Assembly: GCA_045656905.1 (NCBI GenBank)
Contig: JAZOSA010000039.1
Coordinates: 417 to 64,416, forward strand
Source of the DNA: Bacteroidales bacterium
GTDB taxonomy: Bacteria > Bacteroidota > Bacteroidia > Bacteroidales > F082
Length of the DNA stretch: 64,000 nt
Direction of reading: 5' to 3'
Part shown: one piece after another, positions 1 through 64,000 of the stretch
Numbering within the stretch: the stretch's first letter is position 1
Layout of the letters: every line of letters starts with the position of its first letter
Translations under genes and position numbers: made by a program
The notes under the pieces: generated by a model
Told to the model about the DNA's origin: nothing
Databases searched by the model: none
The model's input: only the letters and a program-made list of their open reading frames with translations

Positions 1-1
1 T

Positions 2-73
2 CGTAAGGTTTTAGCCGACTTAGCTTTGAATAATCCAGAAGCATTTAAAGCAATCGTCGAAAAAATAAAGTAA
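2..73 (+). CDS. 3' end of an unidentified CDS truncated by the window edge
   Basis: Open frame ...RKVLADLALNNPEAFKAIVEKIK then TAA at 71-73, followed by a strong terminator. No function is recognisable from 23 aa. Confidence 0.35.
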   Translation, partial: RKVLADLALNNPEAFKAIVEKIK

Positions 74-98
74 TAATCACTAAATGAGTGTAGAAGGA

Positions 99-126
99 AG
101 CCGCTGTGAAGCGGCTTTTTTTTTGT
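99..126 (+). terminator. Rho-independent terminator
   Basis: Stem AAGCCGC/GCGGCTT (99-105 / 111-117) followed by a 9-nt T run. Confidence 0.7.
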
Positions 127-162
127 TTATGAAAATACTAAATACTACTCGTAAATCATGGA

Positions 163-222
163 TTTTTTTTGAAAAAAAACTTTAGACTTTGACCTTTTGT
201 CTTTAGACTTTTATTATATTTG
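163..222 (+). promoter_or_regulatory. 60-bp promoter cassette copy 1 (T8-G-A8 palindrome, short-word repeat, -7 box TATATTTG at 215-222)
   Basis: Same 60-nt architecture as 50779-50838 and 57507-57566. The -7 box matches the Bacteroidetes TAnnTTTG consensus, 41 nt before the ATG at 263. Confidence 0.5.
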
Positions 223-262
223 TTGATGATTATTAAATAGGTATAACTAAAAGGATTTTTAT

Positions 263-1411
263 ATGAAAACTAAATTTACTTTCAAGGCAATGTCGTTGTT
301 GTTAGTATCGGCATTGCTTTTTTCTTGTCAAGAAAATAAGGTGCAACAAGTTGTCCCAGAGTATGCTGTGATGGCTATTGAAGAGGAACCTGTTGTCGTA
401 AAGAACTCGTTTCCAGCACTCATCTCTGGCGATACCGATGCTGAGGTGAGAAGCAACGTCTCTGGTGCAATCGTGAAAAAACACGTGGATGAAGGCGATA
501 TTGTCAAGAAAGGCGACTTGCTTTTTGAGATAGACCACGCTCCTTATCAAGCTGATTATAACATGGCGCTCGCTAATGTCAACGCCGCTAAGGTAGGAGT
601 GGAGACAGCAGAACTTACTGCAGTCAACAAGACAAATCTCTGTGAGAAAGGCATCATCAGCGAGTATGAAAAGAAACTCGCCGACAACCAGTTGGCATCG
701 GCAAAAGCACAGTTGGAACAAGCAGAAGCAAGATTGCAGACAGCTAAAATCAATCTCGATTATAGTTATATCAAAAGTCCTAACGACGGAGTCGTCGGTT
801 CTATTCCTTTCAGCGTCGGTAGCCTCGTGGGACCTTCAACGGCAACGCCTCTCACAACAGTGTCGCAGATTGATGTAGTGAAAGCAGACTTCTCCATCAA
901 TGAGAAACTTATGCTTTATTACACACAAAAAGGCGGCGTGAAAGACATCCTTAAATATATGCCTGAAGTGGAACTTAAACTCGCCGACGGAACGATGTAT
1001 GAACATAAAGGCAAGATAGTGTCAGTGGCAGGTTCTATCGACACAAAGACAGGCGCTGCTAATATGTCGGCAGACTTTGACAACCCAGCAAAGATCTTGC
1101 GTAGCGGAGCGACAGGAACAATCTATATTCCTCGTGAGATTGCAAACGCACGCCTCGTCCCTCAAAGCGCGACATTTGAGATGCAAGACAAGAAATTCGT
1201 CTATGTGTTCAACGACAGCATTACCGAAATGCGTGAGATTAAAGTCGATAACCTTACTTATGAACAAAACTATATCGTTACAGATGGTCTTGAATTAGGC
1301 GAAGTCATTGTGATAGAAGGCGTCGGTTCTTCAGTTAAGAACGGAATGAAGATAAAACCAATAACAAAAGAACAGGCAGACGCTAAGTTTAACAAGGCTG
1401 TCGGCAAATAA
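263..1411 (+). CDS. RND efflux periplasmic adaptor (membrane fusion protein) lipoprotein, operon 1
   Basis: 382 aa. Lipoprotein signal ...SALLFSC, alpha-hairpin coiled coil (AKAQLEQAEARLQTAKINLDY) and beta-barrel segments typical of the AcrA/HlyD_D23 family. The pump gene follows after TAA + AAGGAGG. Confidence 0.9.
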   Translation: MKTKFTFKAMSLLLVSALLFSCQENKVQQVVPEYAVMAIEEEPVVVKNSFPALISGDTDAEVRSNVSGAIVKKHVDEGDIVKKGDLLFEIDHAPYQADYNMALANVNAAKVGVETAELTAVNKTNLCEKGIISEYEKKLADNQLASAKAQLEQAEARLQTAKINLDYSYIKSPNDGVVGSIPFSVGSLVGPSTATPLTTVSQIDVVKADFSINEKLMLYYTQKGGVKDILKYMPEVELKLADGTMYEHKGKIVSVAGSIDTKTGAANMSADFDNPAKILRSGATGTIYIPREIANARLVPQSATFEMQDKKFVYVFNDSITEMREIKVDNLTYEQNYIVTDGLELGEVIVIEGVGSSVKNGMKIKPITKEQADAKFNKAVGK

Positions 1412-1427
1412 TTAAGGAGGTTACATT

Positions 1428-4400
1428 ATGAAACTAGATACATTCATCAAGCGTCCGGTCCTCTCGACAGTTATTTCCATCATAATAATTGTTCTTGGTC
1501 TCATCGGACTTCTGACGCTTCCTATTTCACAATATCCCGACATCGCGCCTCCGACAGTGGAAGTCAAGGCGTCGTATCAAGGTGCTAATGCTCAAACTGT
1601 AGTCAACAGTGTCATCGCGCCTCTCGAAGAAGAAATCAACGGCGTTGAGAATATGACATATATGACATCAACGGCGACCAACACCGGCGATGCAACCATT
1701 ACCGTTTATTTCAAACCGGGCAGCGACCCTGACATGGCAGCTGTCAACGTACAAAACCGCGTCACTAAAGCACAGGGGTTCCTCCCTTCCGAAGTGACAA
1801 AAGCCGGCGTGACGACAAGCAAGAAGCAGTCAAGTATCTTACTCGCTTTCACAGTATATAGCGAAAACGATAAATACGACCAAGAGTTTATTTATAACTA
1901 CTTGAAGATTAACGTTATCCCTCAGATTAAACGTATCGGTGGCGTCGGTGACGCTCAGGTCCTCGGCGCAGAATACTCGATGAGAATATGGCTGAAACCT
2001 GATGTTATGGCGCAATACGGATTGATGCCTAAAGACGTCGTCGCGGCTCTTAACGAACAGAATATCGAAGCAGCACCAGGTCAGCTCGGCGAGAATTCAC
2101 AAAACGTGACATTCCAATATATGCTGAAATACAAAGGAAGACTCGCGACTCCAGAAGAATTCGGCGACATCGTCATAAGAGCAAACGAAAGCGGCGAGAT
2201 ATTGAGACTCAAGACCATCGCTGACGTGGAACTCGGTTCTTTGACTTATGCCATCGACACTCGCTCGCAAGGTCATCAAGGTATAACAGCGATGATTTAT
2301 CAGTCTGCAGGTTCTAATGCAACGCAGATTATCAATGAAGTCAAGGCTTTGCTCGAAGCAGAGAAAAGAGACTTCCCTCCAGGAATCACATACGACATTT
2401 TGTTGGACTCCAACGACTTCTTGTTCGCTTCGATTCATGAGGTCATCAAGACTTTATTAGAAGCGTTCTTGCTCGTCTTCTTGGTGGTATTCATTTTCTT
2501 GCAGGACTTCCGCTCTACGCTTATCCCTGCCATTGCGATACCTGTCGCTTTGATTGGTACTTTCTTTATGTTGAAAATAATGGGATTCAGTATAAACCTT
2601 CTTACATTATGCGCTATGGTTCTTGCCATCGCCATTGTCGTTGACGACGCCATTGTGGTGGTGGAAGCGGTCCATGAGAAACTGGAGCGAGGGGCTAAGT
2701 CGGCGAAGGCTGCTTCCATAGAAGCGATGAATGAGATTTCAGGTGCTTTGATATCAATCACTTTGGTTATGATGGCGGTGTTTATCCCTGTCAGCTTCAT
2801 GTCGGGCATCACCGGAACATTCTACAGACAATTCGGTCTCACGATGGCGGTGTCAATAGCGTTCTCGGCTATCAACGCTCTTACATTATCACCAGCATTA
2901 TGTGCGTTATTCCTTAAACCTCACGACAATCACGATGGCGAGAAGAAAGGACTTTTGAAGAGATTCTTCATTGCATTCAATACTGCTTACGACGTCACCG
3001 TCAAGAAATATAGCAAAGGCGTAAGTTTCTTCGTTAAAAACAAGACTTTGTCTATAGGCGCAGTCTTGGCAGGCGCAGCATTATTGTTCTATCTTATGGG
3101 AACTACGCCAACGGGATTGGTTCCTAACGAAGACACCGGTACCATCTTCGTGACTGTCGACATGCCAGCTGGAACATCATTGGATAAGACAAAAGACGCG
3201 ATGGCGAAGATTGAGAAATTGGTTGAAAACACGCCAGCTATCAAGACACATACCGCTATTTCCGGTTTCAGTATTTTGAGTGGCGCGATGGGAAGTTCTT
3301 ACGGAACATTTATCTGTAAGCTCCACGACTGGGAAGAACGCGACGAGACAGAAAGCGCCGACGCTCTCAATATGAAGCTTATGATGCAGGCTAGAGAACT
3401 CGTGAAGGAAGGTCGTGTCATCACATTCTCAATGCCTATGATTCCTGGATTCAGCGTGTCGTCAGGCTTTGAATTCAACCTTCAGGACAAGACAGGAGGT
3501 TCAATAGAGTCGTTCTACGCAGTGGCACAAGAGTTTATCGCTCGTCTCAGCGAACGCCCTGAGATAGCACAGGCAAACACCAGTTTCAACCCTACATATC
3601 CTCAATATATGGTGAACATCGACGCTGCAAAATGCAAGCAGGCAGGCGTTTCTCCATCAGATATTCTCACGACATTACAAGGTTACTTCGGCGGTATCTA
3701 CGCTTCTAACTTCAACCGCTTCGGCAAGTTGTATCGTGTTATGGTTCAGGCACGCCCTGAGTTGAGAATCGACAAGGAATCTCTTAATAATATCAAGATA
3801 AGAAACGGAAATGAAATGGCACCGATAACTCAATTCATTGAACTTGAAAGAGTATATGGTCCAGATAACATCAAGAGATTCAATTTGTTCACTTCTATAT
3901 TGGTCAATGGTAATCCAGCTCCAGGATATAGTTCAGGAGAAGCAATCAAAGCTATTGAAGAGACTGCAGAACAATACTTGCCACAAGGCTACGCTTATGA
4001 ATATTCAGGTATGACGAGAGAAGAACAAGGTCAGAGCGGCGGACTCGGAATGATTCTCATTATCTGTATCATGTTCGTTTACTTGCTGTTAAGTGCTCAA
4101 TATGAAAGTTACATACTTCCATTGGTCGTTATTCTTTCAATACCATTCGGTCTTGCAGGAACATTCATCTTTGCGAGAATGATGGGCATCGATAACAATA
4201 TCTATTTACAAATCGGTCTTATCATGCTTATCGGATTGTTGGCAAAGAACGCCATTTTGATTACGGAATTCGCTGTCGCGAGACGTGAGTCAGGAATGGG
4301 CATCGTAGATGCTGCCATCGATGCTGCTTGCGCTCGTCTTCGTCCAATCCTTATGACATCACTCGCGATGATTATCGGTCTTCTTCCAATGATGTTCGCT

Positions 4401-4550
4401 CATGGAGTAGGAGCAAACGGTAACAGCGCATTAGGTTCTGGTGCCATCGGCGGTATGCTGATTGGTATGGTTTGCCAGATCTTCATTGTTCCGTCATTGT
4501 TCGTGATATTCCAAGCAATACAAGAGAAGTTTAGACGAGTTGAAAGTTGA
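1428..4550 (+). CDS. RND efflux transporter permease (AcrB/HAE1 family), operon 1
   Basis: 1040 aa; N-terminus FIKRPVLSTVISIIIIVLG; 12-TM/2 large-loop layout; conserved AIVVDDAIVVVE motif in TM4. Confidence 0.95.
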   Translation: MKLDTFIKRPVLSTVISIIIIVLGLIGLLTLPISQYPDIAPPTVEVKASYQGANAQTVVNSVIAPLEEEINGVENMTYMTSTATNTGDATITVYFKPGSDPDMAAVNVQNRVTKAQGFLPSEVTKAGVTTSKKQSSILLAFTVYSENDKYDQEFIYNYLKINVIPQIKRIGGVGDAQVLGAEYSMRIWLKPDVMAQYGLMPKDVVAALNEQNIEAAPGQLGENSQNVTFQYMLKYKGRLATPEEFGDIVIRANESGEILRLKTIADVELGSLTYAIDTRSQGHQGITAMIYQSAGSNATQIINEVKALLEAEKRDFPPGITYDILLDSNDFLFASIHEVIKTLLEAFLLVFLVVFIFLQDFRSTLIPAIAIPVALIGTFFMLKIMGFSINLLTLCAMVLAIAIVVDDAIVVVEAVHEKLERGAKSAKAASIEAMNEISGALISITLVMMAVFIPVSFMSGITGTFYRQFGLTMAVSIAFSAINALTLSPALCALFLKPHDNHDGEKKGLLKRFFIAFNTAYDVTVKKYSKGVSFFVKNKTLSIGAVLAGAALLFYLMGTTPTGLVPNEDTGTIFVTVDMPAGTSLDKTKDAMAKIEKLVENTPAIKTHTAISGFSILSGAMGSSYGTFICKLHDWEERDETESADALNMKLMMQARELVKEGRVITFSMPMIPGFSVSSGFEFNLQDKTGGSIESFYAVAQEFIARLSERPEIAQANTSFNPTYPQYMVNIDAAKCKQAGVSPSDILTTLQGYFGGIYASNFNRFGKLYRVMVQARPELRIDKESLNNIKIRNGNEMAPITQFIELERVYGPDNIKRFNLFTSILVNGNPAPGYSSGEAIKAIEETAEQYLPQGYAYEYSGMTREEQGQSGGLGMILIICIMFVYLLLSAQYESYILPLVVILSIPFGLAGTFIFARMMGIDNNIYLQIGLIMLIGLLAKNAILITEFAVARRESGMGIVDAAIDAACARLRPILMTSLAMIIGLLPMMFAHGVGANGNSALGSGAIGGMLIGMVCQIFIVPSLFVIFQAIQEKFRRVES

Positions 4551-4633
4551 AAACGGAAAATTGAAAATTGAAAAATGGATACAAAGACAGTTGTCTGTTG
4601 ACAGTTGTCCGTTGACTTTAAAAATATAAAACG

Positions 4634-5998
4634 ATGAAAAAGATAATATATATCACAATATGCGCTTTCGTGTTGAGCAGCTGTAACATTTACAGGCAAT
4701 ACGAGCGTCCGGAGGTAGCTGCCCCAGATTCATATCGCCTGCCAGAAGATATGACGTCTGCCGACACTACTTCGATAGCAGATCTCAGCTGGACTGATAT
4801 TTACGCAGATACAAACCTACGCACATTAATTAATTACGGTCTTGAAAATAACACCGACCTTTTGGTGGCGATGGAGAGAGTGAAAGAAGCGCAGGCTGCT
4901 CTTAAGTCGGCAAAGTTGTCGTTCCTTCCTTCAGTCTCTCTCAATCCACAAGGCGGTTTGTCGTATGCCGGCGGCGCCACATCATGGAGTTATGATGCAT
5001 CGGTATCAGCAAGTTGGGAGATAGATTTGTTCGGCAAATTATTAAACAACAAGAGAAAAGCGCAAGTCGTTCTTTTACAGAATGAAGAATACAAGCAAGC
5101 AGTGAGAACGCAGCTCATTGCTACGATAGCTGATTTTTATTTCAACCTTCTGGCGTTAGATAAACAGTTGAACATCTATACTATGACAGAGCAGAACTGG
5201 GCTGTAAGCGTCGAGACCATCAAGGCGATGAAAGAAGGCGGCATGACTAACGAAGCTGCTGTAGTTCAATACGAGGCGTATCACGCATCTATCGCTGCTG
5301 CGATTCCTGATATCAAAGCTGCGATTATGAAACAGGAAAACGCTTTGTCTGCATTGCTCGGCGATTATCCTGATGTCATCGCTAGAGGCAAACTTGATGA
5401 GCAGAAAGTCGAGTTCGACATTCAGGCAGGCGTGCCGTTGCAACTCTTGGCAAATCGTCCTGACGTGAAAAGCGCAGAATATAAATTAGCTTCGATGTAT
5501 TATAACACCAATGAGGCACGTGCTGCGTTTTATCCAAATATCGTCATCGGCGGAAGTGCGGGATGGAGCAACCTCATAGGCGGAAAGATCGTCAATCCAG
5601 GTCAGTTCCTTGCGAGTGCGCTCGCTTCGTTGACACAACCTATCTTCTATAGAGGCGCGAACAAGGCGCGACTAGAAATAGCCAAGGCGCAGGAAGAAGA
5701 AGCGAAGCTGCAGTTCAGACAAAGCTTGTTAAACGCAAGTATGGAAGTCAGCAACGCTTTGATAACATACGACGCTGAAGTGAAAAAAGAAGTGGAACGC
5801 GACAGACAAATAGAAGCGTTATATAAAGCAGTTGAATATACAAATGAGTTGTTGAAACTCGGCACATCGACATATCTTGAAGTGTTGGACGCACAGCAGT
5901 CGCTGCTCAATGCTTTGCTGTCGAAGACCGACGATCAGTTGAATAAACTCAATGCAGTGACGTCGTTATATCACGCCCTCGGTGGTGGAAGGGAATAA
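4634..5998 (+). CDS. Outer membrane efflux lipoprotein (TolC/NodT family), operon 1
   Basis: 454 aa; lipobox VLSSC; paired OEP repeats; C-terminal LYHALGGG motif typical of NodT-family factors. Confidence 0.9.
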   Translation: MKKIIYITICAFVLSSCNIYRQYERPEVAAPDSYRLPEDMTSADTTSIADLSWTDIYADTNLRTLINYGLENNTDLLVAMERVKEAQAALKSAKLSFLPSVSLNPQGGLSYAGGATSWSYDASVSASWEIDLFGKLLNNKRKAQVVLLQNEEYKQAVRTQLIATIADFYFNLLALDKQLNIYTMTEQNWAVSVETIKAMKEGGMTNEAAVVQYEAYHASIAAAIPDIKAAIMKQENALSALLGDYPDVIARGKLDEQKVEFDIQAGVPLQLLANRPDVKSAEYKLASMYYNTNEARAAFYPNIVIGGSAGWSNLIGGKIVNPGQFLASALASLTQPIFYRGANKARLEIAKAQEEEAKLQFRQSLLNASMEVSNALITYDAEVKKEVERDRQIEALYKAVEYTNELLKLGTSTYLEVLDAQQSLLNALLSKTDDQLNKLNAVTSLYHALGGGRE

Positions 5999-6030
5999 AA
6001 AAAAAGAGCCGTGAGGCTCTTTTTTTTTGA
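5997..6030 (+). terminator. Rho-independent (bidirectional-type) terminator
   Basis: A-run, stem AGAGCC/GGCTCT, then a 10-nt T-run immediately after the stop at 5998. Confidence 0.7.
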
Positions 6031-6164
6031 ACTAAGAACTAAGAGCTAAGAGCTAAGAACCGAGAACTTTTTTGAGTTGTTTATGGGTCATTGATTTACA
6101 GGCATTCAGCACTACGTGCTCCATACCTGCCTATAATCTTTCGTCACTACGTGACTTTTTTTAT

Positions 6165-6190
6165 GAGACGCCACAGGGTGACGTCTCTAC
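6165..6190 (-). repeat. TGTAGAGACG-family hairpin repeat (inverted copy)
   Basis: GAGACGCCACAGGGTGACGTCTCTAC is the reverse complement of the element at 57404-57432 and 31198-31226, apart from 1-2 differences. Confidence 0.75.
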
Positions 6191-6232
6191 GGGTGATTGC
6201 TGTAAAAAAAAACGACTCTTTTTTTACACGTT

Positions 6233-6395
6233 GCGTTAGGGATTGGAGCGGCATCCTTTGCGAGCGTTTCGGGAACGAGTTTCGGGGACGGGGACGAGGT
6301 CACTGAGCTTGTCGAAGTGCCGAAATTTTGTGTGCGAGACGGAAATTAAGCGAGCAAAGATATAGCGGAAAGCCCGACGCGAAGCGGAACGCCCA
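6233..6395 (-). repeat. GC-rich ~165-bp interspersed repeat, copy A
   Basis: The reverse complement aligns end to end (about 90% by eye) with 31483-31650: TGGGCGTTCCGCTTCGCGTCGGGCTTTCCGCTATATCTTTGCTCGC...CGCAAAGGATGCCGCTCCAATCCCTAACGC. Confidence 0.85.
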
Positions 6396-6500
6396 GAAAA
6401 GGACTAAAGACAAAAGACTAATGACTAAAGTCTTTAATGCGTAATTATAAGTTTTTACTTTAGAGTTTATAGAATTTCTAATTTTTTTTTCATTTCCCTC

Positions 6501-6530
6501 TTGACAAATAAAAAATAATCTCTATCTTTG
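6501..6530 (+). promoter_or_regulatory. Promoter of the ABC/GntR operon (-33 TTGACA 6501-6506, -7 TATCTTTG 6523-6530)
   Basis: Matches the Bacteroidetes sigma-ABfr type consensus TTTG/TAnnTTTG with 16-nt spacing. About 185-nt leader to the ATG at 6717. Confidence 0.5.
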
Positions 6531-6531
6531 T

Positions 6532-6555
6532 AGTGTACTAGTTAACTAATACAGT
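6532..6555 (+). promoter_or_regulatory. Candidate operator (imperfect inverted repeat AGTGTACTAG-TTAA-CTAATACAGT)
   Basis: Lies directly downstream of the -7 box of an operon that encodes a YtrA-like GntR regulator. GntR operators are typically GT..AC palindromes. This is inference only. Confidence 0.3.
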
Positions 6556-6716
6556 GGATAATTTATAGTTCATAGTGTATAGTTCATAGTAGTTTTGGAG
6601 TGGAAAGTTATAAGTAGATAGTTTATCTAGCCCAATACATTTTCAACTCTCCACAACTTAACTTACAACTACTCTACACTCTAAACCATTAACTATTAAC
6701 TTTAAACTTTAACCCC

Positions 6717-7628
6717 ATGATAACAATAAACAACCTAGACTTCAGCTACAAGAATGTGGCGGTTTTCAAAAATATCAGCCTCGAATTTAAAGAAGGCAAC
6801 GTCTATGGTCTTCTCGGCGAAAACGGCGTGGGAAAGACAACGCTCCTGAAAATCATCAGCGGACTTCAATTCCCAAATGAAGGAACTTGTAAGGTAGATG
6901 ATTTCATTCCTTCAGATAGAAATCCTTATTTCTTGCAGAATATATTTTACCTTCCGGAAGAAGTCATAACAGAAGATACTACACCTGAGAAATTCATCAA
7001 TAAATTAGGTGTGTTTTATCCACGTTACGACCATTCTTATTTCTTAAATCTGATGAAAGAATTGGAGGTAGATGCCAATAAGAAATTCAATGCGATGTCG
7101 TACGGACAGAAGAAGAAATCGTTGTTAGCATGTGCGTTGTCGCTTCGTACTGATTATCTGCTTCTTGATGAGCCGACAAACGGACTTGATATTCCATCGA
7201 AGGCTTTGTTTAGAAAAGTGATATTGCAACATGGAAGCTCCACGGATCACACGGATTTGCACGTATCTGATTATGGTCAAAATAATACGAGCGATACTCG
7301 AGATACGTGGAGCTACAATCCTACAATAATCATTTCCACACATCAGGTGAAGGACGTGGAAAATCTCATCGACCCGATAGTGATTTTAGAACATGATGAA
7401 GTGCTTCTTAATTCAACATTTGAAGAGATTTCTCAACGACTTTATTTTGAATATGGTGCAGAGAAATCAGATGAGGCTCTCTATTCTGAAATGATGCCCG
7501 GCGGTTACATCAACGTGCTTCCAAATACTTTTAACATGGAAAGCAAAGTCAATGTTGAGGCACTGTTTAATGCTGTGAGATGTAATAAGAAGAAGATTAG
7601 AGAAATCTTTGTAAAAGTTGAAAATTGA
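6717..7628 (+). CDS. ABC transporter ATP-binding protein (YtrB-like) carrying a 25-aa in-frame repeat-derived insertion
   Basis: Walker A GENGVGKTT, signature MSYGQKKK, Walker B LLLDEPTNGLD, H-loop IIISTHQ. The Walker B-to-H-loop spacing is 57 aa instead of the usual ~32. Confidence 0.9.
   Translation: MITINNLDFSYKNVAVFKNISLEFKEGNVYGLLGENGVGKTTLLKIISGLQFPNEGTCKVDDFIPSDRNPYFLQNIFYLPEEVITEDTTPEKFINKLGVFYPRYDHSYFLNLMKELEVDANKKFNAMSYGQKKKSLLACALSLRTDYLLLDEPTNGLDIPSKALFRKVILQHGSSTDHTDLHVSDYGQNNTSDTRDTWSYNPTIIISTHQVKDVENLIDPIVILEHDEVLLNSTFEEISQRLYFEYGAEKSDEALYSEMMPGGYINVLPNTFNMESKVNVEALFNAVRCNKKKIREIFVKVEN
7238..7312. mobile_element. MITE/REP-like palindromic element (CTCCACG...CGTGGAG family) inserted in frame in the ABC ATPase gene
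   Basis: 75 bp with the same termini, length and internal blocks (GTATC.CGAGTATC, ATACGTGCA) as the four copies at 38708-39443. In this copy the terminal inverted repeat extends to AGCTCCACG/CGTGGAGCT (7236-7314). Confidence 0.8.
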
Positions 7629-7725
7629 AATTTGAAATTTGAAAATTAGCGGTCAGCTATCAGCAAGTATACCCAAAGTCTGTTGACTGTTGTCCGTTGT
7701 CCGTTGACCTTAAAAAATAAACATT

Positions 7726-8544
7726 ATGAACAATACATTTGATATAAAAAGATTCGGTAATGTCGTGAGACACGACGGAATGAGTTATTTCAAGAATTTT
7801 GGATGGACCTTGGTGGTATTGTGGTCGATACCTGTCATTTTCTGGATAATGACATACGTTTCTGATGGAGTATATACTAATCGCGATATATTGATTTCAC
7901 TGCTGATGTGGCTGTCGTTGATTATCGTTCCATCAAGACTTTATAAAGATGTAAACGATTCAAGAAAAGGAATGTTATATGCGATGACGCCTGCGTCTTC
8001 TTTGGAGAAATTCCTCAGTATGTTTCTCTATTGTGTGCTTGTTACACCTATTGTATATATGCTTGGCGCAATAGCTATTGATACTATTCTTTCATTAAAA
8101 CCAGGAACGAATCCTTACGATGGTTTCATCTTTAAAGATTTTAAGGGACTGTTATTACCTGACTTGGTTCATGTTGGTGATGATGAAATGAATAGACAGT
8201 TTGCTGAACATATATTAGACAAAAATCGAATTTTAATAAATATAATTCAGTTTCTATGTGTCTCTTCCATATTTATGTTTACGAATATGATTTTCAAAAA
8301 ACGTAAGCTCAGCAAGACAATAGGAATATTGACACTTATTGGAATAATACTTACAATTTTAATTGTTAGAATAGCTTCAGATATTGATGTTGAATTTTTG
8401 GATGATTATACAGACGATGAGATTTCAGTTTTTGTGAATAATGTAGTTGATAATTTTTATTCTATCATGTTCTGTATATATGCAACATTGTCAGCAGTTT
8501 TACTTTACTTCACTTATTATAAAATCAAAAGACAAACTTATTGA
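7726..8544 (+). CDS. Multi-pass membrane protein (probable permease partner of the ABC ATPase)
   Basis: 272 aa with about 6 hydrophobic helices, lying between the ATPase and the GntR gene. No recognisable family motif. Confidence 0.6.
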   Translation: MNNTFDIKRFGNVVRHDGMSYFKNFGWTLVVLWSIPVIFWIMTYVSDGVYTNRDILISLLMWLSLIIVPSRLYKDVNDSRKGMLYAMTPASSLEKFLSMFLYCVLVTPIVYMLGAIAIDTILSLKPGTNPYDGFIFKDFKGLLLPDLVHVGDDEMNRQFAEHILDKNRILINIIQFLCVSSIFMFTNMIFKKRKLSKTIGILTLIGIILTILIVRIASDIDVEFLDDYTDDEISVFVNNVVDNFYSIMFCIYATLSAVLLYFTYYKIKRQTY

Positions 8545-8546
8545 TT

Positions 8547-8891
8547 ATGGAATTCAAGTCGCACCAGCCTATATATCTGCAAATATATTTTCACATTTGC
8601 GAGATGATTTTGAACGATAAGTTTAAGGTAGGCGAGAAGATAATGTCGGTGAGGGAGATGGCGATAGAAGTGGGAGTGAATCCTAACACTGTGATGCGTT
8701 CGTACGAATTGCTTCAGAATAAAAATATCATCATCAACCAAAGAGGCATCGGTTTCAACGTAAGTGAAAATGCCAAAGAAATAATTCTTGAAGAACAGAA
8801 GAAGCAATTCATTGAAGAGGAACTTCCAGAGATAATCAGAAAGATGAAGCTGTTTGGAATTTCGATTGAAGACATTTTGAAGAATTCATAA
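8547..8891 (+). CDS. GntR-family transcriptional regulator, YtrA-like short subfamily
   Basis: The wHTH segment KIMSVREMAIEVGVNPNTVMRSYELLQNKNIIINQRGIGFNV is typical of the family. I prefer the ATG at 8547 to the TTG at 8541. It overlaps the stop of the upstream gene. Confidence 0.85.
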   Translation: MEFKSHQPIYLQIYFHICEMILNDKFKVGEKIMSVREMAIEVGVNPNTVMRSYELLQNKNIIINQRGIGFNVSENAKEIILEEQKKQFIEEELPEIIRKMKLFGISIEDILKNS

Positions 8892-9038
8892 TTCATAATG
8901 CATAATTCATAATTATGTAGAGATGTTTCAAGGTTTCCTAAATATACATACATGTTGAAGCATCTAATTAAGAATAATGTAGAGAAGTGTCGATGACACT
9001 AAAATTAACAATATGTATAACTCTTTAAATAAACCACT

Positions 9039-9611
9039 ATGAAAAAACTAATCTTATTATTTGCAATGGCATTGGTGATGCAATCGTGTTACGTAACAAT
9101 AGAAATTCCACCATGTATGAACGGTAATTTAACTCCTGAACAGACAAATAGCATCTACTGGTTGTCTGATACAACTTCATTAATCGGTTTAACTAATGAC
9201 GGTCGCATCTATGCCGTTAATCCAAATCAGATGAAAGATTTACTTGTTGCTAAAGAAAAAGCTCTCGTTTATAGATGGTCGCCGTATGAAATGGGAAACG
9301 TTATTCCAATATATTTTGTACAGTCATATTGCAATGAAAATAATATTGAATTATATGTCATTACAAATGAGTATAAATCGGCATTTACAGAAATAAATAA
9401 TGTTAAGAATCCGATGTTTTCAATGAATAATGGTGATTATATAACAGACATCGCAGATAAATGGGAAAATAAATTCTACAAACAACTTTTGGGCAACAAG
9501 TACAAGAAAAATAATTATTTCTATTACTTTGAGAATGGTGAATTTGTAAGAACAGAAGATGAAATGCTGAATGAGAAGTGGAAAAAGAAATGGACTGATA
9601 TTGAAAAATAA
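9039..9611 (+). CDS. Hypothetical lipoprotein
   Basis: 190 aa; signal plus lipobox ALVMQSC; no family recognised. Confidence 0.6.
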   Translation: MKKLILLFAMALVMQSCYVTIEIPPCMNGNLTPEQTNSIYWLSDTTSLIGLTNDGRIYAVNPNQMKDLLVAKEKALVYRWSPYEMGNVIPIYFVQSYCNENNIELYVITNEYKSAFTEINNVKNPMFSMNNGDYITDIADKWENKFYKQLLGNKYKKNNYFYYFENGEFVRTEDEMLNEKWKKKWTDIEK

Positions 9612-9766
9612 CAAAGATAAAATCATGATTAATTCTTAAAACTTTTATATATAACTAATTGAAACCAATATGAATAAAAAGGTATATAACAACATGTTAT
9701 TATTCCCTCATGCGTTTTATACCATCATATAAATAAAAAAGGGAATGTCAATCAAAACTTACTACT

Positions 9767-12070
9767 ATGAAACGAATCTTTACATTATTACTAAGCATTT
9801 TAGCTATGACATCATTCGCGCAGAATGAAACTAAAGAACTGAAAGGTCGTCTCATAGACGATGAAAAAATTGCTGTCCAATTTGCCAACGTCTCTCTGAA
9901 GATGGCTGACAACGATAGTATCATAGCTGGTACTTCTTCCGATGAAAACGGTAACTTTATCCTGAATGTTGAAGACGGAAAATACATTCTTATGACTTCC
10001 GCTGTCGGTTACGAACGTCTTTCGATATATTGCCGTCCTGCCGACCTCGGAGAGTTGAAGATGCCTCGTACCTCTGAGATGTTGAATGCGGTTACAATAG
10101 AAGGATCTCGCATAGAAGAAACACCACAGAATTTTGTCATTCTTCCTGATCCGACGGAAGTGGAGAGTTCTGGAAGAGGATTGAACTTTCTTAATATGCA
10201 GCAGCTTCCGGGATTGGAAGTCAATGTTGCTAAAGAGACAATCACTATCGACGGCGGAACTCCTATATATCAAATCAATGGCAAAGAGGTATCATATCAG
10301 AGATTTATAAATGTCAGTTCCGATAAGATTAAACGTATTGAATATAGCAACAATCCGGGAGTGCGTTATATGGATCGTGGAGCGAGCGGTATTATCAATA
10401 TCGTTTTGAAAGAGGTTGAAGACGGAGGTTCTATCGTCGCTAATGGTAAGACGGCTTTCACTACAGGTTTCGCCGACGGTTATGTGATGGGAACTTACAA
10501 CAGAGGTAAGTCGGAGATTCTGGTACAGTATAATATCAGTCATCGTAACTATGACGATGTTCCTTACGAGATGACTGACAAATACATAAGTGAAAATAGA
10601 ATGGTGGAACGTAAGCAGAGCATGAACTTTCCTTTCTATTACACTACCCACAATATTATGGCGGATTATACTTATCGTGCCAACGACAGTACGTTTCTTA
10701 TTGTGTCGTTACGCGATAATATCGACAACAACAATTGGACTGGAACAGGAATGATGATAGAAATTGACAATGGAATTCACGATACGATGAATGTGAATCT
10801 GATAAGAAAACGTAGAATCAATATGCCGAAACTTGATTTGTATTTCAGTCATCAGATGAAGAATAATCAGACTATTGAATTGAATGTCGTTGGCCAGTAT
10901 GCAATGTCATCATACGACAATAAGTTGATATATAAAAGTGACACTATCATCGAAGAATATCCGACTTATACAGAAAATCATGGATATTCTATCAGCGGAG
11001 AAGCAATGTATACCAAAGCATTCAATATATCAGAGCTGCAGTTTGGACTTCAATATCAACATAATTTCGCTTATAACGATTATGTGGTTTATGATGAAAC
11101 AACATCTATGAGCAAGGATAACATTTATGCATACGCGCAATATGTTACAATGTTAGGTGATAAGGCGAGTCTAGTACTTGGAACAGGAGCGAAGGTGTTT
11201 GTCGTGAACGATGGTTTGAATACCTTGAGTTATGTTAAGAATCTGAGTACGTTAAGATTGAACTATAAGATTAACAAGAAAATGTCATTATCGGCAGTGG
11301 CGAGCTTGTCTCCAAGTCTTCCATCTTTGGGAAGTCTTTCAACGGTTATGCAACGTACCGATGACGTTTCTGCGAATGTCGGTAATGCTGATTTGAAACC
11401 ATATAATACCTTATCTGGAAGATTGCAATTCAACTATAACGCATCGAAGATTTTCTACGCTACAGCGACAGCAGGATATAGTCATTCTTTCAATCCGATA
11501 GTATATACCTATTATTATAATCCTGAATTGAACTTGTTTGTAAATACGCCTCATAACAGCGATTATTATAAGACTATGTATTTTAACACAAAGATTGGTA
11601 CGAAAAAACTGTTTGATTTCCTTTACATTTCACTTACTGGAAATTTGAGGAAACAGGAATCTAAAGGCATTGGTTTCCATCATGAAAACCTTAATTTTTA
11701 TAGCAGTGTTGAAGTGCAGGCTGTTTGGGAAAAATTCACTATGGGTTGTGATTTTGACATTACACCTGCTATTACGTTGTATGGTGAGAATTTGACTTAT
11801 AACGAGATGTCGCAGGATATTTATGTGCAATATAAATGGAAAGATTTATATGTAGCTTTGATATGGTTATGTCCGTTCAATAAGGAAGGTTACAGATATG
11901 AATCAGAAGGACTTTCGGAAGTACATTCTTACAAGCATACCAACTGGACGGCAAACAATGGCAATATGCTCACGCTTGGTCTGACATGGAGTATCAACTA
12001 TGGTAAATCATTCAAGAAAGTTCATAAATCACTCAGTAACGGAGGTTATGACGACGGAATGGTTAAATAG
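9767..12070 (+). CDS. Outer membrane beta-barrel receptor with N-terminal CarboxypepD_reg-like domain (TonB-dependent-receptor-like)
   Basis: 767 aa; signal peptide; the LKGRLIDDEKIAVQFANVSL...SSDENGNFIL Ig-like fold motif; alternating beta-strand pattern to an aromatic-rich C-terminus. Confidence 0.75.
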   Translation: MKRIFTLLLSILAMTSFAQNETKELKGRLIDDEKIAVQFANVSLKMADNDSIIAGTSSDENGNFILNVEDGKYILMTSAVGYERLSIYCRPADLGELKMPRTSEMLNAVTIEGSRIEETPQNFVILPDPTEVESSGRGLNFLNMQQLPGLEVNVAKETITIDGGTPIYQINGKEVSYQRFINVSSDKIKRIEYSNNPGVRYMDRGASGIINIVLKEVEDGGSIVANGKTAFTTGFADGYVMGTYNRGKSEILVQYNISHRNYDDVPYEMTDKYISENRMVERKQSMNFPFYYTTHNIMADYTYRANDSTFLIVSLRDNIDNNNWTGTGMMIEIDNGIHDTMNVNLIRKRRINMPKLDLYFSHQMKNNQTIELNVVGQYAMSSYDNKLIYKSDTIIEEYPTYTENHGYSISGEAMYTKAFNISELQFGLQYQHNFAYNDYVVYDETTSMSKDNIYAYAQYVTMLGDKASLVLGTGAKVFVVNDGLNTLSYVKNLSTLRLNYKINKKMSLSAVASLSPSLPSLGSLSTVMQRTDDVSANVGNADLKPYNTLSGRLQFNYNASKIFYATATAGYSHSFNPIVYTYYYNPELNLFVNTPHNSDYYKTMYFNTKIGTKKLFDFLYISLTGNLRKQESKGIGFHHENLNFYSSVEVQAVWEKFTMGCDFDITPAITLYGENLTYNEMSQDIYVQYKWKDLYVALIWLCPFNKEGYRYESEGLSEVHSYKHTNWTANNGNMLTLGLTWSINYGKSFKKVHKSLSNGGYDDGMVK

Positions 12071-12404
12071 TTAGGAGTTAGGAATTAGGAATTAGGAGTT
12101 GGAATTACTTCGCGTTCCTTTGCGTCTTTGCGAGAGAAAAATCTATACCCAAAGTCCGTTGACTATTAAGAAAAGCCGTTAAAATCTTTTATATTTTTTT
12201 CACTTGACAAAGGAAGTTTGAGGTTGTAGATTTTTTAATAATTTATATATCAACCAATTACCCCCCCCGAAAAATTTTTAAAACACTTGCTTTTTTGAAA
12301 TAAAATTATAAAATTTGTAGTGCATAATAAAGCCTTGAATTATGAGCCATGAGTCTTGAGCTCACAACTCACAACCCATAGCTCACAGCAAAAAATAAAC
12401 AACT

Positions 12405-13292
12405 ATGAAAACATTAAAAAAATTATCAGCAATTGCAATCTTTTCTTTTGCAGTATTATTGTCGTCTTGCGATCCTGGTTTTGATGACACTTATAAAGTG
12501 AAAAACGGTCTTGACAGAGATGTCAAATTAACTCAAGGAAGGGTCTATGGAACAAACGAAAAAGTAAGACCTTCCGATACAATAATAATTAAACCTGATG
12601 AAACAAAGGTTGTATATCAGGAGGGCGGAATAGGTTTTTCTCCATTTGATGGTATAGTTCTAGATATCGACTATATTCTTTACGAAGAATACAGGCCTTA
12701 CATCATTTTTGACGACAGCATTGATTATAAAATACTTGATTATAGCAATGCAGGAATAATAAAAACATTTGAAAAATCCATCTTCAAGAAATCTTGTTGG
12801 GAAATCTTGTCAAGAAACGAAAATGATAATGTACACGAAGTCTTTTATACTATAACAGAAGAAGACTATCAGAATGCTGTCGTTTTGAATAAATGCGAGC
12901 CAAAACCTGATGTTGAAATTAATGGATATTCAGTTACCGAATGTCTTGAAAAAGACCGTGGACTAATGTATTATGATAATGATACGATTTATGTTACTGC
13001 CATAAACGACAGCAGTCTTATGATAAAAACCACAAGTACTTTATTCAATTGTTGCTCTGAAGAATTCTTTGGAGATGCATATTGGTATGAAAATAAAATT
13101 CGCATATCGATGTTTGAAATTGAAGGTGATCCATGCGACTGTGTATGTCCTAGAAGCGTTGAGTTTGTCTTGAGTAATTTGGAAATAGGAGAGACGTATA
13201 ATATTGTTCTATCGAAAGATCTAAATGGTAAATATTTCAGTTTTGAAGTCGTCTTTGAAAGAAATACAGATTTGATGTTTATCAGATCGTAA
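12405..13292 (+). CDS. Hypothetical lipoprotein
   Basis: 295 aa; lipobox VLLSSC; Cys-rich C-terminal half; no family recognised. Confidence 0.6.
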   Translation: MKTLKKLSAIAIFSFAVLLSSCDPGFDDTYKVKNGLDRDVKLTQGRVYGTNEKVRPSDTIIIKPDETKVVYQEGGIGFSPFDGIVLDIDYILYEEYRPYIIFDDSIDYKILDYSNAGIIKTFEKSIFKKSCWEILSRNENDNVHEVFYTITEEDYQNAVVLNKCEPKPDVEINGYSVTECLEKDRGLMYYDNDTIYVTAINDSSLMIKTTSTLFNCCSEEFFGDAYWYENKIRISMFEIEGDPCDCVCPRSVEFVLSNLEIGETYNIVLSKDLNGKYFSFEVVFERNTDLMFIRS

Positions 13293-13492
13293 GGGAGTTA
13301 GGAATAATTGTAGAGACGTGTCAATTACATCTGAAAATGAAAAATGAGTAATTGCTGCGTCTTGATAAATTAGGAATTGAGGAGGCGTCTTTTAAATTGA
13401 AAATTGGCTATGAGCAGTGAGCTATGAGTTGTGAGCAGTTATGCCCAAAGCTCACAGCTCATAGCTCATAGCAAAAAAATTAAAATTAGCTT

Positions 13493-14833
13493 TTATTCCA
13501 AACCTCCGCCTAAGGCATGATACAATGTTATCACGCTTTGTATCTCGAGGAATTTGTCGTTGGTCTCGGTAAGCTCTGCCTGTAAAAGATTCTTCTGCGC
13601 TGAGAGGACTTCGATGTAAGTGGCTTGCCCGTTTTTCATGAGAAGCTGCGTGTTAAAGACAGCTCCTTTTAAATACATAATCTGTAATTTGTCGCTGTCT
13701 AATCTCTTGCGAGCGGTCTGCCACGATATCAAGGCGTTGTTTGCCTCAGTGCCTGCGTCTAACAGTGTCTGCTTGAAGTTGAGCAACGCTTCTTGACGTT
13801 GCGCCTCGCTGATTTTTACTCTCGCTTTATTTTTTCCTTGATTGAATATTGGCTGTACCAAACCTGCTACGGCATTGTAAATCCAGTCTCCAGGGTTGCC
13901 GTTGATGCCTGCCCAGCCGCCGCTTCCGCTTAAGGTGATGCTAGGGTAGAAGTAGGAACGCGCTACATTGGTGGCGTAAAATGCTTCAACTAACTTATAT
14001 TCTGCTTGTCTTACATCAGGACGATTGACGAGGCTCGATAATGGAAGTCCCATCAACAATGTGTCTGGAAAGACTTGCTGCGACAATTCATTGCGTTCAA
14101 ATTCTTGTGGCACGAGACCTAAAAGTGCTGACAATGAATTCTCTTGTTCAATGATTTGTTTTTCTAATGTCAAGATGGAAGCTTCGACATTGACTTTGTT
14201 AGCCTTTGCTTGTAAGACAGCAGCCTCGTTGGTTTTGCCGGCTCTCTTCAATGCCGATAATGTTCTGATGTTTTCTTCCCAAGTGTTGAGTGTTCTCTTG
14301 CTGATTTCTAATTGTTCGTCGAGCATGAGAAGCGTGTAATAAGCGTCTGCTATAGTTGCAACGAGTTGTGTCTGAATAGCTTGTTGATATGCTTCTGTCG
14401 CTGCTAATGCAGCTTCTGCGCCTTTCTTTGTGTTACGTAATCTTCCGAAAGCATCAATTTCCCAAGAAGCGGTAGGAGTGAGGCTGTAGTTAAAACCTTC
14501 CTCCTTTACGCCTGCTTGTGCAGAAAACGACACATTAGGATAAAACGCCAGCTTTGATGTCTGTAATGTCGCTTCCGCTTGTTCTACTTTCAATCGTGCT
14601 ATCTCTAAATCAGTGTTGTTTTTCAATCCTATTTCAATTAAATCTTGAAGAAGCGTATCGGCGAACAGTTCTCTCCATGTCAATGAAGCAATTGATTCAT
14701 AGTCTCCTGCGGCAGGAATTCTGTTGTATAAACTATCAACAAAATCGATTTCAGGACGCTCGTAGTCTTTATACAGAGCGCAGCTGTTCATCGTGACGAG
14801 TAATAATATCAAAGGAATTAATATCTTTTTCAT
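13493..14833 (-). CDS. Outer membrane efflux lipoprotein (TolC/NodT family), operon 2
   Basis: 446 aa; lipobox TMNSC; a clear paralog of 4634-5998 (YERPE, WEIDAFGRL, LYHALGGG). Its start overlaps the pump stop (ATGA). Confidence 0.9.
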   Translation of the reverse strand: MKKILIPLILLLVTMNSCALYKDYERPEIDFVDSLYNRIPAAGDYESIASLTWRELFADTLLQDLIEIGLKNNTDLEIARLKVEQAEATLQTSKLAFYPNVSFSAQAGVKEEGFNYSLTPTASWEIDAFGRLRNTKKGAEAALAATEAYQQAIQTQLVATIADAYYTLLMLDEQLEISKRTLNTWEENIRTLSALKRAGKTNEAAVLQAKANKVNVEASILTLEKQIIEQENSLSALLGLVPQEFERNELSQQVFPDTLLMGLPLSSLVNRPDVRQAEYKLVEAFYATNVARSYFYPSITLSGSGGWAGINGNPGDWIYNAVAGLVQPIFNQGKNKARVKISEAQRQEALLNFKQTLLDAGTEANNALISWQTARKRLDSDKLQIMYLKGAVFNTQLLMKNGQATYIEVLSAQKNLLQAELTETNDKFLEIQSVITLYHALGGGLE

Positions 14834-17800
14834 GATTCTATTTCTTTCTCTCTTTTAGGCATTACTTTTTCTTCAATGTTTCTGAAAATGATGAATAACA
14901 CAGGCACTACGAATAGTAATGCTATTGTTCCGATGAGCATTCCGCCTACCGTTCCGACGCCGATTGATATGTTGCCGTTTGCGCCTACGCCAGTGGCGAA
15001 CATCAATGGCAACATACCGAATATCATTGTCAATGAGGTCATCAGGATTGCTCTTAATCTTGCCTTCGCGGCTGACATCGCAGCCATTGTAATCGACATG
15101 CCTTCTGCTCTTCTCGCTGATGCGTATTCTGTAATCAAAATTGCTGTCTTTGCTAATAAACCTATCAGCATCAGAAGTCCGATTTGGAGGTAGATGTTGT
15201 TTTCCAATCCGAACATATTGGCGAACAAGAAACTTCCAGCGAGGCCGAATGGTATTGATAATATGACGACGATAGGAATGAGGACGCTTTCATATAAAGC
15301 GCAGAGTATTAAGTATATAAATACTATACATATTATGAATATCATCGCTGTTGAGTTGCTGGAGTCTGCTTCTTCTCTCGACATTCCGCCGAATTCGAAA
15401 CCGTAGCCTGCAGGTAATAACTCTGCTGCTACTTCTCTCACTGCTTGAATGGCTTCACCAGAAGAATAACCGTTTGCTGCTTGTCCGTTGATTTGTATTG
15501 AAGAGAAGAGGTTGAAACGAGAGATGGCTTGCGGACCGTAGACACGGGTTAATGTGACGTATTGTCCGATTGGCGACATTTCTCCTTCTTTATTGCGTAC
15601 GAACATATTGTTGAGCGACTCGGTGTCGAGACGGTATTCTGCCGATGCCTGAAGCATGACGCGGTAAAGCTTGGAGAATCTGTTCATATTAGAAGCGTAG
15701 CTTCCGCCTATATAACCTGCCATCACGTTGAGCACGTCACCTGGTGAAACGCCGTTGCGCTTGCATCTGGCAGCATCTACTTCCAAAAGATATTGTGGAT
15801 ATTTAGTGTCGAATGATGTTGACGCTCTGCCTATTTCTGGTCTGTCGTTAAGTGCGTTGATGACATCATTGGTGATTTTCTGCAGGTCTTCGAGACTTCC
15901 GCCTTTCTGGTCTTGGATATGAACCTCGAATCCGCTACTTGCTCCGTAGCCTGGAATCATACCGCGAGTGAAGACGATAATCTTTGCTGATGTGATGTCG
16001 GCTGTCTTGGCATAAATATCTTCCATCACGAAGTCGATATTGTCTTCAATCTCAGTGCGTTGGTCCCAAGGTTTGAGACGAATGGTGAATCCACCGCATG
16101 AAGGACCGACGCCACTCATCATACCGTAACCTGTTGTGTAGGAATATGATTCTATCTGAGGAATCTCGTCTAAACGAGAGGCGATGAGTTCCATGACGCG
16201 TACTGTCTCTCCTAAGTTCGTTCCTGGAGGTGTCTGAACATCGACATTGATAGAACCCATGTCTTCTTTTGGAACGAGACCTGTCTTGGTGTTTTCTAAC
16301 ATATAGAAAAGTCCGCCTAAAGCAGCGATGACGAGTATCACCGAGAACCATTTGTTTTTAAACATAAAGAGAACGCCTCTTTTATATCTGTTGATAAGTC
16401 CTTGGAATCCAGCGTCGAATACGACATGGAATCGTGTCGAGAATGACATGCTGCCGTCTTCTCTGATGACGTAAGGCTGCATCAGCAATGCGCATAATGC
16501 TGGACTTAATGTGATGGAGTTGATGAGTGAGATACCGACAGCGACGGCCATGGTGAGACCGAATTGTGTGTAGAATGTTCCTGTCGTTCCGCCCATGAAA
16601 CATACTGGAATGAACACTGCCATAAAGACGAATGTCGTAGCAATCAATGCGTTGGAGATTCCTTGCATCGCATCTACAGTTGCTTTATATGGTGATGTGT
16701 ATCCTGCGTCGAATTTGGCTTGCACGGCTTCAACCACAACGATGGCATTGTCAACGACAGTACCGATGACGAGCACCAAGGCGAAGAGCGTAATCATGTT
16801 GAGACTGAATCCTGCGACCATCAAGAATGCGAATGTTCCTACGAGGGAAACGATGATGGCGATGGCTGGGATGAAAGTTGAACGGAAGCTCTGCAAGAAG
16901 ATGTAAACGATTAAGATAACCAAGATGACGGCTAAGATGAGAGTTTCGATGACGTTGTCGATAGATGCGTCGAGGAAGTCTTTAGTACTCATCAAGTCGA
17001 CGATTTCGATGCCTCTTGGTAATGTTTTTCTGATTTCTTCTATTTCTTTGTCGATGGCGTCGATGATTTCATTGGCGTTAGAGCCTGAAGTCTGCGAAAT
17101 CATCAAGGTGGTTCCTGGATGTCCGTTTACCTTACCGATATAATCATAACTTCTAGAACCTAATTCTACAGTGCCGATGTCTTTGAGTTTCAATAAAGTT
17201 CCGTCGTTGTCGGCACGGATTATCATATTGGCGTAGTCTTCTTCTTTGTCGTAACGTCCTCTGTATTTCAAGGTGTAACGGAACGTGTTTTCTGAGTCAG
17301 CGCCGAGTGTTCCTGTCGCTGCTTCTAGGTTCTGTTCTGCTAATACTGATGAGATGTCTGATGGCACTAAAGAATATTTAGCCATCTTGGCAGGGTCGAG
17401 CCAGATACGAAGTGAGTAGTCGGCTCCTCTTACGTCGACTTCACCGACGCCTGCGATACGTGACAATCTAGGCTCGATATTGATTTTTAGATAATTGCTT
17501 AAGAATCTCTCGTCGAAGGAGTCGTCAGGACTATAAACAGCGAGGACTTTGATACGGCTGGTTTGTCTTTTCTTGACGCTGACGCCGCTTCTTGTTACTT
17601 CTGCAGGCAACAGACCTTGTGCCGATGCGATACGATTCTGAACGTTGACGGTCGCCATGTCGGCATTGGTGCCTTGACGGAAATAAATCTGAATGCTAGC
17701 AGAACCGTTGTTGTTTGCAGATGATGTCATATACATCATGTCTTCTACGCCGTTGATGGCTTCTTCCAAAGGTACGACGACGCTGTTTTGTACTGTCTCG

Positions 17801-17964
17801 GCATTTGCACCAGCGTAATTCGCTGAAACACTGACAGTAGGCGGCGCGATTTCAGGATACTGCTCGATAGGAAGACCGACGAGGCAGATGAGACCTAAGA
17901 GCACTATTATCACAGAGATGACGCCTGCGAAAATAGGACGGTTGATGAATGTCTTGATATTCAT
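14830..17964 (-). CDS. RND efflux transporter permease (AcrB family), operon 2, taken from the internal ATG at 17964
   Basis: 1044 aa starting MNIKTFINRPIFAGV; AAGGAGGAGG lies 6 nt upstream of this ATG; paralog of 1428-4550. The computed ORF continues upstream without a stop (see next feature). Confidence 0.85.
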   Translation of the reverse strand: MNIKTFINRPIFAGVISVIIVLLGLICLVGLPIEQYPEIAPPTVSVSANYAGANAETVQNSVVVPLEEAINGVEDMMYMTSSANNNGSASIQIYFRQGTNADMATVNVQNRIASAQGLLPAEVTRSGVSVKKRQTSRIKVLAVYSPDDSFDERFLSNYLKINIEPRLSRIAGVGEVDVRGADYSLRIWLDPAKMAKYSLVPSDISSVLAEQNLEAATGTLGADSENTFRYTLKYRGRYDKEEDYANMIIRADNDGTLLKLKDIGTVELGSRSYDYIGKVNGHPGTTLMISQTSGSNANEIIDAIDKEIEEIRKTLPRGIEIVDLMSTKDFLDASIDNVIETLILAVILVILIVYIFLQSFRSTFIPAIAIIVSLVGTFAFLMVAGFSLNMITLFALVLVIGTVVDNAIVVVEAVQAKFDAGYTSPYKATVDAMQGISNALIATTFVFMAVFIPVCFMGGTTGTFYTQFGLTMAVAVGISLINSITLSPALCALLMQPYVIREDGSMSFSTRFHVVFDAGFQGLINRYKRGVLFMFKNKWFSVILVIAALGGLFYMLENTKTGLVPKEDMGSINVDVQTPPGTNLGETVRVMELIASRLDEIPQIESYSYTTGYGMMSGVGPSCGGFTIRLKPWDQRTEIEDNIDFVMEDIYAKTADITSAKIIVFTRGMIPGYGASSGFEVHIQDQKGGSLEDLQKITNDVINALNDRPEIGRASTSFDTKYPQYLLEVDAARCKRNGVSPGDVLNVMAGYIGGSYASNMNRFSKLYRVMLQASAEYRLDTESLNNMFVRNKEGEMSPIGQYVTLTRVYGPQAISRFNLFSSIQINGQAANGYSSGEAIQAVREVAAELLPAGYGFEFGGMSREEADSSNSTAMIFIICIVFIYLILCALYESVLIPIVVILSIPFGLAGSFLFANMFGLENNIYLQIGLLMLIGLLAKTAILITEYASARRAEGMSITMAAMSAAKARLRAILMTSLTMIFGMLPLMFATGVGANGNISIGVGTVGGMLIGTIALLFVVPVLFIIFRNIEEKVMPKREKEIES

Positions 17965-19131
17965 TATTCGCCTCCTCCTTCTGTGAGTTCCTGAGATTCT
18001 GAGATTCTGAGATTCTGAGGTTTTGATTGTAGCTCCTTCACGAACCAGACCTGCGCCTTCAGCAATGATAACGTCGCCGACTTCGAGTCCGCTTTCTACG
18101 ATATAGTCGACACCATTGTTACGAGGCATCACACTGATGGCGGCGGATTGTGCCTTGCCGTCGATGACTTTATAGACGAATACTTTTTCTTGTAACTCGA
18201 ATGTTGCAGTTTGAGGGATAATGATGCAGTCTTCATGTGTTGTAGGGATGATGACTGTTCCACTGCCGCCGTCGCGTAAAAGGCGTTCCGGGTTTGGGAA
18301 TACGGCGCGAAAACTGACGGCGCCAGTGCTTGCGCTGATGGTGCCGCTCACAGCGTTGATTTTGCCTTTGTGCATGTATGTCTTGCCGTTACTCATGACG
18401 AGTTCAACAGCTGGCATGTCTTTGATAGCTGCCTTCAAAGAACCGTATTCTTGTATGAGGTCGAGCATCTGATTTTCTGCCATAGAGAAATAAGCGAAAA
18501 TTTTGCTGTCGTCGGAAACAGTGACCAAAGGCTGACTGATATTGCTGTTGACCAATGCGCCGACGCGATAAGGAATCATAGAAGCGACACCGTTGACAGG
18601 CGACTTCACCATAGTATATGAGAGGTTTGTGTAAGCTTTGTTCATCTCGGCTTTTGCCAATGCGAGTTTGGCTTCTGCTTCAGCTAAATTGTTTTGCGCT
18701 GTCATAAGTTCAAACTCAGAAACGACGTCTTGTTCAAAGAGTTCCTTGCTGCTCTCAAGCACGAGTTGCGCTGTTGAGAGGTTGGCTTCGGCACTCATCA
18801 CGTTTGCTGATGCGATTTCATATGCTGCTTTATATGGAGTCTGGTCGATGACGAAAAGGGTAGAATCCTTGCGGACAAAGTCACCTTCGTTGATGCGGAT
18901 GTCGGTAATCATGCCGCTGACTTGTGGACGAATTTCAACAGTCTGGCAGCCGTTGATGGTGGCGGCAAATCCGCTTTTTAAAACCTGATTGCTTTTTTCA
19001 ACTGTGAGTGTCTTGTAAATGGTTTCAGTTTTTTTCTGAGGAACGACTTTTTCCTGACATGATGTCAACGACAAACCGATAATACCTATAAAAAATAGCT
19101 TGCTAAAATTTCTTAAATTGCTCATTCTCAT
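17965..19131 (-). CDS. RND efflux periplasmic adaptor lipoprotein, operon 2, with no stop codon of its own (reads in frame into the pump gene)
   Basis: Lipobox LSLTSC and adaptor motifs paralogous to 263-1411. The frame runs ...KTSESQNLRISGTHRRRRRI-MNIKTF. Together with the pump this gives the 1433-aa ORF 14830-19131. Confidence 0.7.
17993..18016 (-). repeat. 8-bp microsatellite (TCAGAATC)x3 plus a degenerate 4th unit, at the adaptor/pump junction
   Basis: Plus strand reads GAGATTCT GAGATTCT GAGATTCT GAGG, with degenerate GAGTTCCT at 17985-17992. Confidence 0.95.
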
Positions 19132-19159
19132 ATAAATATATAAAAATATTAATTGACTG

Positions 19160-19167
19160 CAAAATTA
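19160..19167 (-). promoter_or_regulatory. -7 box (TAATTTTG on the minus strand) for RND operon 2
   Basis: CAAAATTA on the plus strand, 29 nt upstream of the ATG at 19131. Confidence 0.4.
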
Positions 19168-19359
19168 AGAAATATTTTACGAAGAATGAAAAAAAGATAG
19201 AATGAAATTTGCCCCGAAAAAATAAAAAAAACTCTTGACTTTTACTTTTTGAAACATTATTTTTACAAAAAAAACAAACGAAAAAATATGTTAATTAGAA
19301 CCGGGTGGGAAATTCCACCCGATATATATTGTGTTTTGATTTTATATCATTTCTATTCT

Positions 19360-20196
19360 ATGAAAAAGTCATCAATATTATTAATTCTTATTTTGATTGT
19401 GCTCAATGCAAATGCTCAATGGTGGAAACCTCAGCATCATATACATGATACTGTTAAATATATAGTGATGTATGAACTTACGTTTAGAGAAGATACCACT
19501 CATATGGAATATTATCGAACTGATGATTATATGTTGTCAATAGGAATAGATAACAATATCAGTTCTTTTAGAGGGTACAATGCTTTTAAAAATGATATGG
19601 AACGAAAAAAATTAGGAGATGAGGGCTTGTTGTTGGAGCTAATGCAGACAGGACAGTATCGTTCTAAATATATGCCATCAGTTCATAAATTCGATATATT
19701 TAAGGAATATGAAAAAAGAATTGTTACCACTGTAGATCATATATTTTCTTATGGAATGTATGAATACGAAGAACCTTTCGACAGTTTCAATTGGCAGATA
19801 ACTTCCGAAACAGATACCATTCACAATTATGCTTGTCAGAAAGCGATATGTGATTTCGGAGGTCGTATCTGGGAAGCCTGGTTCACTATGGAGATTCCTA
19901 TCAGTGACGGTCCTTATAAATTCTGTGGACTTCCCGGTCTCATCTTAAATATTGCAGATACACAAGACCATTATTCATACAAATTCATTTCGATAGAGAA
20001 GCCATCTGAACTAATGATGATATACGAAGTCATTGAAGAAAAAATTCCAACAACAAAAAAAGAATTCTTCAAGTTGCAAGATAAAAACAAAATATCACAT
20101 AGCATAACTACCATATCATCCAATGATAAGGCTATTCAAAAAGCTATCGAATATGAAAAGTCCAAAAATAATCCGATAGAATTGGATAGGAAATAA
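19360..20196 (+). CDS. GLPGLI family protein
   Basis: Contains the eponymous CGLPGLIL motif and a signal peptide MKKSSILLILILIVLNANAQ. I prefer the ATG at 19360 to the TTG at 19249. Confidence 0.85.
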   Translation: MKKSSILLILILIVLNANAQWWKPQHHIHDTVKYIVMYELTFREDTTHMEYYRTDDYMLSIGIDNNISSFRGYNAFKNDMERKKLGDEGLLLELMQTGQYRSKYMPSVHKFDIFKEYEKRIVTTVDHIFSYGMYEYEEPFDSFNWQITSETDTIHNYACQKAICDFGGRIWEAWFTMEIPISDGPYKFCGLPGLILNIADTQDHYSYKFISIEKPSELMMIYEVIEEKIPTTKKEFFKLQDKNKISHSITTISSNDKAIQKAIEYEKSKNNPIELDRK

Positions 20197-20275
20197 ATGT
20201 AGAGACGCGTCTGAATTAGGAATAAAAATAATCTTGGACAAAGCCTTTAGTCTTTAGTCCTTAGACATAGAAAAC

Positions 20276-22897
20276 ATGAAACAATCAACGTTGATATTAT
20301 TCCTCATATTGATTTTAGTCAGTATGAAAGTTCAGTCGCAGACTGTAATCAGCGGTCGTCTTGCTGATACCGCAGGCGAGCCTATTCCAAATGTCAGCGT
20401 GTTAGTTCATAATATTGGCAGCGATTTGATTATGGCTTACGGCTTTTCCGACATCGACGGCAACTATGAAATAAGTTTCAACCTTCCGGCAGACAGCTTA
20501 GACATAAAGACTAATTCTTCTTTTTATGAAAAAATAACAAAACGTATTACAAACACTTCTCAAACAATCGACTTCGTTTTGAAAGAAGAAGTCTATGAGT
20601 TGAAAGGCGTTACGGTGATGGCGCGTTCTATTGAGAAAACTGGCGATACTGTAGAATATTTCGTTGATTCTTTTGTAGGTCTTGAAGATAAAAGCATTGA
20701 AGATGTGCTGAAGAAAATGCCTGGAATAGAAGTGGAAGGCAACGGCCAGATTTTATATCAAGGACTGCCGATACAGAAATTCTATGTGGAAGGCATGGAC
20801 TTGATGGACGGGCAATATGCTACCATCAGTAAGAACCTGCCGCATCAGTCGGTGGCGTCGGTGGAGATTTACGAAAACCATCAACCGATACAATTGCTTC
20901 AAGACCGCATCGAGACAGACAGAGCTTCTCTCAATATAAAACTGTCGAAAGACGTTACTGTCACAGGTTCGGGAGAAGTCGGAATCGGAGCTTATCCTTT
21001 GCTGTGGAACGCCAATGTCACGCCGATGCTTTTCTCTGAAAAAGTGCAGATGGTGGCTTCGCTTCAAAGTAATAATATCGGTAATGATCTTCTGAGTAAC
21101 AATATGATAAGCTATTATCAAGATGCGGACGAAGAGGCTCCCGATGCAGATGAAGAACTTTCGATAATAAGTTCACCGATACCTTTAATAGAGAAAAGCA
21201 GATACTTGGACAACACTTCGCATCTCGTGAATTTCAACATACTCGCTCCGATAAGCAAGACAACACAGATGAGAGTCAATCTCTCTTATATCAACGATTT
21301 GCAAAAACAAAATTCGTCACAACAAAACACATATTTCCTTCCAAATGATACGATTTCATATACGGAAAATATAAATAACAAAATCTATGATTCTTACCTG
21401 AAAGGTGATGTCGCTATCGACAGAAACGACAAGAAGGCTTATGTGAAAGATAAAATCGAATTTTCAAAACGATGGAACAAATCATACGGATATGTTTTGA
21501 ATAACGACGAAAACATAAATCAAATTCTTAACAATCAGGCAATGTCAGTGGCGAATGACCTGCGCGTGTTGTTTCCTGTAGGCAAACATCTCCTTGATTT
21601 CGTCTCGTATAATTCTTACGACAATCTGCCTGAATCTCTGAATGTAGAACCAGGAGTATTTGAAGAGATTTTCAATGTAGGAAAACCTTATCAGAAAACA
21701 AGTCAGCATTTCGACAAAGAGCGATTTTTTACAAATGAAGCGTTGAGCGGAATATTTACATTCGGTAATATAATCGTAAGCAGTAAGTTGGGAATCAGTC
21801 ATTATCAGAATAAGGTCAAGACAAATCTTGCAATATTTCCTCATGAAAACTTACCGGGATATACTTCTTTTAGAAATGATGTAAATCACACATATACTAA
21901 GCCGTATCTCAGTTCAAGACTTGAATACAAACTGAGAAGAGCTACTTTTGTCTTAGACCTTCCTCTTTCTTTGAATCATGCCACGACGAACAATCGCGAA
22001 GAAAAGCAGGAACTTACGAAGGTCTTCCTCAATCCGAAGCTCTCTTTTAAATATGAATTTAATAATATGTTCAAGATAAATGCCAGCGGTCAGTATGAGC
22101 AGAATATCGACAACTTTGAAAATTATTACGACAATCCTGTCCTGAGTGATTATCAGAGTCTCTTCACGATGACGGCTCCAATGTCGGTTTCCGATTTGAC
22201 AAGAGCCAACGTGCGGTTTACTTTCAACCAGCCGTTCTATGCGATAAACAGTTCCTTGTCGTACACATATCAGCACAGAAATTCCGACATAATTTATAAA
22301 TACGACATCGACGAAAACGGAGCTTCATATCTTCAGATGATTGAAAGTCCGAACACTTCAGATTATCATGTGATAAATCTTAACGTCAAGAAATTCATCT
22401 CAGTGATAAAGACGACGATAGGATTGAAAGCCAATCTTCTTCACAACACGCGGCATAACATCTTGAACGGAAGTCTTGTCGAGAACAAGAATATTTCAGC
22501 GAGCATAATGCCGAATATGATGGTGACGATTAAACACTGGGCGCATTTCAATTATTCATTTAATTTCAATAACATACAGACATTTAGCGAAGATGTCAAG
22601 AAAAGCGATGTTAATTATCTGCGACATTATTGCAAGCTGAACATCTTTCCTCACAGAGACCATCTCATCACTTTGAACTCGGAGATTTATTCGCATCTTG
22701 GAGAGAATTATGTCTATTTCGATGCGTCATATCAATATTCCATTCCGAAATACAAACTCGATTTTGAGTTAAAATGCAATAACATTTTCAACAATAAATT
22801 GTACGTCTCATATTATTCGGGAGCGTTTTCTATCGTGGAATCTATCTATGAGATACGACCGATGGAAATCTTTCTTTCAGTAAAATTCAGGTTTTAA
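20276..22897 (+). CDS. TonB-dependent-receptor-like outer membrane protein with CarboxypepD_reg domain and plug
   Basis: 873 aa; ISGRLADTAGEPIPNVSVLV...DIDGNYEI; plug-like IEDVLKKMPGIEVEGNGQILYQGLPI; terminal aromatic residue ...KFRF. Confidence 0.8.
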   Translation: MKQSTLILFLILILVSMKVQSQTVISGRLADTAGEPIPNVSVLVHNIGSDLIMAYGFSDIDGNYEISFNLPADSLDIKTNSSFYEKITKRITNTSQTIDFVLKEEVYELKGVTVMARSIEKTGDTVEYFVDSFVGLEDKSIEDVLKKMPGIEVEGNGQILYQGLPIQKFYVEGMDLMDGQYATISKNLPHQSVASVEIYENHQPIQLLQDRIETDRASLNIKLSKDVTVTGSGEVGIGAYPLLWNANVTPMLFSEKVQMVASLQSNNIGNDLLSNNMISYYQDADEEAPDADEELSIISSPIPLIEKSRYLDNTSHLVNFNILAPISKTTQMRVNLSYINDLQKQNSSQQNTYFLPNDTISYTENINNKIYDSYLKGDVAIDRNDKKAYVKDKIEFSKRWNKSYGYVLNNDENINQILNNQAMSVANDLRVLFPVGKHLLDFVSYNSYDNLPESLNVEPGVFEEIFNVGKPYQKTSQHFDKERFFTNEALSGIFTFGNIIVSSKLGISHYQNKVKTNLAIFPHENLPGYTSFRNDVNHTYTKPYLSSRLEYKLRRATFVLDLPLSLNHATTNNREEKQELTKVFLNPKLSFKYEFNNMFKINASGQYEQNIDNFENYYDNPVLSDYQSLFTMTAPMSVSDLTRANVRFTFNQPFYAINSSLSYTYQHRNSDIIYKYDIDENGASYLQMIESPNTSDYHVINLNVKKFISVIKTTIGLKANLLHNTRHNILNGSLVENKNISASIMPNMMVTIKHWAHFNYSFNFNNIQTFSEDVKKSDVNYLRHYCKLNIFPHRDHLITLNSEIYSHLGENYVYFDASYQYSIPKYKLDFELKCNNIFNNKLYVSYYSGAFSIVESIYEIRPMEIFLSVKFRF

Positions 22898-22909
22898 GGA
22901 ATGATACAT

Positions 22910-23902
22910 TCAATGTGTCTCTACATTGTTCATTATCAACTTAATTACCGTAATTTCCGGTTTCGTTCCGATTCTTGTCTTCATCAGTGTTTCTCCTAAT
23001 CCGATGTTGACATAAAGATATTGTTCGTTGTGTTTGAAAAGTCCTGCTACTTCATTGAAAATGAACGATGATGGCGACCATCCAAATAATGAGAACTGCA
23101 TCGCGTGGGTGTGACCAGAGAGCATCAAGTCGATTTCAGGTGTGTCTTTAACTTCTAACTCCCAATGTGTTGGGTCGTGGCTTAATAAAATTTTATAATC
23201 GCCGGAAGAATCTTTCATCGCATTTTTAAGATTTCCGAATGAAAGGAATGCTCTGTGTGTCGATATGTTTTCTACGCCAATTAAAGATATTGTGTCGTGG
23301 TCACGAATTATATTTACGTTTTCGTCTAAAAGTAAATTCCATCCCATTTTGAACTGTCTGTCTTTCAATTCCTCGACATATTTCCATTGTACAGAATCTG
23401 GGAAGTTGCTGTATGCGCTATAGTCGTGGTTGCCTAAAATGGAATAGACGCCGTCTTTGGCTTTTATCTTTGAAAGTATTGTGTCTAAACCGTCTAATTC
23501 CCATGGACCATACGAAACTAAGTCGCCGGTGAAGACTACAATATCGGCATTTTGCTCGTTGATTTCGTTAACGAATTTTTGCAATGTCATTCCTCTTCCT
23601 TTGAAGGAATGAAGATGAAGGTCGGAAATCTGGACTATTCTATAATCATTGAAAGAAACTGGAATTTCATCGCTTTCTATTTCAATTTTCTTGACTTGGC
23701 ATTGATTTCTCTCTATGAAAAATCCGTAGCAGAATAGGATAGGAGCGAGAAGCGTGAACCATAATGATTTCTTGAAAAATGATTTGAAGTTAGCACCAAA
23801 GATATGAGCTGTTCCAGAAATTATTAAAGCTATTAAACCTATGATAATCATCATGAATGCGATGATTATGAGGTTTGCTATTATTTCTATAAAAGTTACC
23901 AT
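22910..23902 (-). CDS. Membrane-anchored metallophosphoesterase (calcineurin-like)
   Basis: Motifs ISDLHLH, FTGDLVS, GNHDY, LSHDP, SGHTH, with 2 N-terminal TM helices. The last codons (NNVETH*) lie in a TGTAGAGAC-type repeat. Confidence 0.85.
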   Translation of the reverse strand: MVTFIEIIANLIIIAFMMIIIGLIALIISGTAHIFGANFKSFFKKSLWFTLLAPILFCYGFFIERNQCQVKKIEIESDEIPVSFNDYRIVQISDLHLHSFKGRGMTLQKFVNEINEQNADIVVFTGDLVSYGPWELDGLDTILSKIKAKDGVYSILGNHDYSAYSNFPDSVQWKYVEELKDRQFKMGWNLLLDENVNIIRDHDTISLIGVENISTHRAFLSFGNLKNAMKDSSGDYKILLSHDPTHWELEVKDTPEIDLMLSGHTHAMQFSLFGWSPSSFIFNEVAGLFKHNEQYLYVNIGLGETLMKTRIGTKPEITVIKLIMNNVETH

Positions 23903-24131
23903 GTGAATAATTTTAAATAGATTGTAAAAAAGATAACGACAAAATTAAGATTTATTTCGATATTGTTTTTTAAAAAAATATAAGTGTTTATTGCAAAAAG
24001 AAGTTTTGGGGTGATTGTTATATCTTAATGAAAATTAATAGGAAAAGTTAAAAAATATTGAAATTTTGTGAAATTAAAAAAAATAGTTATTCTTTTTCTT
24101 TGAAATCAAATTGTATTTGAAATTATTTGTA

Positions 24132-24139
24132 TAATTTTG
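24132..24139 (+). promoter_or_regulatory. -7 box TAATTTTG upstream of the DUF4160/DUF2442 pair
   Basis: TAnnTTTG match 44 nt upstream of the ATG at 24183. Confidence 0.4.
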
Positions 24140-24182
24140 GTGTCATAATCAAAATTATATGAAACTTTGAAAATAAATTTAT

Positions 24183-24440
24183 ATGCCAGAAATTAGCAGA
24201 TTTTATGGAATCTTTATATTGATGAATTTTTCAGATCATCAGCCTCCGCATTTTCATGCATGGTATGGAGATTATAAAATAATAGTCAATATAAAAGATG
24301 GTGTTGTTAAAGGCGAGATGCCTGGTAGAGCAGTAAAACTGATATTAGAGTGGTTAGAATTACATCGTGAAGATTTGATGGAAAATTGGTGCCGCTCGCA
24401 AAATGGAAAGATTCTTGAAAAAATTGAACCTTTAAAATAA
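24183..24440 (+). CDS. DUF4160 domain protein
   Basis: 85 aa; N-terminus MPEISRFYGIFILMNFSDHQPPHFHAWYG is the characteristic DUF4160 signature. Confidence 0.8.
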   Translation: MPEISRFYGIFILMNFSDHQPPHFHAWYGDYKIIVNIKDGVVKGEMPGRAVKLILEWLELHREDLMENWCRSQNGKILEKIEPLK

Positions 24441-24446
24441 AATACT

Positions 24447-24686
24447 ATGTTCTTGGAAGTAGTAAAAGCTGAGTATTTGAATGAATATAAAATCAAGTTA
24501 TGGTTTAATAATGATGTTGTCAAGATCGTTGATTTGTCGTCATCATTAAATGGCGAAGCTTTTATTCCATTGAAAGATGCAGAATATTTTAAAAGTTTCA
24601 GTATAAGATTCAATACAATAGAATGGGAAAACGGAGCCGATTTTGCACCAGAATATCTTTATGAAATAGGAGAGTCTGTTTGTTAA
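24447..24686 (+). CDS. DUF2442 domain protein
   Basis: 79 aa with the pattern ...KLWFNNDVVKIVDL...TIEWENGADFAPEYLY typical of DUF2442. Starts 6 nt after the DUF4160 gene. Confidence 0.8.
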   Translation: MFLEVVKAEYLNEYKIKLWFNNDVVKIVDLSSSLNGEAFIPLKDAEYFKSFSIRFNTIEWENGADFAPEYLYEIGESVC

Positions 24687-24687
24687 C

Positions 24688-25425
24688 ATGAACTTCAACG
24701 TTTTCGGAAATAAAAATGCCCCGACTTTGATGCTGATTCCTGGATTGGGTGTCTCTTACGAGATTTTCATTCCGCTTATCAATTTCCTTGAAAATGATTT
24801 CCATATCATCGCTGTTGAAGTTGATGGCTTTGTCATTGGAAAACACACTCATTTCACTTCCGTTGACGAACAGGCTGTTCAAGTTATAGATTATATCAAG
24901 AAAAATTACGAAGGACGTCTGACTTGTGCTTACGGACTTTCATTGGGAGGAAAGATATTGTCTCGTGTTTTGGAGCGTAACAAAATTGTTGTAAATCATA
25001 CTATTTTGGACGCTGCTCCTTTGTTGCCGCTGCCTAAATGGCTCGTTGGTCCGCTTCGTTATTTACAATGTCTAAATGTCTGGACTTGTTATCATTGGAC
25101 CGGATTCTGGCGTTGGGTCTTTCATTCTCATTATTTCGATGTTCTGCTCGATGAATGTAAAAAGGTTTATCCATACGGTGGAACGAAAGCTGTCTTGGAT
25201 GGTTATAAATCTGTTTATACTAATAAGTTACAATCTATTAACGGCAACGATATTCATTATTGGCATGGAACAAAAGAAGCTTTCGTTGCGAAACCGCAAG
25301 TGAAACATCTGAAAAGACTTTATCCAAATGTGAATGTTGAGGTCTTTAAAAAAATGAATCATGGTCAGCTTTTGATTGATTGTCCTGAGGAAATTGCAAA
25401 GAGGATTTTATCAATGATAAAATGA
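24688..25425 (+). CDS. Alpha/beta hydrolase
   Basis: 245 aa; nucleophile elbow GLSLGG; N-terminal PTLMLIPGLG oxyanion region. Confidence 0.75.
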   Translation: MNFNVFGNKNAPTLMLIPGLGVSYEIFIPLINFLENDFHIIAVEVDGFVIGKHTHFTSVDEQAVQVIDYIKKNYEGRLTCAYGLSLGGKILSRVLERNKIVVNHTILDAAPLLPLPKWLVGPLRYLQCLNVWTCYHWTGFWRWVFHSHYFDVLLDECKKVYPYGGTKAVLDGYKSVYTNKLQSINGNDIHYWHGTKEAFVAKPQVKHLKRLYPNVNVEVFKKMNHGQLLIDCPEEIAKRILSMIK

Positions 25426-25428
25426 ATT

Positions 25429-26103
25429 ATGATGAAAAATAATTTATTCTTACAAGCTTTGAAAAAGATTATTGCAGGTTTTGTAGCAATAGGAGTTTTA
25501 TTGTTTTTGCCTGCTGGAACTTTTCATTATTGGAATGCTTGGTTGTTTGTGGCGATATTGTTCGTTCCTATGATTTTCTTGGGAATACTGATGTTGTTTA
25601 AATCTCCGAAACTTTTAGAGAAACGTCTCGATGCGAAGGAGAAAGTCGATGAGCAGAAATGGGTCGTCGCATTGTCGGGAATTATGTTTATAGCAGCATT
25701 TGTCGTCGCAGGTCTCAACTTCCGTTTTTCATGGCATTCCTTGCCCGATTATGTGATATGGATTGGAGCAAGTGTTTTTTTTCTTTCATATCTGATATAT
25801 GCTGAAGTCATGAGAGAGAATGCTTTTCTTTCTAGAACTATTGAAGTTCAAGAAAATCAGAAAGTAATTGACACAGGATTGTATGGTATTGTTCGTCATC
25901 CGATGTATTCGGCGACGATCATTATGTTTCTGTCGATTCCATTGATTCTAGGTTCAATTATTTCATTTGCCATAATGTTAGCATATATTCCGATAATTGC
26001 GGTCAGAATGAATAACGAAGAGAAAGTCTTGGAAGAAGGACTGGAAGGATATAAGGAATACAAGCAAAATGTAAGATATAAAGTGATACCTTTTGTTTGG
26101 TAG
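25429..26103 (+). CDS. Isoprenylcysteine carboxyl methyltransferase (ICMT/PEMT-like) family membrane protein
   Basis: 224 aa; 4-5 TM helices; C-terminal GLYGIVRHPMY...EE..L motif of the ICMT family. Confidence 0.75.
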   Translation: MMKNNLFLQALKKIIAGFVAIGVLLFLPAGTFHYWNAWLFVAILFVPMIFLGILMLFKSPKLLEKRLDAKEKVDEQKWVVALSGIMFIAAFVVAGLNFRFSWHSLPDYVIWIGASVFFLSYLIYAEVMRENAFLSRTIEVQENQKVIDTGLYGIVRHPMYSATIIMFLSIPLILGSIISFAIMLAYIPIIAVRMNNEEKVLEEGLEGYKEYKQNVRYKVIPFVW

Positions 26104-26121
26104 ATTGGATTTCTGGAATAA

Positions 26122-26232
26122 TTAGGAATGAAAAAGGACGCCACGTCATGACGTCCCTATAATGTTTAATCTTTCAGATATAATATTCTCTGCGTTACTC
26201 TGCGCCTCTGCGAGAGATTTTTAAATTTTCAA
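26122..26232 (+). repeat. Direct repeat, left copy (111 bp), flanking the GNAT TA cassette
   Basis: About 90% identical by eye to 27103-27210. Contains the GGACG...CGTCC hairpin and a CTCTGCG word repeat, and includes the stop codon of the GNAT gene. Confidence 0.9.
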
Positions 26233-26777
26233 TAAATATCGTTCAAATCAAAATAAAGTGAGCTTGTGATTTTATCTTCTTCTTGTTCTTTAAGATTTTT
26301 GAAATTATTATTTCTGTAAAAATCTATAGCATTGTTATATGCGTCAACAGTTAGAAACCTGCAACCGGTTTTGTTATTTTCAATAAAGAAATATTTTATG
26401 AAATCAAGCAACATAGAACCGATACCTTTACCTCGTAAATAATTGTCAATTCCTAATCTGCAGATTTTCACAGCAGGATAACTTTTTATACGTTTTTCAT
26501 TAACAAATCGAGTGCGTCTGAAACGATTGAATTCAGTCTTGTTGTTAAAGTCGGTTAGAGAAACGCGGTCGTTAGCAAGACTAAAATATCCGATGACATT
26601 CCCTGTTTCTTTGTCTTCAAATATGTAAGTTACTGCTAATAATGCTTTTCTATAATGATGTGCCTCGTTGATAATAAAGTCGTTCAAATCAGCATCGCCG
26701 CAATCGAACGACTTTATTGTTTCGTTGTCTTCTAATTTGCGAATTTCATAGCGCAAATTGTAGTCGTAAAAGATCAT
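26229..26777 (-). CDS. GNAT-family N-acetyltransferase, probable type II toxin (TacT/AtaT-like)
   Basis: 182 aa; N-terminal FDCGDADLNDFI motif; acetyl-CoA site RGKGIGSMLLDF; small upstream partner gene 5 nt away. Confidence 0.75.
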   Translation of the reverse strand: MIFYDYNLRYEIRKLEDNETIKSFDCGDADLNDFIINEAHHYRKALLAVTYIFEDKETGNVIGYFSLANDRVSLTDFNNKTEFNRFRRTRFVNEKRIKSYPAVKICRLGIDNYLRGKGIGSMLLDFIKYFFIENNKTGCRFLTVDAYNNAIDFYRNNNFKNLKEQEEDKITSSLYFDLNDIY

Positions 26778-26782
26778 TGTTT

Positions 26783-26935
26783 TTATCCCTTGAAAATTTT
26801 TAATATCGCTTCATAGTTTGCTCTGCCTCTTGCGTTTTCTTCAGGACTTACTTTGTGATCTTCATTCATTCTTTTTAAGAATCTTTCTGCATCTTTTCCG
26901 TGTAAAATCGGAGTCTCTTTAATAGGTCTCGCCAT
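26783..26935 (-). CDS. Small (50 aa) putative antitoxin partner of the GNAT (not in the supplied ORF track)
   Basis: Hand translation gives MARPIKETPILHGKDAERFLKRMNEDHKVSPEENARGRANYEAILKIFKG*. It shares the PIL[HY]GK[DS]AERF motif with 63352-63516, which sits in the same position next to the second GNAT. Confidence 0.6.
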   Translation of the reverse strand: MARPIKETPILHGKDAERFLKRMNEDHKVSPEENARGRANYEAILKIFKG

Positions 26936-26962
26936 AATAATTTAGTTTTAAGTTTTACACTG

Positions 26963-26970
26963 CAAAAATA
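26963..26970 (-). promoter_or_regulatory. -7 box (TATTTTTG on the minus strand) for the TA module
   Basis: CAAAAATA on the plus strand, 28 nt upstream of the ATG at 26935. Confidence 0.4.
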
Positions 26971-27102
26971 TATCATTAATCATTGAAAGTCAAGAAGTTT
27001 TTTCTTAAAAATTATTAAGAAATAATGTTAAAAAATTCAGGAATAATTGTAGAGATACGTCGAATGTTCCAATGAAAAATACACATTGACACATCTTAAC
27101 AT

Positions 27103-27210
27103 TTAGGAATGAAAAAGGACGCCATGATGACGTCCCGCAATGTTTAATCTTTCAGATATTATATTCTCTGCGTAACTCTGCGTCTCTGCGAGAGATTCTT
27201 TAATTTTCAA
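27103..27210 (+). repeat. Direct repeat, right copy (108 bp), flanking the GNAT TA cassette
   Basis: See 26122-26232. This copy includes the stop codon of the DUF4301-like gene. Confidence 0.9.
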
Positions 27211-28778
27211 TTCTCCTGATGTTTGTCCCTCAATAAATCATTAACAGTCTTCACTGGATTGAAAGTGATGACAGGTACTTCAACGAAGATGTTGATCCAG
27301 TCGGCCATTGCGCCGTTCCATAATCCTGGCAACTCCAATGCCTTGAGTTCTTTGCCGTCTTTAGATTTCTGTGAGATGAATCCTGTGTTATGGTCTATGT
27401 AATCGTTCAAGTCGAATGGTTCGCCTCTGAAGTCGTATGTGGCGCATACCAAATCAACAGGGTTGAAGTGCGTCGCCGATTGGAAGACAGCTTCTTGTTT
27501 CTCGTTCTTATGATCGATTTGTGATGACTCAACGATTTGTAATGACACTTCATCGCTGCTGTTTCTTGTCCAGTAAGGACCGCCGCCAGGTTCGCCTTCG
27601 TTTTTCACCATGCCGCAGATTCTCATCGGACGGTTCATCTTGCTGTAGAGGAAGTCGATTTTCTCAATTTCGTTGTATGTCTTGTAGAAATTAGGGATGT
27701 CAATCATCAGTTTTTCCTTGGCGAACTTAGCGATTTCGTCTATTTCATCGTTTGCCAGACATCCTTCGTCTAATAAGTTAAGGTATTCAAATTGTTGTTG
27801 TTGCAGTCTGAAGAGATAGCCGCCGAGGACTTTTTTATAATCGTAAGTCGTTGTTTTCAATCGGTCTGGAACAACGTTGTCGATGTTCTTGATAAAGATG
27901 ACTTCTTTTTTAAGGTCGTTGAGGTTTTGTAACAATGCGCCGTGACCGCCAGGGCGGAAGAGGAGACTGCCGTCGTTGTTGCGGAATGGCTCGTTGTTCA
28001 TATCGACAGCGATAGTGTCGGTGGATGGTTTTTGTACTGAATATGAGATGTTGTAACGTATGCCGTATTCTCTCTCGTATGTCGGAATCAGTTCTTCGAC
28101 GGTTTTCTTGAAAATGTCGAGATGTTCCTGTGAGACAGTGAAATGCAACTGAGCTATTTCGCCGTCTTCTGTGTATATCGTGCTGTATTGTGTCGCTTCA
28201 ACAAGATGTTCTTCAAGTGCCAGTCGTGATGATTCTTTGTATCTGTGGAACTTCAACAACGCCTTTGGCAGTTTGCCATAAGCAAGACCTTCGTTTTCGA
28301 GGAGGAATTCTGCAACTTCGACGAGGCGATTTTCGCTCATGAGAGTCTCGATGTCTTTGCCGCATTCTGCGAGCTTGTCTTTTAAATCGTCATAAAAGGC
28401 GAAGTCTCTGATGCTTAGGAAGAAATTCTCGATGGAATCGAATTTGACATTTTCTTTTTTCAGGAAGTCTTCAGGAATTTCCTTGCCTTTGTATTCTTCA
28501 ACAAAAGAATAAATGGTTTTAAACATACGGCTTGCGGCGCCTGATGCTGGGATGAATTTCAAGATGTCGTAGTATTCTTTGTCTTCATCGAATTGCTTTA
28601 TAAGTTCTTGAATCTCAGTGTCGCTGAATTTTATTATGCCGTTGCCAATCGTTGCAGGCGCGACTAAATCGCTGTAAGGGAAGCCTGTCTTGAATTGGTT
28701 GATTTGTCTTTCGACTTGATCGGTTGAAATGTTTAATGTCTCGAGTTGTTGTTTATCCTTGTTTGTTAAAGCTGACAT
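27207..28778 (-). CDS. DUF4301-like protein (nucleotidyltransferase-like fold)
   Basis: 523 aa from the ATG at 28778 (MSALTNKDKQQLE...). The FIPASGAASRMFK motif is recalled from DUF4301. A -7 box at 28801-28808 excludes the longer ORF start at 28835. Confidence 0.6.
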   Translation of the reverse strand: MSALTNKDKQQLETLNISTDQVERQINQFKTGFPYSDLVAPATIGNGIIKFSDTEIQELIKQFDEDKEYYDILKFIPASGAASRMFKTIYSFVEEYKGKEIPEDFLKKENVKFDSIENFFLSIRDFAFYDDLKDKLAECGKDIETLMSENRLVEVAEFLLENEGLAYGKLPKALLKFHRYKESSRLALEEHLVEATQYSTIYTEDGEIAQLHFTVSQEHLDIFKKTVEELIPTYEREYGIRYNISYSVQKPSTDTIAVDMNNEPFRNNDGSLLFRPGGHGALLQNLNDLKKEVIFIKNIDNVVPDRLKTTTYDYKKVLGGYLFRLQQQQFEYLNLLDEGCLANDEIDEIAKFAKEKLMIDIPNFYKTYNEIEKIDFLYSKMNRPMRICGMVKNEGEPGGGPYWTRNSSDEVSLQIVESSQIDHKNEKQEAVFQSATHFNPVDLVCATYDFRGEPFDLNDYIDHNTGFISQKSKDGKELKALELPGLWNGAMADWINIFVEVPVITFNPVKTVNDLLRDKHQEN

Positions 28779-28800
28779 AAGCGTTTGTATTTGAACATCA

Positions 28801-28808
28801 CAAAGATA
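28801..28808 (-). promoter_or_regulatory. -7 box (TATCTTTG on the minus strand)
   Basis: CAAAGATA on the plus strand, 22 nt upstream of the ATG at 28778. Confidence 0.45.
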
Positions 28809-28922
28809 GAAATTTATCTTAACTTTAAAAAACATTTTAAAAAAATATTTGTATATATTTGCAGAAGTGAAAGACTAATGACAAAAGGCTAGTAATTTGG
28901 AGTTAGTAGTTGAACGCTAATT

Positions 28923-29038
28923 TGGGCGTTCCGGCAAAGCCGTCGGGCTTTCCGCTATATCTTTTTCCGCTACGCTCCAAAAGGATGCCGCTTCAATCCC
29001 TAACGCACTGGCGGCGATTAGACATCAGTGGTCGGTAG
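28923..29038 (+). repeat. GC-rich interspersed repeat, copy B (internally deleted)
   Basis: It keeps both ends of the 165-bp element (TGGGCGTTCC...GGGCTTTCCGCTATATCTTT and AAGGATGCCGCTTCAATCCCTAACGC). It also keeps the ACTGGCGGCGAT tail seen after copy C. Confidence 0.8.
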
Positions 29039-29097
29039 TTGAAAACTGAAAATTTAAATTATTGAATGAAAATTTATTAACTTAAAAGATAGATAAA

Positions 29098-29622
29098 ATG
29101 ATTAACAAACAATTACAAGACGCTATCAATGCGCAGATAAACGCTGAGTTATGGTCAGCTTATCTTTATTTGTCAATGGCAACAAACTTCCACGAAATGG
29201 GTTTAGGCGGCATCGCTAACTGGTTTGAAGTTCAGTTCAAAGAAGAACAAGACCACGCTATGATTTTCTATAACTACTTGGTATCACGTGGCGGTCGCGT
29301 TGAACTTAAAGCTATCGACGCAGTCAAGACAAAATGGGAATCACCATTGGAAGCTTTTGAAGATACATTGGAACACGAAGAAAAAGTCACTTCTTTAATC
29401 AACAATATCAATGCTTTGGCAGTTGAGTTGAAAGACTACGCAACACAAAACAGACTCGTTTGGTTCATCGACGAACAAGTTGAAGAAGAAGAATCAGCAC
29501 AAAAGATGATCGACAGTCTCCGCATGATTAAAGACAATCCATACGCTATCTATATGTTCGACAAAGAATTAGCAGCAAGAACATATACACAAGCATCACC
29601 ACTTGCTACAGCAGCTGAATGA
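29098..29622 (+). CDS. ftnA: Ferritin (non-haem bacterial ferritin)
   Basis: 174 aa; ferroxidase-centre pattern ELWSAYLYLSM...EEQDHAMIF...LEHEEKV. Confidence 0.9.
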   Translation: MINKQLQDAINAQINAELWSAYLYLSMATNFHEMGLGGIANWFEVQFKEEQDHAMIFYNYLVSRGGRVELKAIDAVKTKWESPLEAFEDTLEHEEKVTSLINNINALAVELKDYATQNRLVWFIDEQVEEEESAQKMIDSLRMIKDNPYAIYMFDKELAARTYTQASPLATAAE

Positions 29623-29660
29623 ATTTTAGAATTCTAGAATTTTAGAACTTTAGAATTATA

Positions 29661-29698
29661 AAAAAAAAGCATCGTAGAATTTTCTGCGATGCTTTTTT
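29661..29698. terminator. Bidirectional rho-independent terminator between the convergent ferritin and fucosidase genes
   Basis: A9, then stem GCATCG/CGATGC, then T6. Confidence 0.65.
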
Positions 29699-29796
29699 GT
29701 TTGGTGCCTGGGCCTGTCGAAGGCAATGCTGGCGTTTCGACAAGCTCAGCGACCGACAAGTTCAAAGTTCAATAGCCAATAGCCTTAGTTCAAAGT

Positions 29797-31335
29797 TCAA
29801 AAACTCTTTCTCACAATAATTTTCTTCACTTCCAACCCGAGTGGTTCCAATGGATAGCATCTGTCGGCTTGGTCGAGTCTGAATGTTTGTTTGCCAGCTT
29901 TGAGGTTCATCTTTCCAACGTATGAAGTCTGAATCATTGGGTCGACGCCTGGCAAAGTGTGAGCGATGACGTTGTCGCCGCATTCGAAAGAATATCTCTT
30001 GTCTAAGTTTTCTGGGATATAAACTACGAATACGTCGTATGTTCCGTCTTCAGCGACTTCCATTTCCCATGAACGCCATGAGTCTGTCTGTGTGCTCATG
30101 TAACCTGTTCCGTCAATAGCGGCGTGTTTTGTGCCATTGGCTTCTGTCAATTCAAAAGCTCCGTTTTCAGATTTCACGACAGGGATTTCTCTGTGTCTTA
30201 TCTCAATCTTATTCAATGTGTCTGGATGTTGGTTCAAGAATTCGCCGATTTGTGTCAACACTTCTTTTTCGTAAGGGATGACGTTGCCGTCGCCGTCAGG
30301 ACCGATGTTGAGCAAGAATACTCCGCCGTTGCTTACGGTGTTGAATAATCTTCCTAATTGTGTCGCGACTTGCTTGTCGATGTCAGGACGGTTGATCCAT
30401 GATTTGTAGCCCCATGTTCCGTACATTGATGCTGGGTTGTCCCAGAAGATGTTTTCATAACCAGCCACGTCGCCGTTGTCAGGCAATGTCATATAGTCGC
30501 CTTGGTTGTTCATGATTCTTCCGTTGATGATACATTCTGGTTGCAATGACTTCACTGTCTCGCGGAAACGCTTGCTTTGTTCTGGTGTCACGAGACCCAT
30601 GTCGAACCATAAAGTGTTGATGTCGCCGTAGTTGGTGAGCAGTTCTGTCACTTGAGCGACGATATAATCTTCGAGTTCTGGTGTCACTATTTCAAGAGGA
30701 GAGTAAACTTGGTTTACATATTCGTGGCATTTTGTCGTTGGATCTGGAGCGAGGCGTGGGATGCCGAGAGGGTAGTGCCAGTCAGGAAGTGAGTAGTAGA
30801 GACCGAATTTGATGCCGTGGCGTTGGCAAGCTTCCGACAATTCTTTCACCACGTCGCGACCGAAAGGAGTGAAGTCGACTACGTTATAGTCGGTAGTCTC
30901 GGTGTGGAACATGCAAAATCCGTCGTGATGTTTTGATGTCATGACGATATATTTCATGCCGGCGTTTTTAGCAAGAAACACTATCTCGTCGGCGTTGAAG
31001 TCTTTAGGGTTGAATTCTCTGGCGACGGCTTCGTATTCTTCTGTCGTGATACGGGCGTGGTTCATGATTTGTTCGCCGTAGAATGGAATCTTTTCGCCTT
31101 TCCACCAACCAGCGAGTTCAGAATAAATGCCGAAGTGGATGAACATTCCGAAGTGTTCTGAACGCCATTCTTCCAAGGCTTTCTGTGTTGTTTCATCTTG
31201 TAGAGACGTCACCCCCGTGGCGTCTTCTGTGGCGTTTTTGCATGATGTCGCAGTTGTGCCTTTGTCGTTTTTTGAAAAATTGCACGATGTTAACAAAATC
31301 ATCGCAGCGAGTAACGAATAAATAAGGTGTTTCAT
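29797..31335 (-). CDS. Alpha-L-fucosidase (GH29) lipoprotein
   Basis: 512 aa from the ATG at 31335; lipobox ILLTSC; GH29 N-terminal motif HFGMFIHFGIYS; HHDGF. The -7 box at 31366-31373 excludes the longer ORF start. Confidence 0.85.
   Translation of the reverse strand: MKHLIYSLLAAMILLTSCNFSKNDKGTTATSCKNATEDATGVTSLQDETTQKALEEWRSEHFGMFIHFGIYSELAGWWKGEKIPFYGEQIMNHARITTEEYEAVAREFNPKDFNADEIVFLAKNAGMKYIVMTSKHHDGFCMFHTETTDYNVVDFTPFGRDVVKELSEACQRHGIKFGLYYSLPDWHYPLGIPRLAPDPTTKCHEYVNQVYSPLEIVTPELEDYIVAQVTELLTNYGDINTLWFDMGLVTPEQSKRFRETVKSLQPECIINGRIMNNQGDYMTLPDNGDVAGYENIFWDNPASMYGTWGYKSWINRPDIDKQVATQLGRLFNTVSNGGVFLLNIGPDGDGNVIPYEKEVLTQIGEFLNQHPDTLNKIEIRHREIPVVKSENGAFELTEANGTKHAAIDGTGYMSTQTDSWRSWEMEVAEDGTYDVFVVYIPENLDKRYSFECGDNVIAHTLPGVDPMIQTSYVGKMNLKAGKQTFRLDQADRCYPLEPLGLEVKKIIVRKSF
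31198..31239 (+). repeat. TGTAGAGACG-family hairpin repeat embedded in the fucosidase coding sequence
   Basis: TTGTAGAGACGTCACCCCCGTGGCGTCT matches 57404-57431 at 27 of 28 positions. On the minus strand it encodes KNATEDATGVTSLQ in the post-lipobox linker. Confidence 0.8.
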
Positions 31336-31365
31336 TATAGAAAATTTTATTGATTTCAATTTTTG

Positions 31366-31373
31366 CAAAGATA
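31366..31373 (-). promoter_or_regulatory. -7 box (TATCTTTG on the minus strand)
   Basis: CAAAGATA on the plus strand, 30 nt upstream of the ATG at 31335. Confidence 0.45.
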
Positions 31374-31482
31374 GGAAAAAAGTCAACAGACAACGGACAA
31401 CCGACAACAGACTTTTTTGAACTCTTAACTCTTAACTCTTAACTCTGACACAGACTCTACACTCTACACTTTACACTTTCTT

Positions 31483-31680
31483 TGGGCGTTCCGCTTCGCG
31501 TCGGGCTTTCCGCTATATCTTTGCTCGCCTCATTTCCATCTCGCATCCAAAATTAGACCTCGGCACTTCGACAAGCTCAGTGACCTCGTCATCGTCCCCG
31601 AAACTCGTTCCCGACTTGCTCGCAAAGGATGCCGCTCCAATCCCTAACGCATTGGCGGCGATGAGCACCGAGGTGCGAGC
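31483..31680 (+). repeat. GC-rich ~165-bp interspersed repeat, copy C (plus a ~30-bp tail shared with copy B)
   Basis: See copy A. About 58% GC inside very AT-rich intergenic DNA. Confidence 0.85.
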
Positions 31681-31791
31681 TATGAGCATAGATTGCCGAG
31701 TCTATTACAACACCTTTGCTAGAAACTTCCAACCTTTAAATTAGGAAAACCGCTAACTGCTGACCGCTGACTGCTAACTGCTAACTTTCAA

Positions 31792-32550
31792 TTATTCATT
31801 GACTCCATATCCGAAAAGCGCGAAGTCGTATTTTATCGGGTCGTCGGCATCTAATTCTCTGAGTTTCGATGTGATTTCTTCAACGGTAGTTCTGTCGTTG
31901 CTTTTTCTTTCGATGAGACCGAGTTCGCGTGATATTCTTCCGACGTGTACATCAAGCGGAATCATCAAGTCTGAAGGCTTGATTTTATTCCATATCCCGA
32001 TGTCGACGATGCCGTCATTTCTCACGAGCCATCTCAGCGCGAGGTGGAGTCTTTTGCAAGCAGAGCCTTTCTTTGGGTAGTCGCAGCAAGGGTTGGAGAT
32101 ATGAACGCTGCTCGTTCCATCGTTGGCTTTTTGTATCCTGTCTCTGAAATTCTGGATTCCCTGCCACGCATCGTGATTTCCGTCTAAAGCGAAGATGTCT
32201 TCCAGACTTTGATGTTCTTCGTAAATGTCTTTCAATCCGTTGCAATAATAAATAAGGTCACGGTTGAAGAAAGTGCGATGAACGCATTTGTCGGAATCGA
32301 GTTTTTTCCAGCCGTCGGACATCACGAAGTCATAAGGAGATTTTCCCATTGTGTTGAGCAGTCTGTTGGCTGAGTTGAGAATCATAGAGCGTTTGCCCCA
32401 AGCTATAGTAGCGATGAGGAACGACACTATTTCAATGTCGTTTTTCTGTGAATAACGACGAGGAAACTGCACTGGGTCGCTGTCGGCGAACTCTGGCACA
32501 TTATATTTCACGACTAATTCGTCGAGGTGGTTTTTCAATTCAGAATTCAT
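31792..32550 (-). CDS. TIGR02757 (DUF2400) family protein
   Basis: 252 aa; N-terminal LDELVVKYNVPEFADSDPVQFPRRY matches my recollection of this family. Confidence 0.6.
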   Translation of the reverse strand: MNSELKNHLDELVVKYNVPEFADSDPVQFPRRYSQKNDIEIVSFLIATIAWGKRSMILNSANRLLNTMGKSPYDFVMSDGWKKLDSDKCVHRTFFNRDLIYYCNGLKDIYEEHQSLEDIFALDGNHDAWQGIQNFRDRIQKANDGTSSVHISNPCCDYPKKGSACKRLHLALRWLVRNDGIVDIGIWNKIKPSDLMIPLDVHVGRISRELGLIERKSNDRTTVEEITSKLRELDADDPIKYDFALFGYGVNE

Positions 32551-32770
32551 AATGCATAATTAAATGACTGCAAAAATAAGGTCTAAATGTCAATAAAGCA
32601 AAGGAAAAAAAGTTAAAGTTTATTAAGAAAAAAAGCACCTAGCTGGGAACTGAGGTGCTTTCCAAAATTGAGAAAATTGAAATGTATAACCAAAACCGAA
32701 TATAATACAATTGTAATGTTGTTTTTGTTCAAAGAGAATGAATTTTTTTTATTCCTGTGTCTCTGCAACT

Positions 32771-35700
32771 TTACTCCTCTGTGTCTAAATGCTTGTTGTC
32801 TTGTAGTCTCGTTGTCTTGTAGTCTTTCTTATCAGTAATCAAGAAGAAGTTCGGCACGAACAGTGTTCCGAAGATTGTATTCGTAAACATTCCGAAGACG
32901 ACGGCAGTGCCGAGTGCGATACGTGCTTCGGCGCCCGCACCGCTCGCAAACATAAGTGGCAACACGCCGAGCACGAAAGCCAACGACGTCATCAGAATAG
33001 GTCTCAACCTGACGCGTCCTGCCTCCAAAGCAGCTTGCGCTTTCGTCATGCCTGCTTTCCTGTAATCAACGGCGAACTCCACAATCAAAATGGCGTTCTT
33101 CGCAGACAATGCAATCAATAATATAATACCGATTTGGGAATATATACTGATAGGTAATGCCATCACGATGCAACCTAAAACAACGCCGAGCAGTGCCAAT
33201 GGCACACTTAAAATGACAGCGAATGGATTGCCCCAACTTTCGTACATTGCCGCTAAAACCAAGATTACCAATATTATCGCAAGGGCGAATATCATAGAAA
33301 CACTTGAACTTGACAATTTTTCCTGATAAGCGACGGAGGTCCATTCGTAACCGAAGTTATTTCCTAATAATTTTTTAGAAATGTTTTCAAGTGCGTCCAT
33401 CGCCTCGGAACTGCTGTATCCTTCCGCAGCGATGGCGGTGATGTTAGCGGCAGGGTAGAGGTTGTATCTGTTTATCTGCGTCTGTCCCATCTTTTCCTCA
33501 ATATTACAGAATGCTGAGAATGGAACCATCTGTCCGTCAGTGTTTTCTACGCTTAACTTCAAAATGTCGTTGATGACTTTCCTGTCGCCTTGATTGGCTT
33601 GAATGATGACTTGATAAATGTTGTTGAACTTGATGAAATCGTTGGCGAAACTTGATCCCATATATGAAGAAAGCGCATCAAAGACTTGATTTAACTGTAA
33701 TCCCATCATGCCAATTTTATCCCTGTTTATATTCAAGAAATATTGAGGACTATTACCTTGAAACTGATTTTGAAGGTACATCAATGCTGGCTCTTGATGG
33801 TAATTTTCCATTATTGTATTGACAGCGTTTTCTAACTCTGTAGTTCCTAAGTTGTTACGGTCTTCTAATACGAATGCTAAACCTCCAGAAGCACCGAGTC
33901 CTGGGATAGAAGGTGGGTTGACTGCGAATATGTTAGCTTCTTGTATCTCAACGGATTCTGCATTGATTCTGTCGATGACAGCTTCTGCGGATTGCGACTT
34001 GCCCTTACGTTCGTCCCAGTCTTTCAGCATTACGAAGACGCTGGCCTCGTTGGAACTGTTGCCACCTTTTACGAATGAAAATCCGTTGATAACCAAATAT
34101 GTATCAATTTCTGAATATTTGTCTAATCTTTTGGAAAGTTCTTCCGTGACTTTTTCTGTTCTTTCTAAACTCGCTGAGTTGGGCAATTGAACAGTTATTA
34201 AGAAATATCCTAAATCTTCATTTGGTAAAAATTCATTAGGTAATTTAAAGAAAATAAACATTGTGATTACAGAAACGATGACGAATGTCGTAAGCGCAAT
34301 TGCTGGTTTTCTTAAAAATGTTTTTACGATGCCGATATATAATCCTAATGTCTTGTCGTATAATTTGTTAAACCATTTGAGACTCCATTTTTCTTCTTTT
34401 AAAAACAATACGCACATCGCAGGAGTGAATATCAAGGAAATGAAACCGGAAATTACTGTGGCAGTGGCGATTGTGAGTGCAAATTGCTTGTAGAGTTCTC
34501 CTGTGATTCCTCCGATGAATGCTGTTGGAATGAAGACGGCGAGCAGTACCAAAACGATGCTTATCACCGGTCCTTGTATTTCTTTCATGGCTTCCGTAAC
34601 GGCTTCTTTACGAGAATATTTCTTCGATTCAATAAGTCGCGATGAGTTTTCCACCACGACGATGGCGTCATCGACAACGATGGCAATTGCCAGAACCAAT
34701 CCGAATAATGTTAATAAATTTATGGAAAATCCTAAAAGTCGCATCACGGCGAATGTTCCTAATAATGAGATTGGGATTGTGAGCGCGGGAATGATGACGG
34801 CGCGGAAGTTTTGTAAGAACAAGAACATCACCAAGATAACGAGCAATGTCGTTTCTGCTATTGTGACCAATACTTCGTCAATGGATGCGGTGACGTATTT
34901 TGTGTTGTCCATTACGATTTTCATCGTAACTCCTTCAGGAAGATACTGTTGCAAGTCGTTGACCTTAGTCTTCACTTCTTTTGCTACGTCCAATGCGTTA
35001 GAACCTGGCATCTGATTTATTCCGATAGCTGCAATTTCTTTTCCTTTCATCGTTGTCACGACTGAATATGATTGCGAACCAAGTTCTATCTTTGCGATGT
35101 CTTTAAGTCTCAGGTATTTACCTCCATCTAAAGTACGAATTATAATGTTGCCGAATTCTTCCACATCGACCAATCGTCCTTTAGTACTGATGCTATATTG
35201 AAACGCCATATTGCCAGAAGTAGGAGGTGCGCCGACGGAACCAGCCGAAACTTCCATATTCTGTGCTTTTATCATCGATAACACTTCGTCAGGAGTTATA
35301 TCTCTGATTCTCATTATCTCTGGGTCGAGCCAGACTCGCATTGCATAGTCGGAAGCTCCGAAGACGTGAACGTCACCGACACCTTTAAGTCGTGCCAATT
35401 CATTGACGATATTGATATTGGCGTAATTGGACAGAAATAAGCCGTCATATTCTTCTAAGTCGCTGTCAAGTACGATGAACATCAATTGATTAGGACTTCT
35501 TTTCTTCACGGTGATGCCTTGTTGTTTTACAGAAGAAGGAAGATTCGCTTCTGCGAGGTTGACGCGGTTTTGTACCATGACGGCAGCTTCGTCGATGTCG
35601 GTCCCGAGTTCAAAAGTCACTGTTAATGAATATTCTCCATCGCTTGAAGAACTGGAACTCATGTACATCATGTTTTCCACGCCGTTGACTTGTTGCTCAA

Positions 35701-35896
35701 TGGGAACGCCTACGGTTTGCGCTACGGTCTCAGCGCTTGCTCCAGGATAAAATGATGATACCATGACGGTTGGAGGCGTGATGTCGGGATATTGAGCTAC
35801 GGGTAAAGTTCTCAATGTCACCAATCCAGCGATGACGATGACGATGGCGATGACGGTAGAAAAAATCGGTCTGTCGATAAAGTATTTAGAAATCAT
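32771..35896 (-). CDS. RND efflux transporter permease (AcrB family), operon 3
   Basis: 1041 aa; FIDRPIFSTVIAIVIVIAG; AIVVDDAIVVVEN. Confidence 0.95.
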   Translation of the reverse strand: MISKYFIDRPIFSTVIAIVIVIAGLVTLRTLPVAQYPDITPPTVMVSSFYPGASAETVAQTVGVPIEQQVNGVENMMYMSSSSSSDGEYSLTVTFELGTDIDEAAVMVQNRVNLAEANLPSSVKQQGITVKKRSPNQLMFIVLDSDLEEYDGLFLSNYANINIVNELARLKGVGDVHVFGASDYAMRVWLDPEIMRIRDITPDEVLSMIKAQNMEVSAGSVGAPPTSGNMAFQYSISTKGRLVDVEEFGNIIIRTLDGGKYLRLKDIAKIELGSQSYSVVTTMKGKEIAAIGINQMPGSNALDVAKEVKTKVNDLQQYLPEGVTMKIVMDNTKYVTASIDEVLVTIAETTLLVILVMFLFLQNFRAVIIPALTIPISLLGTFAVMRLLGFSINLLTLFGLVLAIAIVVDDAIVVVENSSRLIESKKYSRKEAVTEAMKEIQGPVISIVLVLLAVFIPTAFIGGITGELYKQFALTIATATVISGFISLIFTPAMCVLFLKEEKWSLKWFNKLYDKTLGLYIGIVKTFLRKPAIALTTFVIVSVITMFIFFKLPNEFLPNEDLGYFLITVQLPNSASLERTEKVTEELSKRLDKYSEIDTYLVINGFSFVKGGNSSNEASVFVMLKDWDERKGKSQSAEAVIDRINAESVEIQEANIFAVNPPSIPGLGASGGLAFVLEDRNNLGTTELENAVNTIMENYHQEPALMYLQNQFQGNSPQYFLNINRDKIGMMGLQLNQVFDALSSYMGSSFANDFIKFNNIYQVIIQANQGDRKVINDILKLSVENTDGQMVPFSAFCNIEEKMGQTQINRYNLYPAANITAIAAEGYSSSEAMDALENISKKLLGNNFGYEWTSVAYQEKLSSSSVSMIFALAIILVILVLAAMYESWGNPFAVILSVPLALLGVVLGCIVMALPISIYSQIGIILLIALSAKNAILIVEFAVDYRKAGMTKAQAALEAGRVRLRPILMTSLAFVLGVLPLMFASGAGAEARIALGTAVVFGMFTNTIFGTLFVPNFFLITDKKDYKTTRLQDNKHLDTEE

Positions 35897-35900
35897 AGCT

Positions 35901-37028
35901 TCAATTATTAATAGGTTCGACTTTCATTCCTGAACGTACTTTTAACAAAGCTTTCGTGACGAATTTTTCGTCTGGCGACAATCCAGATTTGACATGAATG
36001 AGACTGTCGTTGATAATCTCTCCGACTTCTATATGTCTGTAAGATACGATGTTATCTTCATTTACAATATAAATGTATCTTCCTAACTGGTCAGTTCCAG
36101 TTGAGGCGTCAGGTATTAAAATTGCATTGTCTTCTTCTCCGTAAGGAAGTGAAACGGTGCAATACATACCGCTTTTGAGGTCGTATTTTGAGTTCTCAAA
36201 AAGTGCTCGTAATGTGAGAGTTCCAGTTTTAAGATTGACGAATGGCGATATATAATTAGGTGTCGCCTTGATAGGAGGGAAGTCGCCTTCTTGCATATTG
36301 ACATAGACTTTTTCGGGTAAGGAGTTTTCCCAGTTCTGTGATGACATTCTTATCATAAGATATTGATTGTCTTCGATGTTGAAATAAGCATAGATTGGGT
36401 CGTTGTTGTATATCGTAGTGAGTTTGAAAGGGTTGCCGTCGCTGCCGGAGACATATTCGCCTTCGCCAGCGCCGCTCGTGGTGAGGACTCCTGAAATTGG
36501 AGCTTTTACATAACAGTAACTCAATGTGTTCTGAGCTGTTTTTAAGTTGGCTTCTGCAGTCTGTACGTTGGCATCAGCAGTGCGCACATTAGTCTCCGCC
36601 TGTATCAAGTCGATTTGACTGATGGCGTCACTTTTTGAAGCCTCCAACATTCTTTGGTAGTTGTTTTTGTAATAATCTAACGACGCTTGTGCCGACTTCA
36701 AATTTGCTTCGGCTTTCTTTACTTCATTTTCATAAACCGTTGGTTCTATGATATAAAGCAAATCTCCTTCGTTGATATATTGTCCGGAACTGAAGTTTTG
36801 CAGTGTAACATAACCGCTTACGCGTCCGACGACATCTACGATGTTATTGGATAATAAATATCCGGGATAATCTTTATGTAAGACAATAGGCATTACATAA
36901 GGTCTTGAAACACTTACTTTAGGAATGGGATTATTATTGTCTTTATTAGACTTTCCTTTGCACGAAAAGAAAAGAGTCATCGTTGCTAAAACGATGATTG
37001 CTAATGATATAAATTTATTTGTTTTCAT
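35901..37028 (-). CDS. RND efflux periplasmic adaptor lipoprotein, operon 3
   Basis: 375 aa; lipobox LFFSC; coiled-coil hairpin (ANLKSAQASLDYYKNNYQRM...). Its own stop lies 4 nt before the pump ATG. Confidence 0.9.
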   Translation of the reverse strand: MKTNKFISLAIIVLATMTLFFSCKGKSNKDNNNPIPKVSVSRPYVMPIVLHKDYPGYLLSNNIVDVVGRVSGYVTLQNFSSGQYINEGDLLYIIEPTVYENEVKKAEANLKSAQASLDYYKNNYQRMLEASKSDAISQIDLIQAETNVRTADANVQTAEANLKTAQNTLSYCYVKAPISGVLTTSGAGEGEYVSGSDGNPFKLTTIYNNDPIYAYFNIEDNQYLMIRMSSQNWENSLPEKVYVNMQEGDFPPIKATPNYISPFVNLKTGTLTLRALFENSKYDLKSGMYCTVSLPYGEEDNAILIPDASTGTDQLGRYIYIVNEDNIVSYRHIEVGEIINDSLIHVKSGLSPDEKFVTKALLKVRSGMKVEPINN

Positions 37029-37074
37029 ATATTTTGAATTTAATCTTTAAACTATAAACTATAAACTCTCAACC

Positions 37075-38541
37075 TTACAAGGAACCTCCTAAGGCTGTAT
37101 ATAATCTTACCAAGGCGAGCAGTGCTGAATTCCAAGCGTTTACCAAGTAATTCTGGTCGGAGAGAACGGTACGTTGAGCATCGAGTACGTTGGTGAAAGT
37201 GCCGAGACCTCTTTTGTATAAGTCGATGGAGAGTTCTAAAGTCTTGTTACCTTGTTCCACGACTTGTTGTCCCATTTCGATGGTTTTTAAAGCATTAGCA
37301 TAATTGCTCATTTCTGTTTCCACTTCTTGAATGGCATTCAAAATCACATTGTTATAATTGTCGATACTTTCGTCAAGGGCGATTTCTGCCATCTGAACAG
37401 ATTTCCTGACTTCCATTCCAGAAAATAGATTCCACGAGATAGATGGTGTCAGTTGAAACATCATACTTTCATTATTGAAAAATTTCTCTAAATCGTGAGA
37501 GAGATAACCGAAACTGCCAGTTATCTTGAATTTTGGATAGAAGTCGGCTTTAGTAGCGCCGATGCTAGCAGCTTGAGCCTCGATATTTAACTCGGCTTGT
37601 CGTACGTCAGGACGATTTCTTATCACATCGGCAGGAATACCGACATTGACGATATGTCTGATACTTGGGAGTTCGCTAATATCATTGAAACTGTCTTTTA
37701 AATTAGAAGGATATGTCCCTAATAGAATAGCCAAGTTGTTGACACATTGTGTGATGTAAGCGTCTAATCTTGGAATCGTGGCTAAGGTGTTATAATAAAC
37801 AGACTTAGCCTGAGACACGTCTAGTTGTGTTCCGAGACCAGACTCGTAACGCGCGATGGTGATGTCAAGTATGTTTTTCTCTGAAGCGATGTTCTGATTT
37901 GCAACGATGAGCTGCTGCTGATAAGAACGCAGGTTGAAATACACAGTAGCGACTTGAGCGCATAGATTTAAAATCGCATCTTGATAGGAAGCTTCCGTCG
38001 CAAGATAGGATTTCTTGTTAGATCTGACAATGTTTCTGTTTTTGCCAAAGACATCGATTTCCCAACTCGCATTGAGACCAGCGTTTAGGTAGCCATTGGT
38101 GCGATATTGGTCGCTGCTTGTCTCTTCGTAATAATTCAAACTTGTTTCGCTCAAATCGTATTGAGCGTCAAGACTTAAACTTGGATAAAACGCAGATTTA
38201 GACTGCTGGTAAAGTAACCTTGATTTTTCTAATGTTGCTTCGATGGATTGCAGGTTGTAGTTGTTGCTTAAAGCGACAGCCATTAAAGAATCCAAGGTGG
38301 AGTCTTTGAATCTTGTCCACCAGTCGTAATCCGTGATGTCGTTGTTAAGATAGATGGTGTCGATCTGCCATTTCTCAGGGATGGAAATCTCCAAATCTAT
38401 TTCTTTTTGGGCAGAACTTCGTAGGGGAAAAAGAAATAATAAGACTAATGATAAAAGTCCAAAGACTAGAGATGTGGACGAAGATTGTTGACCGTTGTCT
38501 GTTGACTGTTGACTTTTCATAATTCTGTTTTTTCTCATCAA
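37075..38541 (-). CDS. Outer membrane efflux protein (TolC family), operon 3
   Basis: 488 aa; OEP repeats; C-terminal LYTALGG. The start is uncertain (ATG at 38541 or 38520), and residues KSQQSTDNGQQSS are encoded by a GTCAACA word repeat. Confidence 0.85.
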   Translation of the reverse strand: MMRKNRIMKSQQSTDNGQQSSSTSLVFGLLSLVLLFLFPLRSSAQKEIDLEISIPEKWQIDTIYLNNDITDYDWWTRFKDSTLDSLMAVALSNNYNLQSIEATLEKSRLLYQQSKSAFYPSLSLDAQYDLSETSLNYYEETSSDQYRTNGYLNAGLNASWEIDVFGKNRNIVRSNKKSYLATEASYQDAILNLCAQVATVYFNLRSYQQQLIVANQNIASEKNILDITIARYESGLGTQLDVSQAKSVYYNTLATIPRLDAYITQCVNNLAILLGTYPSNLKDSFNDISELPSIRHIVNVGIPADVIRNRPDVRQAELNIEAQAASIGATKADFYPKFKITGSFGYLSHDLEKFFNNESMMFQLTPSISWNLFSGMEVRKSVQMAEIALDESIDNYNNVILNAIQEVETEMSNYANALKTIEMGQQVVEQGNKTLELSIDLYKRGLGTFTNVLDAQRTVLSDQNYLVNAWNSALLALVRLYTALGGSL

Positions 38542-38665
38542 ACAAAAAAATGAAATAAAGGTTTTGTTAAAATAAAATAACTAAAGTTGTTAAAAATGAC
38601 AAGGGATAATGTTGAGATAAGGTTTATAACTCATTGTTTCTTAATAATTTTTAAGAAAAAAGTTC

Positions 38666-38696
38666 TTGACATTTAATGCTTATAATAGTATCTTTG
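38666..38696 (+). promoter_or_regulatory. Promoter of the GxxExxY gene (-33 TTGACA 38666-38671, -7 TATCTTTG 38689-38696)
   Basis: Consensus match with 17-nt spacing. It ends 11 nt before repeat copy 1. Confidence 0.5.
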
Positions 38697-38707
38697 TAAA
38701 GAAAAAC

Positions 38708-38784
38708 CTCCACGTATCACGAGTATCACACGAATGTTTTGAGGTTGTGAAAAAAATACGTGCAGATACGAGAGATTCGTGGAG
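38708..38784. repeat. CTCCACG...CGTGGAG palindromic repeat, copy 1 (77 bp)
   Basis: CTCCACGTATCACGAGTATCACACGAATG...GTGCAGATACGAGAGATTCGTGGAG. The arms are imperfect reverse complements. Confidence 0.95.
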
Positions 38785-38820
38785 AAAGGTGAAGAATACG
38801 TGGAATTAAAAACCAAAGAT

Positions 38821-39189
38821 ATGATTATTGATAAATTGATTTATGAAACCATTGGTGCCTCAATGGAAGTGTACAACACACTGGGACCAGGTTTGTTGGA
38901 AAGTGTTTATGAGAAAGCTCTGTTTCATGAACTTTCTTTAAGAGATTTATATGTGGAATCGCATATCCCTGTAGAAATAATATACAAAGAAGAGGTGATA
39001 AATTCAGAACTTCGTTTGGATCTTATTGTTGAAGATACATTGATTGTGGAGTTGAAATCGGTTGAGACACTGCAACCGGTTCATTTTAAGCAGTTAAGAA
39101 CATATATGAGATTGCTTGATAAACCTGTGGGTTTGTTGGTAAATTTCAATGTTAGTGATTTTAAAAATGGTTATCGAGTTCTTAGATGA
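38821..39189 (+). CDS. GxxExxY protein (PD-(D/E)XK nuclease-fold, PDDEXK_3-like)
   Basis: 122 aa from the ATG at 38821. It has GLLESVY (= GxxExxY) and the D...ELK motif (RLDLIVEDTLIVELK). The GTG start at 38779 in the ORF track lies inside repeat copy 1. Confidence 0.85.
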   Translation: MIIDKLIYETIGASMEVYNTLGPGLLESVYEKALFHELSLRDLYVESHIPVEIIYKEEVINSELRLDLIVEDTLIVELKSVETLQPVHFKQLRTYMRLLDKPVGLLVNFNVSDFKNGYRVLR

Positions 39190-39192
39190 TAT

Positions 39193-39270
39193 CTCCACGT
39201 ATCACGAGTATCACACGAATGTTTTGAGGTTGTGAAAAAAAATACGTGCAGATACGAGAGATTCGTGGAG
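39193..39270. repeat. CTCCACG...CGTGGAG palindromic repeat, copy 2 (78 bp)
   Basis: Starts 3 nt after the stop codon at 39187-39189 and is nearly identical to copy 1. Confidence 0.95.
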
Positions 39271-39281
39271 AAAAGAAAAAC

Positions 39282-39357
39282 CTCCACGTATCACGAGTAT
39301 CACACGAATGTTTTGAGGTTATGAAAAAATATGTGCAGATACGAGATGTCCGTGGAG
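39282..39357. repeat. CTCCACG...CGTGGAG palindromic repeat, copy 3 (76 bp)
   Basis: In tandem with copy 2, separated by the 11-nt linker AAAAGAAAAAC. Confidence 0.95.
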
Positions 39358-39368
39358 AAAAGAAAAAC

Positions 39369-39443
39369 CTCCACGGATCACGAGTATCACACGAATGATT
39401 TTATGTGGTGAAAAATCCGTGCAGATACGAGAGATTCGTGGAG
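39369..39443. repeat. CTCCACG...CGTGGAG palindromic repeat, copy 4 (75 bp)
   Basis: In tandem with copy 3 through the same 11-nt linker. It begins CTCCACGGATCAC, like the copy in the ABC gene. Confidence 0.95.
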
Positions 39444-39465
39444 AAAGGAGAAATATACGAGAAAA

Positions 39466-41019
39466 CTAAATCTCACCGTATTGTTCTTGGAGTTTCTTTA
39501 ACTTCTCCTTCAATTCCTTTGTTATTTCTTCGGTCCCTTCGTGTCCGTAGATATTATTGATTTCGTTTTTATCGTGGCGAAGGTCGTAGAGTTCCCAGAT
39601 GTCATCTTCATAGAAATGAATGAGTTTAAGTGTATCGGTGCGTATTCCAAGATGTGGTTTTACGTTATGTTCGTCAGGGAATTCGTAGTAATGGTAATAA
39701 ATTCCATCGCGATTTGCTTCGTATTTTTCACCTTTTAACAAAGGTAAGAAAGAACATCCGTGTATGTCATCAGGGATTTCTACACCTGCCAGTTCTAGGA
39801 AGGTAGGAGCGTAGTCGATGTTCTGAACCATCTCGTTTATCTCACCTTTCACGCCGCCAGGATAACGTATTAATAAAGGTGTCCTGAATGACTCTTCGTA
39901 CATCCATCGTTTATCGAACCATCCGTGTTCTCCCATGTAGAAACCTTGGTCAGATGTGTAGACGACAAGAGTGTTTTCTAAAAGTCCTTCATCTTCAAGA
40001 TAATCCAAGACGCGACCAACGTTACGGTCAATAGATGTTATCACGCGAAGATAGTCGCGCATGTATTGCTGATATTTCCATTTGTCGAGTTCTTCTCCAG
40101 AAAGGTTTGATTCTTTGAACTTTTCAATGACTATATCATAATGAGCGTCCCATGCTTTCTTCTGTTCGGGATTCATATTGTTATACATCCAACGTCCCCA
40201 ACCTTCCAAGTCGGGGCGACTGTGGATAAGACTGTCTTTATCTGCTAGTTTAAGGTCGTAGACCAAATCCATGTCTTTGCTTATCGACATCTTGTTTTCC
40301 TTTGCTGCGAGGCGATCTTCGTAGTTGTCGTAGAATGTCTCAGGTAATGGAAATTCGCTGTCTTTGAAAAGTTTCAAGTCGCAGGTGTCGGGCATCCATG
40401 TGCGATGTGGTGCCTTGTGATGTAGTAAGAGACAAAATGGTTTTTCTTTATTACGTTCGTTTTCCAGCCATTCCAGAGCGACGTCTGTTGTGATGTTAGT
40501 GGTGTAGCCTTCACGTTGTATCTTTTCGCCATTGCGGATGAAGGTAGGGTTGTAGTAATCGCCTTGACCTATTAATATATCCCAATAGTTGAATCCAGTA
40601 GGGTCGGAGTTGAGATGCCATTTGCCTATGATGGCAGTCTCGTATTTGTCTTGAATGAGTTTCGGAAAAGTCTGCTGACTTCCGTCGAAGGTACAGCTGT
40701 TGTCTGTGAAACCATTGGCGAGGCTGTGTTTTCCGGTAAGAAGACAAGCCCGGGAAGGCGCGCTGATGGAGTTCGCTACGAAACTGTTGTTGAAAAGCGC
40801 GCCTTCGTTGGCGATTCGGTCTATATTAGGAGTGCGGATAAACGAAGTGTCGTACGCGCTGATGGTCTGATACGAATGGTCGTCAGACATGATGAATAAG
40901 ATATTCATCGGTTTCTGCGGCTTGTCGTTACACGCAGTGAGTATCGGCAATAACGCTAAAACCTTAAAACCTACACGACAATGAAACAACTTATAATCTT
41001 GTATTCCCATATTACTCAT
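39466..41019 (-). CDS. Sulfatase (Ser-type formylglycine site)
   Basis: 517 aa; NILFIMSDDHSY and the SAPSRACLLTGK signature ((C/S)xPxR with Ser); GKWHL. Confidence 0.9.
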   Translation of the reverse strand: MSNMGIQDYKLFHCRVGFKVLALLPILTACNDKPQKPMNILFIMSDDHSYQTISAYDTSFIRTPNIDRIANEGALFNNSFVANSISAPSRACLLTGKHSLANGFTDNSCTFDGSQQTFPKLIQDKYETAIIGKWHLNSDPTGFNYWDILIGQGDYYNPTFIRNGEKIQREGYTTNITTDVALEWLENERNKEKPFCLLLHHKAPHRTWMPDTCDLKLFKDSEFPLPETFYDNYEDRLAAKENKMSISKDMDLVYDLKLADKDSLIHSRPDLEGWGRWMYNNMNPEQKKAWDAHYDIVIEKFKESNLSGEELDKWKYQQYMRDYLRVITSIDRNVGRVLDYLEDEGLLENTLVVYTSDQGFYMGEHGWFDKRWMYEESFRTPLLIRYPGGVKGEINEMVQNIDYAPTFLELAGVEIPDDIHGCSFLPLLKGEKYEANRDGIYYHYYEFPDEHNVKPHLGIRTDTLKLIHFYEDDIWELYDLRHDKNEINNIYGHEGTEEITKELKEKLKKLQEQYGEI

Positions 41020-41211
41020 ATTTAAACTAATCTCATAGACTCATAGACTCATAGACTCATAGACTCATTCCTGTGCGAAATTAAAAAATAAATTTTATGT
41101 GATGTCTTAAAATACCAATAAATACAAATATTTTGAAAAAAATACATCTTTTAAATCGTGATAATAAGGCGAGTTTCGTTGAAAAAATGAAATTCGTTTT
41201 AATAAAAAATG

Positions 41212-41219
41212 TATTTTTG
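41212..41219 (+). promoter_or_regulatory. -7 box TATTTTTG
   Basis: TAnnTTTG match 63 nt upstream of the ATG at 41282. Confidence 0.4.
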
Positions 41220-41281
41220 CAGGTTCCTAAAAAGGGACTAAACGCATAGATATGCAATATTGTTTAACTAAATTATAAAGT

Positions 41282-44200
41282 ATGAAATTTTTTACAAAAC
41301 AATCAAGTAAAGCAGTGGCAAAGAAATTTGCATTTCTGTTTTTGACAATGTTGGCATTTGGTTTTACCGCCAACGCTCAGATTCCAACATTTAATGAAAT
41401 CTTAGAACGTTATTACAATCCTCAAAATCTCGTTGTTAAGGCAACAGCACAAACACCTCCTTACGGACAACAATTTAGCAACTATACCTTTGAAGAATGG
41501 GAAACAGTGAAGGATTCTAGTGAGGAACCTAAAAACTGGAACTCATTTATGACTGCTGATGGCGGTAATGGAGGATTTTTAGTTGGAGATTTGAAAAAGT
41601 ATTTGCAAGATCAACTTTCAAAGTCAACAGAAAAACGTCCTGGTACAGCAGGTTCCTATAGTGCTCGTGTTTTCTCTAAAAGTAGAAACCTTATAATTAC
41701 GACTATAGTTGCTAATGGTAATATGACCAATGGTCAAATTTATGCAGGTAGTACAACCGCAAATAATGATGCTAATTATAATTTTACAAAAAGATCAGAT
41801 GCTAATTTTAATACACAATTTACAACCATACCAGACTCATTGACAGTATGGGTCGCTTTTAAACCTAAAGATGCTAGCAAAGGTAATGCTAGGATTACTA
41901 CAACAATCCATGGTGATACAGATTTGAAACAGCTTGCTAAGAGTGGTGATTCACCAGCAAATATGGTTTGTGCAACTGCAAACGTAGAAATCGCAGCTAC
42001 TAGTACATCGGCTGTCGTTTGGAAAAGAATGTCAATTCCTTTTACAAAAGGTTCTAATAATGACCCAAGATACATCCTTACAACGTTTAATACAAATAAA
42101 ACTCCAGGCGGTGGTTCTAATGGCGATGAACTTTATGTTGATGACATCTGTCTTATCTATAATCCAACATTAAATATGGAGTTGTTGGCACAGACAGAAT
42201 TCGATGGTACAAATCTTAATATAGAAGTTCCTTTCACTTTGGATGGTTCAATGTCTGTTTACAATATTAACAAATCAGACAATGAAGTCATTGCTCAGCT
42301 TTCAGATGCTAGCGGCAGCTTCGCAAATCCTATTGAATTAGGTCGTGTTACAACAAACGTAAATGGTACAATAAACGGCGTTCTTCCTGCTGATTTGAAA
42401 AACGGCACATATAAAGTAAGAGTCGTTTCTACAAACTATCCAATGGTTTCAAACGAAAGAGATATCGTTATCAATTTCCCTTACGTTCCAGTTCCACAAG
42501 TTGAAATCGCTTTGGGTGATGTCTTGGCTAAATCAGCAAGCGCTACATTCACTCCAAATGTAGACTGTGCAAATTATTATTTCGTAATCGCTCCTGCAAC
42601 ACAAAGTGTCGACGCAGCATACGTAAAAGCTAACGGTCAAGCAAAATCTGGATCATTCACAGCAACATTCGAAAACTTAACATCTTACACAGAATATAAA
42701 GTCTACGCACTTCCTCTTACTTCAGACGGCGTTGAAGGCGAAATGGCATCAGCAACACTTAAGACTGTCGCTCTTGTTCCTCAAATCACAATCGCAAAAG
42801 GTAATGTCGCAACAAAATCAATTGAAGCAACATTCACTCCAAATGCCGACTGCGCTCAATATTACTACTTGATTGCTAATGCAACAGAAACAGTAGACGC
42901 AGCATACGTCAAGGCAAATGGTGAAAATCAAACTGCAACATTTACAAAGACATTTGAAAACTTAATCTCTAATACAGATTACGTAATCTACGCTCTTCCT
43001 GTTGATGTCGAAGGTAAAGAAGGAACATTGGCAACACTCGCTGTTAAAACACAAGCTTTCGCTCCTCAAGTTGAAATAACAAGAGATAACTTCACAGCTA
43101 AGACAATAACAGCAACATTCACTCCAAATGGCGACTGCGCTCAATATTACTTCTTGGTTGCTCTCGCTACAGAAACAGTTGACGCTGCTTATATCAAAGC
43201 AAACGGTGAAAATCAAACTGAAACATATACAACAACATTTGAAGGTTTGACATCAAATACTGCTTATGTAATCTACGCTCTTCCAGTTGACGTTGACGGT
43301 TTCAATGGTGAAATCAAGTCTGTCACAGTTACAACAAAAGCTCTCGCACCACAAATTGAAATCGCACAAGGTGAAGTCGCTACAAAATCAGTAGAAGCAA
43401 CATTCACTCCAAATGCCGACTGCGTTGAATATTACTTCTTGATTGCAAAAGCAACAGAAACAGTTGACGCAGCATACGTTAAAGAAAATGGTGAAGTTAA
43501 AACTGAAACTTTCGCAACAACATTTGAAGACTTGATCTCTAACACAGATTACGTGATCTACGCACTCCCAATCGACGTAGAAGGCACTGAAGGCGCATTG
43601 GCAACACTTGCTGTCAAAACTCAAGCTTTCGTTCCTCAAGTTGACATCGAAAGAGGTAACTTCTCAGCAAAATCAATCACTGCTACATTCACTCCAAACG
43701 CAGACTGCGTTGAATATTACTTCTTGATTTCTACAGAAACAGTAGATGCAGAATATATCAAGGCAAATGGTGAAAAACAAACTGAATTATATACAACAAC
43801 ATTTGAAGACTTGACATCAAACACAGCATATACAATCTATGCTCTTCCAGTTGACGCTGATGGATTCTATGGCGAAGTTAAGACTATCACTGTTACAACA
43901 AAAGCACTTGCTCCACAAGTTGAAATCACAAAAGGCGAAGTCTTGACATATTCAATTTCAGCATCATTCGCACCAAATGCAGATTGCGATCAATATTATT
44001 TCTTGATTGCTGATGCAACAGAAATAGTAGATGCAGAATACATCATGGCAAATGGTGAACTTAAATCAGAATCTTATGCTCATACATGGGAAAATCTGAT
44101 GTCAAATACAAACTATACAATCTATGCTCTCCCAATCGACATAGAAGGTAATGCAGGTGCAGTTAATACATTAGTTGTAAAGACAAAGGTAGAAGCAGGC

Positions 44201-45961
44201 GTTTCAGAAGTTGATATCGATGTTGAAAAATTAAATGAAACAACAGTTACAATCACTGCAACACCAAACGAAAACACTATTTTATATCACTACATCATTG
44301 TGACAAAAGCAGAAGCTGATGCAATGGGTGAAGATGCTTTGATGCAAAAACTCATTGAAAATGAAAATTACCTCGACAGCGTTGCAGACGTATATACAAT
44401 GACAGTTGAATCAAATGTTGCATATTACGTAGTTGCACAAGGTAAGAATAGAGACGGTGAATGGGGCGAAGTTACAAAATATGAATTCGTTGTAGCAGGT
44501 CCAGCAGCAGTCGCTATCGCAGTTGAAAAAGTTACAGAAACAACAGTTACAGTAACAGCAACACCAAATGAAAATACAGTATCATATGAATATATCGTTA
44601 TAGAAAAAGCAGAAGCTGACGCAATGGATGAAGATGCATTGTTGCAAAAACTTGCAGAAGCAAATGAATTCACAGGCGTTGACGTATATACATATACTGT
44701 TAAATCAAATGTTGAATACTACGTTATTGCACAAGCTAAGAACGCTGATGGAAGATTAAGCGAAATCACAAAAGTTGAGTTTGTTGTCGCTGGTCCTGCA
44801 ACAGTAACAGTCGAAGTTATGGAATTGTCAGAAACATCAATTTTTGTTATGACACCAAACGAAGATGCAGTTTCTTATAAGTATATCGTTATAACAAAGG
44901 CAGAAGCAGACGAAATGAGTGAAGATGCTTTGATGGCAAAACTCGATGAAAACGAAGAATACCTTGAAGGTGTTAAGATTAGAGAATTGGTGGTTGAGCC
45001 AAATGTAGCATACTATATCGTGGCAAGAGCTAAGAACGCTGATGATATGTGGGGTGCAGTTACAATAGTTGAATATATATTTGAAGAGGCTGGTCCTGCA
45101 GCAGTAGCAATCGAGGTTAAAGAAGTTTCAGAAACATCAGTTGAAGTTACAGCAACACCAAACGAAAATACAGTTTCTTATAAGTATATCGTGATAACAA
45201 AAGCAGAAGCTGACGCAATGGATGCAGAAACTTTGATGCAAAAACTTGAATCTGCAAACGAACTTGATGCAGTTGACGTATGGACATATACAGTTGAATC
45301 AAATGTAGAATACTATGTCATAGCACAAGGTAAGAACGCTGACGGCAACTTTGGCGAAATGACAAAGGTTGAATTCGTTGTCAGAGTCGCTGGTGAAGCT
45401 GCATTGACAGTAACTGTTGAAGAATTTACAGAAACATCAGTTTTGGTTATAACACCAAACGAAAATACTGTGGCTTATCGTTATATCATCATTGAAAAAG
45501 CAGTCGCTGATTCAATCGGTGAAGATGCTGTAATGCAAAGACTCAATGAAAACGAGGATTATCTTGAAGACGTTACAGTGGAAGAGTTGATGGTAGAACC
45601 AAATGTTGAATATTATGTTATTGCACAAGCTAAGAATGCTGATGACGTCTGGGGTGAAGTGGTAAAAGTTGAATTCATCGTTATAGATGAAAATACTGGC
45701 GAAGATGATGGCGATAGTATCTCTGAACTTGAAACTGTATTCGAAATATATCCAAACCCAGCAAGTGAATATGTAAGAATAAAATCAAACAGCGATATTG
45801 AAAGCTTGATGATCTTCTCAATCGACGGCAAACTTGTTTATTCAGAAGACGTAAATCAAGAAGAAACAATGATTGATGTAACAGCATTTGCAAAAGGTTC
45901 TTACATCGTAAGAATGCTTTCAAACGACGAGTTCGTTATCAGAAGAATCGTTGTTAAATGA
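41282..45961 (+). CDS. Large T9SS-secreted surface protein with two tandem-repeat domain arrays
   Basis: 1559 aa with a signal peptide and an N-terminal region resembling PCMD-type carbohydrate-associated domains (weak call). It has 6 x ~95-aa and 5 x ~100-aa repeats. The C-terminal T9SS sorting domain reads ...FEIYPNPASEYVRIKS...GSYIVRML...RIVVK. Confidence 0.85.
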   Translation: MKFFTKQSSKAVAKKFAFLFLTMLAFGFTANAQIPTFNEILERYYNPQNLVVKATAQTPPYGQQFSNYTFEEWETVKDSSEEPKNWNSFMTADGGNGGFLVGDLKKYLQDQLSKSTEKRPGTAGSYSARVFSKSRNLIITTIVANGNMTNGQIYAGSTTANNDANYNFTKRSDANFNTQFTTIPDSLTVWVAFKPKDASKGNARITTTIHGDTDLKQLAKSGDSPANMVCATANVEIAATSTSAVVWKRMSIPFTKGSNNDPRYILTTFNTNKTPGGGSNGDELYVDDICLIYNPTLNMELLAQTEFDGTNLNIEVPFTLDGSMSVYNINKSDNEVIAQLSDASGSFANPIELGRVTTNVNGTINGVLPADLKNGTYKVRVVSTNYPMVSNERDIVINFPYVPVPQVEIALGDVLAKSASATFTPNVDCANYYFVIAPATQSVDAAYVKANGQAKSGSFTATFENLTSYTEYKVYALPLTSDGVEGEMASATLKTVALVPQITIAKGNVATKSIEATFTPNADCAQYYYLIANATETVDAAYVKANGENQTATFTKTFENLISNTDYVIYALPVDVEGKEGTLATLAVKTQAFAPQVEITRDNFTAKTITATFTPNGDCAQYYFLVALATETVDAAYIKANGENQTETYTTTFEGLTSNTAYVIYALPVDVDGFNGEIKSVTVTTKALAPQIEIAQGEVATKSVEATFTPNADCVEYYFLIAKATETVDAAYVKENGEVKTETFATTFEDLISNTDYVIYALPIDVEGTEGALATLAVKTQAFVPQVDIERGNFSAKSITATFTPNADCVEYYFLISTETVDAEYIKANGEKQTELYTTTFEDLTSNTAYTIYALPVDADGFYGEVKTITVTTKALAPQVEITKGEVLTYSISASFAPNADCDQYYFLIADATEIVDAEYIMANGELKSESYAHTWENLMSNTNYTIYALPIDIEGNAGAVNTLVVKTKVEAGVSEVDIDVEKLNETTVTITATPNENTILYHYIIVTKAEADAMGEDALMQKLIENENYLDSVADVYTMTVESNVAYYVVAQGKNRDGEWGEVTKYEFVVAGPAAVAIAVEKVTETTVTVTATPNENTVSYEYIVIEKAEADAMDEDALLQKLAEANEFTGVDVYTYTVKSNVEYYVIAQAKNADGRLSEITKVEFVVAGPATVTVEVMELSETSIFVMTPNEDAVSYKYIVITKAEADEMSEDALMAKLDENEEYLEGVKIRELVVEPNVAYYIVARAKNADDMWGAVTIVEYIFEEAGPAAVAIEVKEVSETSVEVTATPNENTVSYKYIVITKAEADAMDAETLMQKLESANELDAVDVWTYTVESNVEYYVIAQGKNADGNFGEMTKVEFVVRVAGEAALTVTVEEFTETSVLVITPNENTVAYRYIIIEKAVADSIGEDAVMQRLNENEDYLEDVTVEELMVEPNVEYYVIAQAKNADDVWGEVVKVEFIVIDENTGEDDGDSISELETVFEIYPNPASEYVRIKSNSDIESLMIFSIDGKLVYSEDVNQEETMIDVTAFAKGSYIVRMLSNDEFVIRRIVVK
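42494..44194 (+). repeat. Tandem coding repeat family A: 6 units of 285 bp (one of 279 bp)
   Basis: Units start at 42494, 42779, 43064, 43349, 43634 and 43913, each PQ[VI]EI...ATFTPN.DC..YYF.I...VDA.Y.KANG...YALP.D..G. Confidence 0.95.
44195..45685 (+). repeat. Tandem coding repeat family B: 5 units of 294-300 bp
   Basis: Units start at 44195, 44495, 44789, 45089 and 45389, each AG.A.V...V.E..ETSV.VT.TPNEN.V.Y.YI.I.KAEAD.M.EDAL...NV.YYV.AQ.KNADG. Confidence 0.95.
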
Positions 45962-45990
45962 TTGAAACTATAGAGTTTTAAATATCAACA

Positions 45991-46024
45991 AAAAAGGTCG
46001 GAGAATTATCCGACCTTTTTTATT
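45991..46024 (+). terminator. Rho-independent terminator
   Basis: A-run, stem GGTCGG/CCGACC, then T6. Confidence 0.7.
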
Positions 46025-46171
46025 TTATAGTTAATGGTCAACAGACAACAGACAACAGACAACGGTCAATAGTTAATAGTTAATAGTTAATAGCTAATAG
46101 TTAATAGTTAATAGTTTTCAAAAAATGAAAAATTAACTATCAAAATATTTGTTTTTTTATTACAAAAAAAA

Positions 46172-46179
46172 TAAATTTG
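46172..46179 (+). promoter_or_regulatory. -7 box TAAATTTG for the glycogen cluster
   Basis: TAnnTTTG match 33 nt upstream of the ATG at 46212. Confidence 0.45.
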
Positions 46180-46211
46180 CAAGACTATAAAAATAATGAA
46201 ATTCTAAAAAG

Positions 46212-48164
46212 ATGGCATATATTTCTTTTGATAAGCAGCATTTGGTGAACCTTGAATTTACTATGAACAAGGAAATTTTACGTTCAAATAGATCAGGCGC
46301 CTTCTGCAATACTACTATAATAGGTTGCAACACCAGAAAGTATCACGGACTGCTGGTAGTGCCGCAACCTCAACTCGACAAATACAATCACGTCTTGCTT
46401 TCGTCTATCGACGAGACAGTCATTATAAATAAGGAGGAGTTTCATTTTGGCGTCCATCAGTATGAAGACGGCACCATTATGCCTCACGGACATAAATATC
46501 TCAGAGGTTTCTCCGCTGAACCAATACCTACGTTATTATATAGAGTAGGGGGAACTAAAATCACAAAAGAATATATCTTCGCAGATAACGAAAACCGTAT
46601 ATACATAAGGTATAATGTTATTGAAGCCGCTCAGCCTATTACGTTGCGTCTGCAGCCTTTTTTGGCATTCCGCAATGTCCATAGTCTGACACACGAAAAC
46701 TACGACGCTAATCGAAAATATGTTCCTTTAAAGAATGGCGCGTCGTGGCAGATGTATGAAAACTATGATTCTCTATGTCTCCAGATTTCAAAGAGCACAG
46801 AATATACTCACGCACCTCTTTGGTACTACAATAACTTTTATATCAGAGAATTTGAACGCGGCTACGACGCAGTCGAGGACCTCTATGTACCAGGTTTCTT
46901 TGATGTGAACTTGAAAGAAGGCGAGTCAATCATCGTCTCTGCTGGTCTTGAAGAGAAAAGTCCTGCTACATTCAAACGTCAGTTTGATTCTTTGCTAGAG
47001 TCAAGAATTCCTCGCGACAGTTTCGAACACTGTCTGCAAAACTCAGCGCAGCAATTTATCATCAGAGAGAAAGACGGAACTCGTATGTTCGCCGGATTCC
47101 CTTGGTTTGGAAGCTGCGGCCGCGACACTCTTCTCTCAATTCCTGGTCTCGTCCTTACGGCAGGCGACAAGAAGACTTTCAAGGAACTTCTGAAGTATCT
47201 CATCGATACTATGCAAGGTCCTTTCTTCTCAAATAGATATTATCAGAAATCTTTATATTATACAGCAGTCGACTCTCCACTTTGGCTGTTCCTCGTGCTT
47301 CAGAAATACGAAAGCATGCTCGGTGCGACGAAGAAGTCGATATGGAAAGATTACGGCGAAGTGATGTCTAAGATTTTAAATGCTTTCATTGAAGGAACTG
47401 ACTTCAATGTGAAGACATTGGAAAACGGACTTCTTTATGCCGGCAATGAAGACCTCGCTCTCACATGGATGAATGTGTTCTGCGAAGGAAAACCTTATAC
47501 TCCAAGAACAGGTCTCGATATAGAAATAAACGCTTTGTGGTACAACGCATTGCGTTATGCCGTCGAACTCTTGAACGAAGCCGACAAGAAAAATCCTGAC
47601 TTGAAGAAATGGAACGATGTTGCTGATAATATTAAAGAATCATTTACAAAATGTTTCTATAATGAACAAAATGGTGTCTTTTACGATTATATAAATGATG
47701 ATGAGAAAAATGATATGGTACGCCCAAATATGTTGATTGCTATATCATTGCCTTATTGTCCGCTTAATGATGAGTTGAAGAAGAAGATTTTCGATATCAC
47801 TCGTTCTGAATTATTGACAAACAGAGGCTTACGCTCATTGTCGCCACGCTCTGAGTTTTATAGAGAAGTGACTATCGGCAATCACAGAGAAAGAGAGACT
47901 GCATATCACAACGGAACGGTATTCCCATGGCTTATAATGCCTTATACTGATGCTGCGTTATCTCTTTATGGAAAGACATCCTTGCCTTATCTCGAGGATT
48001 TGTACAACTCATTTGAAGATGTTATCGCAGAAAATGGCATCGGTACGATTTCCGAGATTTATGACGGCAATCCGCCTCACGAGTCAAGAGGTTGTATCTC
48101 ACAGTCGACAAGCGTGGCTGCCTTGTTATATTTAAAGTATGTTATTGACGGATTGAAAAAATAA
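46212..48164 (+). CDS. Glycogen debranching enzyme-like protein (amylo-alpha-1,6-glucosidase, GDE_N_bis + GDE_C)
   Basis: 650 aa; N-terminal GCNTRKYHGLLV motif; (alpha/alpha)6 C-terminal region with ...AYHNGTVFPWL.... Confidence 0.8.
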   Translation: MAYISFDKQHLVNLEFTMNKEILRSNRSGAFCNTTIIGCNTRKYHGLLVVPQPQLDKYNHVLLSSIDETVIINKEEFHFGVHQYEDGTIMPHGHKYLRGFSAEPIPTLLYRVGGTKITKEYIFADNENRIYIRYNVIEAAQPITLRLQPFLAFRNVHSLTHENYDANRKYVPLKNGASWQMYENYDSLCLQISKSTEYTHAPLWYYNNFYIREFERGYDAVEDLYVPGFFDVNLKEGESIIVSAGLEEKSPATFKRQFDSLLESRIPRDSFEHCLQNSAQQFIIREKDGTRMFAGFPWFGSCGRDTLLSIPGLVLTAGDKKTFKELLKYLIDTMQGPFFSNRYYQKSLYYTAVDSPLWLFLVLQKYESMLGATKKSIWKDYGEVMSKILNAFIEGTDFNVKTLENGLLYAGNEDLALTWMNVFCEGKPYTPRTGLDIEINALWYNALRYAVELLNEADKKNPDLKKWNDVADNIKESFTKCFYNEQNGVFYDYINDDEKNDMVRPNMLIAISLPYCPLNDELKKKIFDITRSELLTNRGLRSLSPRSEFYREVTIGNHRERETAYHNGTVFPWLIMPYTDAALSLYGKTSLPYLEDLYNSFEDVIAENGIGTISEIYDGNPPHESRGCISQSTSVAALLYLKYVIDGLKK

Positions 48165-48168
48165 GATT

Positions 48169-49464
48169 ATGAAAGTGTTGATGTTTGGCTGGGAATTTCC
48201 TCCTCATATCACTGGAGGTCTCGGCACGGCTTGTTTCGGAATGACAAAAGGTCTCGCCAAGAACGGCGTCGATGTCCTTTTCGTGGTTCCAAAGGCTCAT
48301 GGCGACGAAGATGAGACTAACGTACGTCTCCTTAATGCAAGCGATGTGACTGTCAATATTGATAATGAAAAAGATAGATCCTATTGGGATAGGGTTCAAT
48401 ATATGGAAATCGGTTCTAACATAATTCCATACGTTGGACCTGAACGCTTTGAACAAATCGTTGAGGAACAGCGAGCTTCGAATCATTTCCAAAGTCCAGT
48501 CTTTATGCCGCGTTATGAGTTCTCTGGAAAATATGGCGCAAACCTTATGGAAGAGGTATCGCGTTATGCTCTCATCGGTTCTTCTCTCGCTTTAGAACAT
48601 AAAGACGAATTCGATGTGATTCACGCTCACGACTGGCTTACATATTCCGCTGGCATCGCCGCAAAAGAGACGACAGGAAAACCTCTCGTAGTTCACATGC
48701 ACGCGACAGAATTTGACCGCTCTGGCGAGAATATCAACACTCTCGTTTATTCTATTGAGCGTCGCGGTATGGAAGCTGCCGACATCGTCATCACCGTCAG
48801 CGACTTGACAAGAAAAATCGTAGTCGAGAAATACGGCATCAATCCAGATAAAGTCATCACTGTGCATAATGCCGTTGAACCAAACGACAAAAAACGTTCT
48901 GAATATGAGACCTGCGGTCTGAAGAATAAAGTCGTCACTTTCCTCGGACGTATCACTTATCAGAAAGGACCAGAATACTTCGTTGAAGCAGCGCATAAGA
49001 TTTTGCAATACGACCCAACGATTCACTTCGTGATGGCTGGTACTGGCGACCTTCTTCCTAAGATGATTCGCCGTGTGGCACAGCTGAAAATGGGCGCAAA
49101 CTTCCACTTCACAGGATTCCTTAAAGGCAACGACGTCGACCAGATGTTTGCGATGTCTGATGTCTTCGTGATGCCTTCAATATCAGAACCTTTCGGTATC
49201 GTGCCTCTCGAAGCAATGCGCCTCGATGTTCCTTGCGTGATTTCAAAACAGTCTGGCGTTTCTGAAGTCCTTGAAAATGTGCTTAAAGTCGACTTCTGGG
49301 ACATCAACGGACTCGCGGATTCTATCTACGGACTCTGTCATTATCCAAAACTCAGCGAGCATTTCAAGAAAGCCGGCAAGGAAGAAGTCGATAACCTGAA
49401 ATGGGAGTTCGCTTCAAAGAAGATTAAAGATGTTTATGAAAAAGCAATTAATTTAAAGAAATAA
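48169..49464 (+). CDS. GT4-family glycosyltransferase (glycogen-synthase-like)
   Basis: 431 aa; MKVLMFGWEFPPHITGGLG; the E-x7-E region MPSISEPFGIVPLEAM. Confidence 0.8.
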   Translation: MKVLMFGWEFPPHITGGLGTACFGMTKGLAKNGVDVLFVVPKAHGDEDETNVRLLNASDVTVNIDNEKDRSYWDRVQYMEIGSNIIPYVGPERFEQIVEEQRASNHFQSPVFMPRYEFSGKYGANLMEEVSRYALIGSSLALEHKDEFDVIHAHDWLTYSAGIAAKETTGKPLVVHMHATEFDRSGENINTLVYSIERRGMEAADIVITVSDLTRKIVVEKYGINPDKVITVHNAVEPNDKKRSEYETCGLKNKVVTFLGRITYQKGPEYFVEAAHKILQYDPTIHFVMAGTGDLLPKMIRRVAQLKMGANFHFTGFLKGNDVDQMFAMSDVFVMPSISEPFGIVPLEAMRLDVPCVISKQSGVSEVLENVLKVDFWDINGLADSIYGLCHYPKLSEHFKKAGKEEVDNLKWEFASKKIKDVYEKAINLKK

Positions 49465-49477
49465 AAAAATATACATT

Positions 49478-50617
49478 ATGAGTAAGTCGATCTGTTTTTA
49501 CTTCCAAGTGCACCAACCATATAACTTGCGTACTTATCGTTTCTTTGACGTAGGAAAGAGACATTTTTATAATGACGAATACAGAAACAGAACAGAGATG
49601 CGTCGTCGTGCTGACCGTTGCTATCTTCCGATGAATGAGATTCTTATGGATCAGATAAAACGTTATGGCGACAAAGTTAAATATGCTTTCTATTTCTCTG
49701 GACAGGCGATAGAGCAGATGCAGCAGTACGCTCCAGATGCTTTGGAAAGCTTCAAGGCACTTGTCAAGACAGGCAACGTTGAAGTCCTTGCCGGTACCTG
49801 CGGACATTCATTGGCATCATTGCACAATTTGGATGTGTTTAAGAAACAAGTCGCTGAGCATAAAAAGTTAATGAAAGAGACATTCGGTGTGACGCCAAAG
49901 ACGTTCGTCAATACAGAATTGGTTTATTCAAATGAAATAGGCGCAGACGTGGCAGAGATGGGATTTAACCTCATGCTTACCGAAGGCGCAAAACACGTTC
50001 TCGGATGGAAGAGTCCTAACTATATGTACGCCAACTCTATAAATCCTAAGTTGAGAGTGTTGTTGCGTAATTATAACCTCAGTGATGACCTCACATTACG
50101 TTTTGCAAATGAGAATATTACAACAGAAACATTTGTTGAAAAACTTAAAGAAACCAACGATGATGAAGTTGTTAATATTTGCATCAATTACGACACATTC
50201 GGAGATAAGTTGGACGCTTCAACAGGCATTATGGATTTCATGAAATATCTTCCTGAAGCTATTTTCAATAATAGTGATATTGAATACGCAAAACCATCAG
50301 AAATGACAGATAAGTTGCAGACTGTCGGTATGATTGACGCGCCAGTTCCTTTGTCAATGATGGGCGAGGAGCGTGACCTTTCAATATGGATGGGCAACGA
50401 CCTTCAAGATGATGCTTTGCAGACATTATATTCATGCGCTAATAAGGTGAAACGTTCTAAAGATGAAGATGTCATTCGTGATTGGAACGCACTTCAAGAC
50501 GCACATCATTTCAGCGGATTATGTACAAAATATAGTAATGTATCTCCATACGATTATTATATCAATTACATGAATATCTTAACAGATTTTAACGAAAGAG
50601 TATCGAAGAAGGACTAA
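49478..50617 (+). CDS. GH57-family glycoside hydrolase (alpha-amylase-like)
   Basis: 379 aa with N-terminal ICFYFQVHQPYNLR typical of GH57. It sits in the conserved Bacteroides GDE-GT4-GH57 gene context. Confidence 0.7.
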   Translation: MSKSICFYFQVHQPYNLRTYRFFDVGKRHFYNDEYRNRTEMRRRADRCYLPMNEILMDQIKRYGDKVKYAFYFSGQAIEQMQQYAPDALESFKALVKTGNVEVLAGTCGHSLASLHNLDVFKKQVAEHKKLMKETFGVTPKTFVNTELVYSNEIGADVAEMGFNLMLTEGAKHVLGWKSPNYMYANSINPKLRVLLRNYNLSDDLTLRFANENITTETFVEKLKETNDDEVVNICINYDTFGDKLDASTGIMDFMKYLPEAIFNNSDIEYAKPSEMTDKLQTVGMIDAPVPLSMMGEERDLSIWMGNDLQDDALQTLYSCANKVKRSKDEDVIRDWNALQDAHHFSGLCTKYSNVSPYDYYINYMNILTDFNERVSKKD

Positions 50618-50778
50618 GGCTGTTGACTGTTGACTATTAACTATTAACTATTGACTGTTGACCGTTGACCGTTGGCTATTAACTTTAGTTTAAAAAATAT
50701 AGGGGGCGTCATTTGGCGTCCCTTTGTAATTAGTCAATTTCAGAATTATCAGAATAATATAATTGTTAAAATCTTTAA

Positions 50779-50838
50779 TTTTTTTTCAAAAAAATCTTTT
50801 GTCATTTGTCATTTGTCATTTGTCTTTTATTATCTTTG
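50779..50838 (+). promoter_or_regulatory. 60-bp promoter cassette copy 2 (T8-C-A7, (TGTCATT)x3, -7 box TATCTTTG at 50831-50838)
   Basis: Same length and order of parts as 163-222 and 57507-57566. 131-nt leader to the ATG at 50969. Confidence 0.5.
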
Positions 50839-50968
50839 CAAAGAGTGTAAAAACTCTGATTTTCAGTCTGTAATATTTATAACATATTGACTTATAAACT
50901 TTTATAAGTTGATATTGTTATATGTGTAGATGATAATTAATATATATATAATTAACTAGTAGAATTTA

Positions 50969-53900
50969 ATGAAAACTCCAAATTATCTTTTTGAAACGAG
51001 TTGGGAAGTCTGTAACATGGTTGGTGGAATCTACACTGTGTTATCGACAAAGGCAGATGAAGTAAAGCAGGAAATAGGTGATAATTACATAACCATAGGT
51101 CCCGATGTGGTTAAGGAATCACACGAGACTTTATATTTCGTTGAAGATACAACTTTATTCTCAGAATGGCGTGAGAAGGCTTTGGAACAAGGTCTTAAAG
51201 TAAGAATCGGACGCTGGAAACTCAACAGCAAACCTTTGGCAATTTTAGTTGACTATACAACTTTATATCCTCAGAAAAACGAGATATTGGCACATCTCTG
51301 GGAACAATATCGCCTCGATTCACTCCGCGGTCAGTGGGATTACATCGACCCAGTCCTCTTTGGTTACGCTGCAGGTCAGGTGATTGAAAGCTTCATAAAA
51401 TGGAACATAGAAAGCGATGACAACATCGTCGCTCATTTCCATGAATGGATGACTGGCGCTGGCGTTCTTTATCTTAAAGAAAAATGCCCTCAAATCGCAA
51501 CTGCATTCACAACACACGCAACATATCTCGGTCGCGCAATAAGTGGCAACGGTCTCGCACTCTATAACGATTTAGCTACATTCGAGCCAGCTGCAATGGC
51601 AAATAGATTTAACATAACTTCACAACAGTCAATGGAATATAACGCAGCACAAAACGCTGACGTGTTTACAACAGTGAGTGAAGTGACAGCAGAAGAATGC
51701 AAGCAATTCTTACAACGCGAACCAGATGTCATCACAATAAACGGCATCAACGAATCATATATCCTCGATGAAAAGACAGCATCAGAAAAGAGAAAAACTT
51801 CAAGAGAAAAGATTTTGAGCGTACTCGAAACTCTTTCTGGAACAAAGACATCTGATGACGCTTTCTTCATCATCAACAGTGGAAGATATGAATTTAAAAA
51901 TAAAGGCATCGACTTGTTCATCAATGCTTTAGGTAAGCTTAACAAAGACCAAAACCTTAATAAAGAAGTCGTCGCTGTCATAGCAGTGCCAGCTAACATT
52001 TCAGGTATCTACAAAGAATTACAATATCGTCTCGAAGGCAAGAAAGCTGTCGAAGGTCACACAGAACTTCCATGTACACATCACATCTTCGATTATGAAT
52101 ACGATGCTGTTCTTAACTCTTTGAGAGAAAACAGATTGCAAAATAACGAAGGCGATAAGGTGAAAGTTATCTTCGTTCCTTCATACCTCAACGGCAATGA
52201 CGGCGTATTCAATATCAACTACAACGATTTCTTATCAGCATTCGACCTTTCTGTATTCCCATCATATTATGAACCATGGGGTTACACACCAATGGAAAGC
52301 ATCGCTCACGGCATTCCAACGATAACAACAGACCTTGCAGGTTTCGGTCGTTACATCCAAGATGAGAAATTTGATCATGAGTCAGTCGCTATCGTTCATC
52401 GTGAAGAAGGCAACGGCGCAACAGTGACAGACGATATCGTCAAGATAATTTTGAGTTTCACTTCAAAAGATGAAAAACAAATCGCAGCTGTGAAGAAAAA
52501 CGCTTTGGATTTGGTTAAGAAATTCGAATGGAATGAACTCATCGACAATTATTTAGAAGCATACGACATCGCTTTGGATAAATTGCGCGGTCGTGATTAT
52601 TTGAAACAAACAAAAAAATATAACGAGATTTTGAGAAACTTTAATTACCAAAAGCAAGACACACCTAACTGGAAGAGAATCATCGTAGAACCAGTTTATT
52701 CAGAAGATATGCAGAAGTTGCAAGAAATCTCACAAAACCTCTGGTGGTGCTGGGACGTCGACGCAACAGAATTGTTCTCTTCAATAGACCCACAAGCATG
52801 GAAAGCTGTGGAACACAACCCAATAGCTTTGATGAAGAACTTGTCAAAGGCACAAATCGAGGCATTGGAAAACGACAAGGCATTCATCGAAAAGTTGAAT
52901 TCTACTTACGCTCGTTTTAAAGAATATATGTCTGCTAAACCTGCTGACGACCATACTATCGCTTACTTCAGCATGGAGTACGGCTTGACAAAGAGCCTTA
53001 AAATATATTCTGGCGGTCTCGGTATCTTGGCAGGCGACTACCTCAAACAAGCTTCCGACTCTAATGCTAACATGGTGGCTATCGGTCTCTTATACCGTTA
53101 CGGATACTTCGCACAAGACCTTTCTGTATGGGGCGAGCAGCTCTCAGAATATATCCCACAAAACTTCTCAACACTTCCAATGGAAATCGTTCGCGATGAA
53201 AACGGAGAAGAAGTCATCATCAATATCGCATTCCCTGGTCGTACAGTCTACGCTAAGGCATGGCGCGTTCCAGTAGGTCGCATCAGCTTGTATCTCCTTG
53301 ATACAGACATCGATGAAAACTCAGCAGAAGACAGAGGCATCACAGGAAAACTCTATGGCGGCGACAGCGAAATGCGTATCAAACAAGAGATGTTCCTCGG
53401 TATCGGCGGTATCAGATTGATGGACAGAATCAACCTTAAACCTACAGTATATCACTGCAATGAAGGTCACGCTGCATTCTGCGGATTGGAAAGATTAAGC
53501 GTATATATCACACGTCATAACCTTGACTTCGACGTCGCTAAGGAATTGGTCAGAACATCAACATTATTCACAACACACACACCAGTTCCTGCAGGTCACG
53601 ACGTATTCGAAGAACACCTCATGAGAACTTATCTCTCTCATTATCCAGGTCGTATGAACATTAGCTGGAACGACTTTATGAACCTCGGTAAGATTCGTCA
53701 CAACGACCCATACGAGAAATTCTCTATGAGCGTCTTGGCAACAAACCTCAGCCAGGAAGTCAATGGCGTAAGTAAGATTCACGGCCGTGTCTCAAGAGAG
53801 ATGTTCCAACAAATGTGGCCAGGTTACTTCGCAGAAGAAAACCACATCGGTTACGTCACAAACGGCGTTCACCTCCCAACATGGACCGACTTCTCATGGC

Positions 53901-55195
53901 AGAGACTTTATAGAGAAGTCCTTGGTAAAGACTACGTTGATGTACAGTCAGATACAAAAGTATGGGAAAAGATTAACAACGTCGCTGACGAGACAGTATG
54001 GAATATCAAGAAAGACTTGAAGCATCGTCTTACAGAATATCTCAAAGTAAAGGTCGTTGAAGACATGCAACGTCGTCAAGAATCACCTTCTTTGATTATC
54101 AATACAATAGAAAACTTCAACGAAAACGCTCTCATCATCGGTTTCGCTCGTCGTTTCGCTACATACAAACGTGCTCACTTGTTATTCAACAATATAGAAC
54201 GTCTTGCAGAATTACTTAACAATCCGGAAAAACCTGTTGTATTCCTCTTCGCAGGTAAGGCTCACCCTAATGACAAAGCAGGTCAGGATTTGATTAAGAT
54301 GATTATCGAGACATCAAGAAAGAAAGAGTTCGCAGGCAAAGTTATCTTCTTGAATAACTACGATATGGAACTCGGTAAGATATTGACTAGCAGCGTTGAC
54401 ATCTGGATGAACACTCCAACACGTCCTCTCGAAGCTTCTGGTACAAGTGGCGAGAAAGCCGTCATGAACGGAACATTGAACCTCTCAGTCCTCGACGGAT
54501 GGTGGGCAGAAGGCTTCCGTCCTCAAGCAGGTTGGGCACTCCAAGAAGAAAGAACATACAGCGACCAACGCTACCAAGACGAACTCGACGCTGAGACAAT
54601 ATATAACCTCATCGAAAACGAAATCGTTTCATTGTATTTCGACAGAAATGAAAACGGCGTTCCAACACAATGGGTTAAGTATGTGAAGAACAACTTGATG
54701 CAGATCGCTCCAAATTACACAATGAAGAGAATGCTCGACGATTATTTCGCACAATATTATAACAAACTCATCGAGAGAACAGACATGATGCGCGAAAACC
54801 GTTATCAAAAAGCATTTGAAATCGCAGCATGGAAGAAGAATGTAGAGGCTAACTGGGATAAGATTGAAGTCGAAGCTATTAAGATTCCAGATCCAAGTGT
54901 GAGATCACTCAACTTCGGTGACGCTATCGTAGCTGAAATCACATTGAAGACACCAGGATTGAACAGAGGCGATGTCGGCATCGAGATTGTATTCGGTACT
55001 AAGGACAAGAACGGCAACGACAAGGTGATGAAAGTTGAACAACTTCAACTCGTTGACGCAGGCGAAGGCTGGGCTAGATATTACATCAACCTTCCATTGA
55101 ACAAAGCCGGTATGTTTGACTACACATTCAGAATATATCCAACCCACGAATTATTGCCACACAGACAAGACTTCGCATTGGTTAAGTGGATTTAA
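50969..55195 (+). CDS. Fused GT3 (eukaryote-type) glycogen synthase / GT35 alpha-glucan phosphorylase
   Basis: 1408 aa. The N-terminus FETSWEVCNMVGGIYTVLSTKA matches the Glycogen_syn (GT3) signature. From about aa 575 there is a DUF3417-like LQEISQNLWWCWD..ELF..ID. This is followed by the alpha-glucan phosphorylase core IAYFSMEYGL...SGGLGILAGDYLK...EASGTSGEKA (PLP-Lys region). Confidence 0.85.
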   Translation: MKTPNYLFETSWEVCNMVGGIYTVLSTKADEVKQEIGDNYITIGPDVVKESHETLYFVEDTTLFSEWREKALEQGLKVRIGRWKLNSKPLAILVDYTTLYPQKNEILAHLWEQYRLDSLRGQWDYIDPVLFGYAAGQVIESFIKWNIESDDNIVAHFHEWMTGAGVLYLKEKCPQIATAFTTHATYLGRAISGNGLALYNDLATFEPAAMANRFNITSQQSMEYNAAQNADVFTTVSEVTAEECKQFLQREPDVITINGINESYILDEKTASEKRKTSREKILSVLETLSGTKTSDDAFFIINSGRYEFKNKGIDLFINALGKLNKDQNLNKEVVAVIAVPANISGIYKELQYRLEGKKAVEGHTELPCTHHIFDYEYDAVLNSLRENRLQNNEGDKVKVIFVPSYLNGNDGVFNINYNDFLSAFDLSVFPSYYEPWGYTPMESIAHGIPTITTDLAGFGRYIQDEKFDHESVAIVHREEGNGATVTDDIVKIILSFTSKDEKQIAAVKKNALDLVKKFEWNELIDNYLEAYDIALDKLRGRDYLKQTKKYNEILRNFNYQKQDTPNWKRIIVEPVYSEDMQKLQEISQNLWWCWDVDATELFSSIDPQAWKAVEHNPIALMKNLSKAQIEALENDKAFIEKLNSTYARFKEYMSAKPADDHTIAYFSMEYGLTKSLKIYSGGLGILAGDYLKQASDSNANMVAIGLLYRYGYFAQDLSVWGEQLSEYIPQNFSTLPMEIVRDENGEEVIINIAFPGRTVYAKAWRVPVGRISLYLLDTDIDENSAEDRGITGKLYGGDSEMRIKQEMFLGIGGIRLMDRINLKPTVYHCNEGHAAFCGLERLSVYITRHNLDFDVAKELVRTSTLFTTHTPVPAGHDVFEEHLMRTYLSHYPGRMNISWNDFMNLGKIRHNDPYEKFSMSVLATNLSQEVNGVSKIHGRVSREMFQQMWPGYFAEENHIGYVTNGVHLPTWTDFSWQRLYREVLGKDYVDVQSDTKVWEKINNVADETVWNIKKDLKHRLTEYLKVKVVEDMQRRQESPSLIINTIENFNENALIIGFARRFATYKRAHLLFNNIERLAELLNNPEKPVVFLFAGKAHPNDKAGQDLIKMIIETSRKKEFAGKVIFLNNYDMELGKILTSSVDIWMNTPTRPLEASGTSGEKAVMNGTLNLSVLDGWWAEGFRPQAGWALQEERTYSDQRYQDELDAETIYNLIENEIVSLYFDRNENGVPTQWVKYVKNNLMQIAPNYTMKRMLDDYFAQYYNKLIERTDMMRENRYQKAFEIAAWKKNVEANWDKIEVEAIKIPDPSVRSLNFGDAIVAEITLKTPGLNRGDVGIEIVFGTKDKNGNDKVMKVEQLQLVDAGEGWARYYINLPLNKAGMFDYTFRIYPTHELLPHRQDFALVKWI

Positions 55196-55223
55196 TCAGT
55201 TAGGAGTTTATAATTTACGATGT

Positions 55224-55256
55224 AGGGACGTAGCTTGCTGCGTCCCTTTGTTTATT
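55224..55256 (+). terminator. Terminator hairpin (TGTAGGGACG variant of the TGTAGAGACG family)
   Basis: Stem GGGACG/CGTCCC followed by a T-rich tract. Confidence 0.5.
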
Positions 55257-55351
55257 TACATATTTGCGGTAAAAAGAGAAAAAACAACCTCAATCGAAAT
55301 AATCGATAACATTATTTAAAATATCGTTTTGACTTGTGCGAACAATAGTTC

Positions 55352-55359
55352 TATTTTTG
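55352..55359 (+). promoter_or_regulatory. -7 box TATTTTTG
   Basis: TAnnTTTG match upstream of the ATGs at 55376 and 55439. Confidence 0.4.
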
Positions 55360-55438
55360 CGTTGTTAATGAATGAATGAAAAACAAAATTACAAATCAGC
55401 CCGAAGCTCACAGCCCAAGGCTCATAACAATAAAAACT

Positions 55439-56200
55439 ATGAAAAAACTTCAAGATAATGTAACGATAATCACAGGTGGCGGTAAAGGAATTGGTTTCGG
55501 TTTGGCATGTGCTTTTGCAAAAGAAGGTTCTAACCTTGTCATCACAGGAAGAAACGAAACTAGATTGTTGAACGCCAAGGAAAGACTCGAGGAAGAATAC
55601 GGCGTCAAGGTTTTGGCGATGGTCGCTGACGGCGCAGACGAAGCTCGTATCAAGGAAGTCGTTGCCAAGACAATAGAGACATTCGGCAAAATCAACACAT
55701 TGATTAATAATGCTCAGGCTTCCAAGTCAGGATTATCGCTCATAGAACACACCAAAGAAGATTTTGATTTAGCCATCAACTCTGGATTATATGCAGCGTT
55801 TTTCTATATGAGAGAAACCTTCCCATATCTCAAGGAAACCAAGGGTTCAGTCATCAACTTCGCTTCTGGCGCAGGACTGTTCGGCAAGCCAGGACAGAGT
55901 TCTTACGCCGCTGCTAAAGAAGGCATCAGAGGACTTTCAAGAGTTGCTGCCACAGAATGGGGACCTGACGGCGTGAGAGTCAATATGGTAGCGCCATTGG
56001 CAATGACAGAAAGTCTGCAAGAATGGAAAGAAAACTATCCAGAATTATTCGCTAAGACGATACAAGGAATTCCGTTAGGACGCTTCGCCGACCCGATGCA
56101 AGACATAGGAAGAGTGTGCGTTTTCTTGGCATCCGACGATGCGTCATACGTCACAGGAGAGACAATCACATTACAAGGTGGTTCTGGATTGAGACCATAA
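55439..56200 (+). CDS. SDR-family oxidoreductase
   Basis: 253 aa from the ATG at 55439; TGGGKGIG Rossmann motif, NNAQ, and YAAAK catalytic Y-x3-K. The upstream 21 codons of the ORF are word-repeat DNA. Confidence 0.85.
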   Translation: MKKLQDNVTIITGGGKGIGFGLACAFAKEGSNLVITGRNETRLLNAKERLEEEYGVKVLAMVADGADEARIKEVVAKTIETFGKINTLINNAQASKSGLSLIEHTKEDFDLAINSGLYAAFFYMRETFPYLKETKGSVINFASGAGLFGKPGQSSYAAAKEGIRGLSRVAATEWGPDGVRVNMVAPLAMTESLQEWKENYPELFAKTIQGIPLGRFADPMQDIGRVCVFLASDDASYVTGETITLQGGSGLRP

Positions 56201-56230
56201 AAAAGCGACCTTTAAGGTCGCTTTTTTTTG
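56199..56230 (+). terminator. Rho-independent terminator
   Basis: A6, stem GCGACC/GGTCGC, then T8. Confidence 0.75.
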
Positions 56231-56371
56231 AACATAGAACTCTGACACTGACTCTGAACTCTGAACACTGAACTCTGACACTGACTCATAGACTTACAGA
56301 CTTATAGACTCAGCAACTCAGTGTCTTAAAAAAAGTTCAAAAGCCTTAGTTCAAAAGCCTTAGTTTTTAAT

Positions 56372-56379
56372 TATCTTTG
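56372..56379 (+). promoter_or_regulatory. -7 box TATCTTTG
   Basis: It ends only 4 nt before the ATG at 56384. This implies a leaderless mRNA or use of the ATG at 56405. Confidence 0.4.
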
Positions 56380-56383
56380 CGTC

Positions 56384-57409
56384 ATGGAAACAACAATATC
56401 TCATATGTCGTTGCATCTTGTTGGTAACAAGGCGGCGGAAGAAGGCATCAGCCTCTCGAAATCAAACGTGTCTCTTGACAGTGACATTAAAAATATATTG
56501 ACGAAATTTTTCTTGAACGCCTTCACTCCGGGCGAGTTCTTCCATTTTTATCACGACAGCGGACTGGAATATAATGTAGTTTACGGCGCAGTATCGAAGA
56601 TTTTTGACGAGCCTACGGAGTTGTATGAACAATCTGTAAATCTTGCAAAATATCTCTACGAAAACAGCTCGCATCCGAAAATCAAAGGCGGCGAGTTTTA
56701 TACGGTTTACTTCAAAGACTGCATCCACGGAAGCAACACCGTTGATGCCATCGGTCTTTTTAAGACAGAAAATAAAGACACTTTTTTGAAAGTACATCGC
56801 GACAAACATAACTTCCAACTCGAAAGCGAACAAGGCATCAATATAAAGAAGCTCGACAAAGGCTGCCTGATTTTCAATGTCAATGGGGGAGAAGGTTACT
56901 CGATTTCCGTAGTTGATAACACCAATAAAGGCACAGAAGCTCAGTATTGGACAGATGATTTCTTGCATCTTCGTCAGTGTAAGAATGAATATGCCAATAC
57001 TCATAACGTCATGGCGATGGCGAAGAATTTTGTCACACAGGAGTTGCCTAAAGAGTTTGAAGTGACGAAAGCTGACCAGATAGATTTACTTAATAAATCT
57101 TTACAATTCTTTAAGGAGAAAGATAATTTCGATATTGAAGAATTCGCCAATGAAGTCATGGAACAGCCAGCTGTCATTGAGAGTTTTCATAACTTCAAAA
57201 AATCTTACGAAGCCGATAACGACCTGTCGATTGATGATAAATTCATGATTTCAAACAACGCCTTCAAGAAACAGCAGCGTTCTTATAAGCGAGTCATTCG
57301 TCTTGACGATAAAATCCAGATTATCATCGACGGCAATCGCGACAATGTAGAACAAGGCGAAGACGCACGCGGAAAATATTATAAGGTTTATTATACCGAA
57401 GAATTGTAG
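56384..57409 (+). CDS. Nucleoid-associated protein (NdpA/YejK-like)
   Basis: 341 aa; the N-terminal ...MSLHLVGNK... pattern and overall size fit the family as I recall it. The start is uncertain (56384 or 56405). The stop TAG lies inside a TGTAGAGACG repeat. Confidence 0.65.
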   Translation: METTISHMSLHLVGNKAAEEGISLSKSNVSLDSDIKNILTKFFLNAFTPGEFFHFYHDSGLEYNVVYGAVSKIFDEPTELYEQSVNLAKYLYENSSHPKIKGGEFYTVYFKDCIHGSNTVDAIGLFKTENKDTFLKVHRDKHNFQLESEQGINIKKLDKGCLIFNVNGGEGYSISVVDNTNKGTEAQYWTDDFLHLRQCKNEYANTHNVMAMAKNFVTQELPKEFEVTKADQIDLLNKSLQFFKEKDNFDIEEFANEVMEQPAVIESFHNFKKSYEADNDLSIDDKFMISNNAFKKQQRSYKRVIRLDDKIQIIIDGNRDNVEQGEDARGKYYKVYYTEEL

Positions 57410-57456
57410 AGACGTCACCCCTGTGGCGTCTCAAAGAATCACCCCTGTGGCGTCTT
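57404..57456 (+). repeat. TGTAGAGACG-family hairpin repeat (double CCCCTGTGGCGTCT unit)
   Basis: TTGTAGAGACGTCACCCCTGTGGCGTCTCAAAGAATCACCCCTGTGGCGTCTT, with stem GAGACG/CGTCTC. Confidence 0.85.
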
Positions 57457-57506
57457 GTTAGTTAGGAATTAGGAGTTAGGAGTTGGATTGATTTTCCGAT
57501 TCCTAA

Positions 57507-57566
57507 TTTTTTTTGAAAAAAAACTTTTGCCATTTGCCATTTGCCTTTTGTCTTTTTTTATCTTTG
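57507..57566 (+). promoter_or_regulatory. 60-bp promoter cassette copy 3 (T8-G-A8, (TGCCATT)x2-3, -7 box TATCTTTG at 57559-57566)
   Basis: See copies 1 and 2. It ends 24 nt before the ATG at 57590. Confidence 0.5.
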
Positions 57567-57589
57567 CAAGATATTGAAAACTTAATAAT

Positions 57590-60049
57590 ATGCTAGTATC
57601 AAAAAGAGACAAATTTGCCATCACATTTAAAGATGACAAATATACTTACGAACAACTGCTCCGATATTCACAAATCTACGCTGACGCTTTCTCGTCACAA
57701 TCTGTTCCTGAAAAAGTTTTAATCTGCGCACAGAACTCACCAGAATGGTGTTTTGCTTTCCTTGGCACAATGCGTTGCAAAGCCATCGCTGTTCCATTGG
57801 ACGCGCAGTCGACAAAGAAAGAGATAGAATATGTCATCAACGACTGTCATCCTGACATCGTTTTCATTTCGGAAGACAAACTCGAAATGTTCAACGACAT
57901 CAATCTCCAAGGCGCTCGCCTTATGACAAAAAACGACGTCGTTCTTTCTGACGACCCTAACATCCCTGCGACCGACATCCCTATGGGTAAAGACAGCGAC
58001 ACTATGCTGATTAACTACACATCTGGTACGACAGGAAATCCTAAGGGTGTTATGCTTTCTTTCAGAAATGTCATGTTCAACGTTGATTCTGTAAGTAAGC
58101 AGGTGCCTATCTTCCAAGAAGACAGCAATGTGATGGTGCTTCTTCCTTTGCATCACATCCTTCCGCTACTTGGTAGTATGGTCGCTCCTCTTTATATGGG
58201 CGGCACGCTTCACATCGCTGAGGCAATGAATGCCGAGTCAATCATCAAGACTTTAAATGCTGGAAAAGTAAGCATCATCATCGGCGTGCCTCGTCTTTAC
58301 GATATGCTCGTCAAAGGTATCATGAGCAAGATAAACGCTTCATTCGTGACACGTCTTCTCTATAAGATAACCAAGCTCATCGGTAGCGATGCAGTGTCGA
58401 GGACAATCTTCAGCAGCGTGCATAAGAAATTCGGCGGTCACTTGAAATATCTCGTATCAGGCGGCGCAGCTCTTTCTGTTGAGACAGCAACAATTTTGAA
58501 GACATTAGGCTTGTATGTCCTTGAAGGTTACGGCATGACAGAGACAGCTCCTATGATTTCATTCACTCGTCCAGGCAGACGTAAAGTAGGTTATGCCGGC
58601 GAACTTCTTCCTAATATTGAAGTGAAGATTGCTGAAAACGGCGAAATCTGCGTGAAAGGCGATAACGTGATGCAAGGCTACTATAAACGACCAGAAGAGA
58701 CAGCGCAGATTATTAAAGACGGATGGCTTCATACTGGCGACATGGGTATCCTTGATAAATATGGTCTTAAAATCACAGGCCGTATCAAAGAGATTATCGT
58801 GACATCAAACGGTAAGAACATAAATCCAGAGCTTCTTGAAAGAGAGTTCTTGGCAGAAAGCACTTACGTTCAAGAAATCGGTATCTTCTTGAACGGCGAT
58901 GCTTTACACGCTGCAGTACGTCCAAATATGGTAGCTGTGAGACAAGTAGATTTGGATGCGATGGACGCTCTTATCAAAAAAGAAGTGGAGCAGTTCAATG
59001 CTGAGCAGCCTCAATACAAACGTATCAAACAATATCATATCTTGTCGGAAGAACTTCCAAAGACACGCCTCGGCAAGGTGCAGCGTTTCCTTCTTCCTCA
59101 TCTTGTTGATAAACCTAAGACAGAGGCAGTACAAGAGTCGTTGGAAGGCAAGAGCGAGGTTTACAAGATGTTAAAGGCTTTCGTTGAAGATGAAACGAAA
59201 AAAGTCGCTAACGAAAACGACCACTTTGAAATAGACTTGTCGATGGATTCATTGAGTAAAGTGTCTCTTCTCGCTTATATTGAAAATACTTTCGGTATCA
59301 ACCTCAACGAGGAACAGATGGAGAACCTCACCACATTGGCAAAACTCACAGAATATATTGAAACAAACGAACATTCTTTCAATACCACGACAATAACTTG
59401 GAAAGATATCCTCGCAACAAAAGTTGATGTGAATTTGGAAAAACCAGGTTTTACACAATGGTTTACATACACTTTCACAAAGATATTGTTCTCAATTTGC
59501 TATCGTTTCAGAGTAAGAGGTAACAAGAAATTGCCAAATACACCATGTATCATCGTGGCAAATCACCGCTCTGCAATCGACGGTTTCTTAATTACTTACA
59601 ACTTCTCACGCAAGGAAAACAAAGACATTTTCTTCTTCGCTAAAGAAAAACACTGGAGGTCAAAGATAGCTCAGTTTATGGCAAGAAAGAATAACATTAT
59701 CTTAATGGATATTAACAAAAACGTACGTCAGTCATTGCAAGAGATGTGCGCTGTCTTGAAAAAAGGCAAGAACATCGTGATATTCCCAGAAGGAACACGT
59801 TCTAAAGATAACACGATGAGAAAGTTCAAGGAGACATTCGCTATCTTGAGTAAAGAATTGAATGTGCCTATCGTTCCAGTCGCTATTGCAGGTTCTGAGT
59901 CAGCATGTTATGGTAGCAGTATCGTTCCTAAGTTCTGGAAGAAAATCGACATTGACATCATGGAGCCTGTCATGCCTTCTGAAGAACAAAGCGTTGAAAG
60001 TCTCCGCGATAAAGTGGCATCGTTAATTGAAAAACATTTGAAAAAATGA
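57590..60049 (+). CDS. Tri-domain fusion: AMP-dependent acyl ligase + acyl-carrier domain + PlsC-type lysophospholipid acyltransferase
   Basis: 819 aa. It has the AMP-binding motifs YTSGTTGNPKGV and GWLHTGD. It also has a carrier-domain Ser motif DLSMDSLSKV, and the acyltransferase motifs ANHRSAIDG (HX4D) and FPEGTRS. Confidence 0.85.
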   Translation: MLVSKRDKFAITFKDDKYTYEQLLRYSQIYADAFSSQSVPEKVLICAQNSPEWCFAFLGTMRCKAIAVPLDAQSTKKEIEYVINDCHPDIVFISEDKLEMFNDINLQGARLMTKNDVVLSDDPNIPATDIPMGKDSDTMLINYTSGTTGNPKGVMLSFRNVMFNVDSVSKQVPIFQEDSNVMVLLPLHHILPLLGSMVAPLYMGGTLHIAEAMNAESIIKTLNAGKVSIIIGVPRLYDMLVKGIMSKINASFVTRLLYKITKLIGSDAVSRTIFSSVHKKFGGHLKYLVSGGAALSVETATILKTLGLYVLEGYGMTETAPMISFTRPGRRKVGYAGELLPNIEVKIAENGEICVKGDNVMQGYYKRPEETAQIIKDGWLHTGDMGILDKYGLKITGRIKEIIVTSNGKNINPELLEREFLAESTYVQEIGIFLNGDALHAAVRPNMVAVRQVDLDAMDALIKKEVEQFNAEQPQYKRIKQYHILSEELPKTRLGKVQRFLLPHLVDKPKTEAVQESLEGKSEVYKMLKAFVEDETKKVANENDHFEIDLSMDSLSKVSLLAYIENTFGINLNEEQMENLTTLAKLTEYIETNEHSFNTTTITWKDILATKVDVNLEKPGFTQWFTYTFTKILFSICYRFRVRGNKKLPNTPCIIVANHRSAIDGFLITYNFSRKENKDIFFFAKEKHWRSKIAQFMARKNNIILMDINKNVRQSLQEMCAVLKKGKNIVIFPEGTRSKDNTMRKFKETFAILSKELNVPIVPVAIAGSESACYGSSIVPKFWKKIDIDIMEPVMPSEEQSVESLRDKVASLIEKHLKK

Positions 60050-60651
60050 TAAAAAACATCGTTTTCGATTTTGGCGCCGTACTCGTGGATTGGAATCCGC
60101 ATTACCTTTTCGATTCGTATTTTAACGATATGGAAAAGTGCAACTATTTCATCGAGAATGTCTGCAATACAGAATGGAACGCTCAAATGGATAAAGGCAA
60201 GCCTTTTGAAGTCGCGGTGAAAGAACGTATCGCTGAATTCCCTGAGTTTGAAGAAGCCATAAGGTTATATCATTCAGAATGGATGAAGACGATGGGCGAG
60301 GAGATTCCAGGAATGTATGAGCTAATCAAGTCGTTGAAAGAGAAATATCCTGTCATCTACGGATTGACAAACTGGTCGAACGAGACATTCCCTATGGTTC
60401 AGAAGAAATATAGAATTTTTTCTTTGATAGATAACATTGTGTGTTCCGGCGACGAGAAACTTTTAAAGCCAGACCCAAAGATTTATCACACATTATTAGA
60501 ACGTTATAACCTTAAAGCTGAAGAGTCAGTATTCATCGATGATAATATCAATAATGTAAAAGGCGCGATAAATGTCGGAATGAAGTCGATTCATTTTGTC
60601 AATGCTGAACAATTACAAAAAGATTTGAATGAATTATTAAATCAAGAATAA
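60046..60651 (+). CDS. HAD-superfamily hydrolase
   Basis: 201 aa; motif I IVFDFGAVL; motif IV-like FIDDNINN. ATGA overlap with the upstream gene. Confidence 0.75.
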   Translation: MIKNIVFDFGAVLVDWNPHYLFDSYFNDMEKCNYFIENVCNTEWNAQMDKGKPFEVAVKERIAEFPEFEEAIRLYHSEWMKTMGEEIPGMYELIKSLKEKYPVIYGLTNWSNETFPMVQKKYRIFSLIDNIVCSGDEKLLKPDPKIYHTLLERYNLKAEESVFIDDNINNVKGAINVGMKSIHFVNAEQLQKDLNELLNQE

Positions 60652-60653
60652 TT

Positions 60654-60965
60654 ATGAAAACTGTAGAAATTAAAAACTTTGAATTATACACCACTGGTGT
60701 CATCAGTATTGCTTGGACAGAAAAAGGCGAAGATATTTTCCTCAATGTTGACCTCGATTTAGCAGCATTATTGAAAATGTTGAAGATAGAAGGCATTTCT
60801 TACGAAAAGGTACAGCAAGTTTCAGAAAGTCAACAACCTTTGAAGTTTAAGAAAGTGACATTGTTGTTGTTCCAAGACGACGACAAACCAGGTCAATACT
60901 ACACTTCAGAATGTATGTTTGAAGATGACGAGATTGATATTTTCCATGCTGAAATAAAAGAATGA
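60654..60965 (+). CDS. Hypothetical protein
   Basis: 103 aa, tightly packed within the operon; no motif recognised. Confidence 0.5.
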   Translation: MKTVEIKNFELYTTGVISIAWTEKGEDIFLNVDLDLAALLKMLKIEGISYEKVQQVSESQQPLKFKKVTLLLFQDDDKPGQYYTSECMFEDDEIDIFHAEIKE

Positions 60966-60966
60966 G

Positions 60967-61506
60967 ATGTCGGAATCGTCTAACAATCAAATCATAATTC
61001 CCGATCTCCCTGACTTCGCCGCCATCGACTTCGAGTCGGCGAACGGTGATATCAGAAGCGCGTGCAGCGTCGGTATCGTCATAGTGAAAGACAGGGAGAT
61101 TGTGGATAGATTTTACAGTCTCATAAAACCAGTTCCAAATCATTATTGCTATTGGAACACCAAAATTCATGGAATCAAAAAAGAAGATACCGACGACGCA
61201 CCTGTCTTCCCTGAGGTGTGGCGTGAAGCTTCTAAATTTGTCAGAAATCTTCCGCTTGTAGCTCATGACAAGAATTTCGATGAGCGTTGCCTTAAGGCTT
61301 GTTTTGCCCATTATAAAATGAGATATCCTAATTATAAGTTTCATTGTACTTATAAAACGTCTCTTAAGGTGTTTCCTGATTTAGAGAATTATCAGTTGCA
61401 TACCGTCGCTGCACACTGCGGCTTCGACTTGACGAATCATCATCATGCCCTCGCAGATGCAGAAGCTTGCGCTCATATCGCGATGGAAATTTTTAATAAT
61501 TCATAA
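60967..61506 (+). CDS. DEDDh 3'-5' exonuclease (DnaQ-like)
   Basis: 179 aa; ExoI AAIDFESAN, ExoII VAHDKNFDE, ExoIII HHHALADAEAC. Confidence 0.8.
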   Translation: MSESSNNQIIIPDLPDFAAIDFESANGDIRSACSVGIVIVKDREIVDRFYSLIKPVPNHYCYWNTKIHGIKKEDTDDAPVFPEVWREASKFVRNLPLVAHDKNFDERCLKACFAHYKMRYPNYKFHCTYKTSLKVFPDLENYQLHTVAAHCGFDLTNHHHALADAEACAHIAMEIFNNS

Positions 61507-61611
61507 TGCATAATTCATAATGCATAATTAGGAATTGATGTATAGACGCATCAATGTTACCTTGAAAATAAATACGCATTGATACGTCTAAATGATTTAA
61601 AAAATTAAAAA

Positions 61612-62742
61612 ATGAAAAAGTTATTATTGTTCTTATTATGTGCATTATTGTCATTTACCGCTTTTTCTCAAGAGAAAAAATTCCGTCCGGTTCAGATAAA
61701 TTTCGGTTTTCCATTGAGTACGATAAATGTTAAAAAAGCCAAAGAATATACGAATGCGTTTTCAATAAATTTGTTGGTGGGAATTTCTAAGAATGAGAGA
61801 AGTCTCGCATTGGCTGGAATCAGTAATGTCATAGCTAATAATGCGACTGGTTTGCAAATTGCTTCTGTTTCTAACCATATCGGAAATGCTGGATATGGAA
61901 TAGAAGTTGCTGGCGTGACAAACATAAACAAAGGCATTTATAATGGCATCCAAGTCGGCGGCGTTTATAACTATTCTGGTTCAGGAAATGGAATAGTGGT
62001 CGCAGGTGTGGCAAATATGAGTAAAGGTTCTTACAATGGTGTTCAAGTCAGTGGCGTTTATAACTATTCAGGTTCAGGAAATGGAATAGCAGTTACAGGT
62101 GTGGCAAATATGAGTAAAGGTGCTTATAATGGTTTGCAGCTCTCTGGTGTGACTAATATCGCAGGTGATGTGAAAGGTCTGCAATTTGCTGGAGTGATGA
62201 ATATCGCGAAGAAAGTCAAAGGCGTGCAGTTTGCTACAATACTTAATGTCGCAGAAGAAAGTGATTTTCCAATAGCTTTTATCAATATTATTAAGAATGG
62301 TAAAATGGGAGTCGCTCTTTCTTACGACAATATGAACAATACGATGTTGTCTTTCAGATCAGGAGGCAAATACACATACGGTATCTTGGGCGTTGGTTAT
62401 AACAATAAAGTCAATGACGGAAGCAATATTGTAGCGGAAGCAGGTTACGGTATTCATATTCCTATAACTAATTGGCTTGAAATAAACAACGAATTCAAAG
62501 CAACATCGTTAGGATTTTCTAATGATAAGGTATGTTACAATGCATCATATCTTCTCGCTCCATCGTTCACATTCTTGAATCATTTTAACGTCTTTGGCGG
62601 CGCAAATTTCAATTATTTATATTCCAATTATGTTAATTCCGATGACTTATTTCCAAACAAATGTCTTTGGGAAAAGGATAACAGCGATAACAAACAAAGA
62701 ATGTTTATAGGTTATCAGATTGGCTTGCAATATGTTTTTTAA
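61612..62742 (+). CDS. Secreted/surface repeat protein with G-x-Q-x-(A/S)-G-V-x-N repeats (LA_2272-like)
   Basis: 376 aa with a signal peptide. Many short repeats (GLQIASVSN, GIEVAGVTN, GIQVGGVYN, GLQFAGVMN) and a beta-rich C-terminus ending ...LQYVF. Confidence 0.6.
   Translation: MKKLLLFLLCALLSFTAFSQEKKFRPVQINFGFPLSTINVKKAKEYTNAFSINLLVGISKNERSLALAGISNVIANNATGLQIASVSNHIGNAGYGIEVAGVTNINKGIYNGIQVGGVYNYSGSGNGIVVAGVANMSKGSYNGVQVSGVYNYSGSGNGIAVTGVANMSKGAYNGLQLSGVTNIAGDVKGLQFAGVMNIAKKVKGVQFATILNVAEESDFPIAFINIIKNGKMGVALSYDNMNNTMLSFRSGGKYTYGILGVGYNNKVNDGSNIVAEAGYGIHIPITNWLEINNEFKATSLGFSNDKVCYNASYLLAPSFTFLNHFNVFGGANFNYLYSNYVNSDDLFPNKCLWEKDNSDNKQRMFIGYQIGLQYVF
61945..62130 (+). repeat. Near-perfect 93-bp tandem duplication inside the surface repeat gene
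   Basis: 61945-62037 and 62038-62130 encode G[IV]QV[GS]GVYNYSGSGNGI[VA]V[AT]GVANMSKG[SA]YN twice. Confidence 0.9.
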
Positions 62743-62755
62743 AAGTATTTGAAAT

Positions 62756-63346
62756 TCATAATTTCAAATCGTAATACATTAAACGAGTTGAAATCTTATT
62801 TGTTGGAGGAATGTTGTATTGTGAACGTTCCTCCAATTCGTTATCATAAAGATAACGGAAATCATTATGTTCGTAGAATTTTGTAGTTTTACCGTTATTA
62901 TATGCATCTACTACAATAAACCTACAGCCTGTCTTATTGCTTTTATGACGAAACCAATCTTTTATGAAATATAACAATTGACTGCCGATGCTTTTGTTTT
63001 GAAAAGATTTGTTGATTCCCAATCTTCCGATTAAAACTGCTGGATAACTTCTTCCTCGTTTGCTATTATTGATAGTCCTGTTTAACTTGTTACGTATTCT
63101 GTTATTAAGATTAAATGTTTTGATACTGTCGTTCGCTAAGGTAAACAATGCGACAATTTGATGCGGTTTGTCTTTTGTTATCCAACAGTACGTTTTCCCC
63201 ATTAATTCTATTGAATATAAGTCAGCATCGTTATGGAAGAAATTATCTAATTCGTCATCTCCACAACTGAAGTCAGAACAACTTTCTAAAATTTCCTTAT
63301 TGAAAGGAAGCATTATATAAGGGGCGTAAGATGAGTTTGTTTTCAC
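62756..63346 (-). CDS. GNAT-family N-acetyltransferase, probable type II toxin (paralog of 26229-26777)
   Basis: 196 aa. It shares FSCGDDELDNFF, SYPAVLIGRLGI and NKTGCRFIVVDAYNN blocks with the first GNAT. Confidence 0.75.
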   Translation of the reverse strand: MKTNSSYAPYIMLPFNKEILESCSDFSCGDDELDNFFHNDADLYSIELMGKTYCWITKDKPHQIVALFTLANDSIKTFNLNNRIRNKLNRTINNSKRGRSYPAVLIGRLGINKSFQNKSIGSQLLYFIKDWFRHKSNKTGCRFIVVDAYNNGKTTKFYEHNDFRYLYDNELEERSQYNIPPTNKISTRLMYYDLKL

Positions 63347-63351
63347 AATTA

Positions 63352-63516
63352 TCAGAATTTGAAGTTTTTAGATTTTTCAAGGAATCTCATCAATTCCTCG
63401 TTTTCTTCTTCTGATAATGTAGGTGTTTGCAATGACTTGTTTTTGTCAACTTCTCTATCGAATCTTTCCGCTGACTTTCCATATAAAATAGGTGATGATT
63501 TAAAAAATGTTGCCAT
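63352..63516 (-). CDS. Small (54 aa) putative antitoxin partner of the second GNAT
   Basis: MATFFKSSPILYGKSAERFDREV... from the ATG at 63516. It shares the PILYGKSAERF motif with 26783-26935 and ends 5 nt before the GNAT start. Confidence 0.6.
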   Translation of the reverse strand: MATFFKSSPILYGKSAERFDREVDKNKSLQTPTLSEEENEELMRFLEKSKNFKF

Positions 63517-63707
63517 AACTTTCGGTTTTAAAATTATTCGCAAAAATAAAATCTTTTTCAATACTTGTCAAGGATTATTTTGTTAAAAATTATTAACAAT
63601 CAGTAAGTTAGTTTGAATATGTGATGCAAACGAGGATATTGGTTTTGTTATGTGTATTTAATGAAAATATATTTATAGTTTTTGTTAAGTATACTTAATA
63701 AAAATCG

Positions 63708-63715
63708 TATTTTTG
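63708..63715 (+). promoter_or_regulatory. -7 box TATTTTTG
   Basis: TAnnTTTG match 71 nt upstream of the ATG at 63786. Confidence 0.4.
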
Positions 63716-63785
63716 TATATGTGAATAAAATTTGGACAAAGACTGTTGACAGTAGTCTGTTGTCCGTTGACTTAAAAATAAAATC

Positions 63786-64000
63786 ATGAAAAAAATCCTT
63801 ACATTATTAATATGCTTCTTGGCATTGTCATCTTTAGCTCAAAAAGTTGAACCGACTTGGGAATCGTTGCAACAACGTGGCTATCCTCAATGGTTCTCAG
63901 ATGCAAAATTGGGAATATTTATCCATTGGGGTGTGTATTCTGTTCCGGCTTTCGCTACCAATGAAGGCTACGCTGAATGGTATTACAGCGGATTGATGAA
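63786..64000 (+). CDS. Alpha-L-fucosidase (GH29), 5' part truncated by the window end
   Basis: [19 protein letters not shown] signal peptide, then [21 protein letters not shown], the GH29 N-terminal signature. Open to the window edge and not in the ORF track. Confidence 0.8.

Follow-up and report, generated by a model that had tools for sequence, protein, structure and literature searches.

A palindromic repeat in the reading frame of a Bacteroidales ABC ATPase gene, at a loop that is hypervariable among close relatives

Palindromic repeats that lie in frame within conserved genes are known from Rickettsia, where they were described as the Rickettsia palindromic elements, or RPEs (Ogata et al. 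2000 Science 290:347, reviewed in PMC10969869). These elements measure about 100–150 nt and are frequently intragenic (PMC10969869). The palindromes of the REP/BIME type are shorter (20–40 nt), are mobilised by RAYT transposases and bear the tetranucleotide GTAG or CGTC at one of their ends (PMC3733652), and intragenic precedents among the bacterial MITEs include the ERIC/RU elements of enterobacteria (PMC2759123) as well as Correia, BOX and other repeats (PMC10969869). The literature that we searched held no description of the repeat family reported below, here called family A, or of in-frame palindromic insertions in Bacteroidales.

Here, we investigated a 64,000-nt stretch of genomic DNA from an uncultured gut Bacteroidales bacterium (the window), in which one family A copy lies inside the gene of an ABC transporter ATPase. 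The locus resembles the RPEs in that the genome holds several copies of the palindrome (five in 64 kb), one of which sits in frame in a conserved, housekeeping-type gene, is missing in orthologs and leaves the open reading frame (ORF) and the catalytic motifs preserved. As in the RPEs, the added peptide is hydrophilic, and it may sit where the fold can accommodate it.

The ATPase gene and its in-frame repeat

The host gene (6717..7628, + strand) is intact and encodes an ABC transporter ATP-binding protein of 303 aa, which belongs to the ABC ATPases with a PF00005 score of 84.7 bits (cut-off 25). Its Walker A (G34-T42), Q-loop, signature (S128-K134), Walker B (L148-E152), D-loop (N155-D158) and H-loop (H209) motifs follow one another in order and are invariant across the homolog alignments, and the ORF and the two genes downstream are uninterrupted. 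The first of these two genes (7726..8544, +) encodes a membrane protein of 272 aa that matches no family and is syntenic in the relatives L081-L087, and the second (8541..8891, +; PF00392) encodes the short GntR-type, YtrA/PmtR-like regulator of the operon. The best NCBIfam matches of the ATPase and the regulator were PmtA and PmtR, respectively, both sub-threshold, and no equivalog cut-off was reached. The operon is therefore best regarded as YtrA/PmtR-like by its architecture and gene context and not as an assigned equivalog, and the earlier description of the gene product as a YtrB-like ATPase holds for the gene context and lapses at the level of equivalog assignment. The exact ATPase protein of the window was absent from the contig index.

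Within this gene, 75 nt at 7238..7312 read CTCCACGGATCAC...GATACGTGGAG and code for ATPase residues 174–198; the strand that best fits the intergenic copies is the minus strand. The first base of the copy is the third of codon 174; the copy comprises 24 whole and two split codons and is free of stops in the frame of the gene. The encoded peptide is SSTDHTDLHVSDYGQNNTSDTRDTW. The codon of the catalytic Walker B residue Glu152 lies at 7170..7172 (+) and that of the H-loop residue His209 at 7341..7343 (+), 57 residues further on compared to 32 in orthologs, and the loop has a length of 30 residues in the window.

The pattern CTCCACG-N50-75-CGTGGAG matches the window exactly five times (7238-7312, 38708-38784, 39193-39270, 39282-39357 and 39369-39443) and had no match in 100 shuffles of the window; the copies measure 75–78 nt. 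Global identity between the in-gene copy and the four intergenic copies is 0.69–0.74 in reverse and 0.69–0.72 in forward orientation, with 0.73 for copy 2 in reverse, compared to a null of 0.59 +/- 0.03 (maximum 0.67) for sequences whose interior was shuffled and whose termini were kept. A family profile (nhmmer) matches 7312..7238 with E=6e-15, the minus orientation being the better one, and also matches the in-gene copies of L086, L087 and L088, none of which were used in its building. The in-gene repeat is a member of family A. The original prediction had placed a stop-free 75-nt element with the family termini at these coordinates, with the same length as the repeats that flank the GxxExxY gene, about 70–75% identity to copy 2 in reverse and a first 13 nt (CTCCACGGATCAC) identical to copy 4 in forward orientation. 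It had also read the same peptide, a spacing of 57 against about 32 residues with 25 extra residues, and a gene with intact catalytic motifs that does not look like a pseudogene, and all of these statements were reproduced.

For the in-gene copy, folding gives a long imperfect hairpin of -26.9 kcal/mol (z=-4.6), and the intergenic copies fold likewise, with three CACGnATC-like sub-repeats in each arm (CACGTATC). The codon ahead of the element reads AGC in the window and GTC in all other alleles; AGC adds two pairs (AG...CT; 7236-7237 and 7313-7314) to the terminal stem, which may be chance. The palindrome as extended in this way, AGCTCCACG...CGTGGAGCT, spans 7236-7314, and the AG/CT beside the in-gene copy is such an extension and not a duplication. 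The element had no Rfam match at the gathering score, the sub-threshold matches being chance ones to miRNA precursors, and it escaped a consensus terminator scan, whose definition of a terminator admits only shorter loops. Covariation over the five in-gene copies gave one compensatory pair out of 19, which speaks neither for nor against a selected RNA structure.

Outside the ATPase gene, family A is found in the window around the gene of a GxxExxY protein (38821..39189, +; PD-(D/E)XK, PDDEXK_3) that scores 133 bits with PF13366 and 135.6 bits with TIGR04256. Copy 1 (38708..38784, +) is intergenic and lies in the leader of this gene, just after a TAnnTTTG-type promoter box (region 38666-39443), and copies 2-4 (39193-39270, 39282-39357 and 39369-39443) follow in tandem at 39193..39443 (+), with AAAAGAAAAAC spacers between them. 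A pattern scan of metagenomes yielded 46 matches, about 11 of which are true relatives; the remaining ones were rejected as GC-rich chance palindromes. Related intergenic copies occur in the metagenome contigs L093, L098, L101, L103, L116, L123, L126/L133 and L127, and the true relatives are intergenic throughout, with the exception of L108, which carries the ATPase copy. This ATPase gene is the sole gene interrupted among the roughly ten independent family A loci recovered. No family A copy was found in two scans of viral contigs, and a search with the concatenated element-encoded peptides for other genes carrying the element in frame gave no match, which says little because only five candidates shared words with them. 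The flanks of the five window copies and nine metagenome copies have no target-site duplication, the hallmark sought for a MITE. About two to three of the six frames of a typical copy are open, and the lengths of 75 and 78 nt are both divisible by three, so that landing in frame without a stop is not rare.

In three unrelated loci, out of about nine intergenic ones, family A directly flanks a small “intervening-sequence-type” gene. Besides the window, these are L101 (689-1188), where a GxxExxY gene lies between a full and a half family A copy, and L116 (900-2115), where a 23S_rRNA_IVP gene is flanked by arrays of family A left arms. The position beside GxxExxY and 23S-IVS-protein genes is a possible lead on how family A is mobilised.

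The ATPase operon occurs in two neighbourhoods, as seen from a comparison of the window (4634-6716) with L081, L083, L084, L087 and L088. An RND efflux OEP gene precedes it in the window and in L085, and thrS-infC-rpmI-rplT precedes it in most relatives; a repeat-filled spacer at 6000-6716 marks the breakpoint between the two. In L083, a 23S_rRNA_IVP gene (5623-5985) separates the thiamine genes from thrS, and L081 lacks it at the same spot, a presence-absence pattern that is consistent with mobility of these small genes. An element of about 180 nt just upstream of the ATPase gene (6232-6409) recurs inverted at 31469-31651 with 88–95% identity, and part of it resembles 28941-29007 (within 28937-29020), which Rfam identifies as a Flavo-1 RNA with 44.9 bits (gathering score 42). 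Intergenic runs of 7-nt units (GTTGACn, GTTGTCC and similar ones, also TGAAATT, CATAGAC and TTAACTA types) occur at 4586-4619, 7678-7711, 31755-31788, 38483-38516, 50618-50686 and 63741-63774; such runs are pervasive in the genome, where they are found a short distance ahead of many start codons or behind stop codons. The tandem repeats at 42485-45685, first with a 285-nt period (at least five copies) and then with 300/594-nt periods (66–82% identity), presumably belong to a large repetitive protein gene. Furthermore, three coding-like 93-nt repeats stand in tandem at 61891-62169 (63–77% identity), and a 73-nt direct repeat at 26161-26233 and 27139-27211 is 93% identical over a distance of 978 nt.

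Ancestral turn, shared insert and variation of the loop

An ortholog scan with one genome per species yielded 80 loci with 42–86% identity, from Bacteroidales MAGs (ruminant, horse and human gut) as well as Dysgonomonas, Emticicia, Pedobacter and Saprospiraceae. At the point where the window carries its insert, a 5-residue turn links the helix that follows the D-loop to the strand with the H-loop His in 75 of the 80 genomic orthologs, with a Glu-to-His spacing of 32; L003, for instance, has the short turn VILQH-CTDET-TVIISTHQ. A profile search added 120 proteins, mostly from a sister clade and about 80–86% identical, every one of which (120/120) has the short 5-residue turn, and CTDET is found in 101 of the 106 sister-clade sequences with the QHC context. 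Excision of 7238-7312 from the window leaves CAT GGA AGC TAC AAT CCT ACA, which reads H-GSYNP-T and has the length of the ancestral H-CTDET-T. Because the excision restores the ancestral length codon for codon and orthologs have the short turn, the comparison marks the 25-residue excess as real and derived, as the original prediction had expected of an ortholog alignment.

In a PDB search with the single protein, alignments stop at residue ~166-174. A profile alignment to 1VPL (TM0544) spans the H-loop and puts the insert in the turn between ...KQASQEG and LTILVSSH.... An AF2 model from the close-homolog alignment was unusable (mean pLDDT 44), and the one from the best, shallow alignment reached a mean pLDDT of 59, enough only for the order of secondary structure. 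This better model has a strand at 147-150 (Walker B), a helix at 159-173 and a strand at 204-207 before His209; in this low-confidence model, residues 175-201 are coil with no secondary structure (pLDDT ~30). Foldseek matches of the model are ABC nucleotide-binding domains (NBDs), at TM scores of only 0.45–0.6. From the general topology of ABC NBDs, the turn is presumably solvent-exposed and far from the ATP sandwich interface. The insert is thus probably exposed at the surface, a placement that leans mainly on general knowledge of the ABC fold, the AF2 confidence being low.

The insert is not confined to the window. P0001, which clusters 35 sequences, and L108, which stems from an unrelated metagenome, have the same allele with 96–98% identity, and the element is found in L108, L086, L087 and L088 at the same junction, 8 nt past the first base of the His172 codon, in the same orientation, stop-free and with length differences of whole codons only. 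The suspicion of an assembly chimera can be set aside, the same insert being present in at least five independent assemblies (P0001, L108 and L086-L088). As these assemblies share insert, site, orientation and frame, the insert is old and no chimera, nor an artefact or a pseudogene, and it has been kept open by selection on the gene. The flanks of L086-L088 are 86–90% identical at the protein level and 53–64% at third codon positions. The loop DNA of the window is 69–72% identical to that of L086/L087/L088, compared to 88–96% at first and second and 53–64% at third codon positions of the flanks, and the in-gene copies are 69–78% identical to one another. Judged by these identities, the insert changes faster than ordinary coding sequence and more slowly than synonymous sites, so that it does not appear to evolve as free junk; the slow change could stem from gene conversion, from constraint that acts on peptide or hairpin, or from more recent allele exchange and recombination.

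Among the 120 closest cluster representatives, the loop occurs in 39 different sequences, and this hypervariability is seen only in this clade. The alleles comprise 5 with the full element, 31 partial, 80 B-type and 4 C-type ones. The original prediction had also proposed a search for an empty site among strains; the untouched ancestral loop was found in none of the same-species strains, which have many other derived alleles instead. Most partial alleles (28/31), including the commonest one, have GVSTDxTDLHGT-type loops with the left arm only. Two losses set the commonest half-element allele (L081) apart from the full element, 46 nt enclosed by the internal CACG...CGTG stem halves and 8 nt at a CTACAAT direct repeat, which makes 54 nt in total and in frame, and we infer that it arose by hairpin- and slippage-mediated decay.

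The B-type loops (STDAINxVP) consist of one to three tandem units of 15–21 nt, e.g., (STDANEN)1-3, STDAS-TDAINR and TDAAG x3. Such in-frame duplications of 15–21 nt in the turn are seen in L085 (3001-3915), L002, L005 and L029 and vary between close relatives, and there are none in the sister clade. The idea that B-type alleles are scars of the element was rejected, as their AGT ACG GAC GCG derives stepwise from the ancestral TGC ACC GAT GAA. The C-type loops contain ...VVEPVETTRMPSTSSG... and are carried by L084 (3523-3573), P0009, P0065, P0112 and P0114. Their 51-nt insert reads GTGGTTGAGCCTGTCGAAACCACACGTATGCCTTCGACAAGCTCAGGCACC and is a hairpin in itself (-23.4 kcal/mol). It is a member of a second palindromic family (GGTGCCTGrGCyTGTCGAAGG...TTCGACArGCTCAG) that is unrelated to family A, and its junction lies within ~2 nt of the family A junction. 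In the window, this second family is represented by an intergenic copy at 29703..29754 (no strand assigned) and a half copy at 6296-6320, and another copy lies just downstream of the ATPase gene in L108. When the flanking protein is used to build a tree, A-, B- and C-type alleles intermingle from its deep to its shallow branches, a distribution that points to long-lived polymorphism, recombination between alleles, or both.

Origin of the insert and of the variation

We consider it highly probable that the locus goes back to an in-frame insertion of family A as selfish DNA, in the manner of an RPE, which then gave rise to an unstable, hypervariable loop. The act of insertion is read from the comparison of alleles and orthologs, according to which a family A copy of ~75 nt would have inserted into the ABC ATPase gene in an ancestor of this Bacteroidales clade. 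It would have landed in a short surface turn that leads from the helix after the D-loop to the beta-strand with the H-loop histidine, and would have lengthened this turn from 5 to 30 residues by a hydrophilic, probably disordered peptide, with an ATPase that probably stayed functional. With its 3 x 25 nt and a landing frame free of stops, the copy would merely have lengthened the turn, and purifying selection on the gene would have kept the insert open, as has been described for RPEs. The palindrome may then have destabilised the site, so that deletion of half-elements, allelic recombination and short tandem duplications produced a clade-specific hypervariable loop, and the second palindromic family would have entered the same turn independently.

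Points against the insertion account are the missing target-site duplication, the lack of the untouched ancestral loop in same-species strains, an insert that changes more slowly than the synonymous sites of its flanks, and the identity of only 69–74% to the intergenic copies of the same genome. This modest resemblance (~70–74%) might also be expected if the segment were not derived from the repeat at all and resembled it by chance or through a chimeric join, as an assembly artefact or a pseudogene remnant; we give this practically no credence, since termini, length, sub-repeat layout and hairpin all match those of family A, the profile match has E=6e-15, and the same insert recurs in at least five independent assemblies with ORF and motifs intact. 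It is also conceivable, if unlikely, that the local DNA is a preferred target and that the turn was hit repeatedly, by family A in different lineages as well as by family 2. The junctions of the two families lie ~2 nt apart, and A-type alleles sit on deep and on shallow branches, interleaved with B-type alleles, as such targeting would predict. However, all A-type copies share the junction, the orientation, the phase, the left arm and a central CAAAAyAAT ACG block, which fits one event followed by recombination and hence a probably single origin, and the flanks of the other family A copies do not resemble the ATPase site. Moreover, selection would confine viable insertions to the 15-nt turn, so that two hits within 2 nt are not improbable.

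Rather less probable still is an adaptive role, in which the variation itself would be selected, either as an escape from a phage- or toxin-encoded binder or as a means of transporter tuning, and the repeats would merely be its raw material. Selection of this kind would account for the 39 alleles among 120 close relatives next to an invariant sister clade (101/106 CTDET), for allele types scattered over the tree like a long-lived polymorphism, for an insert that changes more slowly than synonymous sites, and for the use of the same few codons by two repeat families and several independent tandem duplications. Yet the protein is cytoplasmic, the loop lies away from the catalytic motifs and has no known binding partner, the alleles are of low complexity and rich in S/T/D/N with no conserved motif beyond STD, and relaxed constraint together with palindrome-induced instability and recombination gives the same pattern without any benefit.

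Under the preferred reading of an in-frame insertion followed by hairpin-driven instability, the locus offers a natural series of alleles (ancestral 5-aa turn, full element, half element, tandem duplications and second element) that shows the fate of an insert over time. It also marks one turn of the NBD as highly tolerant to insertion, which is useful for the engineering of tags, and it is a warning for annotation, since repeats may be the source of low-complexity stretches in the conserved proteins of Bacteroidales MAGs.

Comparison with described repeat systems

Unlike the RPEs, family A resides in the Bacteroidota, in a free-living gut organism that has no reduced intracellular genome; its units of 75 nt have about half the RPE length, and in-gene copies seem exceptional. 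Membership in the RPE families 1-10 by sequence is very unlikely, as length, host and termini set family A apart. Like the REP/BIME repeats, family A consists of imperfect palindromes that are mostly extragenic and free of target-site duplications and that often follow a gene as a tandem array, whereas its units of 75–78 nt, with CTCCACG/CGTGGAG termini and three CACGnATC sub-repeats per arm, differ from the REP format in both size and ends, so that strictly speaking family A is no REP. MITEs consist of a non-palindromic core between terminal inverted repeats and come with target-site duplications and a parent IS. Family A shares with them the small size, the non-autonomous nature, the inverted ends and the occasional in-frame fusion with host ORFs, but its whole unit is a single hairpin without flanking duplication, and by the latter criterion it is no MITE.

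The copies and half copies of family A that flank genes of the intervening sequence (IVS) type (TIGR04256/PF13366; 23S_rRNA_IVP, PF05635) in the window, L101 and L116 recall the inverted repeats that bracket IVS ORFs. In contrast to such cassettes, the family A loci do not lie within rRNA genes, and the association holds for 3 of ~9 intergenic loci. It is an improbable extension of this likeness that family A would be the non-autonomous partner of the GxxExxY and 23S-IVS cassettes, a new nuclease-driven class of palindromes in Bacteroidales that remodels a selected, hypervariable turn of the ATPase; if this were true, free-living gut bacteria would routinely draw diversity in their protein loops from selfish palindromes.

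The kind of event described here is already known from Rickettsia, and what is new is a clade-specific hotspot of insertion and indels that has been used by two repeat families. Compared to that precedent, the locus adds two settings in which selfish DNA occurs inside protein genes, an abundant lineage of free-living gut bacteria and the catalytic core domain of an ABC ATPase.

Follow-up and report, generated by a model that had tools for sequence, protein, structure and literature searches.

In a 64,000-nt stretch of DNA from an uncultured ruminant-gut Bacteroidales bacterium (contig JAZOSA010000039.1; the whole stretch is referred to as the window), the adaptor and the pump of an RND efflux operon were read as one ORF. 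We consider this ORF to be a genuine, recent and recurrent slipped-strand frameshift allele, which probably silences one of the three RND operons in the window, and we give this reading a probability of roughly 0.7. It was reached from the series of alleles observed in related genomes, the recurrence of the fused allele, the frame logic of an octanucleotide repeat and the purifying selection seen on the genes.

Adaptor and pump in one ORF

It had been noted from the sequence that an RND adaptor and its pump were joined in one ORF of 1433 aa. This was borne out by the analysis, in which a single read-through ORF comprising adaptor, linker and pump was found at 14830..19131 on the minus strand. 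Pfam located adaptor domains at aa 60–288 and ACR_tran at aa 392–1417. The adaptor half (approximately aa 1–372) matched NCBIfam TIGR01730 at aa 40–370 with 230.8 bits (cut-off 94.9), and the pump half (aa 391–1433) matched TIGR00915 with 999 bits (cut-off 940). The gene at 13493..14833 on the minus strand scored above the curated cut-off of TIGR01845 as an outer-membrane factor. Adaptor, permease and outer-membrane factor were thus present in one operon, all above the NCBIfam cut-offs, as in tripartite HAE1 RND systems. The separate adaptor and pump polypeptides of such systems were found in the relatives, whereas the window allele had one ORF for both. The features of the operon were as follows.

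14830..19131, minus strand: fused ORF, 1433 aa, adaptor, linker and pump (ORF call and Pfam)
17965..19131, minus strand: adaptor part, a periplasmic membrane-fusion protein (TIGR01730), with a conserved body up to ...EGATIKT
19057..19131, minus strand: putative lipoprotein signal peptide MRMSNLRNFSKLFFIGIIGLSLTS/C with lipobox LTSC (...GLSLTS/C), read off the translation
From about residue 381, minus strand: adaptor tail SESQNLRISGTHRRRRRI, frame-shifted as judged from the tails of relatives
14830..17964, minus strand: RND (HAE1) pump, 1044 aa (TIGR00915), protein identical to the separate pump of GCA_045633585.1
17872..17934, minus strand: pump TM1 IFAGVISVIIVLLGLICLVGL, read off the translation, normally N-in/C-out
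13493..14833, minus strand: outer-membrane factor, 446 aa (Pfam and TIGR01845), its start overlapping the pump stop (ATGA)

By the lipobox rule, LTSC at the adaptor N-terminus presumably marks a lipoprotein signal, and the N-in/C-out topology of TM1 is that established for the AcrB structure. The paralogous RND operons of the window, at 263..5998 on the plus strand and 32771..38541 on the minus strand, did have separate adaptor and pump genes, as had been pointed out before.

The octanucleotide array and the reading frame

The codon-by-codon reading of the junction given in the sequence-only reading, from ACC TCA GAA to ATG AAT, was identical to the minus strand at 17962–18030. An 8-bp unit repeated three times had been described there, and a perfect (TCAGAATC)x3 followed by TCAG was indeed present. 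Tandem Repeats Finder reported the array at 17991–18019 with period 8, 3.6 copies and 100% matches. The features of the junction were as follows.

17987..18026, minus strand: octanucleotide array, with three perfect TCAGAATC units at 17995–18018, then TCAG
18019–18026 and 17987–17994, minus strand: degenerate outer units TCAAAACC and TCAGGAAC, respectively, flanking the perfect array
17971..17979, minus strand: read as AGG AGG AGG, all rare codons, in the fused frame and as GGA GGA GGC in the native frame, overlapping the Shine-Dalgarno-like GGAGG
17962..17966, minus strand: TAATG stop/start, with the native adaptor TAA at 17964–17966 and the pump ATG at 17962–17964; with 3 units this TAA falls outside the reading frame of the adaptor

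Two tandem units with at most 2 mismatches were matched 4 times at the junction compared with 0.09 expected in shuffles, and period-8 arrays with at least 3 copies occurred at a mean of 0.1 per shuffled window. The junction array was far beyond chance. The linker SESQNLRISGTHRRRRRI is encoded by this array, after which comes AGA AGG AGG AGG CGA ATA. The Shine-Dalgarno-like GGAGG was located 6 nt before the pump ATG and was conserved at the junction among relatives. AAGGAGG had earlier been named as the ribosome-binding site of the pump; that function is uncertain in a Bacteroidales genome, and the motif was almost absent from the other genes of the window. An Rfam scan of the junction gave no match. 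It was also considered that the unit number might alter the RNA structure near the pump start; this was rejected, as the predicted mean unpaired probability stayed at 0.50–0.52 for 1–5 units.

The unit number was then set in silico to 0–8 and the resulting ORFs were read, which yielded three frame states. With 1, 4 and 7 units, simulated adaptors of 383, 391 and 399 aa, respectively, ended with ...ELTEGGGE on the TAATG; 1 and 4 units were found in nature. With 0, 3 and 6 units the simulated ORF was fused, and 3 units were observed twice. With 2, 5 and 8 units the simulated adaptor continued in the third frame across the first 112 nt of the pump, a state that was absent among the observed alleles. 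The 8-nt unit is not divisible by three and lies inside the 3' tail of the adaptor, and gain or loss of units altered the frame in the simulation of 0–8 units. Because the native adaptor stop is the TAA that overlaps the pump start, removal of 8 nt puts the adaptor in the frame of the pump, and since there is no stop in the 10 intervening codons, adaptor and pump are read as one ORF. It had been predicted that one additional unit would give GGA GGC GAA TAA with the stop in TAATG, and that one unit less would put the adaptor into the third frame. The simulation agreed in both cases, the latter with 2 units, and for the former 4-unit alleles were found in five related contigs. The predicted four-unit tail TSESQNLRISESQELTEGGGE was exactly the tail of P0244, and with one substitution that of P0150.

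Unit number in related genomes

Relatives were found by a scan for the 3' flank of the repeat, which gave five more contigs, and by pump homologue searches. Four units, with the adaptor ending on the TAA of TAATG, were present in five contigs, and a further three-unit allele was found in a sister lineage.

L017 (a cattle-colon MAG), L020 and L021: flanks as in the window, 4 units, adaptor stop on the TAA of TAATG
L012 and L019: sister lineage, ~83% identical, 4 units, adaptor stop on the TAA of TAATG
L018 (JAZUCH010000048.1): sister lineage, 3 units, 1434-aa fused ORF

The window and L017 were 95% identical over 5.3 kb, and the sole indel between them was one 8-bp unit. This unit was also the sole indel within the operon coding sequence when the window was compared with L020. 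L018 shared 83% identity with the window and 95% with L012. One unit was the sole indel within the operon coding sequence between L018 and L019; between L018 and L012, the only indel there besides the unit was a 1-nt adaptor frameshift of L012's own. On these comparisons, three units arose independently in the two lineages, that of the window and that of L018.

Other tails were found in further alleles. L023 had a one-unit array with a 38-nt tail, L022 a 53-nt in-frame tail variant, L013–L016 degenerate 62-nt versions and L011 an unrelated 77-nt tail, while the tails of L010 and L001 were built of heptamers and differed by 42 bp in length. In the 12 other alleles examined, the tail lengths of 38, 53, 62, 65, 77 and 107 nt were all 2 mod 3, which is the non-fused frame; the 54-nt tail (0 mod 3) was found among the alleles examined only in the window and L018. 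Perfect arrays of 1, 3 and 4 units were thus present among the relatives. A three-unit fusion that was fixed and conserved without length polymorphism had been named as an observation that would speak against phase variation, and it was not what we found: the locus was polymorphic across related strains.

The nearest pump homologues in 5.8 billion protein clusters were all 1042–1053 aa long and none was fused. When the full ORF and a 300-aa junction probe were searched against these 5.8 billion clusters, no fused close relative was found among the best matches, and only sporadic distant fused fragments appeared. No exact protein match elsewhere was obtained for the fused ORF, the outer-membrane factor or the ORFs 12405..13292 and 20276..22897; the pump alone was matched, in GCA_045633585.1. 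There the pump was residue-for-residue as in the window but was encoded by a separate gene, and the 396-aa adaptor, with a tail unrelated to that of the window, ended one base into the pump start.

Two candidate explanations of the tails were discarded. A local recombination tract behind the junction similarity of the two lineages was rejected, as 60-nt windows were 92–93% identical at the junction and the normal scatter was 72–95%. The P0251-type tail had been regarded, from protein tails only, as three units with a compensating 1-nt deletion; this was dropped, as the DNA of L022 showed a 53-nt in-frame variant that was not simply so explained.

Selection and codon use

Comparison of the pump between the window and L011 revealed 95 nucleotide differences, with 92 synonymous and 0 nonsynonymous codon changes. 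The corresponding synonymous and nonsynonymous changes were 90 and 4 for the pump of the window and L017, 52 and 2 for the adaptor body of the window and L021, and 130 and 11 for L018 and L012. These values indicate that strong purifying selection acted on the genes of both fused genomes throughout practically their whole divergence. As the differences were almost only synonymous, two readings are left, a very recent fusion or genes that have kept their function; the selection would fit a very recent event and equally a still-working fused allele. Counted in generations, the fusion is presumably recent.

The AGG codon was rare, at 1.68 per 1000 codons, and the sole in-frame AGG-AGG in 36 ORFs was that in the linker. 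The three rare AGG codons imply that the linker frame is not a selected coding frame.

Heptamer and octamer arrays in the window

The window contained 28 heptamer and 7 octamer arrays with at least 3 copies, compared with ~0–0.1 per period in shuffles. Although 87% of the window is coding, 29 of the 35 arrays were at least half intergenic or straddled an ORF end. The excess, the dominance of heptamers and the mainly non-coding location were those of genomes rich in 5–11-nt simple-sequence repeats, in which heptamers dominate according to the summary of Mrazek et al. 2007 given in PMC4679880. In the literature, no description of such repeats was found for Bacteroidales, the uncultured ruminant-gut members included.

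The junction array belongs to this genome-wide excess of 7–8-bp repeats at gene boundaries. It was the only array more than 1 kb from any ORF end, which fits the marker of a hidden gene boundary. Neighbouring intergenic arrays varied between relatives by whole units (7, 14 and 28 bp), and 3 of 5 arrays had the same length in the window and in L020, which differ by ~5.6%. As the junction has no intergenic spacer, the repeat occupies the dispensable tail of the adaptor, and changes of its length alter the frame.

Interpretation

We propose that the octanucleotide repeat encodes an unconstrained C-terminal tail of the adaptor and that one 8-bp unit was lost, from four to three. RND pumps have a short cytoplasmic N-terminus before TM1, as known from the AcrB structure. 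In the chain made by ribosomes that start on the adaptor, a periplasmic adaptor with a lipoprotein anchor would run directly into a pump whose first helix requires its N-terminus in the cytoplasm, and the production of free adaptor would cease. The fused chain would have no extra helix and would carry five arginines on the wrong side of TM1, so that the full-length product would be mis-inserted. Given the lipoprotein adaptor, the cytoplasmic N-terminus of the pump and the lack of an extra helix, we infer by topology reasoning that this operon, one of three of the RND type in the window, is probably switched to OFF or to a low state. Synthesis of the pump from its own ATG could continue, and a +1 ribosomal shift on AGG AGG AGG could restore the native adaptor stop. 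Regain of one unit would in principle reverse the change, and the 3-unit allele is accordingly taken to be reversible. The repeat has proved mutable; with only 3–4 units, high-frequency phase variation would be no more than a possibility.

An assembly error, a recently inactivated operon and slipped-strand control had been put forward in the sequence-only reading as candidate causes. The assembly error was disfavoured, and the mutable repeat is compatible with both of the others. That the organism truly has four units and separate genes, with the three-unit state created in assembly or consensus calling, is quite unlikely. The alleles differ by precisely one repeat unit; the identical change was found in L018, which was assembled independently and belongs to a different species-level lineage; the array of 29–37 nt is far below the k=141 in the contig names of related assemblies; and there was no other indel in 5.3 kb and no further coding indel relative to the relatives across ~8 kb. 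Against these observations it must be set that the allele is in a single contig, that the strain of the window was not matched in other assemblies by exact protein look-up, that strains may be mixed in metagenome bins, and that the 1-nt adaptor frameshift in L012 is an example of indels of uncertain reality in such assemblies. If the ORFs are really fused, expression might be rescued in translation by a +1 shift at AGA AGG AGG AGG to GGA GGC GAA TAA and/or by an internal start at the pump ATG, with the operon partly active as a kind of volume control. The rarity of AGG is in favour of this, as are the +1 frame running straight to the TAA of TAATG, the GGAGG and predicted accessibility of the pump start, which are independent of the unit number, and the up to 50% frameshifting at tandem AGG_AGG in over-expressed E. 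coli genes (PMC5009743). We nevertheless regard such rescue as unlikely: the E. coli precedent required over-expression, Shine-Dalgarno use is atypical in the host group, and the relatives are in frame without any shift, so this is not a conserved programmed site. Very improbable, finally, is a functional covalent adaptor-pump fusion protein, although the long ORF is intact with purifying selection on both halves and fused adaptor-pump ORFs occur sporadically elsewhere (P0429, P0279, P0490, P0342, P0359, P0366 and P0395). The fusion is not conserved, as the two genes are separate in the closest relatives, none of the best matches among the 5.8 billion clusters was fused, and the 12 other alleles were separate. 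The linker, RRRRR with its three rare AGG codons, fits neither codon usage nor topology, as no extra hydrophobic segment leads from a periplasmic lipoprotein adaptor to the cytoplasmic start of TM1. The other fused ORFs are singleton or near-singleton clusters (one member for P0429, two for P0279), their linkers differ, several being arginine-rich, and no conserved fused family recurred in the searches. Such sporadic, non-conserved fused ORFs in other lineages suggest that fused ORFs arise at such junctions as recurrent accidents and do not make up a protein family.

A possible though rather doubtful alternative is that selection maintains the octamer array to switch this efflux operon reversibly and at high frequency, between ON and OFF or among three states, and that the window represents the OFF phase. 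The unit that is not a multiple of three, the position of the array in coding sequence and the three-state frame logic would suit a contingency switch, as would the perfect 1-, 3- and 4-unit arrays among relatives, the two independent 4-to-3 events and the strong purifying selection that persists on the genes of the fused genomes. Two lineages whose pump genes are ~17% apart both have a perfect array, a pattern suggestive of continuing homogenisation through slippage. However, the perfect copies number only 3–4. Repeat number governs the switching rate (PMC11868660), and the copy numbers of 3.6 in the window and 4.6 in the relatives are below the hypermutability screening cut-off of at least 5 copies, which was set for tetra- and pentanucleotides, the longest unit classes given (Methods, 10.1101/775932). 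Like repeats occupy most intergenic spacers, so that no locus-specific selection is needed, and the unchanged length of 3 of 5 arrays at ~5.6% divergence indicates slow turnover. Unit states of 2 mod 3 were never observed. Phase variation in Bacteroides as described is driven by invertases (PMC11868660), and in the literature on commensal gut Bacteroidales we found only this type described; no report of repeat-driven switching of RND operons was found in the literature. A bolder version, in which the junction is a true SSR contingency locus in commensal gut Bacteroidales with three translational states (coupled separate genes, a fusion part-rescued by +1 frameshifting, and an overlapping third frame) and the 7–8-bp boundary repeats form an unrecognised 'phasome' across the genome, is speculative and to be doubted.

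Under the slipped-strand frameshift reading, the annotation of a 1433-aa 'fusion protein' describes a frameshift allele of two ordinary genes; given the native arrangement in related genomes, this ORF is not to be read as a novel protein architecture. The locus offers a clean natural case in which two genes are joined or separated by a short tandem repeat lying where stop and start overlap, and among uncultured ruminant-gut Bacteroidales this happened in two species-level lineages. If unit numbers were found to be mixed at read level, both Bacteroidales and a drug-efflux operon would be added to the known range of repeat-driven phase variation. A more general subject worth study may be the surplus of 7–8-bp repeats that this lineage has at gene boundaries across its genome.

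Comparison with known systems

As in AcrAB-TolC and MexAB-OprM, the gene for the adaptor is followed by those for the pump and the outer-membrane factor, and the stop of one gene overlaps the start of the next; in contrast to these systems, the adaptor stop of the window allele is out of frame and one adaptor-pump ORF results. Hayashi and colleagues are said to have engineered covalent AcrB-AcrA fusions in 2016, in the order pump then adaptor, which reportedly needed an added transmembrane linker. Adaptor and pump are likewise in one polypeptide here, but the adaptor comes before the pump, and the linker is an arginine-rich stretch of 18 residues with no extra helix.

The excess of heptamers and octamers, mostly intergenic or at gene ends and with 3–8 copies each, resembles that of repeat-rich genomes such as those with intergenic TAACTGA heptamers in Beggiatoaceae, Cyanobacteria and some Bacteroidetes. 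The cyanobacterial STRR are another example of such genomes. Unlike the single dominant heptamer found there, many unit sequences were present in the window, and the lineage is one of uncultured ruminant-gut Bacteroidales. The linker shares with the +1 frameshifting of E. coli at tandem rare AGG (PMC5009743) the AGG AGG AGG in a host where AGG is rare and a +1 frame open to the native stop; it differs in having arisen by accident, through the slipped frame, and in not being conserved as a programmed site, and is a candidate only.

The closest parallel in frame logic is provided by the SSR contingency loci, such as the tetranucleotides of Haemophilus, those of Neisseria and the poly-G tracts of Campylobacter, in which a non-triplet repeat in coding sequence joins or separates ORFs upon unit change and is polymorphic between strains. 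In C. jejuni, pairs of ORFs are split or fused according to tract length. The junction described here differs from these loci in its 8-nt unit with only 3–4 copies, known from inter-strain comparison alone, in its gut Bacteroidales host, and in its target, an RND efflux operon in place of a surface structure or a restriction system.

Short tandem arrays in the window

Over the whole window, 28 tandem arrays with a 7-bp unit and 7 with an 8-bp unit were found, each with 3–8 copies, while shuffles gave about 0–0.1. Nearly all of these arrays were located in intergenic spacers or across ORF ends, and at several of them whole-unit length differences from relatives were observed.

Examples of 7-/8-bp arrays, and arrays sharing an identical heptamer unit
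4540-4616, 6029-6068, 12069-12107, 13411-13472, 31384-31477: 7-/8-bp arrays
41032-41068, 46039-46116, 50620-50684, 56237-56365: further 7-/8-bp arrays
31384-31412, 46039-46063: CAACAGA; 50620-50674: its complement
12069-12100, 57460-57484: AGTTAGG
8883-8914, 32537-32561: AATTCAT
6684-6713, 46068-46116: AACTATT and its complement

It was found that unlinked loci held arrays of an identical heptamer unit (the four units listed). Heptamer repeats also formed the adaptor tail in a lineage with a 94% identical pump (contigs L001, 2898-3000, and L010, 1368-1429), and these were GACAACA/GTCAACA-type units. Together, these recurrences hint that unit families, rather than local slippage alone, lie behind the heptamers. 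The tails of the L001 and L010 adaptors (403 and 389 aa) differed by 42 bp, that is, six units, in frame. Within the window, the paralogous pump 32771..35896 carried an octamer array of about 4.4 copies in its last 20 codons (32792-32826, minus strand), where gain or loss of a unit would alter the C-terminal tail of the pump.

Longer repeats in the window
42790-45380: 285-bp unit (4.5 copies) and 300-bp unit (3.9 copies), inside the 1559-aa ORF 41282..45961
39193-39453: 87-bp unit, three copies, intergenic
61951-62166: 93-bp unit, about 2 copies, in ORF 61612..62742

A Flavo-1 RNA motif (Rfam RF01705) at 28937-29020 on the minus strand scored 44.9 bits (gathering score 42), which is consistent with a Bacteroidota origin.

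Surroundings of the fused adaptor and pump

In the window, the adaptor was separated from a metallophosphatase gene by a 3.7-kb segment (19199-22937, with ORFs 19249..20196 and 20276..22897), at least parts of which were present in L018, the sister-lineage contig with the fused ORF, and in the related contig L020. The segment was absent from L011, L012 and L019, in which the metallophosphatase gene lay immediately upstream of the adaptor. The adaptor of L012 had a 1-nt deletion compared with those of L018 and L019, at the site matching L018 3791, and for this reason its product was annotated as P0150, a truncated protein of 318 aa. Either the assembly is wrong at this site, or the same operon has a second lesion that inactivates it in a different way.

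Inspection of 37 gene starts revealed a strong Shine-Dalgarno-like GGAGG solely in front of the two RND pump genes located 3' of an adaptor gene:
1414-1421: GGAGG motif before an RND pump gene
17971-17980: GGAGG motif before an RND pump gene

The GGAGG at the junction was retained even in L016, a relative with a degenerate version of the junction repeat, where it was untranslated. Because such motifs are, to our knowledge, generally missing in Bacteroidales, their occurrence before two RND pump genes is odd for this order.

Follow-up and report, generated by a model that had tools for sequence, protein, structure and literature searches.

The window, by which the whole 64-kb stretch of DNA analysed is meant, contains a gene coding for a GxxExxY protein of 122 amino acids surrounded by four palindromic repeat copies of 75-78 nt, one of them upstream and three in tandem downstream (Table 1). 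The four copies share the start CTCCACG and the end CGTGGAG, and each 77-nt element consists of two inverted arms made up of about three subrepeats of 7-10 nt (type CACG..TAT). Probes for the left arm (29 nt) and the right arm (25 nt) gave four matches each in the window, whereas none is expected from shuffled sequences. A spacing of 36 nt separates copy 1 from the ATG at 38821, and one of 3 nt separates the TGA at 39187-39189 from copy 2. Both 11-nt linkers of the downstream array are identical (AAAAGAAAAAC), and the array is described by Tandem Repeats Finder as 3.0 copies with a period of 87 (39193-39453). The criterion for a CRISPR array, that is unique spacers of similar length, is not met by these 75-78-nt units and their identical 11-nt linkers.

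Table 1. Positions of the repeat copies, genes and associated sites in the window
Feature	Position	Strand	Basis
Diverged fifth repeat copy, inside ABC ATPase gene 6717-7628	7238..7312	-	nhmmer, E 9e-9
TolC-like outer-membrane efflux protein, upstream neighbour, conserved synteny anchor	37075..38541	-	ORF listing
Promoter-like site: TTGACA, 17 nt, TATCTT, overlapping TATCTTTG	38666..38696	+	
Repeat copy 1, complete element with left arm, loop and right arm, within the gene's 5' leader	38708..38784	+	
36-nt leader, from copy 1 to the ATG	38785..38820	+	direct reading
GxxExxY / PDDEXK_3 gene, 122 aa	38821..39189	+	Pfam and NCBIfam matches
Repeat copy 2	39193..39270	+	
Linker AAAAGAAAAAC between copies 2 and 3	39271..39281	+	
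Repeat copy 3	39282..39357	+	
Linker AAAAGAAAAAC between copies 3 and 4	39358..39368	+	
Repeat copy 4, final unit of the array with 87-nt period	39369..39443	+	
Sulfatase, downstream neighbour, conserved synteny anchor	39466..41019	-	ORF listing

Upstream of copy 1, the TTGACA at 38666 combined with TATCTTTG at 38689-38696 constitutes the top promoter-like match of the region (10 of 12 positions). The -7 motif of Bacteroidetes is TAnnTTTG, to which TATCTTTG also conforms. Within the 36-nt leader, ATACGTGGA at 38796-38804 resembles a remnant of the right arm and is followed by A-rich sequence, and the leader is 77% similar to the tail found after copy 4 (family D2).

Every copy of the window folds into a long hairpin on either strand, with energies of -20 to -29 kcal/mol and z-scores of -2.3 to -5.1 with respect to shuffled sequences. 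With RNAalifold and an explicit count of pairs, 60 copies yielded 82% pairing, and no per-copy compensatory changes were found among these 60 copies, the observed value being reached by all 500 shuffles; because of this lack of compensatory signal, the folding is unsupported by covariation. The folding energy of the flanks does not discriminate GxxExxY genes from control ORFs (downstream, p = 0.09), and Rfam scans at gathering and permissive thresholds returned nothing better than E 1.6. A preliminary description, made from the sequence alone, had given the same coordinates, termini, spacings and identical linkers, all of which held, and had placed a TTGACA-type promoter before copy 1, which is confirmed as the best promoter-like site of the region. 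Its proposal that each copy could form a long hairpin holds for computed folding, with no support from covariation.

The GxxExxY protein and its family

The 122-aa protein is recognised by PF13366 (PDDEXK_3; E 6e-39, 133.5 bits against a cut-off of 22) and by TIGR04256 (GxxExxY; E 1e-39, 135.6 bits against a cut-off of 35). Nothing besides these two families was matched by the window gene in Pfam or NCBIfam, and no known transposase class was found there. The GxxExxY motif (G24-L-L-E27-S-V-Y30) and the D...ExK motif (D67, E77-L-K79) are intact, as had been claimed beforehand, and both are invariant in alignments A7 and A9. After the ExK strand there is also a QxxxY motif with invariant Q91 and Y95, which align to the QLQIY segment of 4ic1. 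The family comprises 14,736 representative clusters (50% identity) at E <= 0.001 and has no assigned function (PMC3424549).

The AlphaFold model of the protein, obtained with a deeper alignment, has a pLDDT of 95.5, and its nearest Foldseek match is the Cas4 protein SSO0001 (4ic1; probability 0.99, E 0.016, TM 0.52-0.60), no solved structure being matched by the model at E <= 0.001. A profile search against the PDB returned only Cas4 (4ic1), weakly (E 0.4), and the search of the PDB by sequence gave no match. PHROGs provided only a weak Cas4-like match and PADLOC no match. tRNA-splicing endonucleases were also returned by the structure search (E around 0.03).

Identification as Cas4 proper was considered and rejected: none of the 122 residues is a cysteine, so the four-cysteine Fe-S cluster is absent, no cas genes are located nearby, and the neighbours code for the TolC-like protein and the sulfatase.

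The values of pN/pS are 0.14-0.21 for the window gene against its orthologues and paralogues, and 0.01-0.21 overall across the GxxExxY comparisons. The protein is under strong purifying selection.

Gene-bearing loci and dispersal of the repeat

In other genomes, the gap between the TolC-like and sulfatase genes, whose identity was confirmed in the orthologous loci by PF02321 (OEP) and PF00884 respectively, contains the gene with 0-3 or more repeat copies upstream and 1-8 downstream. The configuration (upstream + downstream) is 1+3 in the window, 1+4 in locus L049, 0+2 in L003, at least 3+1 in L013, 0+2, 0+4 or 0+8 in L050-57, and 0+3 to 0+7 in L066-69. The first downstream copy is separated from the stop codon by 2-4 nt in all the orthologous loci. 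The promoter-region sequence is kept in L003 and L066, both of which lack a repeat in the leader.

Loci selected through the gene display the repeat beside it in several unrelated genomic contexts. Paralogues 71-76% identical occupy other operon gaps (FnlB-FnlC, FnlA-FnlB and WecB-WecC), with one of two layouts: left arm, gene and right arm (nested), or left arm, gene and full element. In the nested architecture the arms abut the start and stop codons. The nested copies are co-oriented with their host operons. In locus L063, two copies of one operon are alike solely from CTCCACG to CGTGGAGACAAAAA (alignment A1); while the pair has a synonymous divergence (pS) of 0.64, its arms agree at 68 of 69 bases. 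Duplication between operon gaps has involved a unit that terminates exactly at the arm termini. The arms are conserved far better than synonymous sites, and both protein and arms are under selection.

The arms of other subfamilies differ in sequence and keep the same plan: CACAGATCT three times, CCGCCTGCGGCGG together with ATCTATAAATC, AAATCTTGT, or CACGCAGAT three times, the last being found in Draconibacterium, Maribellus and Flavobacterium. Distant subfamilies, including those of Marinilabiliales and Flavobacterium, carry about three subrepeats of 9-10 nt per side in inverted orientation. Gene-less elements of the CACAGAT family were not present in the fetched loci. Gene and arms travel and diversify as one.

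Such behaviour could correspond to a passenger model, in which arms and gene are mobilised as a cassette by some unidentified recombinase, of the host or of an element, and the nuclease is mere cargo (for example for defence or addiction) that does not act on the arms. Shared descent alone would yield the co-variation of gene and arms. Besides, 23S_rRNA_IVP genes share the same operon gaps, flanked by their own arrays of short subrepeats (family-A arms were beside none of 10 such genes), which hints at a common cassette-like niche. Against this model, no recombinase is consistently near the unit in the fetched loci, the nuclease is the only ORF inside it, PADLOC does not recognise the protein, and the arm types are specific to the gene family. 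The passenger model is considered unlikely.

The repeat itself is found mostly without the gene, in several assembled Bacteroidales genomes and there on many contigs. In total, 320 matches were located in 113 loci, the source genome beyond the 64-kb window not being covered. An 18-base pattern searched over 596 Gb gave 48 genome matches, about 9 of them in unrelated phyla, a number that by our own estimate fits chance for a pattern of this length in 596 Gb. Gene-less elements follow no clear orientation rule with respect to neighbouring genes. Depending on the operon, the gap FnlA-FnlB is occupied by a gene-bearing unit or by one or two gene-less elements.

A family-A repeat was found at no more than 60 nt from 66 of 111 GxxExxY genes, as against 30 of 197 control ORFs from the same loci (odds ratio 8.2), and 34 of 63 non-redundant GxxExxY genes have a flanking inverted-repeat score at or above the 95th percentile of the controls. 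It could be argued that this association is a coincidence, an abundant intergenic repeat having gathered around a small accessory gene. In favour of this, the repeat reaches densities of 4-6 per 8 kb in some capsule operons, and among about 39 loci selected through the repeat the gene is present in only 2, both of them syntenic with the window. On the other hand, the odds ratio was obtained against neighbouring ORFs, nested arms abut start and stop codons, unit boundaries are the arm termini, different subfamilies have different arms, and four of the five copies in the 64-kb window flank the gene. Coincidence can practically be discarded.

The fifth copy of the window is 75 nt long, equivalent to 25 codons, and lies in frame with the ABC ATPase ORF; its nhmmer match is best on the minus strand. 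Orthologues of this ATPase have a full, a partial or no insert at the corresponding loop. An in-frame repeat is present in two different genes, the ABC ATPase (25-aa insert) and an FnlB-like epimerase (24-aa insert), and the host ORF remains open in both. Gene-less elements are dispersed, in tandem arrays and in frame inside genes. When a target-site duplication or an empty site was sought at the ABC ATPase insert, the loop proved hypervariable, and its "empty" allele is possibly a remnant itself.

A regulatory or RNA-based role has to be weighed against these data. In this model the arms serve as operators or, similarly to intervening sequences, as sites of RNA processing, and by binding or cutting them the protein controls the expression of its own gene or of the host operon; the dispersed copies would be a regulon or REP-like mRNA stabilisers. 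Copy 1 is located inside the 5' leader, nested copies share the orientation of their operons, the elements fold stably, and the PD-(D/E)XK fold includes RNA endonucleases, with tRNA-splicing endonucleases appearing in the structure search. However, there is neither covariation nor an Rfam family to sustain an RNA structure, the in-frame copies keep the ORF open and are therefore read through, not excised, and the turnover of copy number and duplication of whole units indicate events at the DNA level. This model is very improbable.

Proposed module and its mechanism

The locus is interpreted here, with no more confidence than an even balance of the evidence allows, as a REPtron-like or insertion-sequence-like selfish module based on a PD-(D/E)XK nuclease and its cognate inverted repeats, the action of the nuclease being inferred. 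The protein would bind the subrepeats, probably as a multimer, and would cut at or near the arms, two steps inferred without binding or cleavage data. Cutting, followed by host repair or recombination, would lead to copying, amplification or loss of arm-bounded units. Gene-less hairpins would be non-autonomous derivatives of the gene-bearing module, originated for example by deletion between direct left-arm copies or between short A-rich repeats. The window copy, with its own promoter and its fixed TolC-sulfatase site, may be a chromosomally resident version analogous to tnpA-REP, and the promoterless copies nested in operon gaps a more insertion-sequence-like version.

Several points count against this interpretation. 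The co-variation of gene and arms would also be expected if other machinery had moved the whole unit; the nuclease by itself is incapable of strand transfer; and the link between protein and DNA lacks biochemical evidence, the active form (hairpin or inverted double-stranded sites) remaining undecided. Further points are that neither a target-site duplication nor a clean empty site was seen, that compensatory changes are lacking, that few repeat-selected loci have the gene, and that the distant homologues on viral contigs mostly have no inverted repeat at their flanks.

A related possibility is a homing-type parasite, in which the palindromes spread by other means and a free-standing GxxExxY homing nuclease cuts gene-less elements, the gene being copied into them by repair with the arms as homology. 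PD-(D/E)XK homing nucleases exist. In several contexts the gene occupies the loop position of a single element, a gap can be filled by a gene-less element in one operon and by a gene-bearing unit in another, and a nuclease plus host repair would be mechanistically sufficient. Nevertheless, homing leaves unexplained how gene-less elements arrive at new sites, coding regions included, the arms provide only about 30 bp of homology, and a loop insertion does not describe the layout of the window type, in which full elements stand on both sides of the gene. Homing is kept as a possible, though rather unlikely, explanation.

Returning to the selfish module, the preliminary description had claimed that a fifth copy lies inside the ABC ATPase gene, which held, the copy being diverged and in frame; that the repeat family has moved, which is supported by the gene-less copies of many Bacteroidales genomes and by the in-frame copies of two genes; and that gene and repeat form a REPtron-like pair, which is supported, with binding or cutting and genome-wide co-occurrence still unproven. 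The enrichment beside GxxExxY genes that it had put forward as a check was obtained on the fetched loci and not genome-wide. Its remark that it was not aware of an earlier description meets nothing contrary: in the literature searched (GxxExxY, PF13366, PDDEXK, REPtron, Bacteroidales MITEs, intervening-sequence proteins) the association of gene and repeat is not described.

A bolder reading, in which we place slightly less trust than in its contrary, is that GxxExxY (PF13366) proteins are the enzymes of an unrecognised class of prokaryotic selfish DNA. Its minimal element would be a gene for a 120-aa Cas4-like PD-(D/E)XK nuclease between inverted triple-subrepeat arms, and its gene-less derivatives would reshape the genomes of Bacteroidota in the way of REP/BIME elements and RPEs, as they fill operon gaps, build tandem arrays and enter proteins in frame. 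If true, this would be the first function for the PF13366 family, and it would account for the recurrent small ORFs interrupting conserved Bacteroidota operons, for variable tandem arrays at which metagenome assemblies break and for in-frame peptide inserts in housekeeping proteins. The subrepeat arms are a specific and testable partner DNA for PF13366/TIGR04256. If the nuclease acts on them, this would be a second, independent invention of a "repeat plus cognate enzyme" pair after REP/RAYT, with a different catalytic fold, and a nuclease that is compact, sequence-specific and directed to a modular, repeated recognition site could be of practical interest.

Known systems and distant homologues

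A close parallel is with REPtrons, in which a single gene at a fixed chromosomal site is bordered by cognate palindromic repeats in variable number, the repeats are dispersed, mostly gene-less and often in tandem clusters (a trait that rests here on copies in several Bacteroidales assemblies), and different gene clades pair with different repeat sequences. E. coli REPtrons have one 5' element and a variable number of 3' elements (PMC3333891), a layout matched by the window. However, the enzyme here is a Cas4/RecB-like PD-(D/E)XK nuclease and not an HUH Y1 transposase, so strictly speaking the locus cannot be called a REPtron. REP units are hairpins of 20-40 nt that bear a conserved tag, GTAG or CGTC (PMC3333891, PMC3733652), whereas the present elements have 75-90 nt, arms made of subrepeats and, in the window, CTCCACG/CGTGGAG termini. 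Gene-bearing units are found here also at several places in a single operon, and REPtrons are reportedly immobile as a unit.

Transposons with terminal inverted repeats and MITEs also have such repeats bounding a single ORF or a short loop, as well as polymorphism of presence and copy number. The ends of Mu and Tn7 are multi-site, and the ends described here, with several repeated sites, resemble them. Unlike these elements, the module lacks any transposase of the DDE, serine, tyrosine or HUH type; the inspection of 12 junctions, with no clean empty site available, revealed no target-site duplication; and its sole ORF codes for a 122-aa nuclease unable alone to join DNA. Rickettsia palindromic elements (RPEs) are likewise palindromes of about 75-100 nt in frame in protein genes whose ORF stays open; phylum and sequence differ, and to our knowledge RPEs have no cognate gene.

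With regard to proteins, Cas4/RecB-family nucleases share the D...ExK...QxxxY core, and Cas4 is the top profile and structure match. These matches are weak, and the GxxExxY protein differs in having only 122 aa, no Fe-S cysteines and no cas genes. The proteins of 23S rRNA intervening sequences (PF05635) are also coded by small ORFs, in the same operon gaps and with subrepeat arrays, but their four-helix-bundle fold is unrelated, their subrepeat motifs are different and no family-A arms lie beside them.

Viral contigs do not contain the repeat pattern. Distant GxxExxY homologues are found on such contigs (27 non-redundant), most of them without a flanking inverted repeat. The arms of the highest-scoring one, L178, were rejected as an AT-rich low-complexity match. 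Comparable arms are present in L165 and L167.

Repeats, gene and promoter-like site in the window

All the features listed in the preliminary description are present in the window sequence, including the promoter-like site upstream of copy 1, which ranks first in its region, and the fifth repeat copy inside an ABC ATPase gene. Four of the five copies flank the GxxExxY gene, among about 37 window ORFs. This ORF starts 36 nt past copy 1 and stops 3 nt ahead of copy 2. Copies 1-4 measure 75-78 nt, and copies 2-4 are arrayed in tandem with a period of 87 and identical linkers (AAAAGAAAAAC).

Positions of the repeat copies and accompanying features in the window
Feature	Position	Remarks
Diverged fifth copy, 75 nt	7238-7312	in frame within ABC ATPase ORF 6717-7628; sensitive profile search
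Promoter-like site	38666-38696	best of the region; includes TATCTTTG
Repeat copy 1	38708-38784	begins CTCCACG, ends CGTGGAG
GxxExxY gene, 122 aa	38821-39189	clear PF13366 (PDDEXK_3) and TIGR04256 (GxxExxY) match
Repeat copy 2	39193-39270	begins CTCCACG, ends CGTGGAG
Repeat copy 3	39282-39357	begins CTCCACG, ends CGTGGAG
Repeat copy 4	39369-39443	begins CTCCACG, ends CGTGGAG

Arm probes of 29 and 25 nt gave four window matches each, where shuffles expect none. Each of these four copies can form a single long imperfect hairpin on either strand (-20 to -29 kcal/mol, z -2.3 to -5.1), and no Rfam family matches the element. Elsewhere in the window, a match to RF01705 (Flavo-1 RNA motif; 28937-29020, minus strand) reaches 44.9 bits, barely over the gathering score of 42, and a 1559-aa ORF (41282-45961, plus strand) contains many tandem modules of roughly 90-100 aa each; its homologues in related loci have a Por_Secre_tail (type IX secretion) domain.

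Recurrence of the gene with its repeats

A scan with an 18-base left-arm pattern, one genome per species, matched 48 stretches, about 39 of them in assembled genomes of Bacteroidales (Prevotella, Alloprevotella and rumen or gut lineages); the remaining matches, in unrelated phyla, are consistent with chance. Most matched loci hold gene-less elements, single or tandem and nearly always intergenic. A GxxExxY gene is present in only two, L003 and L013, each of which keeps the gene order of the window (TolC-like, GxxExxY, sulfatase). The same synteny is kept in contigs encoding close homologues, with varying numbers of copies upstream and downstream: 1 + 4 in L049 (98% protein identity to the window), 0 + 2, 0 + 4 or 0 + 8 in L003 and L050-57 (84%), at least 3 + 1 in L013 (85%) and 0 + 3 to 0 + 7 in L066-69 (79%). 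The stop codon of these TolC-sulfatase loci always lies 2-4 nt from the first downstream element, and the promoter region is kept even where the leader is element-free. This is the layout described for the REPtrons of E. coli, with a fixed site, one element upstream and a variable number downstream (PMC3333891).

Many contigs of close homologues (proteins P0002, P0046, P0083 and others) measure only about 1 kb and have many member sequences, possibly reflecting assemblies that break at the flanking tandem arrays; therefore, array copy numbers taken from metagenome contigs may be under- or mis-assembled. In one lineage, an inserted IS1595-family DDE transposase gene (L003 4295-5233; L054 1536-2474 on the same contig) separates the TolC-like gene from the GxxExxY gene.

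Paralogues 71-76% identical to the window protein are found within capsule/sugar-nucleotide operons, between FnlB-like and FnlC-like genes (P0048, P0113) or between the genes for UDP-GlcNAc 2-epimerase and UDP-sugar dehydrogenase (P0115), and in L063 three successive gaps each contain a GxxExxY gene. These genes are promoterless, operon-oriented and bordered by the repeat family of the window. In one layout (L070-73, L074-76) the gene is nested in one element, in the order left arm, about 10-20 nt, ATG to stop, right arm, A-rich stretch and ATG of the next gene; in the other (L058-65) the gene has a left arm directly against its ATG and a full element after its stop codon. Similarity between two L063 copies (alignment A1) is confined to the stretch from CTCCACG through CGTGGAGACAAAAA, which places the ends of the duplicated unit at the element termini. 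The third L063 gene (4393-4785) is a divergent paralogue of 42% identity, directly followed after its stop by a different palindrome of about 83 nt (TTATTAAACAACGAAA...TTTCGTTGTTAAATAA).

Eighty metagenome loci encoding homologues of 52-94% identity were sampled. Nearly all genes with at least 62% identity to the window protein bear family-A arms, the type of the window's own element, and more distant GxxExxY genes have other inverted repeats on the same plan: TCGCACACAGATCTCACAGATCTCACGGAT ... ATCTGTGAGATCTGTGTGAGA (L149, L150), CCGCCTGCGGCGG plus ATCTATAAATC (L120, L123, L124) or AAATCTTGT (L140, L142). Among these more distant genes, the window polarity, right arm, gene, left arm, is seen in L151, L152, L157 and L158. 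The plan is also kept outside Bacteroidales. In Draconibacterium and Maribellus a gene lies between CACGCAGAT x3 and ATCTGCGT x3 in a TCA-cycle operon, and the gene of Flavobacterium succinicans, which has triple subrepeats of its own, occupies the FnlB-FnlC gap, like genes of rumen Bacteroidales. The genes are at 2501-2884 (L159/L163) and 2501-2878 (L161) in these organisms, and the interrupted TCA-cycle operon of the first two reads aconitase, Iso_dh, GxxExxY, Iso_dh, citrate synthase. Comparison of flanks by tblastx gave about 35 genomic contexts, with arm type tracking protein clade; a few viral-contig homologues have comparable arms and most have none.

Of the GxxExxY genes, 66/111 have a family-A element no more than 60 nt away, vs 30/197 other ORFs at these loci (odds ratio 8.2; Fisher p 2e-15), in a comparison whose loci are not fully independent of one another. 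When 110 nt upstream were aligned to the reverse complement of 150 nt downstream, 61/113 genes reached the 95th percentile of controls (34/63 after redundancy removal at 90% identity). The link between gene and repeat is real, recurrent and specific, and coincidence, the rival by which they would be neighbours by chance, is all but excluded; action of the protein on the repeats is inferred.

Operon gaps of this kind can contain, in place of the GxxExxY gene, a gene for a 23S_rRNA_IVP (four-helix-bundle) protein flanked by its own arrays of 8-9-nt subrepeats (GAGTTGAGR about 15x, AAGTTTAA, CCTCTTAAC). Family-A arms were found beside 0/10 of these genes, a result that supports arm types being specific to gene families, and a second small-ORF-plus-subrepeat system may exist. 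Since the mobility mechanism of this wider niche is unknown, a passenger model, with the GxxExxY gene carried in a cassette that another machinery mobilises, stays open as an unlikely alternative. Such genes (TIGR02436, Avd-like) were seen at L097 1085-1471 and L107 5405-5818, and also in L007, L034, L157 and L158.

The protein, its arms and the proposed module

Residues G22, G24, E27, Y30, D67, E77, K79, Q91, Y95, N108 and F109 are invariant. No solved structure was matched by sequence, and the family profile recovered only Cas4 SSO0001 (4ic1, E 0.4), in a match spanning the D...ExK...QxxxY core. An AlphaFold model from a deeper alignment is confident (pLDDT 95.5, pTM 0.88; order alpha-alpha-beta x5-alpha-beta-beta). 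Foldseek against the PDB gave no hit at E <= 0.001; the top match was Cas4 (probability 0.99, TM 0.52-0.60), and Cas4-family ACE1, the AdnAB nuclease domain, R2 restriction-like endonuclease, lambda exonuclease, tRNA-splicing endonucleases and Hjc were also among the best. The model predicts a minimal Cas4/RecB-type nuclease domain without close structural precedent. Unlike Cas4, the 122-aa protein has no cysteines and therefore no Fe-S cluster. Some family representatives (P0241-P0243 and others) have two tandem GxxExxY domains in 260-295 aa.

Among orthologues and paralogues pN/pS is 0.14-0.21, and between the two L063 copies 0.01 (51 synonymous vs 2 non-synonymous differences; pS 0.64). Over the same divergence their arms are identical at 68/69 positions, so that the arms are inferred to be constrained, or homogenised, far beyond neutral expectation. 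Across 60 distinct copies, pairing is possible at 82% of arm positions (slid register, 17-57%), with no per-copy compensatory variation, all 500 shuffles reaching the observed values; the symmetry thus belongs to the family consensus. Inverted binding sites in double-stranded DNA explain it no less well than a single strand that folds. That the repeats serve a regulatory or RNA role seems very unlikely.

The best-supported reading, for and against which the balance seems level, is a selfish module, REPtron-like or insertion-sequence-like, in which the PD-(D/E)XK nuclease would be the sole protein and gene-less elements its non-autonomous derivatives; nuclease action is inferred. Some operons have one or two gene-less elements in the FnlA-FnlB gap, and others a gene-bearing unit. 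Homing of the gene into pre-existing elements is a less likely possibility. As for the selfish module, the REPtron literature searched describes HUH enzymes only, in contrast to the PD-(D/E)XK nuclease here. The family is listed in the literature as of unknown function, and a full-text search found no paper tying GxxExxY, PF13366 or PDDEXK_3 to repeats or mobility. There is a substantial chance, short of an even one, that this repeat family with its cognate enzyme represents a new class of mobile element.

Copies within coding genes

ABC ATPase orthologues differ at the point of the fifth copy: some have the full insert of 25 aa, some only its left-arm part, and others unrelated tandem repeats of 7 aa or just a short loop. 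In L058, L059 and L063 the FnlB-like epimerase has an element-encoded 24-aa insert, and the element is missing in L072. Both inserts use the reading frame giving STD...TRDT. Rickettsia palindromic elements sit in frame inside coding genes, and the likeness lies in this residence in host genes.

The ABC ATPase loop (window about 7230-7320; orthologues P0121-P0240) lies between the Walker B/D-loop region and the H-loop strand. Among orthologues of 82-96% identity it is hypervariable; its variants include tandem TDANENS heptapeptides (P0123) and the left-arm-only remnant (P0122, P0126). In L070 and L073 (1373-2950) the FnlB-like epimerase has 525 aa vs 382 aa in L072, with an internal DUF559 (PF04480) endonuclease domain, possibly another mobile nuclease insertion in the same operon.
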